A DNA stretch of 63,761 nt, counting the filler, from Elsinoe ampelina (taxonomy: Eukaryota): NCBI GenBank assembly GCA_010093995.1. It is 8 parts of 4 records of this genome, joined end to end, with 100 filler letters (N's around TTAATTAATTAA, not from the genome) between each part and the next. Parts side by side here need not be neighbours in the genome. Positions count along the whole stretch, not along the records: positions 27,592 to 36,194 come from ML992508.1; 7 more parts are not named here. One strand, written 5' to 3'. The position numbers and the translations under genes were made by a program. Shown here in pieces: positions 1 to 63,761 of this stretch; within the stretch, counting starts at the first letter, position 1; every line of letters starts with the position of its first letter. Below the pieces are notes generated by a model. That model saw only the letters and a list, made by a program, of their open reading frames with translations, ran no database searches and was not told the origin of the DNA.

Positions 1-551
1 CCTTTACTAGTATCTAGGGCTAGTTCTTTAGGCTTTATAACTACTAGTATCTAGTTAATGTTATAAATTGTATATCTAAGTATATTCTTTTTTAGGAGAG
101 CTACCTTAAGAGTTAATCTCTAAGTATTATAGTTACTCTCTCTCTTAAGAATCTAAGTCTCGAGTATTTTTGCTAATCTAGACATAATAATAGTAATTAG
201 CTAAAGGTCTATTAATTAGATTAATGTAATTAGCTTATTTAAGCTATTTAAGCCGTTTAATTAAAGGGTTAATACGGGCTACTACAAGTGTTTATCTTAA
301 TATAGCTAGTCTAGAATTTAGTATAGGCGGCTTAGTAATCCTTTTAATAATGACACGCTTAATTTGCTATAGCTTTAAGTGCTTTTGTAGAAGCGCCGGG
401 CTTATAACCTGTTATAACTAGCAAATTGGATCGAGAGATGTATATTTTATTCAGAGAGTTACAATAACCGATTTATCTACTATGCGTGCGCTAACTTATC
501 AGTGCCAGTTCTTCAGTACCAGAGAAGCTGTACCAGCCTTCTATTACAACA
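1..551 (-). mobile_element. Ty1/Copia LTR retrotransposon, family 1, copy A (5' end only: 5' LTR, PBS, start of gag), RIP-degenerate
   Basis: AT/TpA-rich and near-identical to 14032-14582 and 36295-36696. LTR at 410-551. On the minus strand the LTR is followed directly by GGTTATAAGCCC, a RIP form of the copia-type PBS GGTTATGAGCCC. Confidence 0.9.
410..551 (-). repeat. Copia family 1 LTR (~142 bp), 5' LTR of copy A
   Basis: TGTT(A/G)TAAC...TTACAACA inverted termini; the same sequence occurs 7 times in the window. Confidence 0.92.
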
Positions 552-753
552 TCCTCCGCAGGTCAAGAATGCAAACAGGGTAGAATATGCTTATCGATTT
601 GACGATGACGATCTTGGTGCAGAGTGTCGACAGGAGAAGTTCCCCAGTGCGGGCTGTGAAACCTAGAGAAATTGCGACCATTTTGCGTTTATCTTCCACT
701 TGAACATGGACAAAACGTCGGAGACTACTCCTGGCGCTTAACACGGCGGCAGT

Positions 754-2179
754 ATGCGGTCTTGTATTTCTCCCTGTTCAGTCAGGTCGCCTGCTCGAAG
801 ACTCGTCAGACCTTCCAATCAGCCGTTCTCAAGGATGCTCAGCATACAGGGAAATACTCGAATTGAGCCACACATCCTCGTGGAAGAAGAGACCTTGCGC
901 CAGTACAAAGCGGAACGATACTACCCTGTCAACATTGGCGATGTCTTCGGTGATCGATACAAAATCATTGCTAAATTGGGCTTTGGATCAGCATCGACTG
1001 TATGGTTATGCAAAAACCAAGAAGACCATGGATCGTATTCAGCCTTAAAGGTTTACGTCAACAGCTCAAAAATACATCGGGAACTACCGATTTATGAACA
1101 CATACGCAGCTTGGGGAGCGAGCATCAAGGAAGAAACCGTGTGAGGCGACTACTGGACTCTTTCGAAGTCACAGGGCCGAACGGCAAGCATATCTGCCTC
1201 GTACACGAACCTTTAGGGATGAGCTTTGACGACCTTCGGCAACTGATACCAACAAAGGTCTTTGACGAGGACCTTTTGAGACAAACCATGCGACCCATCA
1301 TCAAAGGCCTGCAGTTTCTTCATGGAGAGGCTGGGGTAATCCACACAGGTTAGTCGCATGGGTACAAAGGGAACACACAAGGGACTGATCTGTATGCGGT
1401 AGATCTGCAACCGAACAACATGCTCATGGGGGTCGTTGACGATTCCCCTTTCCGAAGAATCGAGACAGACGAAGCCAGTGATCCTTTACCAAGAAAACAG
1501 CTTTCGGATCGCACAATACATGTCTCCTGGCGTATGCCTCTGACCAACGGTGCCCCGTCGATCACGGACTTGAGCGAAGCACGTTTTGGCAATTCTCCAC
1601 ATTCCGACCTTATCATGCCAAATGTTTACAGAGCACCCGAGGTCATTCTCAACATGCCATGGTCGTATCCTGTGGATATCTGGGCGATTGCTATGACTGT
1701 GAGTAATTCCAAGTCTCTCTAGCTCCAAAGATCGTGCTGATAATTGCAAAGATATGGGATCTCTTCGAACCTAGTCGCCTCTTCAAAGCAAAAGGCGCGG
1801 AAGGCGAATACTCCGAACACCACCATTTGGCACAAATGGTTGCCATCATGGGGCCTCCTCCGCCGGATTTTCTGGAACGATCAGAACGCTGCAATCATTT
1901 CTGGCGAGCAGACGGTAAGCGACTACCCCCGTCCCCATTCTTCGCCCGCTGACATGTCTTGTTACAGGTTCTTGGAAAGGAGAAGTGCCAATTCCCGAAC
2001 TCAGCCTCCAAGGGAGTGAGCAACGCCTAAAGGGCAAGAGTCAAGAAATGTTCCTCGCCTGGATCCGGCAGATGCTTCAGTGGAGGCCCGAGGACAGGTC
2101 CAATTGCGAGGATATCTTCCACGACGAGTGGCTGCTAGCAGACCTCATCGAGTCTGGTGAACTCGTTCCAGCCGATTAA
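754..2179 (+). CDS. CMGC/SRPK-like serine/threonine protein kinase (4 exons)
   Basis: Spliced model 754-1348, 1403-1698, 1752-1914, 1968-2179 with GT..AG introns. Motifs YYPVNIGD, KLGFGSASTVWL, ALKV, HICLVHEPLGMS, HTDLQPNN, ITDLSEAR, YRAPEV, DIW. Start codon uncertain (754 or 835). Confidence 0.9.
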
Positions 2180-2437
2180 AGAAACGACGACAGTTTCCAA
2201 TTGACAGCGTTTCCTCACTGCCTCCCTGCAAGCGCGCGGGTGCCGCCAAAGCCGCATTGGTGGAAGAGTCGAGCTGAAAAACCCGCGCCGCAGGAGCTGA
2301 TCTCTAAGCGCCAGGGTTACACAACAGCAATACTGACGAACGCCGACATATAAATTGCCCGCACCACATTCCAGAACAATACCAGCGCCTGCCCAGGTCT
2401 ATCACATTCTTTCCAATCTTTCCACAAGTCATCTATT

Positions 2438-2909
2438 ATGAGCTCCTCCGGCACTCGCGCCTTCAGTCAAGCCGCCTCAAAAGCCATCCGCTGGGTGGGG
2501 GCTACCAAGATGGACATCGTCCAGCAAAACCCAGGCAAGGACACCGAGACCCTAGTCTCAGCAGTCGAAAGATTCGGCGAGGCCGCCGAGGAAAAAGTCA
2601 GCGTTCTATGGACCGCTGCACCCCTCGAAACCCTACTGACGCAGCACCGCAGCACGGCGCAAAGGCCAACTACATGAAGATCCAGTGAGTGACATGTACC
2701 GATGAGGTACTATCACATGCCTGGATGCGGTCGCTGATGTCCACCACAGGGGCGCCAAATTGCATCCCTCCGCCCTTGATCCCAGCGACCCCAAAGAAGT
2801 ATTGACCGTCTCGATCCATACCGAGAACGGGACGCGGTTGGAGTCTGGTCATGTACACGAGGACGGGACTTTGACGAAGAAGACCACCCGATCCGGGGGA
2901 AGGCAGTAG
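2438..2909 (+). CDS. Small hypothetical protein (~116 aa, 3 exons)
   Basis: Exons 2438-2596, 2653-2684, 2750-2909 join in frame through GT..CTGAC/CTGAT..CAG introns. C-terminus LHPSALDPSDPKEVLTVSIHTENGTRLESGHVHEDGT. TATAAA upstream near 2350. Confidence 0.7.
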
Positions 2910-3965
2910 CTGCGTCGCCGCTGGTAGTGCCAGAGATGCCTGGATCGAGAGGAAGAGGGGGGAAGCTGGTAGTGGTTGCTGTTGGACCGTATGTAGATAT
3001 GCAGACAGAGCTCCGACGTCAAAAAATTTCGATACCATCGGGCTGTCTAAAATTTGCTCCACCGATGAAGGTGACTCCACGCGGGTAGTCACACAAGAGT
3101 GCTACCAAGGACTCAAGGCAGTCCCAGCAGCGTACATACTACTTCATAGCCCGACTGGCAATTGCCTGGCAGGCCTAGGCCCTGCTTGCCATCCGTTGTC
3201 AGCCCGTGCCTGACTATGGACTCGGCGTGCTTTGTTACGCCAGTGTGGTTCATGTCATGCGACGTAGGGTGAGAGCGGCAGTTGCCGAAGGCTTTTGCGC
3301 GAGACCTTCGTTGCTGTCAAGTGCTCCACTCAGCCCTGATGTATCGGGCTCAGTTCAGACCATCTTTCGACCGCTTGCTAGGGGCCTTGGTCTTGGACCT
3401 CGATTGAAATACCAGAACAAAGTTTGGCGCCAGCATCGGGACGTACATTCGCCCAAAGACTCTGACGTGGAGCCTGAGGGACCGCCTGGGTGCGATTGGG
3501 GTCTGTATTCCAATCAAATCTACGGGAGGGTGCATCTACGAGGTAAGCACGAAAAGGACAACGGTCAAAGCGTTGTCGATCACGAGGCAGGTTGCTCTGA
3601 CGGACCGCCTTGAGAACTCAATAAACTGACCGGAGTGTCGAGTTCGGTCTTGTTATCGAGCAAATCGAGGAATGCCTTATTTTGAGTGCGGTCAATTGCC
3701 GAATAGGAATATATATAGGCGAAGAGATGGCAGGTAACTAGAACAGTATAGCCATTGAGAAAGTAGAACGTCTAGCGTGTATACTTGCGGAGCGTGACAA
3801 GATCGAGCATCGTGGGGACCTGGTAGGTGTGACAGGTAAAACAGGATGTGGTATGTGCTAGCGGGATGTGAGGCGTCAGGAGGAGCAGTGGAGTGGTTGC
3901 AGAAGTGTCCGAGGATGTCCATGGGCAATAACGACAAGAAGCAGCCGAGAGGGAGGGGTCGAAAA

Positions 3966-4107
3966 TGTTGTAACTAGCAAACCGGATCGAGAGACGTGTA
4001 TTTCATTTAGAGAGTTACAATAACCGATTTATCTACTATGCGTACGCTGACTTATTAGTGCTAGTTCTTTAGTACTAGAGAAGCTGTACTAGCCTTCTAT
4101 TATAACA
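3966..4107 (-). repeat. Copia family 1 LTR (3' LTR of copy B)
   Basis: TGTTGTAAC...TATAACA, adjacent to the PPT complement. Confidence 0.92.
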
Positions 4108-4737
4108 CTCCTCCTCTAGTATAGATTATTAAAGCTAGAGAACTGTCCTATTATATATAAGTAAAGTAATTAGCTTATTACTTTATCTCTTTNNNNNNNN
4201 NNNNNNNNNNNNNNNNNNNNNNNNNNNNNNNNNNNNNNNNNNNNNNNNNNNNNNNNNNNNNNNNNNNNNNNNNNNNNNNNNNNNNNNNNNNNNNNNNNNN
4301 NNNNNNNNNNNNNNNNNNNNNNNNNNNNNNNNNNNNNNNNNNNNNNNNNNNNNNNNNNNNNNNNNNNNNNNNNNNNNNNNNNNNNNNNNNNNNNNNNNNN
4401 NNNNNNNNNNNNNNNNNNNNNNNNNNNNNNNNNNNNNNNNNNNNNNNNNNNNNNNNNNNNNNNNNNNNNNNNNNNNNNNNNNNNNNNNNNNNNNNNNNNN
4501 NNNNNNNNNNNNNNNNNNNNNNNNNNNNNNNNNNNNNNNNNNNNNNNNNNNNNNNNNNNNNNNNNNNNNNNNNNNNNNNNNNNNNNNNNNNNNNNNNNNN
4601 NNNNNNNNNNNNNNNNNNNNNNNNNNNNNNNNNNNNNNNNNNNNNNNNNNNNNNNNNNNNNNNNNNNNNNNNNNNNNNNNNNNNNNNNNNNNNNNNNNNN
4701 NNNNNNNNNNNNNNNNNNNNNNNNNNNNNNNNNNNNN

Positions 4738-5661
4738 TAATTAACTTAGACTTTAACTTAATAGTTAGCCGACATAATCTAGAATACTCTCCTTAGGCTT
4801 AGGATAATTAGTTATTATAACTATGCTAACTTATATCCTATCTAGAGGTCTATAGTAGTCTAGGCCTTTAGTACCTATAGTATATACCTAGTAGTTACTA
4901 ATCCTATTCTAGTTAAGGATTTAACTAAGCAAGTTAACCTTACTAGATCTACTAACTACTCTACTACTTTAATAGCTTCTAGTGCTACTAGTAGAGTAGT
5001 CTACTATAGTACTAATTACTATACTAAGTGTTAGGGATCTAACCCTAGTAATAATTAGAGTAAGAGTAGGAGTAGCAAGTTTAGTAAGTGTATTATTTTG
5101 CCTAGTTAGCTTAATAAGGCCTATACTTGCTATACTTATAGTAACTAATATACTAGATATTCCTTAGCTAACTATAGTCTAACTCTAAGGCCTATTAGCT
5201 CTCCTAAACCTATAAGGACCTTAAGTAGCTTAAGGGTTATTACCTAGCCTATTCTATATAGCCTAATATATCTACTAATAGAGCTTCTAAGGTCTGTCTC
5301 TTTTAGTAGTACTTTACCTTAGAGGTTCTTACTAAGGGCCTATATACTAGGGGCATTATTAGGTATAGTTAATACCTTAATAACTTATACTAACTCTTAC
5401 TACTTTATAGTAGTCCCTATAAACTTTATAGATCCTACTAACCTAACCGCTACTAAGGTTTATAACTTAGCTACTATAGTAATAAACTATATAGTAGAGC
5501 TTATAAGGATTATAGCTACTAGCTACTCTAGTTAGCTTTCTCCTATTTATACCTTTATACTAGGCCTAGTACTAATAAAGTATAGTAGGTCTAGATCTAA
5601 TACTTCTATAAGGTCTACTAGTAGTAATAAGGGAAAGAGTTCTCCTTCTATAAAGAAGTAA
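4738..5661 (+). pseudogene. RIP-inactivated antisense accessory ORF of Copia (DUF3716-like six-Cys protein), allele 1; 5' part lies in a gap
   Basis: Colinear with 49912-50835; ends AAG AAG TAA at 5659-5661; Cys cluster ~5020-5160. Confidence 0.65.
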
Positions 5662-6285
5662 TTTAAGGTAGGGAATAGGTAAGAGTTATTAGAGGTAATA
5701 ATAGTACTAAGTAGTAGATATAGCTTAGGTATAAGTAGCTAGTAATAAGGTTATAATAGCTTTTTCTTTCTCTCTTTTTAATGTTAAAGTAACTTACTTT
5801 AAGTTTTTAGACAAATAAGATAGCTTAATAAGTAGTAGTAGTATAAATAATATACTTAAAATAATAATACATATAAAATCTAAATAAGTATATAGTATAG
5901 ATATACACTAAGTAATTAGCCTTTGCTAATTAATTAAGGATCTTATTAGGAGACTTAGGCTTTATAAGTGCATTAGCTAATTACTAAGTTATATTAATAT
6001 ACTTAAGCTTAATTACTCTAAGTTCGTGCTACTCTTTATAGTAATAATTCTTTAGATTAATATACTTAGATCTCCTTAAGTTAGTATAATTTCTTATAAG
6101 TTTAATAGCTAATTTATTATTAATAAAGACTATAGTTAGACTAAGGTAGATATTAGTAAGTAGTCTAAGTTTAATAATAAGGTTTCTTAACTAATTAATC
6201 TCTCTATAGGTCTTAGTAAGGGTAAGGTATTTAGCCTTAGTNNNNNNNNNNNNNNNNNNNNNNNNNNNNNNNNNNNNNNNNNNNN

Positions 6286-6297
6286 TTAATTAATTAA
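6286..6297. other. Artificial assembly gap linker N-TTAATTAATTAA-N (also near 13131, 27536, 36239, 50933, 60887, 62393)
   Basis: Identical 12-mer with stops in all frames, centred in N runs; a scaffolding spacer rather than biology. Confidence 0.95.
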
Positions 6298-6451
6298 NNN
6301 NNNNNNNNNNNNNNNNNNNNNNNNNNNNNNNNNNNNNNNNNATTCTATTTACTAAGAATTAGTATGCCTTCTAGGTAGGAGATATAGTTCTTAATATTAA
6401 TATCTAGTCTAAGGAATATAGTAACTATATTAACTATTATAATAACCTAGT

Positions 6452-9400
6452 TGTTACGAACTGTCTAAACATAGCCTATACTAGTAGTCTAAGCTAAGCT
6501 AAGAACGAGGTAGTTCTACTTCTATAGTAGTATAGTACTAAGGTAAGAGTTAGAGAAGGTATATCTTATAGATAATAAAGTATAATTAGATAGTATTATA
6601 AAGGCTAGCCTTAGTAATACTAGTGTTTACTATCTAGACGAGGTTAACTATAGTACTTATATAAGGTAAGGACTACTCCTATATATATATATTCTTTACT
6701 ATGTACTTTATATACTCTATATACTCCGTAGCGAAAGTCGAGAGTAATATAGAGTATACGTCCGCTAGTAACCTATATACTCTATAGTCCCCGGGGTAGA
6801 GCTACTAGAGAAGATAGAGAACTAAGTAAATATTAAGCTAAGTTACGTAATAACCTTAGTAGTTTAATTAGTCCTAATATCTCTACGCTTTAGCTATTCT
6901 ACTAGTTTATAATATTACTCTCCTCTCTTAATCGAGTTATTCTAATAAGTAAGTATTCTTTCTTGTCCTTATACGCTATATACTAAATATGTCTTTTAGT
7001 TATTAAAGGTATAGTAAATCTAGTATATCTATATAAAAGAACCTCTCGAAGTTTATTAAATTATTTAGAACTAATATACTATAAGCTTACTCTTGTTATA
7101 AGTCAAAAGAGCTAGACTATAAAGTCTATATTCGGTCGGGTATTTATAGCTAGTATGTCGTAAGTAACTACTTAGGTTATAATATTTAAGTAACAAAATC
7201 GAAATAGTAGCGTCTCTAGTCTAAGTATATTTGTTTACGAAAGGAATTAGTTATAGCTAAGGCTACTAGAAAGAAAGCTAAAGAAGCTTATAAAAAGGTA
7301 AAAGAGGCTTATTAAAGAGCTATAGGTAATAAGCTTCGCCTACGCGAAGAGATATAAAAGTTAGAAAATAAGGTAGAGAAAGTAATCTCTCTAGAAGAGA
7401 CCTATATTTAAGTCTTAGAGTAGGAGGAAATACTATTGTTAGTGAATCCTATCCTACTATAGAACTAGTAATTATTTATGCCCGACTCTAATTAGAGTTC
7501 CTTACTTAGTAATAATTAAGGTACTTCTATTAGTTAAGTAATTTTCCTTAGGCATTCTCGTTTTAGTTTAGTGTTTAGAGTACTAGGTCTATCTAGTTAG
7601 TTTACTTAGGATAGGTTCTTAATCTAGTAATCTAGAATTGCTTATAAGGTAAAGTACTTCTCTAGTTTCTATATTACTTTACTATACTAATGTCCCTTCT
7701 AGTAAATAAGATAGTAGTATTTTCCTTTTATAAGTTTATAACGTAAAACCCTTTTAATCTTATACTATAGCTCCTATGTTTCTTTATCTAGTTTAATAGG
7801 TCTAGGTATAGTATTCTATAGTACTTTCTCTAGTAGTAATATATAAAAGACTAGATAGATCCTTATATATCTTAGTAGTTCTAGTTTATATATGTTTTTA
7901 TTTTTCTTTTCTAGGATCTTAAAGAGTCCTAGTTTAGTATAGTTAAGTTTCTTACTTAGTTATTTCGTTTTAATGTTTTTACTAAGGAGGTAAACTTTCT
8001 CTCTCTCCTATAGAATTAGTCCTATAATTCTCTTCTAGTTAGTAAACTCTACTATTCTTTGTAATATAAATACTATATCGTAGTATAGCTAGTTATATAG
8101 TTTCTTAATATTAGCTACTAGTATATTAGTATCCTTAGATATTAGCTTAATTCCGAGTATGTTATAGAATAGATCTAGGTATATTCTATAGTTTACGTAG
8201 AATAGTAAAATTCTATTTGCTAACTTTCTATTATTAATAGCAAGCTCTATAAGTAGTAATAGCGTTACCTATAAGTTTTACTTATAGTTTAGGTAGTATC
8301 GTAGATACTACTCTAGTACTTAATTTGCCCGTTTAGTTTATCTATCTATTTATAGATAAAAGAAGATTAATAGCTTATATTTAACCCCTAGTAGGTCTAT
8401 AAATAATTACTAGAATTGTGACGTAAATAGCTTATCTCTATTAGTTATTAAGTCTCGTAGTACTCTATATTATAAAATAATTATTCGAAAAAAGGTAAAG
8501 GCTATATCCTTAGTAGTTGCTATTATCTTATATAGTATAAAGTAGTAATACTTCGTAAATCTATCTACTAGGACTAGAATACTATTATACTTTATACCTA
8601 TAAGAGGTTCTTCTAATAGCAGTAAAGGTCCTATAAAGTCTATTATAACTAATTACTATAGTTTATCTAGTAGTAGTAAGAGTTATAATAGGCTATATAG
8701 CTTATGTCGTAAGTGCTTAGACTTATAGCATGTATTATATATAGTAATATACGTCTTAATATTGTTTTAGAGTTCTTTCTATAGGTAGTTTTATATAATA
8801 AGTTTAATAGTCTTATTAATCCTACTATGCCCTACTATTAGGTTATTATAGTATATTTAAATAACTTCTTTCTTCTATTCTTATATAAGCTTCTAGGTAA
8901 GGCTATATAACTACTCTACCTTCGGGTACTTATAGACTAGAGCGCTATCTTACTACTTTAGTATAGAGGCCTCTATTATTATTATATTCTTTAAGTAATT
9001 CGGTTATTAGCTAAGAGCGTCTACTCTACTATTCTCTAATCCCTTAATATAGTAGATCTAAAAGTTATAGCTTATAAGTGTTTCTAACTATTAAACCTAT
9101 TATCTATTAAGAACCTTAGTTATTATCTAATATAATAGGTTCTTATAGTCGGTGTAGACTTATATAGGTAAGGTTGTTTCTTCTAGATATACTTTCTATT
9201 CGCGGAATACCTCTATAATTATAAGTAACTCCTTATTATATATATTATAGTTAAGTTTAGGTCCGGTCATTTTTCGTAAGTAATATATAATTAGGTAGTG
9301 TTATTCTTCTACGTTCTTCTACACTAGACACGCTTCTATTATAAAGTCTAAGACATCTATTTCTAGTAGTGCTTATTAGTCTAGGTTAAAGAGTACTAGG

Positions 9401-12400
9401 ATAGGTACTATTATAAGTCTAAGCTTTAGCTCCTTAAAGGCCTACCTATATTTCTTATTAAAGACAAATCTAGTTTCTTTCTTTATAAGGTTAGATATTA
9501 GTATAGCTACCTTAGAGAATCCTTTAATAAACTTATAGTAGTAGTTAAAAAACTCTAGTAGCGCTTAAACCTCCTTAACTATAGTAGGTTCTAGCTAGTT
9601 ATTTACTAACTTAATCTTTTTTAAGTTAGGTCTAATACTATTAGTAGATATAACATAGCCTAGAAATTATATCTTATATTTATAAAACTTATACTTAGAG
9701 AGCTTTACTAGTAGGTCTTTTTCTTTTAGTTTCTATAGTACTTTATAAACATGTCTTATATATTTATTATACATCTTTAAGAAGATAATAATATTATCTA
9801 AATATACTAAGATAAAGTTATTAAGGTATTCTTATAGAGTATTATTAATTAACTCTTAGAAAGTTATAGGAGTATTAGTTAACTTAAAGAGCATAACGAG
9901 GTACTTATATAGACTCTATTACGTTCTAAAAGCTATCTTCTACTCCTTACTCTCCTTTATTTATACTTAATAATAGACATCTCTAATATTAATTACGGTA
10001 AACTATTTAGCTCTAAGTAGTTAGTCTTAAAGTTTATCGATCCTTAGTAGGGGATAGTAATTCTTCCTAGTAAGTGTATTAAGTTTCTAGTAATTAATAT
10101 ATATTTATAACGTTCTATCCTTTTTAGATATAAAAAGCACTCCGTGTATAATAGGTAATTTTAATAGTTATATAAATCCTTTAAGTAAGTACTTATCGAT
10201 ATAGTTCTTAAGGATGTTCTTCTCTTATTTCGATAGTAGTATAAGACCTTAATAATGTATTAGGGATTTACTCTCTTTAAAGAGTATTTTATAATTCTAT
10301 AGTTTATATTAGAGTAAGGCTATAATGCCTTCTCTTTCTTTAAATAAGTCCTTAAAGTCTTTATATTCTAGTAGAAGTACTTAATTACTTACGCTAGTAA
10401 TAGCTCTAACTATTAGTTATACCTATACTATTCTTATAGTTAGTATCCGTAGAGCTAATTATACTCTCTATATTCTATAATTACACTTAGGGAATTTAAG
10501 TATTTCTTTAATCTAGTCTATATCTAGATTGTGTTATTAAAGCTAGTCTATACTAAGTACTATATTGTACTATATGTCTACTATATCGATTAATCGTTTT
10601 TCTATATATGTTTTAATTTTAATTATAACGTTTTATAGTTCCTAAGTAACTTTTCTATTCTTCCCTATAGGAGTTCTATCTACTATAGTAAGTAAGTAAA
10701 GTAACTCCTTCTAGTGTTAATAAGGTTTAAGCTAATTAGTAACTATTATAGAGACGTAGCTATAGTTAGCTCCTAAATCTATTATTACTCTTACCTTACT
10801 CTTTTATATTTTAACTTCTAGTATAAAGTAGTTTAACGTATAGATCTTTATTATATTAAGGCTTTAGCTAGCGTTATTATCTTGCCTTATTAGGTAATAA
10901 CTAGCTAGTTTTTTGTTATTATAGCTCCTTAGATAAGTAGCTAATCCCTTCCTACATATATCTACTATTAGTACTATATCTATTAGGCAAGTTATATTTT
11001 GTTACTATTTAATATAGTAAGGTAAACTTCTAGCGCCTAAGTCCCTTAGTAACTATAAAGTCCAATAATTCCCTACTAGTTATACTAAGTAGTGTTATAC
11101 ACCTATATAAGTATAACTATTCCTTCTAAGTATAGCTAGGCGTTAGTATTAAAGACAAAAACAAGTTATGTAGATTTATCTTATTATGTTCTATTCTAGT
11201 AGTAGATATATATTATTATATAATTCCTCTATATCCCTATAAGGTATACTTTAAGTCGTCTACCTAGTAGTAGTATATTATCGTCGTTGTCGTTGTTATT
11301 AGATAAGTTCTTATCTATATTATTATATTATAGTTATTTAGTATATTCTTCGTTATATTCCTCTTCGTTGCTACTACCTCTAGTATAGTTATAGTTAGTA
11401 AGGCTATACTAAGTATATTCTCTTACTTAGCTATAGGGGATAGTACTATCTATTTCGATTACCGAGAAGTCTATAGTATATTTAAGACTAATAGCATCTT
11501 CTCTAAGTATATTATATAAGTAAATAGTATAGTACTATTTATAATCTAGATTTATGCATTTCTAGAGCGATATATAATATGCCTTTTCTTATAGTATGCT
11601 ATAAGAGCTAAAGGTAAGGCTACTATATTATTATATAGTACTTATATCTTAATACTTTATCTTAATAATTATATATTAGTAATTATTACTAACTACCTTC
11701 TAAGGTTAGTTACTATTACTACTAATTATAGAGAGCTCTTCTAGGTTAAGTTCCTAGTCTAGCTATTTTGTTAGTTACCTATACTTAGATAGCTTATATA
11801 GGAACTAACTAGATCTCTACTTATCTAATAAGTAAATATAACAAGAGTTATTATAATATACTATCTATAATAGCGTTACGTGTTAGCTTTGTTATTTACT
11901 ATTAGTTATAGAGATATTAAGTATAACATTTAGAGAGAATTCTATTACCTCTTAAGTTATTATAGACTTCTTCTATGTTTCCTTACCTACGCTAAAGGTT
12001 ATTAGGTCTTCTATAGTAGTGTTAGTCTTTTTCTCTACTAGCCTAGTAACTATTATATATAATCTATTAGCTAGTGCCCCTTATTAGTAGTCCCTAGCCT
12101 AATACTTAGGTCTTTTATACTTAAAATATAAGTTGTCTTATCTATACTTCTCTCTCTCTTTTCTACTAAGGAACTTTCCTCTATAGCTATAGCCTCGTAC
12201 CTATAAGGAGTAGCCTTTATATATAGTATTAAGTTCTATAGAGTCTCTATAGTTTCGAGAGGAACGTATATATCTAGTATTTATCTTATATCCTCTATAA
12301 CGTTCTATACGTTATTTGTAAAGTCTATTATTAATAGTAATTATAGTGTCTACTAGTTCCTAAAGGCTATTAGGCAGCTCGAGTATTATTTAGTCTTTAA

Positions 12401-13086
12401 CTAAGTCGCTTAGTCCTTAATAGAATACTAAGTGTTTAGTACTATTGTCCTAGTCTAGATATATTATAAGTTATTAGAACTAGGAATAGTACTAGGCTAT
12501 AGACCTATATTGTTATAGTTATTAGATCTTTGTTACGGCGATATATTTCTTATTAGATACATTAAAGACTTACTTAATCTTTGTCTAGAAGATACTAAAG
12601 CTCTTAAAGATAGCCTTTATATCTAGGCCTAGTTATCTATCTAGGTAGCTACTTATATAAGGCTTAAACTACCTAAAGGTAGCGCCTTTAAGGTGTATTC
12701 TAGTATAGAGGACCTTTACTATATCGTTAGCGTACTTGTCTCTCTCTAGAGTAAAGAAGGCTTTAAGTTAAACAAGGAAGCGCCTTAAGTAGGCGTAGTC
12801 TCTATAGAAGAGTTCTACCTCTAACTTAGGCCTACTCTATCCTTCTATACTAAAAGACCTTCTATACTTACTCGAGGTTAAACTAGTAGTAGATATATTG
12901 TTAATAGTAAGCTTTTCTAGCTTACTAGTAATTAAAGATACTAATAGTAACTTAGAGCAAGAGTTACTTATTAACCTCGTAGCGTGCTATACTATAGTAA
13001 GGGTAGTTAAAATGTTACGAACTATCTAAATATAGCCTACGCTAGTAGTCTAAGCTAAGTTAAGAACAAGGTAGTTCTACTTCTAT
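6452..13086 (-). mobile_element. Ty3/Gypsy chromovirus copy 1 nested in Copia B; RIP-degenerate
   Basis: LTR 6452-6914 (TGTTACG...); second LTR starts at 13013 and is cut by a gap. On the minus strand, RT YLDD (LVYLDDII, de-RIPed) near 9790-9810 and a chromodomain (Y.IER.L.H......YLVHWKG.....TWEPE, de-RIPed) near 7650-7765. Colinear with 27592-34523. Confidence 0.9.
6989..7537 (+). pseudogene. RIP-inactivated antisense accessory ORF of Gypsy: Zn(II)2Cys6-like cluster plus coiled coil (~182 aa)
   Basis: ATG at 6989, no frameshift, all internal stops TAA/TAG (RIP products). Six TAY codons spaced x2-x6-x8-x2-x7, followed by a K/E/A-rich helical tract. Second copy at 28037-28585. Confidence 0.65.
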
Positions 13087-14440
13087 NNNNNNNNNNNNNN
13101 NNNNNNNNNNNNNNNNNNNNNNNNNNNNNNTTAATTAATTAANNNNNNNNNNNNNNNNNNNNNNNNNNNNNNNNNNNNNNNNNNNNCTCTATTCTTACTA
13201 TAGGTTAAGAATAATAATATAGATACTACTACTACTCTATAGACTAGTATAATAATATTAATATTAGTATTAGAGTGTTTATCTAATTTACCTACCTTAG
13301 TAGGTTCTCTAGATTCTTTAATAGCTACTTAATCTTTAACTTTTTTAGTCTTTAACTTATTACTTTTACTTTTAGCCTTTATATCTTTATTATTTAACTT
13401 ATCTTTATTATTTCTTTTACTTTAACTCTTTAGTACTTTCTTAGGGTACTACTTAAAGTAATCTATATTAGAGTAGATATAATAAGTATACTAAGTATAT
13501 TAATCCTTAATATAACTAGCTACTCTATAAATAGAGTTTAGATTAGTTTTTCTATTATATAAGGGCTTCTATATTCTAAAAGAGCCTATTATCTCTTTAA
13601 GACTCTTCTTATAGTTAAGGCTAGATCTTTAGCTCCTTAACTATTTAGTAGTTTCTATTCCTATAATAAATATAGTCTTAATATAGTATAGAGAAAGCCT
13701 AAACTTATCTAGTTTAGTACTAATAGTGCTTACTCTTTACTCTATAGTAATAGTATATTAATAATAGTACTTTATAAAATCTTTATAGTACCTTTAGGTA
13801 TTATAACTTATTATAATTACCTTATTAAAGTTATAGATAGCTATATATAGCTTATATAAAATAACAAGTTTAAATATAGCTTTAATAGTATTTAGAAGTT
13901 TCTTTAAAGTCTTCTAAGTTATACTATAGTAAGGTCTAATAGATTTATAAATCCTTATTATAATAATACTATAAGTAATTCTATTATTCTTATACTAGGT
14001 CTTATTCCTAACCTTATAAACTACCTTAGTACCTTTACTAGTATTTAGGGCTAGTTCTTTAGGCTTTATAACTACTAGTATCTAGTTAATATTATAAATT
14101 ATATATCTAAGTATATCCTTTTTAAGGAGGGCTACCTTAAGGATTAATCTCTAAGCATTATAGTTACTTCCTCTCTTAAGAATCTAAGTCTCAAGCATTT
14201 TTACTAATCTAGACATAATAATAGTAATTAGCTAAAGGCCTATTAATTTAATTAATGTAATTAGCTTATTTAAGCCATTTAAACTATTTAATTAAAGGGT
14301 TAATACGGGCTACTATAAGTGTTTATCTTAATATAGCTAGTCTAGAATTTAGTATAGGCGGCTTAGTAATCCTTTTAATAATGACACGCTTAATTTGCTA
14401 TAGCTTTAAGTGCTTTTGTAGAAGCGCCGGGCTTATAACC

Positions 14441-14582
14441 TATTATAACTAGTAAATCGGACTGAGAGATATATATTTTATTCAGAGAGTTACAATAACC
14501 AATTTATCTACTGTGCATGCGCTGACTCATTAGTACCAGTTCTTCAGTACCAGAGAAGCTGTACCAGCCTTCCATTACAACA
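14441..14582 (-). repeat. Copia family 1 LTR (5' LTR of copy B)
   Basis: TATTATAAC...TTACAACA, adjacent to the PBS complement. Confidence 0.92.
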
Positions 14583-15770
14583 ATGACGGCAGCGAGCGAG
14601 GGATGTTTCGAGTCCCGAATGTGCAGCCTCGCTTTTCGTATTCGGCATCACCGCTAGTGCGAGGAAAGTGGACCTCCCGTGCGTCTGGCGATATGGTCGA
14701 CGCATTGCCTTGACTGTCGCACCATGCAGAGGCTAACGATGGATGCTACCAGGATGTGCGGACTGTAGAGAAATTTGTGAATTGCACTTGTCAGCTGCTG
14801 GAGCTCTAGTAGTTGGCACCAAAAATATACTACCAGATGAGCAACCATGGTCGCAGAAGCCCCTGGAATGATGCATCTGACTGGTACCATGCGGTCGCAC
14901 GAACAGTTTCTGTGTGCGCCCACCTGGTATATAGGATTTTTCCTCAATCCTACCACTCCACAGGAATGCGCTGCTGCCGCCACCAGCACTAGACGAATCC
15001 CGAACATGCCACAAAGCCGTACATGTCCGTCTTATTCCAATGCAAACGACAATTCGGCAAGACTACAGCAGTCACTGTCAGTGTGTTGTACTCTATAATC
15101 TTTGGACCTTCGCTCAGTTGCCGCTGTGCTCCGCAGTCGTGGTCGACTGGAAGCGAGTCCGCAAGATCCAGACATGTCTCGTTCCTATCAGCCGGGCCAG
15201 CCAACATATGGGTCGACAGCAAGCAGAGTCCTCCTGACAAGACATCAAGTGATTGGTCTCCAGAATGTTTAGAGTTGTTTTCGATCCGCAAAGAGCTCAC
15301 CTTGATGTGAATGCGTCGAGCCTGTCCTACCAGAGATCTTCTCGATGAGACGAGCTGATGGTGCGGAGTGACCATAGCTTGCTGCCCGCCCAGCTACACT
15401 GGGAATCCAGGCTGCGCGGGCGGAAGACTGGGTGCAGCGTAGCATGATCAATCATGTGATACTCGACGGAAACGAAATGTCAGAGGGTCATAGTGTCTTC
15501 TTGATCATATGTATCCAATGGACGGAGCATGCGAGAACATGAGCAAATTTGCCAAGAGACGAAGTGGTAAGATCGCGGTGGTGAAATATGGGGACAGTCA
15601 CGTGACTGTGTCTTGCCAGATTCAGGCGAGGCGGATATCGAGCGAGTAACTCACGCATGATCGCTGCCATGATTCGATACGTGATGGTAAGTCAGCAGAG
15701 ACTACGACTACTGATGTTTGAAAGAGATCGAATACAATTGTCTATGTGTACAGCATCATCTCACTTCCAT

Positions 15771-17263
15771 CTATGAAGAATTGCTATTATCGGCGCAAGA
15801 GAAGGCCGAACTGATAGTGCCATTGCTGTAAGCCTCCCTGATCTGTTCGATAACTCCGTAAGTGCCTCCCACGCATAGGAAGAGACCAAGGATGATGATC
15901 GCCACGTTGTATGCCCAGTAGAGCTTCTTCAGGATGGACCCCTTCCTGTAGTGGCCAAAGTCATGGAGCCAGAGCCAACCGGGAAGACTGAGTGCCAGAG
16001 GTGCGAAACACAAGCTCCCTGCCAGAGCGAGAATGTAGTTAAAGATGGGAATTCCGGAGGCCACGAGAAAGGCGATAATCGAAAGGCCGATATTGCAGCC
16101 CAGCCAAACGGACCAGTGAACGAAACTGTTCTTTTGCAGATGCACCGAGTCTCGTAGCACACGTACGAAGATACTCTTGCTGCTGACGTGTATGTACAAC
16201 ACGGCCGAGACTAGCAGCCCCGCGAAGCCGACTCCAAAAGCTACCTTCTTCAATACTTCGCCTCCGGAGCCAAGCGACGGTGAGGCAACCCATTGGCCGC
16301 AATACCGGTAGACGACGAGACTGAAGGTGAGGTAAGAGGCCGTGACGACAGCCATACACAGGTAGACAGCTTTGTTGTAGTCTCGAGGTCGCTTCATTTC
16401 CGAGATGACCGGTAGGAAGGCGGAGGTTCCGGCGCCAGAACAAAAGATGGTCGAAGCGGAGACGATGCCAGCAGCGAACGTAGACTGTCCAATGATACGA
16501 TAACCGAGATCGAAGTCTCCGGTTTGCGGGGCTGCTGCAGGGCGGTCGCGCGTGGTCACGCCGACACTGTGACGCATCAGCAGTGGAAGATGGCGTAGGG
16601 ACAGAGGACTCACACAACGATGAAGACAGCGATATAGACGGAAAAGAAACCAAGCCATGTCAACCATGCAATCTTCTCAAACTTCCGAACACTGGCCAGT
16701 ATAGCCACCATGATGGTGGCTATGATAGAGAAGTAGTTGGTACAAAGAGAATGATTGGAGAGCGCATTCAATGCGGTTGAGACACCAACGATTCCGGAAG
16801 CAGCGACGATGATGAAGGCTAGGAGAAATAGAGCATTGGCGATCTCTTTTGCCCATTTGCCGCCCACCACGTTGGCCATATCACCAATGCTATGACATCC
16901 GGCGTGCCTATTGCGGAAGTTGCCTTGAACGATGGCGCAATAGGTGTTGAGTCCCTGCCAGCCGAGCACGTTGATAGCACCAGGCAATGCTCCCAAGACG
17001 TACATCGCCGATGGGATGGTCAGTACACCGGTTGCGAAGATGACTGAGAATTGCTATCAGTATGGCATGGGAAAAGGGACGACAGGACACTTACCCTTCA
17101 GGAAGATCACTGATGTAGCGATCCATCCAACAGTCCTGAAATCCACCGCACCTTCTTGCCTCTTGAAGACTTCGAAGTCATCCTCAGCATTCTTCGTGAT
17201 GCTGTCGGTGCCGCTACGATCGTCCGGAGTAGGCTCGATGACGTCTGCGTGCTTCTCAGACAT
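15771..17263 (-). CDS. Amino acid/auxin permease (AAAP, Mtr-like) neutral amino-acid transporter, 3 exons
   Basis: MSEKH..VDFRTVGW..IFLK/VIFATGVLTIPSAMY; GTSAFLPVISEMKRPRDY; many TM segments; C-terminal FSCADNS. Introns ~17094-17044 and ~16615-16568. Confidence 0.9.
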
Positions 17264-17893
17264 GATGAGGGTGAGGCAATGAGATGGTGAGTAGAGGAGA
17301 GTGGTAGGAGGGAATGTTGTGTCAAAGAATTCTGATACGAGGGCATCCCAAACACTATATAAGATCGGCAAGAACAGATATCAAGATCAAGAAGGGTTAC
17401 TGATAAACGTAATCTGGGGAAAGACATGGTTCAAAGCATGTCCCCTGCCCTAACGCTGATAAACATGTTTGAGATCCACCTGCTCCAACGACTCCAACCA
17501 TACTGTGGTACATCACCTCCAATGGACCGTTGACAAGTCAACCAAGCACGAAACCTCCAATTCTGGGATAGGATGCATCTCTCTACATGAGGAGATATCA
17601 ACGTCAACATTTTTGATGAGATATCAGTATGTATGTCGTGGGCAAAGAATTTGAGGAGATAGAGTGATGTCTCCAAATTGACCCGGCTTGCTGACGTCAC
17701 CTCCCACGACACCTCCAAATCCCGCTTTTCTCATTCTCGTCGCCGATCGGTACTGTAAATCATGCTAATTGTGCAGTCATAACCAGCACATGGCGAGGTA
17801 CTGGCCCGTTATCTCGTACACATCTTGTACATCGATTGAATGGCTTGAGAGTGGTACGGCCCAGCCTTAGCAAGATTGCTCATCCCACCAGCA

Positions 17894-19070
17894 ATGACAC
17901 AGGAACACGGTGCCAATACAATGCAAGCCGCCCAGATCATTGAGGTAGGCAAACAACTACGTGACCGACGTCTGACTTACAGACAGCACAGTTTGGCAAA
18001 CCATACAAGTTGAGCAATGTTCCAATTCCAGAGCTGCCTGAGGAGGGTCTTCTCGTCAAGGTGCACGCAGCAGGCTTCTGCCACTCAGACTTACAAGTCT
18101 TCGAGGGACAATTCGCTGCAGACTTGCCAATGATACCATCTCACGAGCCTGCCGGTGAGATTGTTGCTGTTGGCGGTAAAGTGGAAGGCCAGTGGAAAGT
18201 AGGTGATCGGGTAGGTGTGCTCAATTACAAGCATGCCTGTGGCATTTGTCCTGGCTGCAAGCAGACTATCCGAAGAACGTCAAAGACGGACCCGAGATTC
18301 TGTGAGAAGCGAAAGATGGCTGGGTTCAAGCATGATGGATGCTTTGCCGAGTATATGGTAGCTGATCCAGCAACCACGGTCAAATTGCCAGCCACGGTGT
18401 CGTTCGAGCAAGGTGCACCGCTGATGTGTGCAGGAGTGGGTCACCAAAACTTGAAGAGGATTTACCCAGCATTGACATTGTACAGGCTACAGCTTGGGGA
18501 GCACTTCAAAAACTATTGCCTATGGTGAAAGCAGGCGATCCAGTGGCAATAGTCGGTATCGGCGGAGTAGGCCATCTCTGCCTCCAATTCGCAAAGGCAA
18601 TGGGGTTCAGAGTCGTCGCCGTGGATACAAGAGACGCTGGACGAATTCTAGCGACTGAGATGCCTTCCGAACTCAAGCCTGACTTAATTGTGGACCCAAT
18701 GTCTTCTTCTGTCAAGCAGCAGTTGTACGACTTCACTGCTGGTGAAGGTCTCGCTGGCGCAGTCGTTTGTACAGATTCTCACCAAGGTACCATGTGGACA
18801 TACGAACAACTAGGTATAGGAGGAGTAATCGTGCCTCTCGGCTTACCAAGGGATCACTGGCAATTCGATTCCAGCTTGATGGTTTTCAAGGAGCTTGTGA
18901 TTCGTGGCAGCTACGTCGCAAGTACCTACCAGGTGCAGCAGATGCTCGAATGCGTCGGCAAGCACAAGATAGAGTCACAAGTCACGGTGGTCAACTTTGA
19001 TGACATCCCAGGCATCGTCGACAAATATCTGCAACAATCGATGAAGGGACGTCTAGTAGTCCGAATATAG
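17894..19070 (+). CDS. Zinc-dependent medium-chain alcohol dehydrogenase, 3 exons
   Basis: GFCHSD, SHEPAG (GHE variant), GDRVG, structural Zn CGICPGC...C, APLMCAG, GIGGVG. Introns ~17945-17991 and ~18437-18485. Confidence 0.92.
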
Positions 19071-19401
19071 TCCGCAGCATGGTCTCAAAACGCTTGCCTA
19101 TCACAGAATCCCTTACTTGGCTCCACAATCACACGAGATCAGCATCGAGCGCTGCTATGACTTCGCTTCACGATCAACCCGTCGTTCCCCACAATGGGTC
19201 GGCAAATGGTTGTGGGGCTAGCACAAGGTCGAGCTTCAAGCCCGTTGGAGACACCTCCAACTCCTCGGGCATGCTATCAGCGCCACATGAGCTGCCGATA
19301 CTTGACTCCAACAACACGAGATATCTGACCCGACTTCACTCTATCAATGAGCCTTTGCAAGTTTGGTCTAGCCCGGCAAGTTATCGCAACTCACATGCAA
19401 G

Positions 19402-21115
19402 ATGTCGGTCTTCTTCGATTCAACGCTTAGGTAGTATCCCGCGAAACCTTTGAATTGCTCATCAATTGACCATTTGACAGGGATGATCTTGTGTCAAAGG
19501 GCGATGTCGAGTCACTTCTATCATCGATCGGTGTGGCGAAAGGTATCAACGGGAATGAGTCCGACGAGTATCATGTACTTCTTGCCGCCGTCCACGACTG
19601 CGCCGAGAGAGTTCTGTCACTCCCGGATTATCATGGTGTTCAGCCCGTCAAGTCATACCCTCGAGAGAATGTTCGTCGCTGTCCCCAAGACGAACAGGAA
19701 TTTGGGCATGCTTGGTCACACAAGTTTCTGATTCGTGGTGATGCCACGGGTGACCTTCTGAAGAATAAGAAGGTAGTCATGAAAGATTGTATCTCTGTTG
19801 CCGAAGTCCCACAGCTCTTCGGGACTGATGCGATCGAGCCGTGGATTCCGCAACGAGATGCCACTGTTGTCACCAGGGTTCTTGAAGCTGGAGCGGATGT
19901 TGTCGGAACTGCTATTTGCGAGAATTTCTGTACATCGACATCCTCCTACACCAATGCTCAAGGTACGGTAGAGAATCCGTATGCGGCAGGGTTCTCTGCA
20001 GGTGGTAGTACTTCGGGTGGCGCTGCCTTGGTCGGAGGTGGAATTGTTGACTTGGCCATTGGTGCCGATCAAGGTGGTAGTATCAGACTTCCTGCATCGT
20101 TGTGTGGATGTCAGTGACCCATATCTCATTATCTGTCCATCAAATACTAATATGCCTCACAGGCGTTGGCATCAAGCCTACCCACGGACTCGTGCCGTAC
20201 ACCGGAATCACGAGCGGCGATGCCATCAGCGATCATGCTGGTCCCATCGCACGCACGGTGAAAGAAGCCGCGGCTTGCCTGGACGCAATTGCTGGACAGG
20301 ATCCGTATGATGACCGCACACTTGGCGCTCCAGCGATGGGTACAACCACATTCTCGACTTCACTTGGATCCCGAAGCAACCACGCTGAAAACCTACGTAT
20401 CGCTCTAGTCGAGGAAGGCTTCAATCATCCGCTCGTCAATGCTTCTGTCCGCGAAACAGTTCTTGCAGCGGCTCACAAATTCACATCTCTGGGCGCAACA
20501 GTTACACCTGTCTCACTACCATCCCATCTTCTTGGTCCATCTCTATGGACTATACAACAACGAATTGCAGGCACACAGTCTATCCTAGGTCAGCAGCACG
20601 GCCGCCGGGGACTGTTTCCCACCGATTTCGAAGCGGTCAGGGGCCCGTGGACAGACGAATCATTCAGTCGTCTCTTTCCATCGACCAAGAACGTAGTCAT
20701 TAACGGCTTGTCTCTTATGAAGCGCTATCCGGGTGTGTACAGCAAGGCACTCAACCTCGCTCAGCAAGTCAAAGACGAGTACGAAGCGCTGTTCCAGGAC
20801 TATGATGTTGTCATCATGCCTACTGTACCAGTACCCGCACCAAGAAATTTGAACTACCACAAAGGTGTGGGACCCATGGAGGCATTGAGGCCTAGCATGG
20901 GTCTCACAATCAATACTGCCATCTTCAACCTCACAGGTCAACCAGCTCTATCCTTACCTGTGGGCTTTGTGGATGTAGATGGAAGTGGAGCAGAGAAGGT
21001 ACGATTGCCGGTCGGTATGCAGATCGTCGGTCCTCTTTGGGGAGAGCAAAAGATATTGGATGCCGCATTTGCATGGGAGCAGGCCAACGACTGGCGGACG
21101 TTCCGACAGGGATGA
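19402..21115 (+). CDS. Amidase-signature family amidase, 3 exons
   Basis: Exon 1 MSVFFDSTLR (19402-19430), intron 19431-19480. Motifs KD, GGSTSG, GADQGGSIRLPAS, GIKPTHG, LPVGMQIVG. Intron ~20110-20162. Confidence 0.92.
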
Positions 21116-21394
21116 CAGGAACATCAAGCATGATGAATGGCAATCTATGATGCTAGATAATGCAAAATCATACGAGTAGGAAGTAGATGAACAATTATAC
21201 TGTAGATCGTCCCCTCCGACATGTGATACTGGTCCATGAGCTCCGTCGTTGCAACCTCACAGAAGAACAGTACCAAAGCTCTCAGTAAACCTGTTCTCGA
21301 CCTAAATCATTTTTGCCACATGACTCTCTCATCAGATCCATGCCACTGTGAAAGCTCAAACCTGCCCCAAATCACATAGTATGCTCAGCCCAAA

Positions 21395-22297
21395 TCAATT
21401 GATTGTGTAACCTCCATCGACCACGAGAGCCTCTCCGACTATGAACGATGCTTTCGGTGATGACAAGAATAGTACCGCATTGGCCACCTCCTCGGGCGTA
21501 CCTATGGCAAAGTCAGTCTTCGTTGAGCCGCAACCATTACGCTGTACGTACCCATCCTTTTGACCGGAGCAATGTCGATAGCTGGCTTCAACGACTCGTA
21601 CATTTCCTTGGAACTCATGGTCATGGGAGTTGCAATGACCCCTGGGCAGACACAGTTCACCCTTATCCCATCTTCGGCATAGTCAATCGCAAGAGCTCTG
21701 GTCATGTTGATGACGGCTGCTTTTCCGGCACAATATGCAGCTGCAAAAGATCAGTACAGTCAACTTCTGTAAAGACAACATCCAATTACCGGCACCCGGG
21801 CGGGCAACGATTCCAAGCTGACTGGCAATGTTGACTATGGAGCCTTTCTGCTTTGGTTGCTCATCGAGCGGTTCTTGCTTGAGCATTTGCTTGAGCTGGG
21901 CTCGACAACAAAGCCAGACACCTCGATAATTGATGCTGTTCATTGTGTCGAATTCTGCGGCGCTCATATCGGCGGCTTTACCGAGCTCCTTGCCAAGTAT
22001 ACCGGCGCAATTGATGCCATAGTCGATCCTTGAGAAGCGCTCGACCACGCCACCGATCAAGCTGTCGACAAAGGCCTCATCGGCAATATCTCCTGATTTC
22101 GCAAATATCTCAGCAGAGGCATTGACGTTCAATATGTCTTTCCGGGTCTTTTCCAATGTGGCATCATTGATATCTGTGATTGCTATTCTCTGGCAACCCG
22201 ATGCGGCCAACCCAGTAGCCACAGCATTGCCAATGCCGGTACCACCAGCGCCTGTGATCAAAGCGACACCTGCGAATTCGCCTGTAGTGGATGCCAT
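21395..22297 (-). CDS. Short-chain dehydrogenase/reductase (classical SDR), 3 exons
   Basis: [43 protein letters not shown]. Introns near 21790-21742 and 21547-21502. Confidence 0.9.
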
Positions 22298-22609
22298 CTC
22301 CCTACCATACAAAAACAGCTTCCTACCTTCCACGACAACTGCTATTTTCAGATTGGAGCTTTGAATACCACCTTGGACCCTTGCAAGCAAATTAGACTTC
22401 GATCACGACCATGTCGACGGATGAGGGGTACATGCGCGAGGGGAGATAGCAAATTGGAGACGTCTCAACGGGCTCCACAGGTGTTTCTGATTGATCAAAG
22501 CTTATCGGCTCCACCACCTCCAGCAAAAACTGGTGTCCCTCCCACTGTTCGCTCCATCCTCTCCAATCCTCCTGTCCTCACCACCAAACCCCATACACGA
22601 CCATGTGCG

Positions 22610-25259
22610 ATGGTTGTACACTCGGACCAACGTTCGGGAGCAGTGCCTGGAGTCGACCAAGACGGTGACACCCGCTCACCACGAAGGAGTTCCATTCAGA
22701 GCAACCTCCGAGAACAACGACATCCCCACACGTGCACTCACTGCTCCCGGCATTTCAAGAGAGCCGAGCATCTGCGTCGGCATACGCGAGTTCGTGCGTG
22801 TATCATTTGCTGCCAAGTAGCTTGTTCTGACGTATCAAGACACCGGCGAGAAGCCTTACAAATGTTTCTGCGGAGAGACCTTTGCCCGTCGTGACCTCCT
22901 CACCCGCCACGGCAAGATCGCGAAGCATGATGTGGATGGAGGTCAGATGGAGGCTGTCGCCCACATCCTGGCGGGACAGCTGCAGACCACTAACAGCCAG
23001 CACAACCAACATGCGAATGTCCAACCCTTGCATGACACTGTGATGCCAACCCCGAGGCAGTCGTTGCCGCAGGACGACATGCCGCAGGTGGATCCCTCGG
23101 CTCCGTCGCTGCAAGACATGCCAATGGAGCAGTATGAGCCTTACTATGACGATAGTATCGATACCTTTCGGGACTTTGTCGCCTTCATCGATGGTGTGGG
23201 CATGTCCGCTTCATGGACACCTGAATTCGACTTTGATTGTACAGGAAACACGAATGATTACAATGAGCAGCAACAGTTGTCCGGTCAGCTGGACACGCCG
23301 CCAAATGACGATGCAGATGAAATTGGCACTCCTTTCAGCACGTGGCTCCCATCCGCTCCGGCGAATGGACAAATTGTGTCTCCCGAGGCCGTCAATGGTA
23401 GGTCGTTGCTCCGTTCCCATTGCACGATCTTCGTTCCACCTGTTCATGTTTGTCTAGAAGACAGTTCAGTACTGATCATTGTGCAGAGCTCCGGCATAGA
23501 GGCTCAAACAGGCCTCCTTACCATGTCTCGGAGGATCAAAGAAGCCTCATGATAGCCTCGCTGCAGAGCTTCCAAGGATCCACTTCCGACTTTGTCCTAC
23601 CCTCACGGCATGCCTTAACACGATACTTGACGGCTTGGTTCTCCGGCTTCCACTCACATCTTCCTTTCATCCACGAGCCTACATACCGACCGTCAAGATC
23701 ACCGATCGAATTGACACTAGCCATGTGCTCGGTTGGTGCGCAATACTGCTTCGAAAGAAGGAACGCCGAGAGGCTTTTTCATGCATCAAAAGCGGTCATG
23801 TATGAGCGACTCGCACGAGAATCTCACAGTCTTGGACCATACACCAAGCCCCTTGCATCTTCGCGCCGACGAAATAGTTCAAGTCCAGTCTTTGCACCAG
23901 AACGATGCGGGCCCTGGACGCTGCTGGATCTAGCCAAGACGATATTTGCATTGGTGGGGTTCGCTACTTGGGAACGAGCCGATTTGCTACAAGAAGCTTT
24001 CGCACTCCGAGGACTACTAGTAGCCAGCCTCCGTGACCTCGGCCTTGAGGAAGAGCGACAGCCAATCACCTCGTCATCGTCCAAATCAGCCATGTGGGAT
24101 CAGTGGGTACGGCGGGAGTCGGCGCGACGGACAAAGCTGATGATATTTTGCTATTTGAATGTCCACAGCGTCGCCTACAATTCGCATCCACTACTTTGGT
24201 CAAGCGAGGTACACCTACAGCTACCCTGCTTGACGCAAGACTGGCAAGCTCGCACAGCATCGCAGTGGGCAGGACTACAAAGGGACGGGAAGTCGGAGCA
24301 AATGTATTTGCAGCAAGCATTGTCGTTATTGCTGGCTGGCGATGACAATGTTCACAAGGTCGACCCCATTCCGAGTCCGCTGGGGAACTACATCCTCTTG
24401 CATGCGCTGCTGCAGCGTATACATCTGGTACGAGAGCTGAGTCTGCCTGGACCTGGTACGGCAAGTCTACCAATCTCTGAGATGCAAAGTATCAGGTAAG
24501 CATCCCGCCCTCAGCTTCAAAACAGGCACACTGACAATTAACGATAGCCGCGGCTTGAGACACTGGACATCAATGTGGCAGCAAGCACCAGAATCCATGC
24601 TCGATCCGAATAACGAGAACGGTCCTGTTCCGTTCACATCTAGCGCCCTTCTGGGTGTCGCTTACATCCGACTGTCTCTCAACATCGGCCCACACCGGCA
24701 CCTCGAGACTCGTGATCCAGATGCCATCGTCGCCGGTCTGGCATTGATGCCCAGGATCGAGTACAATGACAGCTTTCACTCAGCTTTGTTGTACTCTACG
24801 CATTCCCTCAGCATCCCCGTTCGTCTAGGCATCGATCGAGTAGCCAGGAGCCAGGCCTTCTTCTGGAGTGTACAGCATGCACTGTCTAGTTTTGAATGCG
24901 CCACGTTTCTGTCGAAGTGGCTAATGTCTTTGCCCACTGGGTCCAATAGTCGTTCTTTGTCCGGTAAGCCATCCACCCATTCTTGCAGGGCATCTGGCTA
25001 ACAGCTCATAGGCTTCGAGCGGCACATTATCCACTGGGTGCAGTGCATCGTCAAAGAGGCATATGCTGTGGTTGACTTTGAGGAGGCAGAGCTACCTATG
25101 CCCACCGAGCCATACGATCTTGGGGTTGCGGTGTTACGGATCTGGAGCCGTTTCCTCAAGACCAATACACAGTGGCAATTTGTAGCTGTTCTCGGGCAGA
25201 GTCTGGAGAAGCTGATGGGGTCGATGAATGAGTCGTCGCCAACGGCGCTCAGAGGCTGA
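22610..25259 (+). CDS. C2H2 zinc-finger plus fungal-specific (Fungal_trans-like) transcription factor
   Basis: [43 protein letters not shown] across intron ~22790-22839; FHSHLPFIHEPT, ESARRTK, HLQLPC. Divergent from the SDR. Confidence 0.9.
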
Positions 25260-25987
25260 ATAGGGGTCGGAGTATACCTGGAGGATATCATGAGCTACGA
25301 CATTATGCAGACACGATTGTATGTATATCAATTGTCTTTCACAACAATCACTATGAATATTAATAATCGAGCAATCGTTCATGACCATGAAATCCAGGAT
25401 GGGGGTCACCCTGTTCCATTTCAGCCAATCACAGTCCACCCCTCTATTTACCCCCACCCTCGATTGCCTCGCGCAGCAGCAAGCGCCTGTTGTAACTAGC
25501 AAATCGGATCGAGAGATGTGTATTTCATTCAGAGAGTTACAATAACCGATTTATCTACTGTGCGTGCGCTGACTTATTAGTGCTAGTTCTTTAGTACTAG
25601 AGAAGCTATACTAGCCTTCTATTATAACACTCCCTCTCTAGTATAGATTATTAAAGCTAGAGAACTGTCCTATTATATATAAGTAAAGTAATTAGCTTAT
25701 TACTTTATCTCTTTATAATTGTTAGTACTAGCTAATCACTAGTAAGAATTTACTATTAGATTAGCTTATCACAGCTAGCAACAATAGTAACTATTAATAA
25801 TAACTAGGCAGCTATTGTCTCTATTGTTCTATATAAATAGATTAGCTTATAAATCTTAACAAGGGAGATATAAGTATCTAGCTAACTTCTTTATAGTTTC
25901 TCTTTCCTTTATTACACTTATAATAATAGCCTACTATTTTATATTCTACTTTTATACCTTCTATAGCATAAACTAACTCCTTATAGT

Positions 25988-27181
25988 ATAAGTGCTACTA
26001 CTTAGCTAGGCATTAGTAGCATTGCTACTAGTGCTAGAGTACTAGGTAGTTCGCTAGGTAGTAGAGGTAGAGGATATAATCTTCCTTAGTCTAGAGATTT
26101 AACTAGTTCTAAGATAAGAGAGTANNNNNNNNNNNNNNNNNNNNNNNNNNNNNNNNNNNNNNNNNNNNNNNNNNNNNNNNNNNNNNNNNNNNNNNNNNNN
26201 NNNNNNNNNNNNNNNNNNNNNNNNNNNNNNNNNNNNNNNNNNNNNNNNNNNNNNNNNNNNNNNNNNNNNNNNNNNNNNNNNNNNNNNNNNNNNNNNNNNN
26301 NNNNNNNNNNNNNNNNNNNNNNNNNNNNNNNNNNNNNNNNNNNNNNNNNNNNNNNNNNNNNNNNNNNNNNNNNNNNNNNNNNNNNNNNNNNNNNNNNNNN
26401 NNNNNNNNNAATTAACTTAACTAGTTCTCTAACTTATATAGCTACCTTAATAGGAACTAGTACTACTAGAAGAGTTATTTACTATAGTACTAACTACTAT
26501 ACTAAGTGTTAGAGCTCTACTCTAGGTAATAATAGTAGCCTTAGTAGGGCTAGCAAGTTTAAGTAGTGTATTATAGTCTCTAGCTAGTTCTATAGTGCCT
26601 ACACTAACTATATCTATAGTCTATAGTATAAGACTTACTCTCTTATCTAGTATACTCTAACTCTAAGACCTCTAAAAGAAACTTTAAGTAGTTTAAGGCC
26701 TATTACCTAACCTGTTCTATATAGCCTAATATACCTACTAACTAAGCTTCTAAGGTCTTTCTCTTTTAGTAGTGCTTTACCTTAAAGGTTCTTACTAAAG
26801 CCTACTTCTTCTTATAGTAGGCCTACTAACGTTATTAATAAGTCCTTAGTGTATCCTAACTTACGCTACTTTATTATAGTCCCTATAGACTTTGCTAATC
26901 TAGTAAATCCTATATAGGCTAAGCTCTAGGCTCTATAGATTATTATAGCTAGGTTTACTATAAGTATAGCTAAGAGTATATCTAGTAAGAGAAGTAGTCT
27001 TCTAACTATTTATACCTTTACTATACAAGGTTTAGCTAGTAGTATAGGTTATATAAGGAATGTATCTAGATCTTCCCTAAGAAACGAAAGGTTAAGGGCT
27101 AACTCTAATATATTAATAGGTAGTAGATCTTATACTAGCTCTAAGAGCTTTAAGAGAATAAGAACTCCTCTAAGAAAGTAA
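25988..27181 (+). pseudogene. RIP-inactivated antisense accessory ORF of Copia (DUF3716-like), allele 2
   Basis: De-RIPed CTKC-x19-C-x10-CTNC-x8-C (GKFKQCVVVSGQF.GACTNCVYG.QYKTCSL) at 26498-26644; in-frame stop AAG TAA at 27179-27181; interrupted by gap 26125-26409. Confidence 0.65.
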
Positions 27182-27591
27182 TTAGTAGAGTATAATAAGT
27201 AGTTAGTAGTATAGAATAGTAGTTAGTATTAAGTAGTAGATATAGCTTAGGTATAAGTAGCTAGTAATAAGGTTATAATAGCTTTTCCTTTCTCTCTTTT
27301 TAATGTTAGAGTAACTTACTTTAAGTTTTTAGACAAATAAGATAGCTTAATAAGTAGTAGTAGCATAAATAACATACTTAAAATAATAATACAAATAAAA
27401 TCTAAATAAGTATATAGTATAGTAATATACTAAATAATTAGCTTTTACTAATTAGTTAAGGATCTTATTAGGAGACTTAGGCTTTATAAGTNNNNNNNNN
27501 NNNNNNNNNNNNNNNNNNNNNNNNNNNNNNNNNNNTTAATTAATTAANNNNNNNNNNNNNNNNNNNNNNNNNNNNNNNNNNNNNNNNNNNN

Positions 27592-30500
27592 TAAGAGTTA
27601 GAGAAGGTATATCTTATAGATAATAAAGTACAATTAGATAGTATTATAAAGGCTAGCCTTAGTAATACTAGTGTTCGCTATCTAGACAAGGTTAACTATA
27701 GTACTTATATAAGGTAAGAACTATTCCTATATATATATGTTCTATATTATATACTCTATATACTTTATATACTTCGTAGCGAGAGTTAGAGGCAATATAG
27801 AGTACATGTCCGCTAGTAACCTACGTACTCTATAGTCTCTAGGGTAGAGCTACTAGAGAAGATAGAGAACTAAGTAAATGTTAGGCTAGGTTATATAATA
27901 ACCTTAGTAGTTTAATTAGTTCTAACGTCTCTACGCTCTAGCTATTCTACTAGTTCGTAACATTACTCTTCTCCTTTAATCGAGTTATCTTAACGAGTAA
28001 GTATTCTTTCTTATCCTTATACGCTATGTACTAAATATGCCTCCTAGTTGTTAAAGACATAGTAAATCTAGTATATCTATACGAAAGAACCTCTTAGAGT
28101 TTATTAAATTGTTTAGAACTAATATACTATAAGCTTACTCTTATTATAAGTCGAAAGAGCTAGACTATAAAGTCTATATTCGGTCGGGTATTTATAGCTA
28201 GTATGTTATAAGTAACTATCTAGGTTATAATATTTAAGTAATAAAATTAAAATAGTAGCGTCTCTAGTCTAAGTATATTTGTTTACGAAAGGAATTAGTT
28301 ATAGCTAAGGCTACTAGAAAGGAAGCTAAAGAAGCTTATAAAAAGGTAAAAGAGGCTTATTAAAGAGCTATAGGCAATAAGCCTTACCTATATAAAGAGA
28401 TATAGAAATTAAAGAATAAGGTAGAGAAAGTAATCTCTCTAGAGAAAATCTATATTTAAGTTCTAGAGTAAGAAGAAATACTATTATTAGTAGATTCTAT
28501 TCTACTATAAGATTAGTAATTATTTATACCTAACTCCGATTAGAGTTTCTTATTTAGTAACGATTAAGGTGCTTCTATTAGCTAAGTAGTTTTCCTTAGG
28601 CATTCTCGTTTTTGTTTAGTATTAGTAGTGTTAGGCCTACCTAGTTAGTTTACTTAGGATAGGTTTTTAGTCTAGTAATCTAGAATTGCTTATAAGGTAA
28701 AGTATTTCTCTAGTTCCTATATTACTTTACTATACTAATGTCCTTTCTAGTAGATAAGATAGTAACGCTTTCCCCTTATAGATTTATAACGTAAAACTCT
28801 TTTAATCTTATACTATAGCTTCTATATCTCTTTATCTAGTTTAATAGGTCTAGGTACTCCGTCTTATAGTGCTTTTTCTAATAGTAATATATAAAAGACT
28901 AAGTGGATTCTTATATGTCTAGGTAGTTCTAGTTTATATATGTTTTTGTTTTTCTTTTCTAGGATCTTAAAGGGTTTTAGTTTAGTATAGTTAAGCTTCT
29001 TACTTAGTTGTTTCGTTTTAATATTTTTACTAAGGAGGTAAACTTTCTCTCTCTCCTATAGAATTAGTCCTATAATTCTCTTCTAGTTAGTAAACTCTAC
29101 TATTCTTTATAATATAAATACTATATCTTAGTATAGCTAGTTATATAACTTCTTAATATTAGCTACTAGTATATTTATATCCTTAGATATTAGCTTAATT
29201 CTAAGTGTGTTATAGTATAGATCTAGGTATATTCTATAGTTTACATAGAATAGTAAAACTCTATTTGCTAACTTTCTATTATTAATAGCAAGCTCTACGA
29301 GTAGTAATAGAGTTACCTATAAGTCTTACTTATAGTTTAGATAGTAGCGTAGGTACTACTCTAGTACTTAATTTACCTATTTAGTTTATCTATCCGTTTA
29401 TAGGTAAAAGAAGGTTAATAGCTTATATTTAACTCCTAGTAGATCTATAAATAATTACTAGAATTGTAATATAAAGAGCTTATCTCTATCGGTTATTAGG
29501 TCTTATAGTACTCTATACTATAAAACAATTATTTAGAGAAAGATAAAGGCTATATTCTTAGTAGTTGCTATTATCTTATATAGTATAAAGTAGTAGTACT
29601 TCGTAAACTTATCTACTAGGACTAGAATACTATTATACTTCGCACCTATAAGAGGCTCTTCTAATAGCGGTAGAGGTCCTATAAAGTCTATCGTAACTAA
29701 TTACTATAGTTTATCTAGTAGTAGTAAGGGTTATAGTAAGCTATATAGCTTATATTATAAGTACTTAGACTTATAGCATATATTGTATATAGTAATATAT
29801 ATCTTAACATCGTTTTAGAGTTCTTTCTATAGGTAGTTCTATATAATAAGTTTAATAGTCTTATTAATCCTACTATGTCCTACTATTAGATTATTATAGT
29901 ATATTTAAATAACTTTCTATTTTTGTTCTCTCGTAAGCTCCTAGGTAAGGCTATATAACTACTCTACCTTTAGGTGCTTATAGACTAGAGCGCTATCTTA
30001 CTACTTTAGTATAGAGGCCTCTATTATTATTATATTTTTTAAGTAATTCGGCCGGTAGCTAAGAGTATCTACTCTATCGTTTTCTAATCCCTTAACGTAA
30101 TAGATCTAGAAGTTATAGCTTATAAGTGTCTCTAACTATCGTACTTGTCGTCTATTAAGAACCTTAGTAGTTGTCTAATATAGAAAGTTCTTATAGTCGG
30201 TATAGACTTATATAGGTAAGGTTATTCTTTCTAGGTATACTCTCTACTTACGGAATGCCTTTATAATTATAAGTAGTTCCTTATTATATATATTATAGTT
30301 AAGTTTAGGTCTAGTTATTTTCTGTAAATAATATATAATTAGGTAGCATTATTCTTCCGCGTCTTTCTATACTAGATACACTTCTATTATAAAGTCTAAT
30401 ATATCTATCTCTAGTAGTGCTTATTAGTCTAGGTCGAAGAGTACTAAGATAGGTACTATTATAAGTCTAAGCTTTAGCTCCTTAAAGGCTTACCTATATC

Positions 30501-33500
30501 TTTTGTTAAAGATAAAGCTAGTTTTCTTTTTCGTAAGGTTAAATATTAGTATAGCTACCTTAGAGAATCCTTTAATAAACTTATAGTAGTAGTTAAAGAA
30601 TCCTAGTAGCGCTTAAACCTCCTTAACTATTATAGGTTCCGGCTAGTTATTTACTAACTTAATCTTCTTCGGATTAGGTCTAATACTATTAGTAGATATA
30701 ACATAGTCTAGAAATTGTATCTTATATTTATAAAACTTATACTTAGAGAGCTTTACTAGTAAGTCTTTTTCTTTTAGTTTCTATAGCACCTTACGAATAT
30801 GTCCTATATATTTATTATACATCTTTAAGAAGATAACAATATTATCTAAATATACTAAGATAAAGTTATTAAGGTATTCTTATAGAGTGTTATTAATTAA
30901 CTCTTAGAAGGTTATAGAAGCGTTAGTTAACCTAAAGAGTATAATAAGGTACTTATATAGACTCTATTACGTCCTAAAAGCCGTTTTCTACTCCTTGCCT
31001 TTCTTTATTTATACTTAATAATAAGCATCTCTAATGTTAATTACGGTAAACTATTTAGCTCTAAGTAGTCGGTCTTAAAGTTTGTTAATCCTTAGTAGGG
31101 GATAGTAATTCTTCCTAGTAAGTGTATTAAGTTTCTAGTAATTAATGCATATTTATAATATTCTATCCTTTTTAGGTGTAAAAAGTACTCCGTGTATAAT
31201 AGGTAATTTTAATAGTTATATAAATCCTTTAAGTAGGTACTTATCGATATAGTTCTTAAGAATATTCTTCTCTTATCTCGATAGTAGTATAAGACCTTAA
31301 TAGTATATCGGGGATTTACTCTCTTTAAAGAGTATTTTATAATTCTATAGTTTATATTAGAGTAAGGCTATAATACTTTCTCTTTCTTTAAATAAGTTCT
31401 TAAAGTCTTTATATTCTAGTAGAAGTACTTAATCGCTTACGCTAGCGATAGCTCTAACTATTAGTCGTACCTATACTATCCTTATAGTTAGTATCTATAG
31501 AGCTAATTATGCTCTCTATATTCTATAATTACACTTAGGAAATTTAAGTGTTTCTTTAATCTAGTCTATATCTAGATTATATTATTAAAGCTAGTCTATG
31601 CTAAGTACTATATTATACTATATATCTACTATATCGATTAATTGTTTTTCTATATATATTTTAATTTTAATTATAACGTTTTATAGTTCCTAAGTAACTT
31701 TCCTATTCTTCCCTATAGGAGTTCTATCTACTATAGTAAGTAGGTAAAGTAACTTCTTCTAATATTAATAAGGTTTAAGCTAGTTAGTAACTGTTATAGA
31801 AATATAGCTATAGTTAGCTCCTAAATCTATTATTACTCTTACCTTATTCCTTTATATTTTAACTTCTAGTATAAAGTAGTTTAACGTGTAGATTTTTATT
31901 ATATTAAGGCTTTAGCTAGTGTTATTATCTTACCTTATTAGGTAATAACTAGCTAGTTTTTTGTTATTATAGCTCCTTAGATAAGTAGCTAATCCCTTCC
32001 TATATATATCTACTATTAGTACTATACCTATTAGGCTAGTTATGTCTTATTACTATTTAATATAGTAAGGTAGACTTCTAGCACTTAAGTTCCTTAATAA
32101 CTATAAAGTCTAATAATCCTCTACTAATTACACTAAGTAGTATTATACACCTATATCGATATAACTATTCCCTCTAGATAGAGCTATATATTAGCGTTAA
32201 AGACGAACGTAGGTTAAGTAGGTTTATCTTATTATATCCTACTCTAGTAGTAGGTGTATATTATTATATAATTTCTCTATATTTCTATAAGGTATACCTT
32301 AAGTTGTCTACCTAGTAGTAGTATATCGTTGTTGTTATTATTATTAGGTAAATCCTTATCTATATTATTATATCGTAGTTATTTAGTATATTCTTCGTTA
32401 TATTTCTCTTTATTGCTATTACCCCTAGTATAGTTATAATTAGTAAGGCTATACTAAGTATATTCTTATACTTAGCTATAGGGAATAGCACTATCTATTT
32501 TAATTACCGAGAAGTCCGTAGTATACTTAAGACTAATAGTATCTTCTCTAAGTACATTATATAAGTAGATAGTATAGTACTATTTATAATTTAGATTTGT
32601 ATATTTCTAGAGCGATATATAATATACCTTTCCTTATAGTTCGCTATAAAAGCTAAAGGTAAGGTTACTATATTATTATATAGCACTTACGTTCTAATAC
32701 TTCGTTTTAATAATTATATATTAGTAATTGTCGCTAACTACCTCCTAAGGTTAGTTAATATTACTACTAATTATAGAGAGCTCTTCTAGGTTAGGTTCCT
32801 AGTCTAGCTATTTTATTAGTTACCTATACTTAGATAGCTTATATAGAAACTAAGTAGATCCTTACTTATCTAATAAGTAAATATAACAAGAGTTATTATA
32901 ATATACTATTTATAATAGTGTTACGTATTAGCTTTATTATTTACTATTAGTTATAGAGATATTAAGTGTAATATCTAGAGAGAATTCTATTACCTCTCGA
33001 GTTGTTATAGACTTCTTCTATATTTCCTTACCTACGCTAAGAGTCGTTAGGTCTTCTATAGTAGTATTAGCCTTTTTTTTTACTAGCCTAGTAACTATTA
33101 TATATAATCTATTAGCTAGCGCCCCTTATTAGTAGTCTCTAGCCTAATATCTAGGTCTTTTATTTTTAAAATATAAATTGTCTTATCTATACTTCTCTCT
33201 CTCTTTTCCGCTAAGGAACTTTTCTCTATAGCTATAGCCTTATACTTATAAGAGGCAACCTTCGCGTATAGCGTTAAGTTCTATAGAGTCTCTATAACTC
33301 TAAGAGAAACGCGTATATCTAGTGTTTACCTTATATTCTCTACGACGTTCTATGTGTCGTTTATAGAGTTAGTTATTAATAGCAATTATAGTATCTACTA
33401 GTTCCTAAAGGCTATCCGGTAGCTTAAGTATTATTTAATCTTTAACCGAGTTACTTAGCCCTTAATAGAATATAGAGTGTTTAGTACTATCGTCCTAGTC

Positions 33501-34523
33501 TAGGTGTATTACGAGTTACTAGAACTAGGAATAGTACTAGGCTATAGACCTATATTATTATAGTTATTAGATCTTCGTTATAGTAATACGTTTCTTATTA
33601 GATACGTTAAAGACTTACTTAATCTTTACCTAGAAGATACTAAAGCTCTTAAAGATAGCCTTTATATCTAGGCTTAGTTATCTATCTAGGTAGCTACTTA
33701 TATAAGGCTTAAACTACTTAAAGGCGGCGCCTTTAAAGTATATCCCGGTATAGAGGACCTTTACTACGTCGTTAGCGTACTTATCTCTCTCTAAGGCGAA
33801 GAAGGCTTTAAGCTAGATAAGGAAGCGCCTTAAGTAGGCGCGGTCCCTATAGAAGAGTTCTACCTCTAGCTTAGGCCTACTCTGTCCTTTCTCTATACTA
33901 AGAGACTTTCTATATTTACCCGAGGTTAAACTAGTAGTAGATATATCGTTAATAGTAAGCTTTCTTAGCTTACTAGTGATTAAAGATACTAATAGTAACT
34001 TAGAGCAAGAGTTACTTATTAACCTTATAGCGTGCTATACTATAGTAAGGGTAGTTAAAATGTTATAAACCGTCTAAATATAGCCTATACTAGTAGTCTA
34101 AGCTAAGCTAAGAACGAGGTAGTTCTACTTCTATAGTAGAATAGTACTAAGGTAAGAGTTAGAGAAGGTATATCTTATAGATAATAAAGTATAATTAGAT
34201 AGTATTATAAAGGCTAGCCTTAGTAATACTAGTATTCGCTATCTAGACAAGGTTAACTATAGTACTTATATAAGGTAAGAACTATTCCTATATATATATA
34301 TTCTATGTTATATACTCTATATACTCTATATACTCTATAGTAAGAGTCGGGGGCAACGTAGAGTATATATCCGCTAGTAACCTATATACTCTATAGTCTC
34401 TAGAGTAGAGCTACTAGAGAAGATAGAGAACTAAGTAAATGTCGAGCTAGGTCACGTAATAACCTTAGTAGTTTAATTAGTCCTAACGTCTCTACGCTCT
34501 AGCTATCCTACTAGTTCGTAACA
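27592..34523 (-). mobile_element. Ty3/Gypsy chromovirus copy 2 nested in Copia C; RIP-degenerate
   Basis: Left LTR partial (27592-27962), right LTR complete at 34061-34523 (463 bp, TGTTA...GTAACA). Colinear with copy 1, including RT and chromodomain remnants. Confidence 0.9.
28037..28585 (+). pseudogene. RIP-inactivated antisense Zn(II)2Cys6-like/coiled-coil ORF of Gypsy, copy 2
   Basis: ATG CCT CCT start. De-RIPed MP..ACSRCKSKELDCKVHVRSGICGQCVASNYPGCD, then a coiled-coil-like tract and an acidic tail. Confidence 0.65.
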
Positions 34524-36809
34524 ATTAGCTATTATAATAACTTAGTTATAATAAAGAGTATATACAAGAATTACTCTTCTAGTTTTAGCTCTTAGTATTA
34601 GTATAAAGGTTCTAATAAAGTTAATATCTACTCTTTAAGTAAAGCCCCTTATAGTCTAANNNNNNNNNNNNNNNNNNNNNNNNNNNNNNNNNNNNNNNNN
34701 NNNNNNNNNNNNNNNNNNNNNNNNNNNNNNNNNNNNNNNNNNNNNNNNNNNNNNNNNNNNNNNNNNNNNNNNNNNNNNNNNNNNNNNNNNNNNNNNNNNN
34801 NNNNNNNNNNNNNNNNNNNNNNNNNNNNNNNNNNNNNNNNNNNNNNNNNNNNNNNNNNNNNNNNNNNNNNNNNNNNNNNNNNNNNNNNNNNNNNNNNNNN
34901 NNNNNNNNNNNNNNNNNNNNNNNNNNNNNNNNNNNNNNNNNNNNNNNNNNNNNNNNNNNNNNNTATATATATTAGTAGTTAATTAACATTAACTATAGGA
35001 TTAAAGGTTAAATATAGTTTACTAATAACTTTAGGTAGTAGTATTATAAGGTCTTTACCTTTATAATTAGTAATAGTAAGTTACTTCTCCTATTTATTAA
35101 TAGGTTAAGGATCTAGTTTAGGATGTTAGTATTACTCTCTCTATTCTTTAATAGGGGTAGATAATTATTATTTATATCTAAGGATTAAAGAGTAGTTAGA
35201 TATTAGTTATTTAGCTTAAGGTTATTTAGCCTAAGTAGTTTATAGATTCTTATAACTAAAGGGTAGTTAATTATAGCTATAGCCTTAATAATTATAGCTA
35301 TAGTCTTAATTATAATTACTACTAAATATCTACTTCCCCTAAAGCTATAAAGCCTTAGGTTATTATACCTATAGGATATATAGCTATTTAATAACTTATA
35401 TTACCTAGTCTTTATAGACTATATTCTTATTAAATATTACATAGAGTAATATAATAATCTTTTCCTTCTAGGCTTACTAAGTATAATACTAATAAGATAT
35501 TTAGATAAGGTAATTAGTTATTAAGTTATTCTATATGCTAATATACTAACTAAGTAGTGCTCTAGCTTAGAATTTGTATAATTTAGAAATATATTAGTTA
35601 TAGATATAGGCTCTATAGCTAAAGCGTCTAATATAAGTTAATAAGACTAGCCTATTATTATTAAGAAGATTCTTTCTTAGCTCTTATATAGGGATCTTCT
35701 TAGTTTTAGTATAGGCAATTCTATTACTAATATAGATTATAAACTTTATAACTATATACTAGAGTTTAAGGGGTGCTCTATAATTAATAAAGATATACCT
35801 TGCTCTAAGAATAACTACTTTATTAGTAGCCTTAGATTTACTATTTTAGTATTAAGTATTAGGTATAGAGATATTCTATCTCTACTCTTTAAGATAAATA
35901 GCTATTACTAGTTTATAGTTCTTAAATTTACTCTCTCTATTAGAGATAAAGATAAATAAAAGCTTATTATAAGCTATTTTATTCCTTATATAGATAAGTT
36001 TAATTACTACTAGTATATTACTCTTAAGAAAGAGAATAGTAATAAACTTATACTTACTCTTACTATATATTATAAAGAGAAGATATTTATAGCCCTTACT
36101 TAACTATAGTTTAATAGGACTAATAAGGTCTAGATAGAGCTTATCTAATAAGTACTTTAGTATATCCCTTAGTTCTCTTAATACTACTCTCTATNNNNNN
36201 NNNNNNNNNNNNNNNNNNNNNNNNNNNNNNNNNNNNNNTTAATTAATTAANNNNNNNNNNNNNNNNNNNNNNNNNNNNNNNNNNNNNNNNNNNNTCTCTC
36301 TTAAGAATCTAAGTCTTAAGCATTTTTACTAATCTAGATATAATAATAGTAATTAGCTAAAGGCTTATTAATTTAATTAATGTAATTAGCTTATTTAAGC
36401 CGTTTAAGCTATTTAATTAAAGAGTTAATACGGGCTACTATAAGTGTTTATCTTAATATAGCTAGTCTAGAATTTAGTATAGGCGGCTTAGTAATCCTTT
36501 TAATAATAACATACTTAATTTGCTATAGCTTTAAGTGCTTTTATAGAAGCGCCGGGCTTATAACCTGTTATAACTGGCAAATTAGATCGAGAGATGTGTA
36601 TTTTATTCAGAGAGTTACAATAACCGATTTATCTACTATGCGTGCGCTGACTTATCAGTGCCAGTTCTTCAGTACCAGAGAAGCTGTACTACAACAGCGC
36701 CGACATCACCACTTTCCACTCGTTCATCCTCACATACACTCATTCTCCTGCGCATACTGTCCCAAGTCCTACCAGACCGCCTGACTAACATCGCACATCG
36801 TGACCCAGC

Positions 36810-37467
36810 ATGCCCGGCAAAGGCAAAACTCTCCACTCGATCCACTCCCGCGGCCTCGGCCTCGGCAAATCAAAGGAAAGGGTACCCCATCGTCATAGAA
36901 AGGTGCTCCACTTCCTGCCCACGGCATGCGGACTATACTGATGTGTACCAGATATTGCGCGACAACATCCAAGGTACCACCCTCCCTCCCACTTCCAACC
37001 CCGTCCAGTGTCTCGCTGTGGTCATGTCCGGCGATGATCCACTTGCTGATGCTGAATCGCAGGTATCACGAAACCAGCCATCCGTCGCCTGGCGAGGCGA
37101 GGGGGTGTGAAGCGTATCTCTGGCGGGATCTACGGTGAGATGAGGACGGTGATGAAGATCTATCTCGAGAAGGTGTTGAGAGAGATCTGCTTTATCCTTG
37201 GTGAGGCTGATGGACTCGAATCGTGGGATTGGAGGTGCTGATGATATGTAGAGGGCTGTGGCAGGAAGACGGTCATGACTAGTGATGTGAGTACTGGATC
37301 TGACAATTTGGGGGTGAATGCGGCTGACGACGGGTAGATTGTGTTTGTGCTGAATAGGGTTCGTGAGACCGTGGCGTGGCGGTTTGTGGATGGGCACTGA
37401 CTGTTCGTAGCAAGGACGAACGCTGTATGGTTTTGGGGATGGGAAGACGGCTGGCTTTGCGTATTGA
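36810..37467 (+). CDS. Divergent histone H4 variant (hH4v/H4E-like), 6 exons, ~121 aa
   Basis: Exons 36810-36902, 36952-36973, 37063-37200, 37252-37286, 37338-37358, 37411-37467, all GT..AG with CTGAY branch sites. Protein: [121 protein letters not shown]. Confidence 0.92.
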
Positions 37468-37767
37468 GAGACATGAAGGGCTTTCGATATCGTGCAGCGA
37501 AGGTCGAGAGAGGTAGGGGCCCAGGAGTTGGTATTGAAAGATTATCATGCGACAAGGGCGATGACGATAACGACGACGACGCCTGGTATCAGAATCCTGC
37601 CAGTCATTATGAAGACCGACCAGCTTGGACTGCTCGATCACGGGCGAGAGGCATCGAGACAAAGGCACTACCAGGGTGGGTAGGAATACGACATGACACG
37701 ACACGCAGGATACCCCGCTACTACAACCTGTAGCAAAGCAGATTTGCATGCAATAAATCATCAACGT

Positions 37768-40039
37768 TCATATCTCCACGACCTTCCCAGTCTCCTTTTC
37801 TGCTTCGACCTCCTTGGGTCTGCCCTTCCGATCCACCCTCACATCCCTCGGATCGAACCCTCCATTCCCATACAGCGCCCACTCCGGCGTCTTTTCCCCA
37901 ACATAATCCTCCGGCCCAAACTCCCTCCCACTTTCCAGACAATCGAAAAACCTCTCATAATCAATCAAAGTATGCCACCCATCCTCCTTCTCAAACCTCC
38001 GCCTCTCTCCCATCAGTATACAACAACTATGCGCATGCTCCGCCGCAATCCCGTACCCCAACCCCCTCCTCTGCAACTCCCCATCCAACGCCTCCACAAA
38101 CGCACACACCTCCTCGTAAAACGGCACGTTCCGCATCGTCAAACCCGCCGCCGCACTCGTGCTGGTCCCGCAGTACGTCACGCCCTTCACCTCTATGAAC
38201 CCAGGCCGGGCACGCTCCACCAGATCCGCGTAACCCCCTACTTCTTCCTCGATGTTGAACCCCTTAACCAGCGTCAGGCGGAAGACGGTCCGCTGCATAT
38301 CCCTCTTCTCGCGGAGAATGTCCATGCACCGGAGGAAGCGCTCCCAGTAGTCTCTGTGCAAAGGGCGGTCGATCTTCTTGAGCCCTTCCTTGGTGGCGGC
38401 GTCGATGGAGACGTACAGCTGCGTGACGTGGGACAGGGCCGCGAGTTGATCCGGGTGTTGCGCGTTGCAGACGAGAAAGGTGGAGATGCGTTCGCTGTGG
38501 AGCATGCCGAGGAGGGCGTTGATGTGCGGGTAGAAGATGGGTTCGCCGACCAGACTCAAGGCGCAGTGGCGGATTCGGAGGGCTTCGGAGAAACGCTCGG
38601 CGCGCACGCCGGGGACGCCGCGCATCATTTTGATTTTCTTGTAGTGGCCTTCTTTGATGCCCGCGAAGACGAGGTCGGGAGGGTCGACGGTCCATCGCCA
38701 GGTTGTCGAGACCGGGTTGGTGCCGTGGCGCCAGCAGAAGACGCATTTGTTGCTGCAGGAGAGGGAAGGGGTGGATTCCATGCAGCGGTGGGAAGCGATG
38801 CCGTAGAAGGAGTATTTGTAGCAGGAACCGCGGCCGCGGAGGGCGGATTTGGTCCATCGACAGAGCTTGACGCCCGAGTGGCTGCCGACTATGGTGTAGC
38901 CTTGTTTGGTGAGGGCGGTGTAGGTTGGCGAGATGGTAGGGACCATTTCCTTCGGTTTCGAGGAGGGGATGGTCGTGAAGTCGGTCTCTAAATCGGCAGG
39001 GCCGCGGATGTCCTCGAGGTCAGCCGTCGGAGACGGTCGCTTCCGCTTCTTTCGCCGCGAGCTATCGCTGTCGTCACCCCCGAGGTCAGAGTCGTCGCTC
39101 TCTACAGGGTCGCCACTACCAGTGACGCCTTCTCCAAGGCCCTGTTTCGAGGACAGGCTGAGCATGACTTCCTCGATCCCTTTCCGCCATGCTGATAATG
39201 TCGCCGCCGCTTCCTTCACATCACTTGTGCTGACTGGATATGCTCGCTTCTTTCCCGTAAGCCGGGCCATCCATTTATCCACCTCCTTCGCCTGCGTACA
39301 GAAGCCGTCTGCTTCAGTCGGCCAACCCTCCTTATCACCAGTGCCAAAGACCGAGTATCCCGCGAGTCCACTCAGGGGTGCTGTGTCTATCCGGAAGTCG
39401 TTGTGTGTCTCTGTGAGACTGTCGATGAATGTGGTAAGCTCAGAGTCGATGTTGTATGTCGGAAGAAGTATCATGTAGAATTGCTGAACACCCGACGCTT
39501 TCGAAGGCGATACAAAGTGGTTGTCGAAATCGACGTCTACTATGTTGTGCATTTGTGGCTTGAGTATGGTGACGTGCTGGGTAGCAAACCGCGAGAGCTG
39601 GTCGAATAGTGCTTCTGCCAACTTCGTCGTCGATCCTCCGAGAGAGAAATAGTATATCACAGGCTCAACCCGATATTCCTCAGACTCCTTTGGAATGCCG
39701 TTGCTCTTGTGTGGACTGCTCTTCCGCCCGCCTGTCACTCGCTTCGGTCCTTCCGACTTTTGCCTCGCTATCACCTTGGGTCGTACGAGTGGAAGCTCAT
39801 ATATTTTGTCTTTTGACCCAGTTCGTACGAACACCGCGCCTGTATCCTTCTCCTTCGAGTCCGCAACTGAAGCGACATCTTCGTGTTTTCGCACATGGTA
39901 AATTCGAAAGTATGCCAGAACCAGACCAGTGAGGACGAGAAGTTCGATCCGGTGGGAGTGCCAGATGGCCAGCAGCTCTGAGGGATGTCAGGATAGAGTC
40001 ATACGAATCATTGGTCTGCTTACCAGTGAAGAGCTCCAT
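37768..40039 (-). CDS. TYW1: tRNA wybutosine-synthesizing protein 1 (flavodoxin plus radical SAM)
   Basis: Micro-exon MELFT (40039-40024), intron 40023-39978, N-terminal hydrophobic anchor, flavodoxin-like domain; GYTIVGSHSGVKLCRWTK, CSNKCVFC (CxxxCxxC), HCALSLVGEP, FIEVKGVT, EHAHSCC. Confidence 0.95.
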
Positions 40040-42027
40040 CTCTAGCAGCCGAGTATGTATGAAGGTGGGCCAACGAGATCTTGCTTGGATATCAAAATAT
40101 CTTTGCCCCGCATTCAAGGGTCGAGGTTGGCTCACATTTGGGCCAAAAGCAGAGTGGCTCACGGGCATTCTGCGTCTATATCACAACGTTTTGCATCCAA
40201 CATCAACAACACGACAAGACGATTAGCTATTCTTTTCATCAAAAGCTTCGTGGACCACATTGGAGATATGGGAACCTCATATCTTGATTCATTCTCAGTG
40301 TCACTACGGCGACTGCAGACAGGATGGCCTCAATGATGACAGTGGACTGAATAGAATTTCGATACATACAGCGGCCCAGTGACATCTCTGACCAACAGTC
40401 GCATCGCTCAAAACTGCAGCTGGATCACGATCTGGCTCATGTGCAGAATGGGGACCCAGAAACTCCGTTCTAATGTGGCTGCTCAGGACTCATGCCCCGC
40501 GCACCAATGACTTCCAGACTGCCCGTAATGGCATTGCCACCGAGACTCGGTCGACTCATTATCACGCTTCATGCTGGCAATACAGCATGCGTAGACCTGC
40601 CGATCGCTTAGCACGCTACCAGATTGGTCCCTAACTCTGGACATGTGAGATGCGAGGAAGTTACGTCCAGCTTCTGTTCAGACATCTGCTTGGATGACAC
40701 TCCTCCGCGGTGCTCTACCTGAAGACGCACCTGACGGGTAGAGGTGAAAGACTGGGTGGCCTCCACAGACCTGCTTCAGCCTGCACTCCAAAAGCCTGCA
40801 CTCCAAAAAGAAGTTGCTTACCATGGACATTCTTTGGCCTCCGCTCGAGGAATCCTGTCGGGATCACGGAGTTGCGGTATCGCCACTTACTCTAAAAGGC
40901 AGGGTATCGCCAGTTCGGTGATCTTCCCTCGTCAGTCCAAAGTGAAAAACAAGTGAGAACACACTAAAAAAGGTACCGGGGAGGCCCCCTCTTCTCACCA
41001 CAGTGAGTCCGACGAATCGGTGCTCACCGCGGATCGAACAGTGGTCATCATCGCTATCCGACTCGATTACTAGCAAGCTAGTAAAGTCGTCGAACCACTA
41101 GACCTGAGACTTCCCCGTGGTGGTTTTAGCTGCTTGCACATAATATGATCTCATGCCTCTGCGATGATGGATGAGACCGGGACTTGGCGGCATGTGATAT
41201 CAGAGGTCTGTTCGACCTTCGACAGGACACGACATTGAGACGGCATGGGAATGCTTTCTCTGGCATCACTATGGACATGCATCTAGGTCTTTGCCGGTCA
41301 AGATCCCACCTATCAATCTGCTGGTAGTGCATGAGGGCGCTTGGGTCTGCAGCTCGAGTGCTGATGGCAGTATAGGTACAAGATCACGACTTCTGCACCT
41401 CTGAGTACGCCAAATGATCGCTCACCCGATGAGTGAGATTTCCTACTAATGTTCTGTATGAATCAGACCAGTATGAACTCTTGCCGGATCGAGTTTGGCA
41501 CGGGCTTGGACACGGCTCAAGGCGGCTAGAATCATACAAGCCAAGGCACTATCACACACGTCGTCAGTCGAACAGCGGACGTTGCTCAGCATGTATCCCG
41601 TGCCGAGATTGAGGCATGTCATAGCGATCAGGCCGTTGCCACCTCGTGTCTGCACAACGGCCCCTGGGCATTGACATACCAAGGGTCTTCTTTGAGTATC
41701 TCAACGTCCGTCACGAAATTTCGCCAGCCCTACCATTCCGATCCAACCTCCCGGGAGGTGTTGGTAGCCTGGCCGTTGCGGGTTGTATGGCAAGACGAAC
41801 CGTTGGGAGGCTGACCAACGACCGAGATTCAAACGGCGGCTTTATACCATAACGGCTTTTACAGCCACATGACGACTACAATGAATCGGTTCGCACGACT
41901 AGACGGATTATATATATCTTACTGGGACTCGCTGATGTTGGTCATCGCATTCTCATACCTCATCACCGGTAGAGAACAGGAACCGCTTCATTTGCATTTT
42001 CAAGTCTTGCTGGGCTAGACTATCACC

Positions 42028-43539
42028 ATGTTCTTCCGGACCTATATGCTAGCCTGTCTGGCTTTCTTTTTCAGTATCGCATTGGCTGGTCCAACTGTCG
42101 CTCGCCCTGGTGGCCCACAAGATATCATCATTACAAAGGAGAACACCCTCAACGCATCAGCCACCCCGTACCTTAGTCTCGCTTACTCTGGGACGTCTCG
42201 GCTCACACTCTCTCTTGTCAACAACCTCAACAGCAACAAAGTCACAGCTTATGTCACCGGTCTCGACGTCAAAGGTCAACTGGTCATGTTACAGCCTGAC
42301 GGCAACTGGTTTTACCCGACAGCTGGTACTTCGGGAATTCCACAAAACATCACAGCTAATACCGCCATTCCTTTGGGTGCTCCCGGAAGTACTACCAATG
42401 TTACACTCCCTGGCTTCTTGATTTCCGGCCGTGTCTGGTTTGCCGATGGCACACTTTCTTTCTTTACCGTGCCTGGACCGTCTGGGCCGTCCCTCGTTCA
42501 GCCCTCTGCAGCAAATCCCAGCGATCCCAATGCAGCCACCAACTGGGGCTTTGTCGAACTCACCAACATCTCCGCCGGCATCTACTGCAATATCTCCTTT
42601 GTCGACTTCCTCGGTCTACCGCTTGGTATGACTTTGACTGGCGTCAACGGCAAGCAGTCTGCTCTCGGCACAACAGCAGCTGCAGTGCCAGGAGTGTGCG
42701 CAAAACTCATAGAGACATCGAAAGGCGGTGCTCCTTGGGACGAGCTCTGTGTCAACGATGAAAAGGGCAACGTTCTCCGAGTGTTGTCGCCCGCTCTTCA
42801 TGCCGCAGTGGACAGCTCGAACTTCGCCAAACTTTTCAATGGACATGTTAACAAAGTCTGGCAAAGATTCGCTACTGAGCCGTTGATGATCGATACTCAA
42901 TCTTCGCCTGGCATTGTCAACTGTACCGTCCAGAACGATATCATGACCTGCGGGCAGGACAGCACAACCTACGCTAAGCCCAATGGGCTCGATATCTTTG
43001 GATGCAACAGCGGTCCCTTTCTGATCAGGAACGGCAACCCCACGCACATGGCTGTCGTGCCTAGACTGTGCGCTGCCTTTAATCGTGCGACTCTCCTACT
43101 ACCCAACGGCAGGAAGCAGCCCTTCAACAATCCCAAGAGGTATTACCTGAGTGGACCAACGAACTGGTACAGCAAGTTTGTTCACGACTTTGAGATTGAT
43201 GGCCGTGGATACGCTTTCTCATACGACGACGTATCTGCGACTGGCACCGAGGATCTCTCTGGCCTTCTCTCCGATCCTGAACCATCGCTCTTGAGCATTA
43301 CAGTGGGCGGTCCCGACAGCCCAGTCATCCAGGCCGGAAAGGCGAAGAACAAGGCGGCATCGGTCAAGACTACAACTACCACCAAGAATACAAAGACGAC
43401 AATGGTCATCAAGGTCAAACAGACCATCACAACAACAAAGACCAAAACTATCAAGAAGACGACGACAATCACTACAACGACAAAGAAGACTACAAAGTCA
43501 AAGAAATCCAAGGCTCCGAAGACGACGGGCAAGTCCTGA
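42028..43539 (+). CDS. Secreted GH64 beta-1,3-glucanase with Lys/Thr-rich C-terminal tail
   Basis: Signal peptide MFFRTYMLACLAFFFSIALA; WGFVELT, NISFVD, DIFGCNSGPF, RLCAAFNR, GYAFSYDDV. Intronless; TATA-like run at ~41909. Confidence 0.9.
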   Translation: MFFRTYMLACLAFFFSIALAGPTVARPGGPQDIIITKENTLNASATPYLSLAYSGTSRLTLSLVNNLNSNKVTAYVTGLDVKGQLVMLQPDGNWFYPTAGTSGIPQNITANTAIPLGAPGSTTNVTLPGFLISGRVWFADGTLSFFTVPGPSGPSLVQPSAANPSDPNAATNWGFVELTNISAGIYCNISFVDFLGLPLGMTLTGVNGKQSALGTTAAAVPGVCAKLIETSKGGAPWDELCVNDEKGNVLRVLSPALHAAVDSSNFAKLFNGHVNKVWQRFATEPLMIDTQSSPGIVNCTVQNDIMTCGQDSTTYAKPNGLDIFGCNSGPFLIRNGNPTHMAVVPRLCAAFNRATLLLPNGRKQPFNNPKRYYLSGPTNWYSKFVHDFEIDGRGYAFSYDDVSATGTEDLSGLLSDPEPSLLSITVGGPDSPVIQAGKAKNKAASVKTTTTTKNTKTTMVIKVKQTITTTKTKTIKKTTTITTTTKKTTKSKKSKAPKTTGKS

Positions 43540-43866
43540 TCGGTCGATATGAGACATGGATATGGCTATGGAATAGATTATTTAGATAGATACCCAAATT
43601 TGCAATGTTATATTCAGCATCAAATGACTTCCTGCGTGACATAAAACGATCGATCCGGAAATAACTCGTGGCAATTGATTCGACAACCAGTCGTGGAACA
43701 CATCTTTGTCTCCACACTTCTGAGTTGCACGTGAATAATTTCGATCGTATTCTTCCCTTCGCACTCATCTCGCCACCAACATGGACGACAACGACTATCG
43801 GGCCTCTGTACAAGCACGGCAACGCACCAGGTCAGGCACATCGATCGCTCGCAAAGCAAAGAGATC

Positions 43867-45182
43867 ATGTCCATCATCTGCTTGCCTACAGGATTCCTGG
43901 ATCCGAGCAGATACCCACATATCCGAAATGTCATCGTCGATCGTTTAAGCATAAAGGATTTGCTCAGATTGTGTGCCATTTCTAGCTCTATCTGAGGCTT
44001 CATTAGGTCTGACTGAGTGGAATGTTGAAACACACTCGGCGCAATTTTCCCAGCAGCCCCTGGAGTTTCCGAATGTACAAGCAGCGACAGGTGCACTGAT
44101 CTGCGTCGGGCTTGCGATCAAATTATCAAGTCAAGAGGCATTCCCAGTCGGACTCATGGAGCTGATAGTGCAAGAGGGCAAACCAGCTATGGAGATGATG
44201 GTGCACCTTGAAACGCAGCAGAGCTTTGTGAGCCAGACGCTCCAACATGGAGACCCTAATAAGCGTGGCAAAGTGAGTGTTCGGAAGAAGGTCGTGGGAT
44301 GTATGCTAGTTACACAATCCATCTGACACAATGACAGAAGTTGTTCCTAGCGAAGAGGCCTGGTGGGAGGATACTGCATCTACGAGTCCACATACTCCCG
44401 GATCCACCAAACGCCAGTGTCATTTCCGTCATTGATACGACTGTTGGAGCCGCTGTCATCTCGTGGGATGCTGCATACCACCTCTTCCCAAAGACGAGTT
44501 TCTGGCACAAAGAGACACATGCAACACACTGCTTGGACTCGAGTCGTAGCAAGCACAAATCATGGGCCTAGCGTGGATGGCGGCTCAGACTCAGAGACTG
44601 CGATGAATGGCCCTCGAAATTCCCTGCTAATGTGGCTTATGAATTCGCAGGCACTGCTGTACCCGGTTGAGATCACCTATTGGTGGAGGAATACCGACGT
44701 ATCGGGGATCACCTGTGCTGGAAAATGACGCTCCATACCAATGGTATCACACCATCTAATCCCCCGAGTGGCCTTCTCGAGACTTCCAGCTTTTCTGTCG
44801 GGTACACAGACCTGAGTTATCGCTCCATGGACAACGCTCGAAAGGCCTATGCTCCAACATTCGATGCGCGAGCCGTTGACCTTCGACATTCTCGAAGCTG
44901 ATCTACTTCGGCATTCCTACTGTACAACCAATGTAGAGGGTGCGCAAGATGAATCCAGTCTGTCCCACGCAAATCACCAGCTGCTGGCAAGAAACGTTCT
45001 CACACAGGCCTGTCTTCTGGAAGATGGGGGGAGAGGCAAAGATGTTCGGTGTCATCCCTTCCCTCTACGCTCACCTTATGAAGCTTCGAACCGAGCTTCC
45101 ATCTCAGAGGCAGTACGACGATGAGGAAATTCAGCGATGCATTACATGGTCGGAGCGCTCCAAGAAAGTACGAGCTGTTTGA
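43867..45182 (+). pseudogene. Decayed paralog of the downstream F-box-like gene
   Basis: FLDPSRYPHIRNV..LLRLCAIS, EWNVE..QAATGALI, AVISWDAAYHLFPKTSF, YRRIGDHLCWK and LRHSYC match 45582-47024. In-frame stops at 43993, 44569 and 44668, plus frameshifts. Confidence 0.8.
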
Positions 45183-45581
45183 GACCGAGAAGTGCTGGGC
45201 GAGATTCTGCTAGGGGCGAAGTTCAAGACTACAGCAAATGCGCAAAACAAAAAGATCTGGCTTGGAGATGTTATTGCCTGACTACCGCTCCACCATAGGG
45301 GTGAGTGGAAGGCAGTGGGCATTTCGATGGTGTGGTCCTAGACGAGGCACATGCAATCACGTGGCGGGTCTTGATCACGTGCAAAGAAATACCACAAGAG
45401 TCGATCCGCCTTTCACAGAACCACGCGGCACTTCTTACATACCTCATCCCACCTTTCACGTTCCAGCTGCTCGGTCATTTCACGATGATAAGGACGACCA
45501 ACGATCAATCGACCAGCTAGTCGACTCGCTGCGAATCGATGCCAGCAACATCATCATTGCAGACTTCCTTTGTCTTGCGCG

Positions 45582-47024
45582 ATGGCGCCTACTAAGAGCT
45601 CTAATCAGCGCAAAAAGCGTTCTCGCACCAGTACTACAACCAAGGATCGAGATGCTGCAGAACCGCCGAGGAAGAGATTGCGATTATCTTCAAGTTCTGT
45701 CTCCGTGGTCGACTTCTTGGACCCGAACAAATACCCCCCCATCAGAGATGTTTTGGTGGGATACCTTGACGTGCGAAGCATGACTCGACTATGTGCGACA
45801 TCACGCACATTAAGGCACATGATCACGTCGTATGACTGGGATATCAATCGATATTTAGGTCAATACTTCGAGTACCCAGAAGACTTCAGGACTGCTCAAG
45901 CCACTGCTGAGGCATTGATTATTGGTAGATCAGCTTTGAACTTCATCTACAAGCAGGCTTATGCCACAACACTCACCATCCAGTGCCAGTTAGGGACAAA
46001 GTTCGACGACTTCTTGCAGCATCTCATGGTAGCTGAAGGATATAAGATCGACAAGGATATACTATGGCACGGCACCGCGGAGAAGCCCCTGTCGAAAGTA
46101 AGAATATTGTACCCAGTTCGCCTGACATATATTTACTCAAATGTTACAGACTGTCCAACTGAAAAGCGGAGAAAGATCGGTCCATCTCCTAGGAAATTCA
46201 ACCCCTGTGATCCCGCAAGCGACGAAATTCTTTCGCTCGAGCGCAACGGCTAGCGTAATATCATGGAATGGATACTACCACATCTTCCCGAGAACGACCT
46301 TCCTGGCGTACGAAACGTTGCCGTTTCGCCCGCTCGACAAGTTCGTTTCCCGCGAACATCGATTCATCGAATGCTGGCATGTTTGGGGCTCCAGATGAGG
46401 GTCCCGAAGCCAGGGCCAAACGACCTCCTCTGCGAATCGGATGGTTCTGAACTGAGCCTTGAACTATCGCAGGAAGCAATTCCTGGTAAGCGAAGCCTCT
46501 GGATCCCCAATCACCGACGCTTTGGCGATCACATGTCATTCAAGCTGCAATTGGACACGACAGGCGTGCGTGGTCCATTGCAACCGGATCGCGCTCTCGA
46601 CCTAGCGTCTTTCCAGACCTCACTGCCAGGAGCCATACCTCGGTCATGGTCTTCTACGACCTGGAACTGGGAGGCATGGTCGTTGCATCGACCCCTCGAT
46701 TTCAAGATGCTCATGTCGCCCGGCCTACAATACGGCTACTGCTTGAGCCCAAAACTTCTACTACCAGACGGACGAAATTTACACCGCGTCTTGAACGAGT
46801 TGATTTACAATAGAACCGTGGCTCAAGCTCTGATTATGGACCCTGAAGAGCGTCAAGATGTCTTCGGCGATAGCATACCTAGCGTCACGGCCCTGGCGCG
46901 GATTGAGTTCGAGCGGCCTGTCTGGTGGTTGTACTACGACGACACGGTGAAGGAGTACATTGAGCGGGCGGAACGCTTCACGGCAGGAAGTGCTTCGAGA
47001 GTAACGGAGGTCGAGACGACTTGA
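45582..47024 (+). CDS. F-box-like N-terminal motif hypothetical protein (apparent 1-nt frameshift near 46378)
   Basis: Basic N-terminus, then FLDPNKYPPIRDVLVGYLDVRSMTRLCATSRTLR. Intron 46098-46149. The exon 2 frame stops at 46398 while homology with the paralog continues in the 46263-47024 frame. Confidence 0.65.
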
Positions 47025-47885
47025 TGATATAGGGCATGCTTGAGAAGAAAGATGAGCCCGAGGACAAGGCAAATTTGGAGAGTCGAAGACGGACTCGCGG
47101 CCCGAGGTTCTTTAGCAGGAAGCACTCCTCGATGAGCTCTTCCTCGGGTGCGACTTTTGCGCGCGGTATGACCGACCTCACTGATTGTCACGTTTGGTGG
47201 GGCATCGCATGACAGCGCCTCCAAATCATCGAGCGCGTGCCTGGTAGTTTACCACCACCGACCCCAACACCACCTGTAGGCCCACCAACCACTACGGTCG
47301 CGACTGATCCAACACCAGCATCCCACGGAGTTCCTTCAGCTAATCTACCAAGCACATCTGTTGCATCATATGGACCCATACTCATGCCGGTCTGGAGCAG
47401 TCTCCGCCGCCTTTCTTTTCAATTTGTCGTCATAATCACGAGGTCATCATGCGGGTCTGGAGCAGTCTGCCCCACAGAACAGTGCTTTTCTTTCAGCGCC
47501 GTGGAGTCACACTGGTTGTCTGGGAAGCAGGATATGCCCGTGCTGGGATCACGAAATGACATTTGTATTTGACTCAAGCGGCTAGAAAGTACATACAGTA
47601 AACCTCCCACAAGCCCCTTGGTCATTGACTGTCCGTGTTCTGTTGCTCGCTACCCGTTCAGTTGTGGCTCGTACTTTCCCCATTGACATCTCAGATTTTC
47701 TCCACGTGCGCCCTTCCTGCACTTTTGTGTGGCGGGTCCGCGGCCAAACTAGCAAGAAATGTGGTAGTGCTGGTGTTGCCACCTAGCGAACCTGCTGTCA
47801 CATGTCATGGAGAGATGGTGAGGTCCAGTATTGCTTCTGTTGTTGTCTACATCAGGTGTGGTTCGCGTGGTGCCCTTCAGATGGT

Positions 47886-48524
47886 TTAGTTCAGCTCTTC
47901 GACATATGTATTCAGCTGCGAGATCCAATGATCGAATACTGCAAGAGACGTACATATTCTCATGCTCGTGCTCATGGCTGCCTGGTTCAGCTGCTGTCCA
48001 GGGCTGGTAGTTAAGGTCCAGATGGTGTGGCTCAGGTGTACCATTCCCTGTGTTCTTGTGAAAGGAGACAGGGAATGGTAGCGTGAACGAGATCCAATGG
48101 TCCGGATGTTCAGACTCCACCCGATCTGACTCGAGATCGGTGGACTCACGGACGCGGCGACTGAGCTGGAGTCGGACCTGAGGAGCAAGAATTTGACTTG
48201 GGCAATTGTCGGCCCACCAGCACCTCTGGTGAGTTGGTCCCCGGCAAGGATACCATAGGCGCACAAGGCACCTTGAGACCCTGGGCCGGGCATGTCACCA
48301 AAGAAAGTCGGCTGGCCATTGGGATCGGAGATGCTTCTGTTTGACGAGTTGGGATTGATGGACTGGTTGGACGACGAGTGGTTGTTGAGAACCTGCCCTC
48401 CAATAGTGACATTGGCAGCGCGCTGAGGGTACCTGCTGCGGCCGCCACCTACCGGGCGGCCGGTCTTGCCCACCTTGAGGCGGTGTTCGATAGGGCGGAA
48501 GGCGCCGAACTCGTTCAAGACCAT
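47886..48524 (-). CDS. Hypothetical protein or gene remnant
   Basis: 212-aa ATG ORF in GC-balanced DNA; no recognisable motif. Confidence 0.25.
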   Translation of the reverse strand: MVLNEFGAFRPIEHRLKVGKTGRPVGGGRSRYPQRAANVTIGGQVLNNHSSSNQSINPNSSNRSISDPNGQPTFFGDMPGPGSQGALCAYGILAGDQLTRGAGGPTIAQVKFLLLRSDSSSVAASVSPPISSQIGWSLNIRTIGSRSRYHSLSPFTRTQGMVHLSHTIWTLTTSPGQQLNQAAMSTSMRICTSLAVFDHWISQLNTYVEELN

Positions 48525-49179
48525 GGTAAATTCAGTGGACTCGCAGGGGACGAATCATGTTCTGTCGGACCCATTTCGCACTGTGATCGATGTTCTTGAG
48601 GTCTACATCCTGCGGGATCTGGTTCTTGAGGCCATTGATGATAGTCCTTGGCCATTCGCCGATCGGAATGTTGCGTCCCCCAGGGTTGCAACGTGGTGAA
48701 CCAGATTGTCACAGTAGAGCCCTTGTGTTCTGAAGGTTGTAAGAGCCAACGCCTCGAAGCCGGCCTTGGAGAGATGAACGCTCTTGACAGGGGCCAGGCT
48801 GCGTGAAAAATGATACGCCCTTCTGCATCATCGGAACAAGATATACCTGCAAATCTTGATGACAAGAACTAATCGAGAACAAATACCAGGAAAGAGTCAG
48901 CACGCTCTAGTAGTACTAAGTTACATGTATGGATAAAGAAGACCTACTATTACACTACCTATTGGCTGGTAGTATCTATAGCCCATCCAACTTGAACCCC
49001 CCCGGCAGCGATACCTGAAACACCCCATCTGGATCATACTTATTCACGATCGTGTCCTATCTGTTACAAATAACAACTTCCTCTCCTGAATTTTCACACA
49101 TGCTGAGCATCCATATTGATTAGACATCGTGCGGCATCGTCCTTTCCTGCTGGTGATAGCACGGGCCTCGGACACGTCA

Positions 49180-50888
49180 TGTTGTAACTAGCAAATCGGA
49201 TCGAGAGACGTGTGTTTCATTCAGAGAGTTACAATAACCGATTTATCTACTGTGCGTGCGCTGACTTATTAGTACCAGTTCTTTAGTACTAGAGAAGCTG
49301 TACTAGCCTTCTATTATAACACTCCCCCTCTAGTATAGATTGCTAAAGCTAGAGAACTGTCTTGTCACATGTAAGTAAAGTAATTAGCTTATTACTTTAT
49401 CTCTTTATAATTGCTTATAATTGTTAGTGTTAGCTAATCATTAGTAAGAATTCACTATTAGTTTAGCTTATAATTACTAGCAATAATAGTAACTATTAAC
49501 AATAGCTAGGTAGCTATTGTTTATATAAATAGACTAGCTTATAAGTCTTAATTAAAGAGATATAAGTATCTAACTAGCCTCTTTATGATTTCTCTTTCCT
49601 TTATTATACTTATAGTAGTAGCCTTTTCTTTTACATAATACTTTTACCTTCTTACTATACTATATTAATAACACTTATAATATAAGCGCTATAGTATAGT
49701 AATAGCTAGGCATTAGTAGCATTACTACTAGTACTAGTGCTCTAAGTAGTCTACTAGGTAGCGGAGGTAGTAGTAAGAAGAGAAATTCTCTATTAAGGTT
49801 GCCTAGTACTTCTAATGTTAATTATAATACTACTATAAGACTAATTACTTGTCTTAATACTCTTAGTAAGTAGCTATAAAGCATTAATAGCATAAGCTAA
49901 TATTAATAGCCTAATTAACTTAGACTTTAACTTAATAGTTAGCCGATATAATCTAGAATACTCTTCTTAGGCTTAGGATAATTAGTTATTATAACTATAC
50001 TAACTTATATTCTGTCTAGAGGTCTATAGTAGTTTAGGCCTTTAGTACCTGTAGTACACACCTAGTAGTTACTAATCCTATTCTAGTTAAGGATCTAACT
50101 AAGTAAGTTAACCTTACTAGATCTACTAACTACTTTACTACTTTAATAGCTTCTAGTGCTACTAGTAGAGTAGTCTACTATAGCACTAATTGCTACACTA
50201 AGTGTTAGGGATCTAACCCTAGTAATAATTAGAGTAAGGGTAAGAGTAGCAAGTTTAGTAAGTGTATTACTTTGCCTAGTTAGCTTAATAAGGCCTATAC
50301 TTGCTATGCTTATAGCAACTAATATACTAGATGTTCCTTAGCTAACTATACTTTAACTCTAAGGCCTATTAGCTCTCCTAAACCTATAAGGACCCTAAGT
50401 AGCTTAAGGGTTATTACCTAGCCTATTCTATATAGCCTAACACACCTACTAATAGAGCTCCTAAGGTCTATCTCTTTTAGTAGTACTTTACCTTAGAGGT
50501 TCTTACTAAGGGCCTATATACTAGAGGCATTATTAGGTATAGTTAACACCTTAATAACTTATACTAACTCTTACTACTTTATAGTAGTCCCTATAAACTT
50601 TGTAGATCCTACTAACCTAACTACTACTAAGGTTTATAACTTAGCTACTATAGTAATAAACTATATAGTAGAGCTTATAAGAATTATAGCTACTAGCTAC
50701 TCTAGTTAGCTTTCTCCTATTTATACCTTTACACTAGGCCTAGTACTAATAAGGCATAGTAGGTCTAGATCTAATACTTCTATAAGGTCTACTAGTAGTA
50801 ATAAGGGAAGGAGTTCTCCTTCTATAAAGAAGTAATTAGAGGTAGGGGATAGATAGGAGTTATTAAAGGTAATAATAGTACTAAGTAG
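49180..50888 (-). mobile_element. Copia family 1, copy D (3' end only)
   Basis: LTR at 49180-49321, then PPT complement CTCCCCCTCT, then the accessory ORF; ends at a gap. Confidence 0.88.
49682..50835 (+). pseudogene. Best-preserved copy of the antisense, intron-containing DUF3716-like six-Cys gene of Copia (~369 aa)
   Basis: ATA (=ATG) AGC GCT at 49682. Intron 49866-49909 reads GTAAGT..GCTAA(C)..TAG, and the spliced frame runs without frameshift to TAA at 50833-50835. Cys codons at 50194, 50203, 50263, 50296, 50305, 50332 (three still TGT). Confidence 0.72.
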
Positions 50889-50988
50889 NNNNNNNNNNNN
50901 NNNNNNNNNNNNNNNNNNNNNNNNNNNNNNNNTTAATTAATTAANNNNNNNNNNNNNNNNNNNNNNNNNNNNNNNNNNNNNNNNNNNN

Positions 50989-53900
50989 AACAATTATCTA
51001 CCCCTATTAAAGAATAGAAGGAGTAACACTAATATCCTAAACTAGATCCTTAACCTATTAATAAATAGGGGAAGTAACTTAATGTTACTAATTATAAAGG
51101 TAAAGACCTTATAATACTACTACTTAAAGTTATTAGTAAACCACATTTAACCTTTAATCCTATAGTTAATATTAATTAATTACTAATGTATATATAGAAT
51201 AAGGATGTTAACTTCCTTATTACACTATTTAATATACAACCTCTAACTAGTAAAAGGAAGAGATCTCTCTTACTATAAGAAACTATTAGGAGGTCCCTTA
51301 GAATACATCGCTAGATTAATTATAAGAAACTTAATAATAGCAAGATTATTAGATCTATAGCTATTAATTTTAAGCTAGACCTACAAATAGTAAGAGATAT
51401 ACTATTCTCTTCTAAAGGTTATTACTAGTAAGCTATAATAGAGGCAGAGTAGAAGGCTCTAACTAACTCTAAAACCTTTTTAATTATTAAGAAATCTTAG
51501 GCACTAAGAGGTGTTAGGCTAATAATAGGCAAATAGGTCTTTAAGACTAAGAGGCTTACTAATAGTAAAGTTAAAAGATATAAGGCTTGTTAGACTATAA
51601 GGGGCTTTACTTAAAGAGTAGGTATTAACTTTGTTAGAACCTTTGTACTAACACTAAGAGCTAAAACTAAGAGAGTAATCCTTATATATACTCTTTATTA
51701 TAACTAGGTTATTATAACAGTAGATGTAGTTACTACATTTCTTAAACTAGACATTGATATTAAGAACTATATCTCCTGCCTAGAAGGCGTACTAATTCCT
51801 AGTAAACAGGACAAGCTTATTATTCTTATAAAGGGCTTATATAGGCTTAAGTAAGCTACTACCCTCTAGTATAACGCTATAGTTAAGGCACTTCTATTAC
51901 TTAGTTTTATTAGATCCTATAGTAATACCTATCTCTTTATTAACAAGTATTATATAGTTCTTATATATATTAATAACTTTAGGATTATTACTACTAGGTA
52001 GAAGTATATAGATAAGCTAGTTAAAGATCTTTATCTTAAGTTTCTAATAAAGATTATAAACTTAAACCTCTTCCTTAGTGTTTAACTTTATAGAACTAAG
52101 GACTTAATTAAGATTAAGCAATTACACTACTTAAAGGAGAAGCTTAAAGGTTATAATCTTCACTAAGTAAGAACTATAAAGCATCCTATTAATTAACTCT
52201 ATAAACTAACTAATAGCTAAGTTAATGCTTAGTACTATAAGACATTTAATAGGATCATTAGTAAATTATAATATCTAGCTAATAACATAAGGCCTAATAT
52301 TAGCTATGCCACTAATTACCTAGCTAGGTTCCTTTAGAATCTAACTATAGCTTATATAGTTATAGCTAAGCAGATCTAGAGGTATATTAATAGGACTATT
52401 ATAAAGGGCCTTACCTTTAAGAAGACTAATAGACTATTAGTTAACACAATTAAGGCCTACTCTAACTTAGACTTTGCTAGAGATAGATTAACTACAAGAT
52501 CTATATCTAGTACTATTATTTACATACTTAGTACACTAGTTATTTAGAAGTTAAAGCTATAGAAGATTATTATATTATTAAGCACTAAGGCTAAATACCT
52601 TACCCTTACTAAGACCTATAGAGAGATTAATTAGTTAAGAAATCTTATTATTAAACTTAGGCTACTTACTAATATTTACCTTAGCCTAACTATAGTCTTT
52701 ATTAATAACAAGTTAGCTATTAAACTTATAAGAGATTATACTAATTTAAGGAGATCTAAGTATATTAATTTAAGGAATTATTACTATAGAGAGTAGTATA
52801 AACTTAGAGCAATTAAGCTTAAGTATATTAATATAACTTAGTAATTAGCTAATACACTTATAAAGCCTAAGTCTCCTAACAAGATCCTTAATTAATTAGC
52901 AAAGGCTAATTACTTAGTACATATCTACACTATATACTTATTTAAATTTTATATATATTATTATTTTAAGCATATTATTTATACTACTACTACTTATTAA
53001 GCTATCTTATTTGTCTAAAGCTTAAAGCAAATTATTTTATTATTAAGAAGAGAGAAAGGAAAAGCTATTATAACTCTATTACTAGCTACTTATACCTAAG
53101 CTATATCTACTACTTAGTACTATTATTACCTTTAATAACCCCTATCTATCCTCTACCTCAAATTACTTCTTTATAGAAGAAGAACCCCTTCCCTTATTAC
53201 TACTAGTAGACCTTATAGAAGTATTAGATCTAGACCTACTATGCCTTATTAGTACTAGGCCTAGTATAAAGGCATAAATAGGAGAAAGCTAACTAGAGTA
53301 GCTAGTAGCTATAATCCTTATAAGCTCTACTATATAGTTTATTACTATAGTAGCTAAGTTACAAACCTTAGTAGCAGTTAGGTTAGTAGAATCTATAAAG
53401 TTTATAGGGACTACTATAAAGTAGCAAGAGTTAGCATAAGTTATTAAGGTGTTAACTACACCTAATAATGCCTCTAGTATATAGGCCCTTAGTAAGAACC
53501 TCTAAGGCAAAGCACTACTAAAAGAGACAGACCTTAGAAGCTCTATTAGTAGGTNNNNNNNNNNNNNNNNNNNNNNNNNNNNNNNNNNNNNNNNNNNNNN
53601 NNNNNNNNNNNNNNNNNNNNNNNNNNNNNNNNNNNNNNNNNNNNNNNNNNNNNNNNNNNNNNNNNNNNNNNNNNNNNNNNNNNNNNNNNNNNNNNNNNNN
53701 NNNNNNNNNNNNNNNNNNNNNNNNNNNNNNNNAATTAGTGCTATAGTAGACTACTCTACTAGTAGTACTAGAAGCTATTAAAGTAGTAGAGTAGTTAGCA
53801 GATCTAGTAAGGTTAACTTACTTAGTTAGATCCTTAACTAGAATAGAATTAGTAACTACTAGGTATACACTACAGGTACTAAAGGCCTAGACTACTATAG

Positions 53901-54744
53901 ACCTCTAGACAGGATATAAGTTAGCATAGTTATAATAACTAATTATCCTAAGCCTAAGGAGAGCATTCTAGATTATATCGGCTAACTATTAAGTTAAAGT
54001 CTAAGTTAATTAGGCTATTAATGTTAGCTTGTGCTATTAATGCTTTATAGCTACTTACTAAGAGTATTAAGACGAGTAATTAGTCTTATAGTAGTATTAT
54101 AATCAACATTAGAAGTACTAGGCAACCTTAATAGAGGATTTCTCTTCTTGCTACTACCTCCGCTACCTAGTAGACTACTTAGAGCACTAGCACTAGTAGT
54201 AATGCTACTAATGCCTAGCTGTTACTATACTATAGCGCTTATGTTATAAGTGTTATTAATATAGCATAGTAAGAAGGTGAAAGTGTTATATAAAAGAAAA
54301 GGCTACTACTATAAGTGTAATAAAGGAAAGAGAAATTATAAAGAGGCTAGTTAGATACTTATATCTCTTTGATTAAGACTTATAAGCTAGTCTATTTACA
54401 TAAACAATAGCTGCCTAGCTATTGTTAATAGTTACTATTATTGCTAGCAATTATAAGCTAAACTAATAGTAAATTCTCACTAATAATTAGCTAACACTAA
54501 CAATTATAAGCAATTACAAAGAGATAAAGTAATAAGCTAATTACTTCACTTATATGTGACAGGACAGTTCTCTAGCTTTAGTAATCTATACCAGAGGGGG
54601 AGTGTTGTAATAGAAGGCTAGTACAGCTTCTCTAGTACTAAAGAACTGGTACTAATAAGTCAGCGCACGCACAGTAGATAAATCGGTTATTGTAACTCTC
54701 TGAATGAAACACACGTCTCTCGATCCGATTTGCTAGTTACAACA
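50989..54744 (+). mobile_element. Copia family 1, copy E (3' half: RT, RNase H, accessory ORF, 3' LTR), inverted relative to D
   Basis: De-RIPed GKWVFKTK, RYKAR..RGFTQ, VDVVTAFL, KGLYGLKQA, LVYVDDF, AYSDSDFAGD, STEAEY, RSKHID, ADALTKP. PPT GAGGGGGAG, then LTR 54603-54744. Confidence 0.9.
53163..54242 (-). pseudogene. Antisense DUF3716-like gene of Copia, allele 1 (copy E; Cys cluster mostly in gap)
   Basis: Reverse complement of 49682-50835; retains the GCTAAC branch site in the intron. Confidence 0.65.
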
Positions 54745-55161
54745 AGGGGAAGACCTTGGGGCAGGGCCGACATTGCGATCACCGTCACGGGTGTTGTGAG
54801 ATGCGTGGCTTGGTGGCGTATGTAGCCGGAGACGTTGAGTCAACCGCCGACCAGACGCTGTCGGGAGATCTGTTTATTGAAAGTCTGTTTGTCCGCCAAT
54901 GGCATGTTGTCATGTATTTCCCTACTTGATATTCCTCTGGAGCGGCTATGGAACCTGGCAATCCCATGCGAGCAACACGAGTGATCGACATGGGTAGGGT
55001 CAAAGAACAGTCGGTAGGGAAGATCATGGTTTGGCCCTGCATTCCGAGGCATCCACACGTTGAGTGAAAGTCAATATAGCATCCGTCTCTAGGTCGAGAT
55101 TGAGATTAATGCATGGAAGGTCCGTATCTTGGTAGTCTTTACAGATCTCGATGTTTGTGGA

Positions 55162-56839
55162 TCAGCTTGTTGGACATCTGCCAAGAGACCACATCTTGAC
55201 ACTGCGAACGGTCATGCCGGCTGTATCTCCACCTCCCCAGGTCGGATACCACAGATTGGCTGCTTGCCAGAATGCTTTGGGTGCGGCATCGTTCTTGTCG
55301 AGCCATGGCTTATTGCCAATGCCGTCGACGAAGAAACCATTCTGTCCGCCGACCGCAACATTAAGGATAAGGAAAAACTCCTGGTCGAATGGCGTGTTTG
55401 GCCTGCCGGTCCAAGTCCAAGGATCATTCAGAGCAGATTGATTGCTGTTGGATCCGAATTTACCCTTGTCCCACATGCTACCACTGTTCCATTTGATAAA
55501 GAAGATTTGCTGCACAAACTTGTTAGACGAATGAATGAAAGCGAGTGAAAGCAATGCTCACCAAGAGTCGAGAGTCAAGGTACATGAACATGTACTTCTC
55601 ACCCCATTCCAGACCGAATGTGTGGTATGACTTGGAGAAGTCGTCTCGCGGAAGGTAGTGTACACCGAGAGTTCTCCAGTAAGCATCACCAGCAGAATTC
55701 GGACCCCAGTGAAGTGAACTGCTGACAGTATCTCGGCCTCCGGAAGGAAAGCCAGGATAATTACCGCGTGACTCCATAATATCGATCTCGCCTGACAGAG
55801 GCCACTGGCCATACACACTGTCCTGTGGCATCATCCAGATTGCAGGCCAGATCCAGTCACCGACCGGCAACTTGGCCACGACCTCGATTTTGCCGTATTT
55901 GATAGCACGCTTGTTCTTAGTATTGATCCTGGCGCTCCGTACGGGGTTGATGATGGTGCCAGAGGTTGCATTGGCAGTCACGACACAGTCGGCTTGGGTC
56001 TTGGACGTACAGGTTCCATCTGCGGTCAAGTTCAAGGTCCAGCCGTCTGTGACCATGGCTTGCTGGTAGTCTGAATAGTTTGCGGTAAGAGTTGGGACAA
56101 TGTGCAGACCCTTTTCGTCTGTGTAAATGTTGGTCGGATCATCTGTCGTCCATTCAAAAGACTGGACCCCAAACCCTCCTCGCTGGATCTCGTAATTCCA
56201 GACGCCTGGATCGATTCCGTTTGTGAAATTGTCATCGAGGATCGGACAGTATTCGCTGTTGGTAACGGACATCCAAGAGGTATACATTAGATAACCACCA
56301 GACATTAATCCAATTAGACAGCCAAAGGCAAAGATGATCCTCTCGTAGACCCTCCTGGGGTCTTTGACGGCGGTCCAGGGTTTCTCATAGACCTCACCGG
56401 GCTGCAACCTTGAGCTTTTCCATTTCCTTCGAGAGGTGAAAGATGGTTCTGATCCTTCGTAGTCGTTTGGCCCGTGAAGTTCCTGTTGGTTGACCATGAA
56501 CATACTCTGCTTCCTTGGGAAGGAGAAGTTGCCCATGGAATCCTCCCGGTAGGGTTGGACTGGATATGAAAAGCTGCTGCCCGCTCCGCTTTTCTCATTC
56601 CGGGACTGCCAGAAGTTCTTCTCATTTGGCCATGGATTTGCGTCTGGTGGAGCCGCATGAGCATCTGGCGGCGGCATTTCGGGCTGCTTCTCCTTCTCAA
56701 TGTATTCGAAGACTGATTCCTGAACCATAGAACCATCGGCTTTTCTGACATTCTCCATCACTTGGACTCTCCTGCTGGACATTTCATTTGATCCAGAGTC
56801 GGCAGAGCCATTTCTGCCCTTTCTTGAGAGAAGACCCAT
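55162..56839 (-). CDS. Membrane-anchored GH16 beta-1,3-glucanase / beta-glucan-binding-like protein, 2 exons
   Basis: Cytosolic N-terminus, one TM (IIFAFGCLIGLMSGGYLMY), INPVRSARI, GDWIWPAIWMMP, catalytic EIDIMESRGN, PFDQEFFLILNVAVGG. Intron 55561-55510. Confidence 0.92.
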
Positions 56840-57919
56840 GTTGGATGGAGCGACAATGAAGCCCTCCTTGATAGTCGGAGGTCTTCGAGGTAGGTGTGCA
56901 GGTCGAAGATCCGGAAGCAAGTGGAGGAGAGCTGCTGCTACAAGGTCCGGACCACACAACCACCTGCCACTACCAAAGGCTCACGAAGGCCCGACGAAGT
57001 CTATCGAGCTTTAGCAAGGTTTTCGAGCTAGCATAACGGTATCGTTTTCGCGGCTCGGCAGGAAGGGAAGGGCGTCAAGATCAGTCAACGGCCAGTCAAG
57101 GCCATCAACGTTTGTGATCTCATGGTGTGCATAACGACAGGCCGCGAATGGATGAAGCTGTTTTATGTCTCGTGAAAAGTGATTGTTGACGGAACGAGGT
57201 TTTGATGGCATCGATCGAGACCTATTTCCAAGTGAGGAGCTATGAGTGATGATTGTGTACCTACGACATCAGGCACGTATTCACCGAGCGATATCATGAA
57301 TCAAATCTTCGGCACCTGGAGCGCCTATCTGTTATTACGATGGGATTATCGGTGCATGCACGACCTCCTTACGCCTCTCGCTACCTGTCAACATCGACGT
57401 AACCTAGTGGTGGCCGGAAATGCACATTGCTGCGACTGGTGTGTCAATAAATTTGCAAGTTGGAGGGCCGTTGAAGTCGGTATAGGGACTTTGACCGCAT
57501 CGGGCAGGTCTCCTTTTTTAGGTCCCTTGTCGTCTCGTCCTGCAGGAGTATGCATGCAGTGTCCAACGGTTCAAGGGACGGCGCAAGTGACCATATTCTT
57601 TCATGTGCTGATCCCCGGTGAACTATCCCTTGGACGCTGGTACAGTAGTTCTTCGACCTCAATATCGCGGACGAGGCTCGGTGGAGACTTCGCGTCGAAT
57701 TTCGCCCGTTGAAAATGCGAATGAGGAGGTCCACCAATCTCGTGGTTGGCCAGACCCAGACCCAAGGTTGGACCCTGTGGAGCTCTGGAAATGCACGTTG
57801 ACGATGTTGGCGATTGACTTTTGGCTGTCAAGATCAAGGGATCTTTTTCCCTGCTTCACACCAGCCACAAAGGCCTCCCCAACGTCATGGCTAATTTATC
57901 CTGTTCCGTGTCGACATTT

Positions 57920-57923
<4 letters not shown>

Positions 57924-57950
<27 letters not shown>
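57924..57950. repeat. (CAG)9 microsatellite
   Basis: Nine perfect CAG units about 95 bp upstream of the Pmp3-like start codon. Confidence 0.9.
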
Positions 57951-57951
<1 letters not shown>

Positions 57952-58044
57952 TACGAGAGAGAATGTAGGTCTTTGAAGCAGCAACATTACACCTTTCATA
58001 TTCGTAAATATTTGAATGGGCATCGAGAACACCATTCATTGATC

Positions 58045-58758
58045 ATGCTGCGGACGGCATTCTACCGGCTATGTCTCACTCTTGTCAACATCGTCTTTCC
58101 GCCAGCGACAGTCCTGATAGTCACTGGGGCTGGGATGGACACTTTGATCAACTGCTTCTTGTTTCTTCTCGCCGTCATTCCATCGCATGTCCACGGCTTC
58201 TATCTGACGTGGGTATACTTTGCAAGGCGACATCGCGTGCGTTGCAACCCGAATCTCCACAGCTTGCCAAAGTGCTGACACTTCCAGGCTAAACGAGGCA
58301 GATATCCTGGCAAGCCGCATCCTATGATTTATAGCGACAAGATCAACAATGGAGGTCTCACAAATGCTGAAGTGGATGATCTATGGCTGGCCGAGCACGG
58401 ATTGGAGAAAAGACCTTCACGTGCCCGGCAAGGACGCAGAAAGACGTCCGTAACAGACAGTAAACGAAACAGTCACTCGTCAAGCAGATCAAGCAGTCTA
58501 CAGTCTCGACCAGCACTACCTCCGCCACCACCAGTCCGACCTTACCGCAGCTCATCTCAGCGAAGCAACGGATACTTTCCGCCGGGCGCCGTAGCTCATC
58601 GAGGATCAGTGACCAGCAATCAAGCCGCAAGACCTATTCGGACCTCAAGCGTCGGATCAACTTCAAGCCAGCGAGGTCGGGAACAGACTACCATTGCATA
58701 CAACCCACAAGGGAGTGCTCCACTGAGGCGGCACCCAGTGTCGACCGTCAGAGTATAG
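58045..58758 (+). CDS. Pmp3/YqaE (UPF0057)-like membrane protein with Ser/Arg/Pro-rich C-terminal extension, 2 exons
   Basis: NIVFPPATVLIVTG.GMDTLINCFLFLLAVIPSHVHGFY; intron 58237-58287; exon 2 AKRGRYPG..IYSDKINNGG. Confidence 0.8.
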
Positions 58759-59027
58759 TGTAATTACCACACAGGTGCTTGTGGATGTAGCTTACGAAGT
58801 AAATGAAATGCACGAAAAACCAATGAGAAGTAATTGCTTGTCTTACGGTCTGCAATCAATTGCAGCATGTTAGTCTTCCAATGATACCAACTTTGGTGTC
58901 AACCGAGGTATAAGCTGGAGCGCCAAGAAGGACCCTGATTCAGTTCATCCCCTGGTGGAACTGAACACTTATCTACTACTCCACTAATTTATGATCAAAT
59001 TAGATAGTTATTGTCTTAATCTGTTAC

Positions 59028-62000
59028 TATTAAGGAGTTCTTTTGATTTAGCTATCTTTTAGTATACTAGGTTAAGTATTTATATAGTTATAATCTACCT
59101 TATTTTAGTAGTTTAGGCAGTAATTAATAATTTTAATCCTTTTTCCTCCCCTATACAAGTTAATAGTTATAAGCCCGGTATAACTACCCCTATATAAGTA
59201 TATTACTTAGTTGCTTTCCTACTCTATTTATTAGTTAATTCTCTACTATTTTACTTTTTAAGTATTAGAATCTATTAAGAACTACCTTAACTATAACTAT
59301 AGGATTTAGGTGTTAACAAAGGGATAAATAACTATAGATACTAACACCTTAACAGCTAGAACACCTATTATTCTTGCTATATTAGCTAAATAGGCTAGCT
59401 AGCTATATATTATTAAGATAAGAGTATTAAATACTAAGATATAGAACCTTATTAATCCCTAGAAGACTATTAAACTAGAAGAGCTCCCTAAGCCTTAGAG
59501 GCTAGAGGTAGTAAATGCTAACTTCTTAGCACTTTTCTAGATATATAAGGAGGAATAAGTATAATATAATAAATAGTATAAGGCCTTAGCTAATTTAGCT
59601 AGCCTTATTTAGTTATTAATTATACTATAAGTTCTTACTGTTATCTAACTAGAAAGGGATCCTTAACTATAGGCTATTCTTAGGGCATTAAAGAATAGAT
59701 TTGCTCTATCTAATATAGCTATTTAGCTTAAGGTTAAAGCACTCTAGAGGAAGTAGCTATCTAGCTCTTCCTTATAGAATATAGACTATTAGCTTTAGTA
59801 ATAGAAAGAGGTTATAGACAAAGCTAGGAACTATAATCTACTAGAAGCTTAAGGCTTAAGGCTATAGAGAGACTTCTTACTCTCTATCTTAAAGGCTAAA
59901 CTAGTATTTGCTAATAAGTACCTTATTAATCTAGATTTACTAACTCTACTAACTATACTTAAACTAATTACTAAGTTTAGATAGTTTTATAAACTCTATA
60001 AGCTATATAGCACTATAAAGGCTAGTAAGGGGGCTATAGCCTTCTCTATAGCTACTAAGAATATTCTTTATAAGAAACCTAGTCTCTCTAGAGAGCCTAA
60101 ATATATATACTAAGGCCGGTATAAGTAGATTAAGTGCTATTACTTAAATAAGTATCTAAGGCTAGAAGGATAGACACTAAACTAGTAGACTATAAAGGAG
60201 GTTAAATAAAGGCTAAATAATAAAACTCTTAAAGAGAGAATTAAGGCTTCTATTACTTAGGAAGTATAATATTAAAAGGGGTTAACTCTACTAGTATTAA
60301 TTAATATAGCTATTACTATTAGATTACACTTAGTATTTATCTTAGCTACTACTAATATCTTAAGCTTATAGATACTAGATTCTAGAGTAACTAATTATAT
60401 CTATAATTACACTATAAAGGATAGATATAAGGTTACTAGAATTATAGAACCTTATAAGAAGCTATTCTATAGTAATACCTTACTTAATATTAAGAGTTAG
60501 AGAACTATTAATATTATAGCTCTTTATAAAGGAAAGCCTATAACTATCTACCTTATAAAGGTAGCCTATATACTATTAATTATAACTAATCTAGTTAGCC
60601 TTAGGAGGTTTATTAATAGTAAAGTTTACTAGAACACTTAAACTATAGAAATTAGCTATAAAGGAAAAGTGCTCTTCTTAGTTATACTAAAGCATAACTA
60701 ATATATTCTTAAGGATAACTCTAAAGCTCCTAATGTTGCTACTATAGTATTAAGGGATAATAATAATTATCTACTATTAGTATTTACTATAGTTACTATA
60801 AGGACTAATTAATCTTAGTATAAAGTTATAGGCTATCTAAGCNNNNNNNNNNNNNNNNNNNNNNNNNNNNNNNNNNNNNNNNNNNNTTAATTAATTAANN
60901 NNNNNNNNNNNNNNNNNNNNNNNNNNNNNNNNNNNNNNNNNNCTAAGTAATAGAAGTGCCTTAACTATAGCGTTATACTAGAGGGTAGTAGCTTACTTAA
61001 GCCTATATAAGCCCTTTATAAGAATAATAAGCTTATCCTGTTTGCTAGGAATTAGTACACCTTCTAGGCAGGAGATATAGTTCTTAATATTAATGTCTAG
61101 TCTAAGGAATATAGTAACTATATCTACTATTATAATAACCTAGTTATAATAAAGAGCATATACAAGAATTACTCTCCTAGTTTTAGCTCTTAGTGTTAGT
61201 ATAAAGGTTCTAACAAAGTTAATACCTACTCTTTAAGTAAAGCCCCTTATAGTCTAATAAGCCTTATATCTTTTAACTTTGCTATTAGTAAGCCTCTTAG
61301 TCTTAAAGACCTATTTACCTATTATTAGCCTAACACCTCTTAGTACCTAAGATTTCTTAATAATTAAAAAGGTTTTAGAGTTAGTTAAAGCCTTCTACTC
61401 TACCTCTATTATAGCTTACTAGTAATAACCTTTAGGAGAGAATAGTATATCTCTTACTATTTATAGGTCTAGCTTAAAATTAATAGCTATAGATCTAATA
61501 ATCTTACTATTATTAAGTTTCTTATAATTAATCTAGTAATATGTTCTAAGGGACCTTCTAATAGTTTCTTATAGTAAGAGAGATCTCTTCCTTTTACTAG
61601 TTAGAGGTTATATATTAAATAGTGTAATAAGGAAGTTAACATCCTTATTCTATATATATATTAGTAGTTAATTAATATTAACTATAGAATTAAAGGTTAA
61701 ATATAGTTTACTAATAACTTTAAGTAGTAGTGTTATAAGGTCTTTACCTTTATAATTAGTAACATTAAGTTACTTCCCCTATTTATTAACAAGTTAAGGA
61801 TCTAGTTTAGAATATTAGTGTTACTCCTTCTATTCTTTAATAGAGGTAGATAATTGTTATTTATATCTAGAGATAGAAGAGTAGTTAGATATTAGTTGTT
61901 TAACTTAAGGTTATTTAGCCTAAGTAGTTTATAGATTCTTATAACTAAAGGGTAGTTAGTTATAGCTATAGCCTTAATTATAATTACTACTAAATGTCTA

Positions 62001-63761
62001 CTCCCCCTAAAGCTATAAAGCCTTAGGTTATTATACCTATAGGATATATAGCTATTTAATAACTTATATTACCTAGTCTTTATAGACTATATTCTTATTA
62101 AATGTTATATAGGGTAATATAATAATCTTTCCCTTCTAGGCTTGCTAAGTATAATACTAATAGAGTATCTAGATAAGGTAATTAGTTATTAAGTTGTTCT
62201 ATATACTAATATACTAACTAAGTAATACTCTAGCTTAGAATTTGTATAATTTAGAAATATGTTAGTTATAGATATAGGCTCTATAGCTAAAGCGTCTAAT
62301 ATAAGTTAATAAGACTAGCCTATTATTATTAAGAAGATCCTTTCTTAGNNNNNNNNNNNNNNNNNNNNNNNNNNNNNNNNNNNNNNNNNNNNTTAATTAA
62401 TTAANNNNNNNNNNNNNNNNNNNNNNNNNNNNNNNNNNNNNNNNNNNNAAGGACTAATTAATCCTAGTATAAAGTTATAGGCTATCTAAGTATAGAGTCT
62501 ATTAATTACCTCCTAACTACTATAGTTAGTGGTAAACTAACCTTAACTAAGTCTAACTTGTATTAACTAATTTATCTTAGGTTACTATATTAGACTTGTA
62601 AGCTATTAAATACTTAGAAGCTTATCTTAAGGAGCCCTAACACTAAGATTGTTACAACTAAGCCCTTTAAAAGGATCACCTTTAATATTATTATTAATAG
62701 GTTCACTAGCTATAATAAGGCAAGGTATATAAGCCATTTTGCCTGCAGAGCAACTAACTATCAACTAGTTACTAGTTATGCTTATAGGTATAAGCTTAAT
62801 AAGATTGCTATTAAGATAATTACCTACATTAAGAGCAATCTTAGCTTTAAGGTTAGATTCGTTAGGAGTAATAATAAAAGAGCCTTTAGCCTAAGATTCA
62901 CTATCTTTCTAGACAGCAAGGGTATATAGCATAAGCAAACTACTCTATACACTCTAGCACAGAATAGTTATAGTAAAAGGATAGGGTCTATACTATTAAG
63001 GAGAGCAAGGGCAGTAGCTATCTTTACTAATCTTCTAAGGGAATTACACCCTAAACTATACAGATTAGTAGCCTATCTAATAAATAGGACTCTACTTAAG
63101 AAGCTTAACTAGAAGACTCCCTTTAAGCTAGTTTATAGATGCCCTCTATCTATATCCTATCTTAGACTACTTGGATGTAAGGCTTATACCCTAGATTATT
63201 ATGTTATAAGTAGTAATAAGCTTATACTAAAAGCACATATTAGTTATCTAGTTAGATATAACTTAACTAACATATTTAGGATCTTTATACTAGCCTTAAA
63301 GAAGGTTATTAGAACAAGAGATGTCAGATTTAATAAGACTTAGTTCTATAAGCTAGAGGAGCAGCCTTAGCCTTAGCCTATTAGACTACTTAATCTACTA
63401 AGACTGCTATAGGAAGTTAAGGAGAATATACCTTAAACTAAAGGGGTAACTAAAGGCCTATCTATACTATAGAATCTAGTTTAGAATCTAGTTTAGCATC
63501 TAGTTTAGAATCTAGTTTAGTAGATTCTAACTAAGGAACTAAATAATTATAGTTTATTATTATAGTTATAGGCTTAATAGGCTCTATTACCTCCACTAGA
63601 TAATTATAGTCTACTATTACAGTTATAGACTCTAGAGCTAAACCCGGCTTAGATCTAGGAAGCTACATTACTAGAATAGTTCTATAATACTCTAGCCTCT
63701 CTACCCTTAACAGCTATATAGCCTTTACCTCTATCTAAAGCTAAAACTATAAGGAGTAAGG
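59028..63761 (+). mobile_element. Ty1/Copia family 2 (LTR, PBS, gag, protease, integrase), RIP-degenerate; runs off the window
   Basis: Putative LTR ~59028-59165, then GTTATAAGCCC PBS. De-RIPed gag knuckle CxCxxxHxxxxC ~60100, protease WILDSGAT.HIC ~60370, WHK.MGH ~60816, integrase VRSDN / PYTPAQNG..ER, RTRDVRF. LTR is unrelated to family 1. Confidence 0.85.
60943..62348 (-). mobile_element. Copia family 1 internal fragment (integrase end to RT start) on a small contig between gaps
   Basis: Reverse complement of 50989-51890 and colinear with 34964-35680. Confidence 0.8.

Follow-up and report, generated by a model that had tools for sequence, protein, structure and literature searches.

A probable RIP-killed antisense gene for a zinc-cluster-like protein, kept in a group of ascomycete Ty3/Gypsy chromoviruses

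The window analysed here, a stretch of 63,761 nucleotides from the genome of Elsinoe ampelina (GCA_010093995.1), contains two, and only two, copies of an ORF that lies antisense to a Ty3/Gypsy chromovirus, beside its 3' LTR. These copies, A and B, are probably what RIP has left of a real gene of the retrotransposon, one which has been kept in a group of ascomycete Ty3/Gypsy chromoviruses and which is likely to encode a regulator belonging to the element itself. This group of chromoviruses seems to bring its own transcription-factor-like protein.

The carrier element and the two dead copies

The carrier of each ORF copy is a RIP-mutated Ty3/Gypsy chromovirus on the minus strand, recognizable as such by its LTR pair, its polypurine tract, its Pol and its C>T/G>A decay. 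The 3' LTR of element B (27500..27962, minus strand) is about 463 bp long and starts TGTTACGAAC on the minus strand; an assembly gap linker occupies 27492-27591. The polypurine tract (27963-27977, minus strand) lies directly upstream of this LTR, the RIPed remains of Pol extend over 28668..31416 (minus strand), with RT to integrase placed at 28870-31416 by tblastn and a chromodomain-like end, read by eye, near 28668 (minus strand), and the 5' LTR is found at 34061..34523 (minus strand). In element A the 3' LTR is at 6452..6914 (minus strand). The Pol remains match at 32-33% identity over 865-896 residues (tblastn), and the domain order of RT, RNase H, integrase and chromodomain was read from relatives using Pfam; the layout of polypurine tract, LTR and ORF seen in element B is also found in relatives. 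Both ORF copies sit in the AT-rich compartment of the genome, where the RIP index is extreme: TpA/ApT is 1.78-1.94 in RIPed DNA versus 0.55-0.58 in host blocks, and (CpA+TpG)/(ApC+GpT) is 0.15-0.17 versus 1.23-1.34. As a separate observation, the nearby factor gene (22097-24499) was found to be C2H2 + Fungal_trans when a bona fide Zn_clus gene was sought in the window.

The ORF occupies the space that separates the 3' LTR from the chromodomain end of pol, and is read from the strand opposite to the element. Copy B (28037..28585, plus strand) and copy A (6989..7537, plus strand) each have 183 codons, and the ATG of copy B is 75 nt from the LTR edge. The copies differ from each other at 61 of 549 bases, every one of these differences being a transition. 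Copy B has 17 TAA/TAG stops and copy A has 18 (10 TAA and 8 TAG), with TGA absent from both. TAY codons occur in both copies at residues 34, 37, 44, 53, 56 and 64, which is the spacing C-x2-C-x6-C-x8-C-x2-C-x7-C, and each of the six is one G>A step away from TGY. The former Cys6 (Zn2Cys6-like) module which these residues delimit lies at 28136..28228 in copy B (plus strand, residues 34-64), where it has the conserved core KV(H>Y)IRSG, and at 7088..7180 in copy A (plus strand). A K/E/A-rich tract in copy B (28244..28486, plus strand; the limits come from the alignment and are approximate) is the counterpart of the homologues' long helix, which spans residues 75-159 in the natural protein P0001. 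Carrying 17-18 stops, and with Tyr in place of all six Cys, the ORF is dead in both window copies, and gene callers should leave both of these RIP wrecks unannotated.

Homology to natural proteins

The spacing of the Tyr codons proves nothing when taken alone, because the same pattern recurs in RIPed DNA. When the [Y/C] spacing pattern, with the ranges allowed in the family, was counted over the four AT-rich blocks of the window in six-frame translation, 14 occurrences were obtained, which represent about 8 distinct loci besides the ORF. In addition, RIP can account for any TAA or TAG, so that an open frame is not demonstrable from the sequence of the window alone. It is homology, rather than spacing, that raises the ORF above chance.

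A profile of both ORF frames detected 8 proteins at E<=1e-3, and the best match (E 3.5e-13, positions 10-152) was P0001, which has 199 aa. The preliminary description of this DNA had proposed a frame starting with ATG and free of frameshifts in both Gypsy copies, and the 183 codons of each do align end to end with the natural homologues with zero frameshifts. Conserved columns, shared by five or more of 6 natural homologues, number 54, and in each ORF copy 50 of them are either identical or can be reached by C>T/G>A changes; control windows taken from that RIPed element, 1376 in all, gave a mean of 9.5 compatible columns (sd 2.7) and a maximum of 19. The Cys columns are compatible in six cases out of six in the ORF copies, as against a control maximum of 4. 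The proposal that the six TAY codons had once encoded Cys is also borne out, in the less-mutated relatives where the preliminary description expected a contradiction to appear if it were wrong: all six positions are Cys in un-RIPed homologues, with at least 90% conservation among 65 members, and Tyr47 of the window frames is His in natural homologues.

The natural family and its genomic position

The family amounts to 73 proteins at E<=1e-3; its Atlas clusters have 62-140 members, from Ascomycota, and one member, P0075, bears the UniRef name of a 'Zn(2)-C6 fungal-type domain' protein. The natural proteins are about 160-220 aa long, typically ~190-200 aa, and begin Met-Pro at the position aligned with the window ATG; a screen of 8000 candidates for longer or fused forms yielded none at E<=0.01, which as evidence is weak.

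The place of the gene was determined in a sample of 60 metagenome loci. In 48 of these the ORF is antisense and tail to tail with a chromodomain Pol, whose C-terminus follows immediately beyond the ORF and is encoded by the other strand (tblastn), and all 22 of the adjoining ORFs given to Pfam were Gypsy Pol, 20 of them with Chromo. At many loci the ORF shares up to about 100 nt with pol. An antisense placement adjoining the 3' LTR, and a linkage of homologues to LTR elements, are thus both confirmed as the preliminary description had them, the former by the agreement of LTRs, polypurine tract and chromodomain end in the window and the latter by the metagenome loci. The ORF has the attributes of a brtn-like antisense extra ORF ('aORF-3R'), in that it is antisense, sits between pol and the 3' LTR and is conserved within the element family.

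The ORF is intact in 35 of the 60 loci, and the six Cys, the His and a Gly are conserved across 65 members. All 14 usable pairs have a dN/dS ratio below 1, with a median of 0.15, and the 8 pairs that have at least 72% identity give values of 0.03-0.15; as judged from these sequence comparisons, the family is under purifying selection.

Build of the protein and identity of the six-Cys module

The family's proteins consist of a basic N-terminal helix, the six-Cys module, a helix of ~85 residues and an acidic aromatic tail, with the tail consensus L-x-L-S-P-x-T-W ... P-D-x-F-W. The layout envisaged earlier, of a Cys6 module followed by a long helix and an acidic tail, is confirmed by the AF2 model (pLDDT 83.7), which places the helix at residues 75-159 of P0001, and by the median net charge of -6 over the last 45 residues.

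The identification of the module as Zn(II)2Cys6-like, as first proposed, holds by spacing, is favoured by predicted fold and fails by the Pfam Zn_clus HMM. The spacing rule for Zn2Cys6 clusters is C-x2-C-x6-C-x5-12-C-x2-C-x6-8-C, and 60 of 65 members comply with it in the form C-x2-C-x6-C-x8-C-x2-C-x6-8-C; the C3-C4 gap is always 8, and the C5-C6 gap is 6 in 35 members, 7 in 17 and 8 in 8. A stricter PROSITE-like pattern matches only 6 of 65. None of the 65 members reaches the cut-off of 21 bits for Zn_clus (PF00172), the best scores being 16.9 bits (P0075) and 16.1 bits (P0022), with weak matches (E<=10) in 32 of 65, and Pfam searches of both ORF frames of the window and five other spacer frames, with stops read as X, produced no usable match, to Zn_clus or otherwise. 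One subgroup does better with a different Pfam family, DUF3716 (PF12511), which is reached by a single member of the 65, P0019, at 22.9 bits versus a cut-off of 22; another six have scores of 15.3-19.5 bits at E<=0.02, and 11 of 65 match at E<=10. This weak to borderline similarity spans the whole 59-position model.

Profile searches of the PDB returned marginal rows for Lac9 and Leu3 (E 0.19-1.3) amid noise from coiled coils and ribosomal zinc ribbons. With Foldseek, the 23 matches listed between ranks 1 and 27 are without exception Zn2Cys6 DNA-binding domains, including those of Leu3, Hap1, Gal4, Pho7, Put3, Ppr1, Lac9, AlcR and CBF3, at E values of only 0.2-4.3. VIA gave Z 3.1 for Hap1 (rmsd 2.3 A, 39/41 residues), 2.2 for Lac9 (1.9 A, 33/33 residues) and 2.1 for Pho7; Foldseek E values and VIA Z scores (<=3.1) of this size are as expected of a 40-residue domain and are not decisive. 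The module is therefore termed 'Zn2Cys6' in the sense of spacing and predicted fold only. Inspection by eye of the U3 of 8 relatives for CGG-N-CCG sites yielded no clear or convincing pair.

Modelling supports, but does not prove, self-pairing of the ORF protein through the long helix. The self-pairing model has a score of 0.50 versus 0.02 for the best control. Among solved structures, 21 of 30 one-chain pairs and 0 of 23 single chains attained the mark; the runs have 93% or more of their contacts in common, and the partner pLDDT is at least 78. The modelled homodimer is antiparallel (123 with 88, 109 with 109), an arrangement that would set the Cys6 modules an estimated 11 nm or so apart.

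Antisense transcript in a relative

An antisense transcript of the ORF's own was observed for one relative, L019. A 62-nt intron on the ORF's strand, with the signals GTATGT...CTGAC...TAG and located 18 nt past the ORF stop, is spliced out in L019 in RNA contigs of 3 metatranscriptome runs, and exactly the same 62 nt are missing from two independent contigs, L016 and L018. The spliced antisense contigs extend at least 750-1230 nt from the ORF into pol. The preliminary description had suggested another intron, GTAAGT..CTAA..TAG at 27997-28047, upstream of the ATG; this 5' intron is rejected on the grounds that homologues start Met-Pro at the aligned ATG and that the L019 contigs have no joint upstream of it, between places 239 and 720.

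Possible function and alternative explanations

As a regulator encoded by the element, one that most likely activates or autoregulates LTR-driven transcription, the ORF protein may act as follows. Transcription would start in or at the 3' LTR and run antisense, a placement suggested by the mere 75 nt between ATG and LTR edge in the window; the protein would bind two zinc ions and DNA, and would dimerise; and its acidic tail would recruit the transcription machinery. A more specific form of this proposal can be offered only tentatively, and we would sooner bet against it than for it: the ascomycete chromovirus group may encode a Gal4-like factor from a spliced antisense gene driven by the 3' LTR, a retrotransposon counterpart of the retroviral antisense regulators, which would control LTR transcription or bridge distant sites; the DUF3716 proteins of fungal DNA transposons would then be the same invention, made in a different class of element. 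Bridging of DNA sites that lie far apart, for instance the two LTRs, would follow if the long antiparallel dimer is real.

A somewhat doubtful but substantial alternative accepts the gene as real and conserved, and takes the Cys6 module for a zinc module of the DUF3716 kind, with protein or RNA as its ligand; the protein would then serve the element at some other stage, for instance in handling particles or cDNA, choosing integration sites or countering silencing by the host. The Pfam scores speak for it, since Zn_clus stays below cut-off in all 65 members and DUF3716 attains it in one, with 15-19.5 bits in six more; so do the modelled antiparallel dimer, which is unlike those of Gal4-type factors, and the fact that an unrelated DNA transposon of Zymoseptoria tritici is described as carrying the six-cysteine protein REP9-1 (193 aa; PMC8232023). 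It has to contend with 60 of 65 members whose Cys spacing obeys the Zn2Cys6 rule, with the uniformity of the top structural matches listed, all of which are Zn2Cys6 DNA-binding domains, and with a basic N-terminus and acidic tail that suit a transcription factor; moreover, DUF3716 may turn out to be a zinc cluster too, of a divergent kind.

It is very improbable that the antisense RNA matters instead of the protein, with a 3'-LTR transcript overlapping the 3' end of pol and regulating through double-stranded RNA or transcriptional interference. Such a role would suit the reach of the spliced contigs into pol and the overlap of ORF and pol in many loci, but strong purifying selection acts on the protein (in particular in the 8 closest pairs), and the six Cys, His and Gly are retained throughout the 65 members; an RNA role could, however, coexist with the protein. 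There is next to no chance that the ORF is Tyr-rich RIPed spacer DNA with Gal4-like spacing and was never a gene, since, for all that the pattern recurs in the window and RIP may have made any of its stops, this is refuted by the full-length profile match, the alignment, the control windows and the shared position in relatives.

Comparison with known systems

Gal4-type factors (Gal4, Leu3, Hap1, Lac9, Pho7, Put3, Ppr1) share the six-Cys spacing with the ORF protein and, like it, have a helix after the cluster and an acidic tail. The predicted fold superposes on the domains of Hap1, Lac9 and Pho7 at 1.9-2.3 A, and the His of C-D-A-H-E-R in Leu3 aligns with the family's His between Cys3 and Cys4. 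The ORF protein differs in having only about 190 aa, without a fungal-specific middle domain, in remaining below the Pfam cut-off, and in being the product of a retrotransposon, not of the host; and whereas Gal4-type factors have short parallel coiled coils, it has one 85-residue helix, modelled as an antiparallel pair.

HBZ of the animal retrovirus HTLV-1 is a dimerising bZIP transcription factor produced antisense from the 3' LTR by way of a spliced mRNA. The proposed regulator role would be analogous to that of such an antisense retroviral factor, in logic only, as HBZ is a bZIP protein of an animal retrovirus.

The closest precedent is brtn, the extra gene of the fungal Ty3/Gypsy chromovirus Boty (2011, Virology 417:248, as cited in PMC7264820, PMC8365987, PMC4227169 and PMC5987419). 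Compared by description, brtn too is antisense to its element and sits between pol and the 3' LTR, although the citing accounts, in the parts consulted, make no mention of a zinc cluster; none of the 73 family matches is named BRTN, which is weak evidence as most of them are nameless. The plant antisense extra ORFs of Grande, RIRE2, Retand and PvRetro13, again likened by description, are likewise antisense between pol and the 3' LTR, and are reported to be conserved within families, with function unknown and a regulatory role proposed (PMC7264820); they differ in their plant hosts and in belonging mostly to non-chromovirus lineages. REP9-1 and REP9-2 are described as DUF3716 proteins, of unknown function, of the IS3EU-like DNA transposon REP9 of Zymoseptoria tritici (PMC8232023). 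REP9-1, likened to the ORF protein by description only, is also small, with six cysteines and a place on a fungal mobile element, though the carrier is of a different class. A zinc-cluster antisense ORF in fungal Gypsy elements was not found in a literature search whose coverage left most subscription journals outside.

Significance

That LTR retrotransposons can carry antisense extra genes has been clear for decades from plants, and since 2011 also from Botrytis, and their function is still called unknown in review literature (PMC7264820). The extra gene described here has a recognisable build, with a Cys6 zinc-cluster-like module, a helix modelled as dimerising and an acidic tail, together with many intact natural copies, clear purifying selection and, in one relative, a spliced transcript, so that its function is directly testable using natural sequences. 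If the protein does bind the LTR, then fungal retrotransposons can carry their own transcription factor, and this would bear on how elements escape from or tune host control and on the spread of zinc-cluster proteins in fungal genomes.

The carrier element and its degraded frame

The window alternates between gene blocks of about 50-54% GC and AT-rich blocks of about 25-29%. In elements A and B, the two minus-strand Ty3/Gypsy chromovirus copies, TpA/ApT is 1.9, compared with 0.55-0.58 in the gene blocks, and (CpA+TpG)/(ApC+GpT) is 0.15, compared with 1.23-1.34; read against the usual thresholds for these indices, the AT-rich blocks bear the signature of repeat-induced point mutation (RIP). Host genes occupy the stretches between repeats (15771-24499, 37771-47024 and 55526-56980), and include a GH64 glucanase (42019-43539; best named relatives in Elsinoe fawcettii, 73%, E. 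australis, 64%, and Sphaceloma murrayae, 57%), a C2H2 plus Fungal_trans factor (22097-24499), a minus-strand TYW1-like radical-SAM/flavodoxin protein (37771-39987), an amino-acid transporter, an amidase and a GH16 gene. The relatives of the GH64 gene mark the genome as that of an Elsinoe-like dothideomycete.

The LTRs of element B are recognizable as direct repeats (27592-27891 and 34153-34452, 92% identity), and an alignment of the four LTR regions gives a length of about 463 bp. The LTR start, TGTTACGAAC on the minus strand, falls at 27962 in the 3' LTR of element B, which is preceded by a purine run (27963-27977). Elements A and B are 89-90% identical across 6.5 kb, and the minus strand of each carries the remains of a RIP-riddled Pol (31416-28870 in B, 10368-7732 in A), whose RT, RNase H and integrase are 32-33% identical to the Pol of an intact relative over 865-896 residues; a chromodomain-like end is discernible by eye near 28668 in element B. 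These positions place the frame (copy A, 6989-7537; copy B, 28037-28585; both plus strand) in a stretch bounded on one side by the chromodomain end and on the other by the polypurine tract and 3' LTR, antisense to Pol, just as the preliminary description had proposed.

Each copy begins with ATG and spans 183 codons, but the frame is interrupted by 18 in-frame TAA/TAG stops in copy A and 17 in copy B, and since any such stop can be attributed to RIP, an open frame is not demonstrable from the window sequence alone. Both copies have TAY codons at residues 34, 37, 44, 53, 56 and 64, in the Gal4-type spacing described previously. In the six frames of the window's four AT-rich blocks, however, Tyr and Cys make up 7-11% of codons and the family-type spacing pattern occurs 14 times, at about eight distinct loci besides this ORF, so that the spacing by itself is at the level of chance. 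Copies A and B are dead in the window.

Several other repeat features occur nearby. A tandem array of period 8 lies just outside element B (26099-26640; 68 overlapping copies reported), part of it substituted by N letters at 26125-26409, and a 128-nt direct repeat (91%; 25486-25613 and 36564-36691) is found about 2 kb off each side of the element, which may be nested inside another repeat. The N44-TTAATTAATTAA-N44 blocks, which stand at the joins between the parts of the window (6242-6341, 13087-13186, 27492-27591, 36195-36294, 50889-50988, 60843-60942 and 62349-62448) and mostly within LTRs, look like the stop-in-all-frames linkers of contig joining; on that reading the repeats at these places would mark assembly breaks.

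Homology to natural proteins

It is homology that decides the question of a real gene, and it leaves us in almost no doubt of the gene's reality. A profile of the two window frames, with stops written as X, matches eight of 1.84 billion representative proteins at E<=1e-3, the best (3.5e-13) over positions 10-152 of 183. Six are normal proteins of 175-211 aa, and two (P0003 and P0005) look RIPed themselves. These two public protein predictions have Tyr where other members have Cys and look like translated RIPed copies, which indicates that gene callers annotate such dead copies.

In the alignment, every un-RIPed homologue has Cys, rather than Tyr, His or Arg, at all six TAY positions, which bears out the proposal that these codons once specified cysteine. 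Tyr47 of the window frames corresponds to the His of a conserved C-K-V-H-V-R-S-G motif, an in-frame TAG aligns with Trp and an ATA with a conserved Met, and a Met-Pro N-terminus is common to frames and homologues. At the 54 columns that five or more of six homologues conserve, copy A is identical in 27, reachable by C>T/G>A changes only in 23 and neither in 4, the corresponding figures for copy B being 25, 25 and 4. The real frame thus has 50 compatible columns, compared with a mean of 9.5 (sd 2.7, maximum 19) in 1376 control windows elsewhere in the RIPed element, and 6/6 compatible Cys columns, compared with at most 4/6 in the controls.

Genomic setting in relatives

A profile of six homologues collects 73 proteins (E<=1e-3), almost all of them unnamed and none with a precomputed Pfam domain; P0075 (Lithohypha guttulata) bears the UniRef name of a Zn(2)-C6 fungal-type domain protein. 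The ESM Atlas clusters have 62-140 members and are from Ascomycota wherever the taxon is known. A scan of metagenome contigs gave 60 loci, of which 32 (L001 and the 31 that exceed 4.5 kb) were inspected in detail. In 22 of these 32, the family match is followed by a minus-strand ORF of 250 aa or more; Pfam identifies all 22 as Ty3/Gypsy Pol, 20 of them ending in a chromodomain, while L018 and L049 have RT/RNase H pieces only. With one Pol as the tblastn query, an opposite-strand Pol C-terminus was found in 48 of the 60 loci, at distances from a 109-nt overlap with the ORF end to a few hundred nt past it; the suspected antisense linkage to chromoviruses holds for these homologues. Among the 12 loci lacking it, nine have less than 600 nt of contig remaining, L035 has a Pol match that stops short, and tblastn detects no Pol in L024 and L025, which represent one gene (P0008) on a 115-kb contig. 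P0008 (175 aa; L025:9977-10504, equivalent to L024:5087-5614) is the one clear instance of a family gene lying outside an element. Its C-terminus is shorter than the family's, and Pol remains are absent from the flanking 10 kb on each side, which makes it a relic or else a domesticated copy.

The two ends of 11 of the 20 long contigs examined are exact repeats of each other, 123-174 nt long, a pattern that the collapse of two LTRs during assembly would produce. In eight of the 11, inspection by eye of the interval from gag to the ORF reveals a purine run and then TGTTA(C/T/A)G, which is also the LTR start of the window elements, at 45-115 nt from the ATG of the ORF. The gag-ORF interval (U3) of L005, L010, L012, L014 and L015 shows, again by eye, repeated GCTCAGTG / CACTGATCA units and CACGTG palindromes before a TATATAG box; in L013 and L032, GAGAGCAA-type repeats take the place of these units.

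Selection, transcription and splicing

Of the 60 loci, 35 have an intact ORF, the other 25 being truncated by contig ends or degenerate and often AT-rich. Among 29 distinct intact coding sequences, dN/dS is below 1 in all 14 pairs with 0.05<dS<1.5 (median 0.15), and is 0.03-0.15 for the eight pairs with at least 72% identity.

The segment L019:400-2000 is present in 22 leaf-litter metatranscriptome runs, probably from one campaign, and RNA contigs in three of the four runs compared skip 62 nt of it (1311-1372), 18 nt past the ORF stop and within the last codons of pol. On the ORF's strand the junction reads G/GTATGT ... CTGAC ... TTTAG/G (slashes mark the splice sites), which is the canonical form of a fungal intron, here antisense to pol. 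The contigs give neither strand nor level, and it is the GT..AG junction with its fitting branch site that identifies the transcribed strand. Exactly the same 62 nt are missing from contigs L016 and L018 and retained in L017 and L019, a contig of run X23 (type unstated) extends into the intron, and 11 of 28 distinct intact loci have a strict intron pattern 1-29 nt beyond the stop. The different intron suggested earlier at 27997-28047 is unsupported, because splice joints are absent upstream of the ATG in the L019 RNA contigs and the aligned ATG is retained in the homologues. In the single contig L018, 53 nt are missing at 4447-4448 relative to L019:1839-1891, inside the integrase region; the gap is not a multiple of three, has CT..AC ends on the plus strand (GT..AG in the pol sense), and reflects either splicing of the sense strand or a deletion.

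Architecture of the protein

Conservation across 65 members is at least 90% at the six Cys, at the His and at a Gly, and 60 members have the pattern C-x2-C-x6-C-x8-C-x2-C-x6-8-C. The chain is basic over the 30 residues ahead of Cys1 (median charge +3) and acidic over its final 45 (median -6). An AF2 model from the 65-sequence alignment (pLDDT 83.7) has helices at 17-31 and 75-159 and two short ones at the two Cys pairs. The six-Cys module, long helix and acidic tail of the preliminary description are thus recovered, but the Zn_clus profile is not: the best of the 65 members scores 16.9 bits against a cut-off of 21, with weak matches in 32. Foldseek found no match in the PDB at E<=1e-3; its matches listed at ranks 1-27 are all Zn2Cys6 DNA-binding domains (Leu3, Hap1, Gal4, Pho7, Put3, Ppr1, Lac9, AlcR and the CBF3 complex, the matched chains of which are presumably Cep3). 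VIA-align gives Z 3.1 for Hap1 (2.3 A, 39/41), 2.2 for Lac9 (1.9 A, 33/33) and 2.1 for Pho7, and PDB profile searches reach Lac9 and Leu3 at E 0.19-1.3 with the six Cys and the His all aligned. DUF3716 is closer for one subgroup (P0019, 22.9 bits, cut-off 22). On balance, the module is quite probably a zinc cluster.

A two-copy model with zinc, in which the alignment was unused, scores 0.50, the best control scoring 0.02; among solved structures, 21/30 one-chain pairs and 0/23 single chains reach this mark (eukaryotes, 17/29 and 0/30), although the zinc makes the job unlike this calibration set. Between runs, at least 93% of contacts are shared, pLDDT is at least 78, and the modelled helices pair antiparallel, centred on residue 106-109. 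The model lends support to a putative self-association of the protein.

Known systems and possible role

Antisense extra genes next to the 3' LTR are already known in kind. Antisense extra ORFs of plants have been reviewed (PMC7264820), and the nearest precedent is brtn in Boty-like elements, as it is described in citing papers, a likeness of position and strand. REP9-1 and REP9-2, the small six-Cys DUF3716 proteins described for a Zymoseptoria DNA transposon, resemble this family as small six-Cys proteins on a mobile element (PMC8232023). Our literature searches turned up no account of an antisense ORF with a zinc cluster in a fungal Gypsy element; subscription journals and supplements may hold more.

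The gene is a chromovirus-borne, antisense, spliced and selected protein gene. That its product is an element-encoded regulator is a tentative proposal, to which we give slightly less than even credence. An antisense promoter inside the 3' LTR would drive the ORF, the protein would bind zinc and DNA and would dimerise, and its acidic tail may act in regulating the element's own transcription.

Follow-up and report, generated by a model that had tools for sequence, protein, structure and literature searches.

Antisense open-reading frames that are additional and lie between pol and the 3′ LTR are listed for Grande, RIRE2, Retand, PvRetro13, and the fungal element Boty in the accessible part of a review of such frames (PMC7264820), a text that nowhere mentions an intron. 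The plant members of this class (aORF-3R: Grande gene23, RIRE2, Retand, and PvRetro13) are found in most copies of their families and none has clear similarity to database sequences, while the Grande frame has its own upstream promoter and encodes a nuclear protein; the same portion of the review also mentions an antisense promoter in the HTLV 3′ LTR (PMC7264820). Among fungi, brtn of Boty (Botrytis cinerea, Sclerotinia) is the only antisense additional frame named in the available sections of two sources, which mention neither an intron nor a cysteine cluster for it (PMC7264820, PMC8365987). In the Dothideomycete Zymoseptoria tritici, the class II IS3EU-like transposon REP9 carries two accessory genes annotated as DUF3716, REP9-1 and REP9-2, which are without a signal peptide and are killed by RIP in sister species, as described in the part of that paper available to us (PMC8232023).

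The additional genes of LTR retrotransposons are seldom annotated. In the vertebrate retrovirus HTLV-1, the spliced antisense gene HBZ lies near the 3′ LTR and encodes a nuclear regulator of the bZIP type; its likeness to the frame described here is one of layout, and no sequence relation is claimed. Retrotransposition leaves an intron in place when the intron runs antisense to the genomic RNA, which is the principle of the his3-AI indicator. In Ty1his3-AI, the intron is antisense to the element RNA, stays unspliced and is carried through reverse transcription, the same logic that would apply to the intron discussed below, but there it is an engineered marker and here it is the candidate intron of a natural gene. 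The brtn gene is said to have been described by Zhao et al. in 2011 (Virology 417:248).

The locus analysed here lies in a 63,761-nucleotide stretch of the Elsinoe ampelina genome (GCA_010093995.1; eight parts of four records, joined by 100-letter N linkers), hereafter the window. It is an additional ORF that runs antisense and is placed between pol and the 3′ LTR (aORF-3R), a kind already known of which this is a new member. Like brtn, it is fungal, antisense to gag-pol and situated between pol and the 3′ LTR, but Boty, as the available texts present it, is a Ty3/Gypsy element whereas the host here is Copia, and the two are likened by description only (PMC7264820, PMC8365987). The plant frames share its position and orientation but have plant hosts, according to the accessible review text (PMC7264820). 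REP9, in the available part of its description, is a DNA transposon with 43-bp inverted repeats and not an LTR element, and the link of the Copia ORF to DUF3716 is a proposed one (PMC8232023). We put at roughly 60% the probability that the ORF is an additional antisense gene with its own intron, encoding a cysteine-rich protein that serves the Copia element besides gag-pol. The original prediction of a separate accessory protein holds as to the Copia host, the antisense placement in four of four copies, the coding signatures, and the intron signal, whereas three of the cysteines on which it relied are presumed.

The element family is a Ty1/Copia LTR retrotransposon, as originally predicted, with matches to the Pfam family RVT_2 in two copies, D/F (E 7.5e-20, 72 bits against a cut-off of 31.6) and E (E 8.5e-13). 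The LTRs are 142-bp direct repeats with TG...CA ends, found at seven places and delimited by a seven-way alignment, and the polypurine tract AGAGGGGGAG adjoins the 3′ LTR. Four copies (A, B, C, and D) span the interval from pol to the 3′ LTR; in copy D, pol, the antisense ORF, the polypurine tract, and the LTR are all together on a single contig, and the family is at least 6.2 kb long. The sense strand of the element in copy C is the minus strand of the window. The features of the element outside the ORF are as follows.

3966-4107, minus strand: 3′ LTR of copy A, from the LTR alignment
14441-14582, minus strand: 5′ LTR of copy A, from the LTR alignment
25488-25629, minus strand: 3′ LTR of copy B, adjoining the GCGCC duplication at 25483-25487
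36566-36696, minus strand: 5′ LTR of copy B, with an 11-bp internal deletion; matching GCGCC at 36697-36701
49180-49321, minus strand: 3′ LTR of copy C, 142 bp, termini TGTTGTAA...TTATAACA, from the seven-way LTR alignment
49322-49331, minus strand: polypurine tract of copy C, AGAGGGGGAG, directly upstream of the 3′ LTR
50991-52997, plus strand: Copia pol of copy D/F, reverse transcriptase (RT) and RNase H part, on the same contig as the antisense ORF
about 51510-52190, plus strand: RVT_2 domain of copy D/F, from Pfam
52830-52920: C-terminal motif of pol in copy D, followed by the first in-frame stop at 52998
54595-54602: polypurine tract of copy D, AGGGGGAG, preceding the 3′ LTR
54603-54744, plus strand: 3′ LTR of copy D, from the LTR alignment

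Copy B is flanked on both sides by the 5-bp target duplication GCGCC; a matching duplication was not found at the flanks of copy A (GAAAA versus ATGAC), and in a check for a primer-binding site the first bases of the conserved sequence adjoining the 5′ LTR were not TGG. Upstream of the RT, no Pfam match to an integrase was obtained on the RIP-damaged frames at 34966-35700 and 35549-36193 in copy B and 61751-62347 in copy E; the minus-strand translation of 35549-36193, read by eye only, appears to hold remnants of an integrase core. The stop-poor frame of copy A at 14300-13188 on the minus strand is probably gag. The Leptosphaeria maculans families Pholy (LTR 281 bp) and Zolly (177 bp; PMC3105345, Table 4) differ in LTR size from the 142-bp family found here.

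In each of the four copies with sequence for this interval, which represent two diverged alleles, the ORF was present on the strand opposite to pol and between pol and the 3′ LTR; the frame predicted in copy C was found there and is common to the four. Its two exons in copy C (61 and 308 codons) amount to about 369 codons. In copy D, the end of pol is near 52998, the ORF occupies 54242 to 53163 on the other strand and the LTR begins at 54603, giving a measured distance from pol to LTR of ~1.6 kb (52998 to 54603) in place of the ~1.7 kb claimed originally. The ORF and pol converge, their ends being ~165 bp apart. The parts of the ORF in the four copies are listed below.

49332-49681, plus strand: upstream region of copy C, which may hold the promoter and 5′ UTR; TATA-like strings near 49524 and 49560
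49682-49865, plus strand: ORF exon 1 of copy C, 61 codons plus 1 nt, start ATA
49866-49909, plus strand: candidate spliceosomal intron of copy C, 44 nt, GTAAGT, branch site GCTAAT, TAG
49910-50835, plus strand: ORF exon 2 of copy C, 308 codons, TAA stop at 50833-50835
50191-50334, plus strand: cysteine-rich core, exon 2 codons 94-141
50341-50600, plus strand: segment best conserved between the two alleles, 8.7% transversions
54242-53163, minus strand: antisense ORF of copy D, exon 1 54242-54059, intron 54058-54015, exon 2 54014-53163, the latter interrupted by a sized N gap at 53555-53732
4738-5661, plus strand: ORF exon 2 of copy A, with exon 1 and the intron hidden by an N gap at 4193-4737
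25988-27181, plus strand: diverged allele of the ORF in copy B, exon 1 part 25988-26124, exon 2 part 26411-27181, broken by an N gap at 26125-26409

The region upstream of the ORF (49332-49681) is conserved with copy B, and transversions climb from 1.8% to 8.4% toward the start codon. The TATA-like box and pyrimidine-rich leader noted earlier are present in it but are indistinguishable from chance in such DNA, and what stands out most as a C-rich tract, 49322-49331, is the polypurine tract seen on the complementary strand. The first codon, ATA at 49682, is common to copies B, C, and D and is the RIP product of ATG, in agreement with the predicted RIP-altered start.

The 44-nt intron signal of the original prediction was borne out in copies C and D, being canonical, located at the frame change and correct in phase. 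The exon 1 frame, open from 49704 to 49870 in copy C, closes 5 nt into GTAAGT, and removal of the 44 nt restores the exon 2 frame (+2 to +1). Copy D has the canonical GCTAAC at its branch site. Intron motifs of this kind occur at 0.23/kb in the AT-rich DNA, and GTAAGT alone at 0.54/kb, from which we estimate the chance of such a coincidence at ~1% (0.23 motifs/kb × a span of 0.13-0.19 kb × 1/3). The intron region is visible in copies C and D only, which are closely related, N gaps covering it in copies A and B, and these two copies may instead share an ancestral frameshift. The first 47 codons of exon 2 contain 7 stops, the background level, and it is therefore uncertain precisely where the 3′ splice site lies, or whether that segment is real. 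On this sequence evidence, the ORF probably carries a 44-nt intron, in which case it would illustrate, in a natural gene, the rule that introns outlast retrotransposition only when they are antisense.

In the reading that we favor, an element-serving antisense gene, the gene would be transcribed from integrated copies by its own promoter within the ~360 bp next to the 3′ LTR, and only this antisense transcript would be spliced. The genomic RNA would hold the intron reverse-complemented, leaving it unspliced and copied at every retrotransposition. The final 1.5 kb of the genomic RNA would also have a full complement in the antisense transcript. The protein is predicted to bind zinc via its cysteine cluster and may act in the nucleus on DNA or chromatin to the benefit of the element, through LTR regulation, targeting, or counter-silencing.

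The damage to the ORF, as judged from substitutions, is of RIP origin: 141 transitions against 3 transversions separate the close copies, and 88 of the 141 transitions are at CpA/TpG. As the original prediction proposed, tyrosine codons stand in for former cysteine codons and stops for former glutamine codons, with five of the tyrosine codons being cysteine codons and two of the stops being CAA or CAG in a sister copy. In-frame stops number from 10 to 18 per copy in the sequence available for each, the 18 internal stops of copy C being all TAA or TAG, and parsimony over three close copies recovered just 1 of 16 stops. Every ORF copy in the window is RIP-dead; the ORF is a fossil in this genome, and nothing is made from it now because RIP killed every copy.

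The ORF exists as two deeply diverged alleles within near-identical Copia backbones, with transversions at 9-29% inside the gene block and 0-2% in the flanking LTR and the end of pol. The block behaves as a separable cassette, which fits a passenger, that is, a cellular gene or a piece of another transposon that entered the 3′ part of an ancestral Copia element as DNA, with its intron, and has been copied since without serving it. The retained intron argues for such a DNA-level origin, against capture of an mRNA in sense orientation, and REP9-1 and REP9-2 are, in the accessible part of their description, DUF3716 genes inside a transposon (PMC8232023). We nevertheless regard a passenger as unlikely. 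The ORF is present in four of four copies and in two old alleles, the block lacks terminal inverted repeats or duplications (a search for inverted or direct repeats marking it as a nested transposon gave only low-complexity chance matches), and the frame, the start, and the stop position have been preserved in both alleles, together with a substitution pattern in which codon position 2 changes least and position 3 most, a sign that selection has long retained the ORF within the family. That an antisense gene with a probable intron persisted as two old alleles points to maintenance by the element under selection.

Evidence that the frame was read as protein comes from stops and from transversions. 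The ORF frame contains 2-5 stops per 100 codons in all four copies, compared to a background median of 11 and to 9-27 in the other plus-strand frames. Among 1,056 window-by-frame counts in the AT-rich DNA, 24 are at or below 3 stops per 100 codons, and 7 of these 24 are the ORF frame in copies A-D. Exon 2 of copy C has 15 stops in 307 codons versus 30 in the in-register antisense frame, and its last 164 codons have 3 versus 21. Stop density alone cannot fix the strand, because stop-poor frames are also seen antisense to the Gypsy pol of this window. The restriction of stops to TAA and TAG, offered originally as a sign of a RIP-damaged gene, is true of the copy C frame but not diagnostic and proves nothing, because TGA is absent from every frame here, several of which, on both strands, are open for 1,100-3,600 codons when TAA and TAG are ignored. 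Transversions between copies B and C in exon 2 are distributed 33/30/61 over codon positions 1/2/3 (p = 0.001), and 36/35/72 when exon 1 is included (p = 9e-5); exon 1 alone gives 3/5/11 and the best-aligned part 18/11/29. The strand was tested by comparing position 3 with position 1 (61 versus 33, p = 0.005). The three-base rhythm of composition is alike in both alleles, which also have the start codon and the stop position in common.

The stop depletion and the codon-position bias of transversions, read together, show selection on the protein reading, and this bears on a quite improbable alternative in which the working product is the antisense RNA, forming with the 3′ 1.5 kb of the genomic RNA a double-stranded RNA that tunes or triggers silencing of the element, with the frame being secondary. 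The ORF lies wholly inside the region of the genomic RNA and is convergent with pol, and the possibility is raised in the accessible text of the review of antisense frames (PMC7264820), but RNA and protein roles are mutually compatible. That there is no gene here, the frame being a composition artefact of RIP or a shadow of the sense strand with an intron signal by chance, is very improbable: open frames on both strands, stop-poor Gypsy pol antisense frames, and the frequency of GTAAGT would allow it, but four separate copies each place the frame within the 24 lowest counts, it is far poorer in stops than its in-register antisense frame when the final 164 codons are compared, its third position has the most transversions, a type of change not made by RIP, and its start and stop are conserved across alleles as divergent as these.

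The protein of the proposed antisense gene would have basic ends rich in Ser and Arg and a conserved cysteine-rich core followed by another conserved segment. For the six-cysteine motif of the original prediction, TGY is found at each of codons 98, 118, and 141 in one copy or more, and codons 95, 129, and 132, which are TAY in every copy, are ones at which we infer cysteine; codons 94 and 131 are further verified cysteines, for a total of five (94, 98, 118, 131, and 141). The spacing of the predicted motif may be the one characteristic of DUF3716 (Pfam PF12511). Pfam searches of RIP-damaged translations with X at stops matched no family for five of five queries at E up to 10, two of them in the wrong frame, a miss that was expected given the change by RIP of Cys to Tyr and of Gly to Ser or Asn. 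A profile of five copy pieces gave no matches among 1.84 billion representative proteins at E up to 0.001, word-seeded protein searches with RIP-damaged queries at E up to 10 yielded 75 and 8,000 candidates of which none scored, and a RIP-damaged query had no match among PDB sequences at E up to 10. None of 597 pattern matches in metagenome contigs was confirmed by tblastn, and Pfam found ordinary genes and no DUF3716 among 125 ORFs of the GC-rich islands. AlphaFold2 with a five-row alignment was uninformative (mean pLDDT 31, pTM 0.24). As no database search returned a homologue, the domain assignment and function rest on inference. A literature search found no description of a retrotransposon-borne DUF3716 gene, nor of a Copia antisense ORF in fungi.

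A wider and rather doubtful extension is that the protein is a true DUF3716 and that this domain is at root a transposon-borne DNA-binding module, carried by class I (Copia) and class II (REP9) elements and swapped as a cassette between element lineages, as the two deeply diverged alleles within near-identical backbones suggest, with the DUF3716 genes of cells, among them NCU05718, which binds telomere repeats in Neurospora, and PSC58 of Fusarium, being domesticated copies. If the DUF3716 link is true, it would connect a fungal domain that is still uncharacterised with the biology of transposons of both classes, and the function to test would be zinc-dependent binding to DNA, either at the ends of elements or at telomere-like repeats.

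The large pol next to copies A and B is that of a Ty3/Gypsy element, which is nested within the Copia RT and has its own LTRs of ~455 bp, with termini TGTTACGAAC...GTTCGTAACA.

6453-13086, minus strand: Ty3/Gypsy nested in copy A, from Pfam RVT_1, RT_RNaseH_2, and RT_RNaseH and the junction
27592-34516, minus strand: second nested Ty3/Gypsy copy, in copy B, right junction with Copia pol at 34516/34517

Ty3/Gypsy was considered as the host of the antisense ORF, with the 142-bp repeats as its LTRs, and was refuted by the ~455-bp LTRs and the nesting in Copia. An apparent divergence of 15-20% between 13187-14135 in copy A and 34135-36143 in copy B arose from the alignment of non-homologous parts across contig linkers. 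The original account had missed the nested Ty3/Gypsy beside these two copies.

The antisense ORF, a candidate extra gene of ~369 codons in two exons, lies opposite the Copia pol frame between the end of pol and the 3′ LTR and is present as copies A (4738-5661), B (25988-27181), C (49682-50835) and D (54242-53163), in agreement with the coordinates and frames of the original prediction. Copy B is a diverged allele (allele B), and copies A, C, and D, which are close to one another, represent a second allele. Copy D, the cleanest, lies within a single contig, and its pol-to-LTR spacer of ~1.6 kb is close to the ~1.7 kb of the original prediction.

Layout of copy D
From 50991, + strand: Copia pol, with its C-terminal motif at 52830-52920 and first in-frame stop at 52998
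54242 to 53163, − strand: antisense ORF
54595-54602: polypurine tract
54603-54744: LTR

The outer repeat that bears the ORF is bounded by direct repeats of 142 bp, whose ends are TGTTGTAA...TTACAACA and which are found at seven places in the window, and its long frame matches the Copia-type reverse transcriptase (RT) family RVT_2 in copy D/F, which combines copy D with RT locus F (E-value 7.5e-20, 72 bits, against a Pfam cut-off of 31.6 bits), and in another such locus, copy E (E-value 8.5e-13). A perfect 5-bp duplication, GCGCC, is present on both sides of copy B, and the pol strand has the polypurine tract AGAGGGGGAG immediately beside the 3′ LTR. Together, these features indicate that the predicted assignment to Copia was right. 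The long pol beside copies A and B (− strand, ~7450-12900) is Ty3/Gypsy by Pfam matches to RVT_1 (5.8e-11), RT_RNaseH_2 (2.1e-13), and RT_RNaseH (1.1e-11), with Integrase_H2C2 and SH3_Tf2-1 scoring under their cut-offs. Ty3/Gypsy was rejected as the host, as it has its own ~455-bp LTRs (TGTTACGAAC...GTTCGTAACA) and the ORF lies outside them. Since the same Copia RT region occurs without Gypsy at E (61035-61260) and F (51809-51587, reverse), Gypsy is a secondary nested insertion. Its junctions with the Copia RT fall in two contigs (6342-6452 / 6453-13086 and 27592-34516 / 34517-34659; empty sites for comparison at 61095-61200 and 51750-51645), the Copia flank being on the left of one and the right of the other with a 23-nt overlap of Copia sequence. 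This overlap reflects either an insertion hot spot, with two independent events 18 bp apart in the same orientation, or a duplication of unusual length; the corresponding partner junctions are missing at contig ends.

In copy A, the antisense ORF frame contains 2-5 stops per 100 codons compared to 9-27 in the other + frames, and copies B, C, and D show a similar depletion. When the AT-rich DNA of the window was surveyed in full, the 1,056 window-by-frame counts had a median of 11 stops, and only 24 were at three or fewer; seven of these 24 belong to the antisense ORF frame, in all four copies, and the remainder to gag/pol frames or their partners. The earlier argument from the presence of only TAA and TAG stops proved worthless, as ignoring these leaves several frames, on either strand, open for 1,100-3,600 codons, because repeat-induced point mutation (RIP) removes TGA too. 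Stop-poor frames were also found antisense to Gypsy pol, and the strand of the antisense ORF was therefore checked separately.

Stop-poor frames antisense to pol
8401-8850, + strand; also 11401, 32401 and 35701

Frames antisense to Gypsy and Copia pol match the pol frames in stop poverty (3 per 100 codons), through either a mirror effect of post-RIP codon usage or further antisense reading frames, making stop density alone an unsafe criterion. For the antisense ORF itself, 15 stops interrupt the 307 codons of exon 2 in copy C compared to 30 in the in-register antisense frame, and the last 164 codons have 3 compared to 21. A weak point is the beginning of exon 2, where the initial 47 codons contain 7 stops, no better than background. 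RIP does not produce transversions, which therefore provide an independent test of the coding frame. Between allele B and copy C, these numbered 33/30/61 at codon positions 1/2/3 (p = 0.001), 36/32/60 in an alternative alignment, 3/5/11 in exon 1, and 18/11/29 in the best-aligned part (p = 0.014), the classic 2<1<3 order. The excess at position 3 over position 1 (61 vs 33, p = 0.005) favors the + strand over its mirror. The two alleles also agree in their three-base composition rhythm, in starting with ATA, and in where the stop falls. The antisense ORF is thus a real observation, and its reading as an accessory gene is well supported.

The predicted 44-nt intron has its sequence signals at the frame change. 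In copy C, the exon 1 frame is open over 49704-49870, closing 5 nt inside the GTAAGT at 49866, and the exon 2 frame resumes in the right phase 44 bases on, past GCTAAT (GCTAAC in D) and TAG. The AT-rich DNA, 60,638 nt with both strands counted, contains 14 full intron-like motifs (0.23 per kb), giving an estimated ~1% chance of an in-phase motif within the 130-190 nt span of the frame change. The site is seen in the close copies C and D only, N gaps covering it in A and B, and further TAGs downstream of the candidate 3′ site would preserve the same phase. Overall, the intron is probable.

Region-by-region comparison of copy B to copies A, C, and D gave the following values.

Transversion level by region, copy B against A, C, and D
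LTR: 0/141
170 nt next to the LTR: 1.8%
Last 180 nt ahead of the start codon: 8.4%
Exon 1: 21.9%
Cys core: 15.7%
Middle segment: 8.7%
C-terminal third: 28.8%
Between the two stops: 6.6%
End of pol: 2.2%

Divergence extends to third codon positions, so faster protein evolution alone is insufficient to explain the allele divergence. From this pattern, the gene block looks to have been exchanged between Copia lineages through recombination.

The window alternates between GC-rich islands (~50% GC), encoding usual fungal genes (a kinase, an amino-acid transporter, dehydrogenases, an amidase, a fungal transcription factor, a radical-SAM wyosine enzyme, GH64, GH16, and Pmp3), and AT-rich blocks (21-33% GC) with a RIP signature: TpA/ApT is 1.9-2.4 compared to 0.55-0.59 in the islands, and (CpA+TpG)/(ApC+GpT) is 0.15-0.30 compared to 1.2-1.3. 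Close repeat copies differ by 141 transitions, 88 of them at CpA/TpG, and 3 transversions. Differences in the antisense ORF run in the direction RIP predicts: exon 2 codon 65 is TAA in C and D and CAA in A, exon 1 codon 8 is TAG in C and CAG in D, and, as anticipated, five Tyr codons (47, 94, 141, 221, and 242) are Cys in sister copies. Parsimony reconstruction of the pre-RIP sequence from the three close copies only removed 1 of 16 exon 2 stops. In the present genome, the antisense ORF is a fossil.

Cys codons were verified in exon 2 at 94, 98, 118, 131 (Asn in allele B), and 141; conservation between the alleles is best from codon 85 to ~200. The original six-cysteine motif (95, 98, 118, 129, 132, 141) thus stands at 98, 118, and 141, while 95, 129, and 132 are Tyr codons (TAY) throughout the copies of the two alleles and could be lost Cys codons. 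The protein may resemble DUF3716. RIP-damaged translations had no match in Pfam, representative proteins, PDB sequences, or metagenome contigs, and the predicted structure was worthless (pLDDT 31). As the Copia RT is still detectable despite the same damage, the blank searches also mean that the ORF protein is poor in conserved sequence or fast-evolving. DUF3716 genes are carried by REP9, a class II transposon of Zymoseptoria tritici, one of these genes affecting pycnidium formation (PMC8232023), and a Fusarium DUF3716 protein is termed the orthologue of a Neurospora telomeric-sequence binder (PMC10776026). Additional ORFs placed antisense to the element between pol and the 3′ LTR form a recognized class that has been little studied, described in PMC7264820 for the plant elements Grande, RIRE2, Retand, and PvRetro13 and, there and in PMC8365987, for Boty (brtn) of Botrytis. 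Their architecture is the same as that of the present ORF; here the host is a fungal Copia, and the ORF has a cysteine cluster and probably an intron. In literature covering few subscription journals, no retrotransposon-borne DUF3716 gene and no antisense ORF in a fungal Copia were found.

Seven identical blocks look like artificial all-frame-stop linkers joining contigs; the remaining N runs are sized gaps.

Linker blocks
6242-6341, 13087-13186, 27492-27591, 36195-36294, 50889-50988, 60843-60942, 62349-62448: N44-TTAATTAATTAA-N44

Taken as contig joins, these blocks mean that the sequence does not prove contiguity across them, and, as repeat-only contigs (6342-13086, 27592-36194, and 60943-62348) sit between linkers, how the contigs are ordered from one side of a linker to the other is a claim of the scaffolding. 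At copy B, the scaffolding is supported by the matching GCGCC on both sides. Copy A, unlike B, has no matching target-site duplication (GAAAA at 3961-3965 vs ATGAC at 14583-14587) and may have arisen by recombination between two insertions, or its ends may have been misjoined in scaffolding. In the copy B 5′ LTR (36566-36696), 11 bp that the other six LTR copies have are absent close to the outer end. The contig end at 60800-60842 agrees at 41 of 43 bases with the next-but-one contig start at 62449-62491, with contig 60943-62348 intervening. Joined across these ends, 59000-63761 reads like another Copia-like element, distinct from the first, on the + strand; it has an SH3_retrovirus match (4.4e-10) and the fewest-stop frame in the window (1-3 stops in every 100 codons over 62500-63250).
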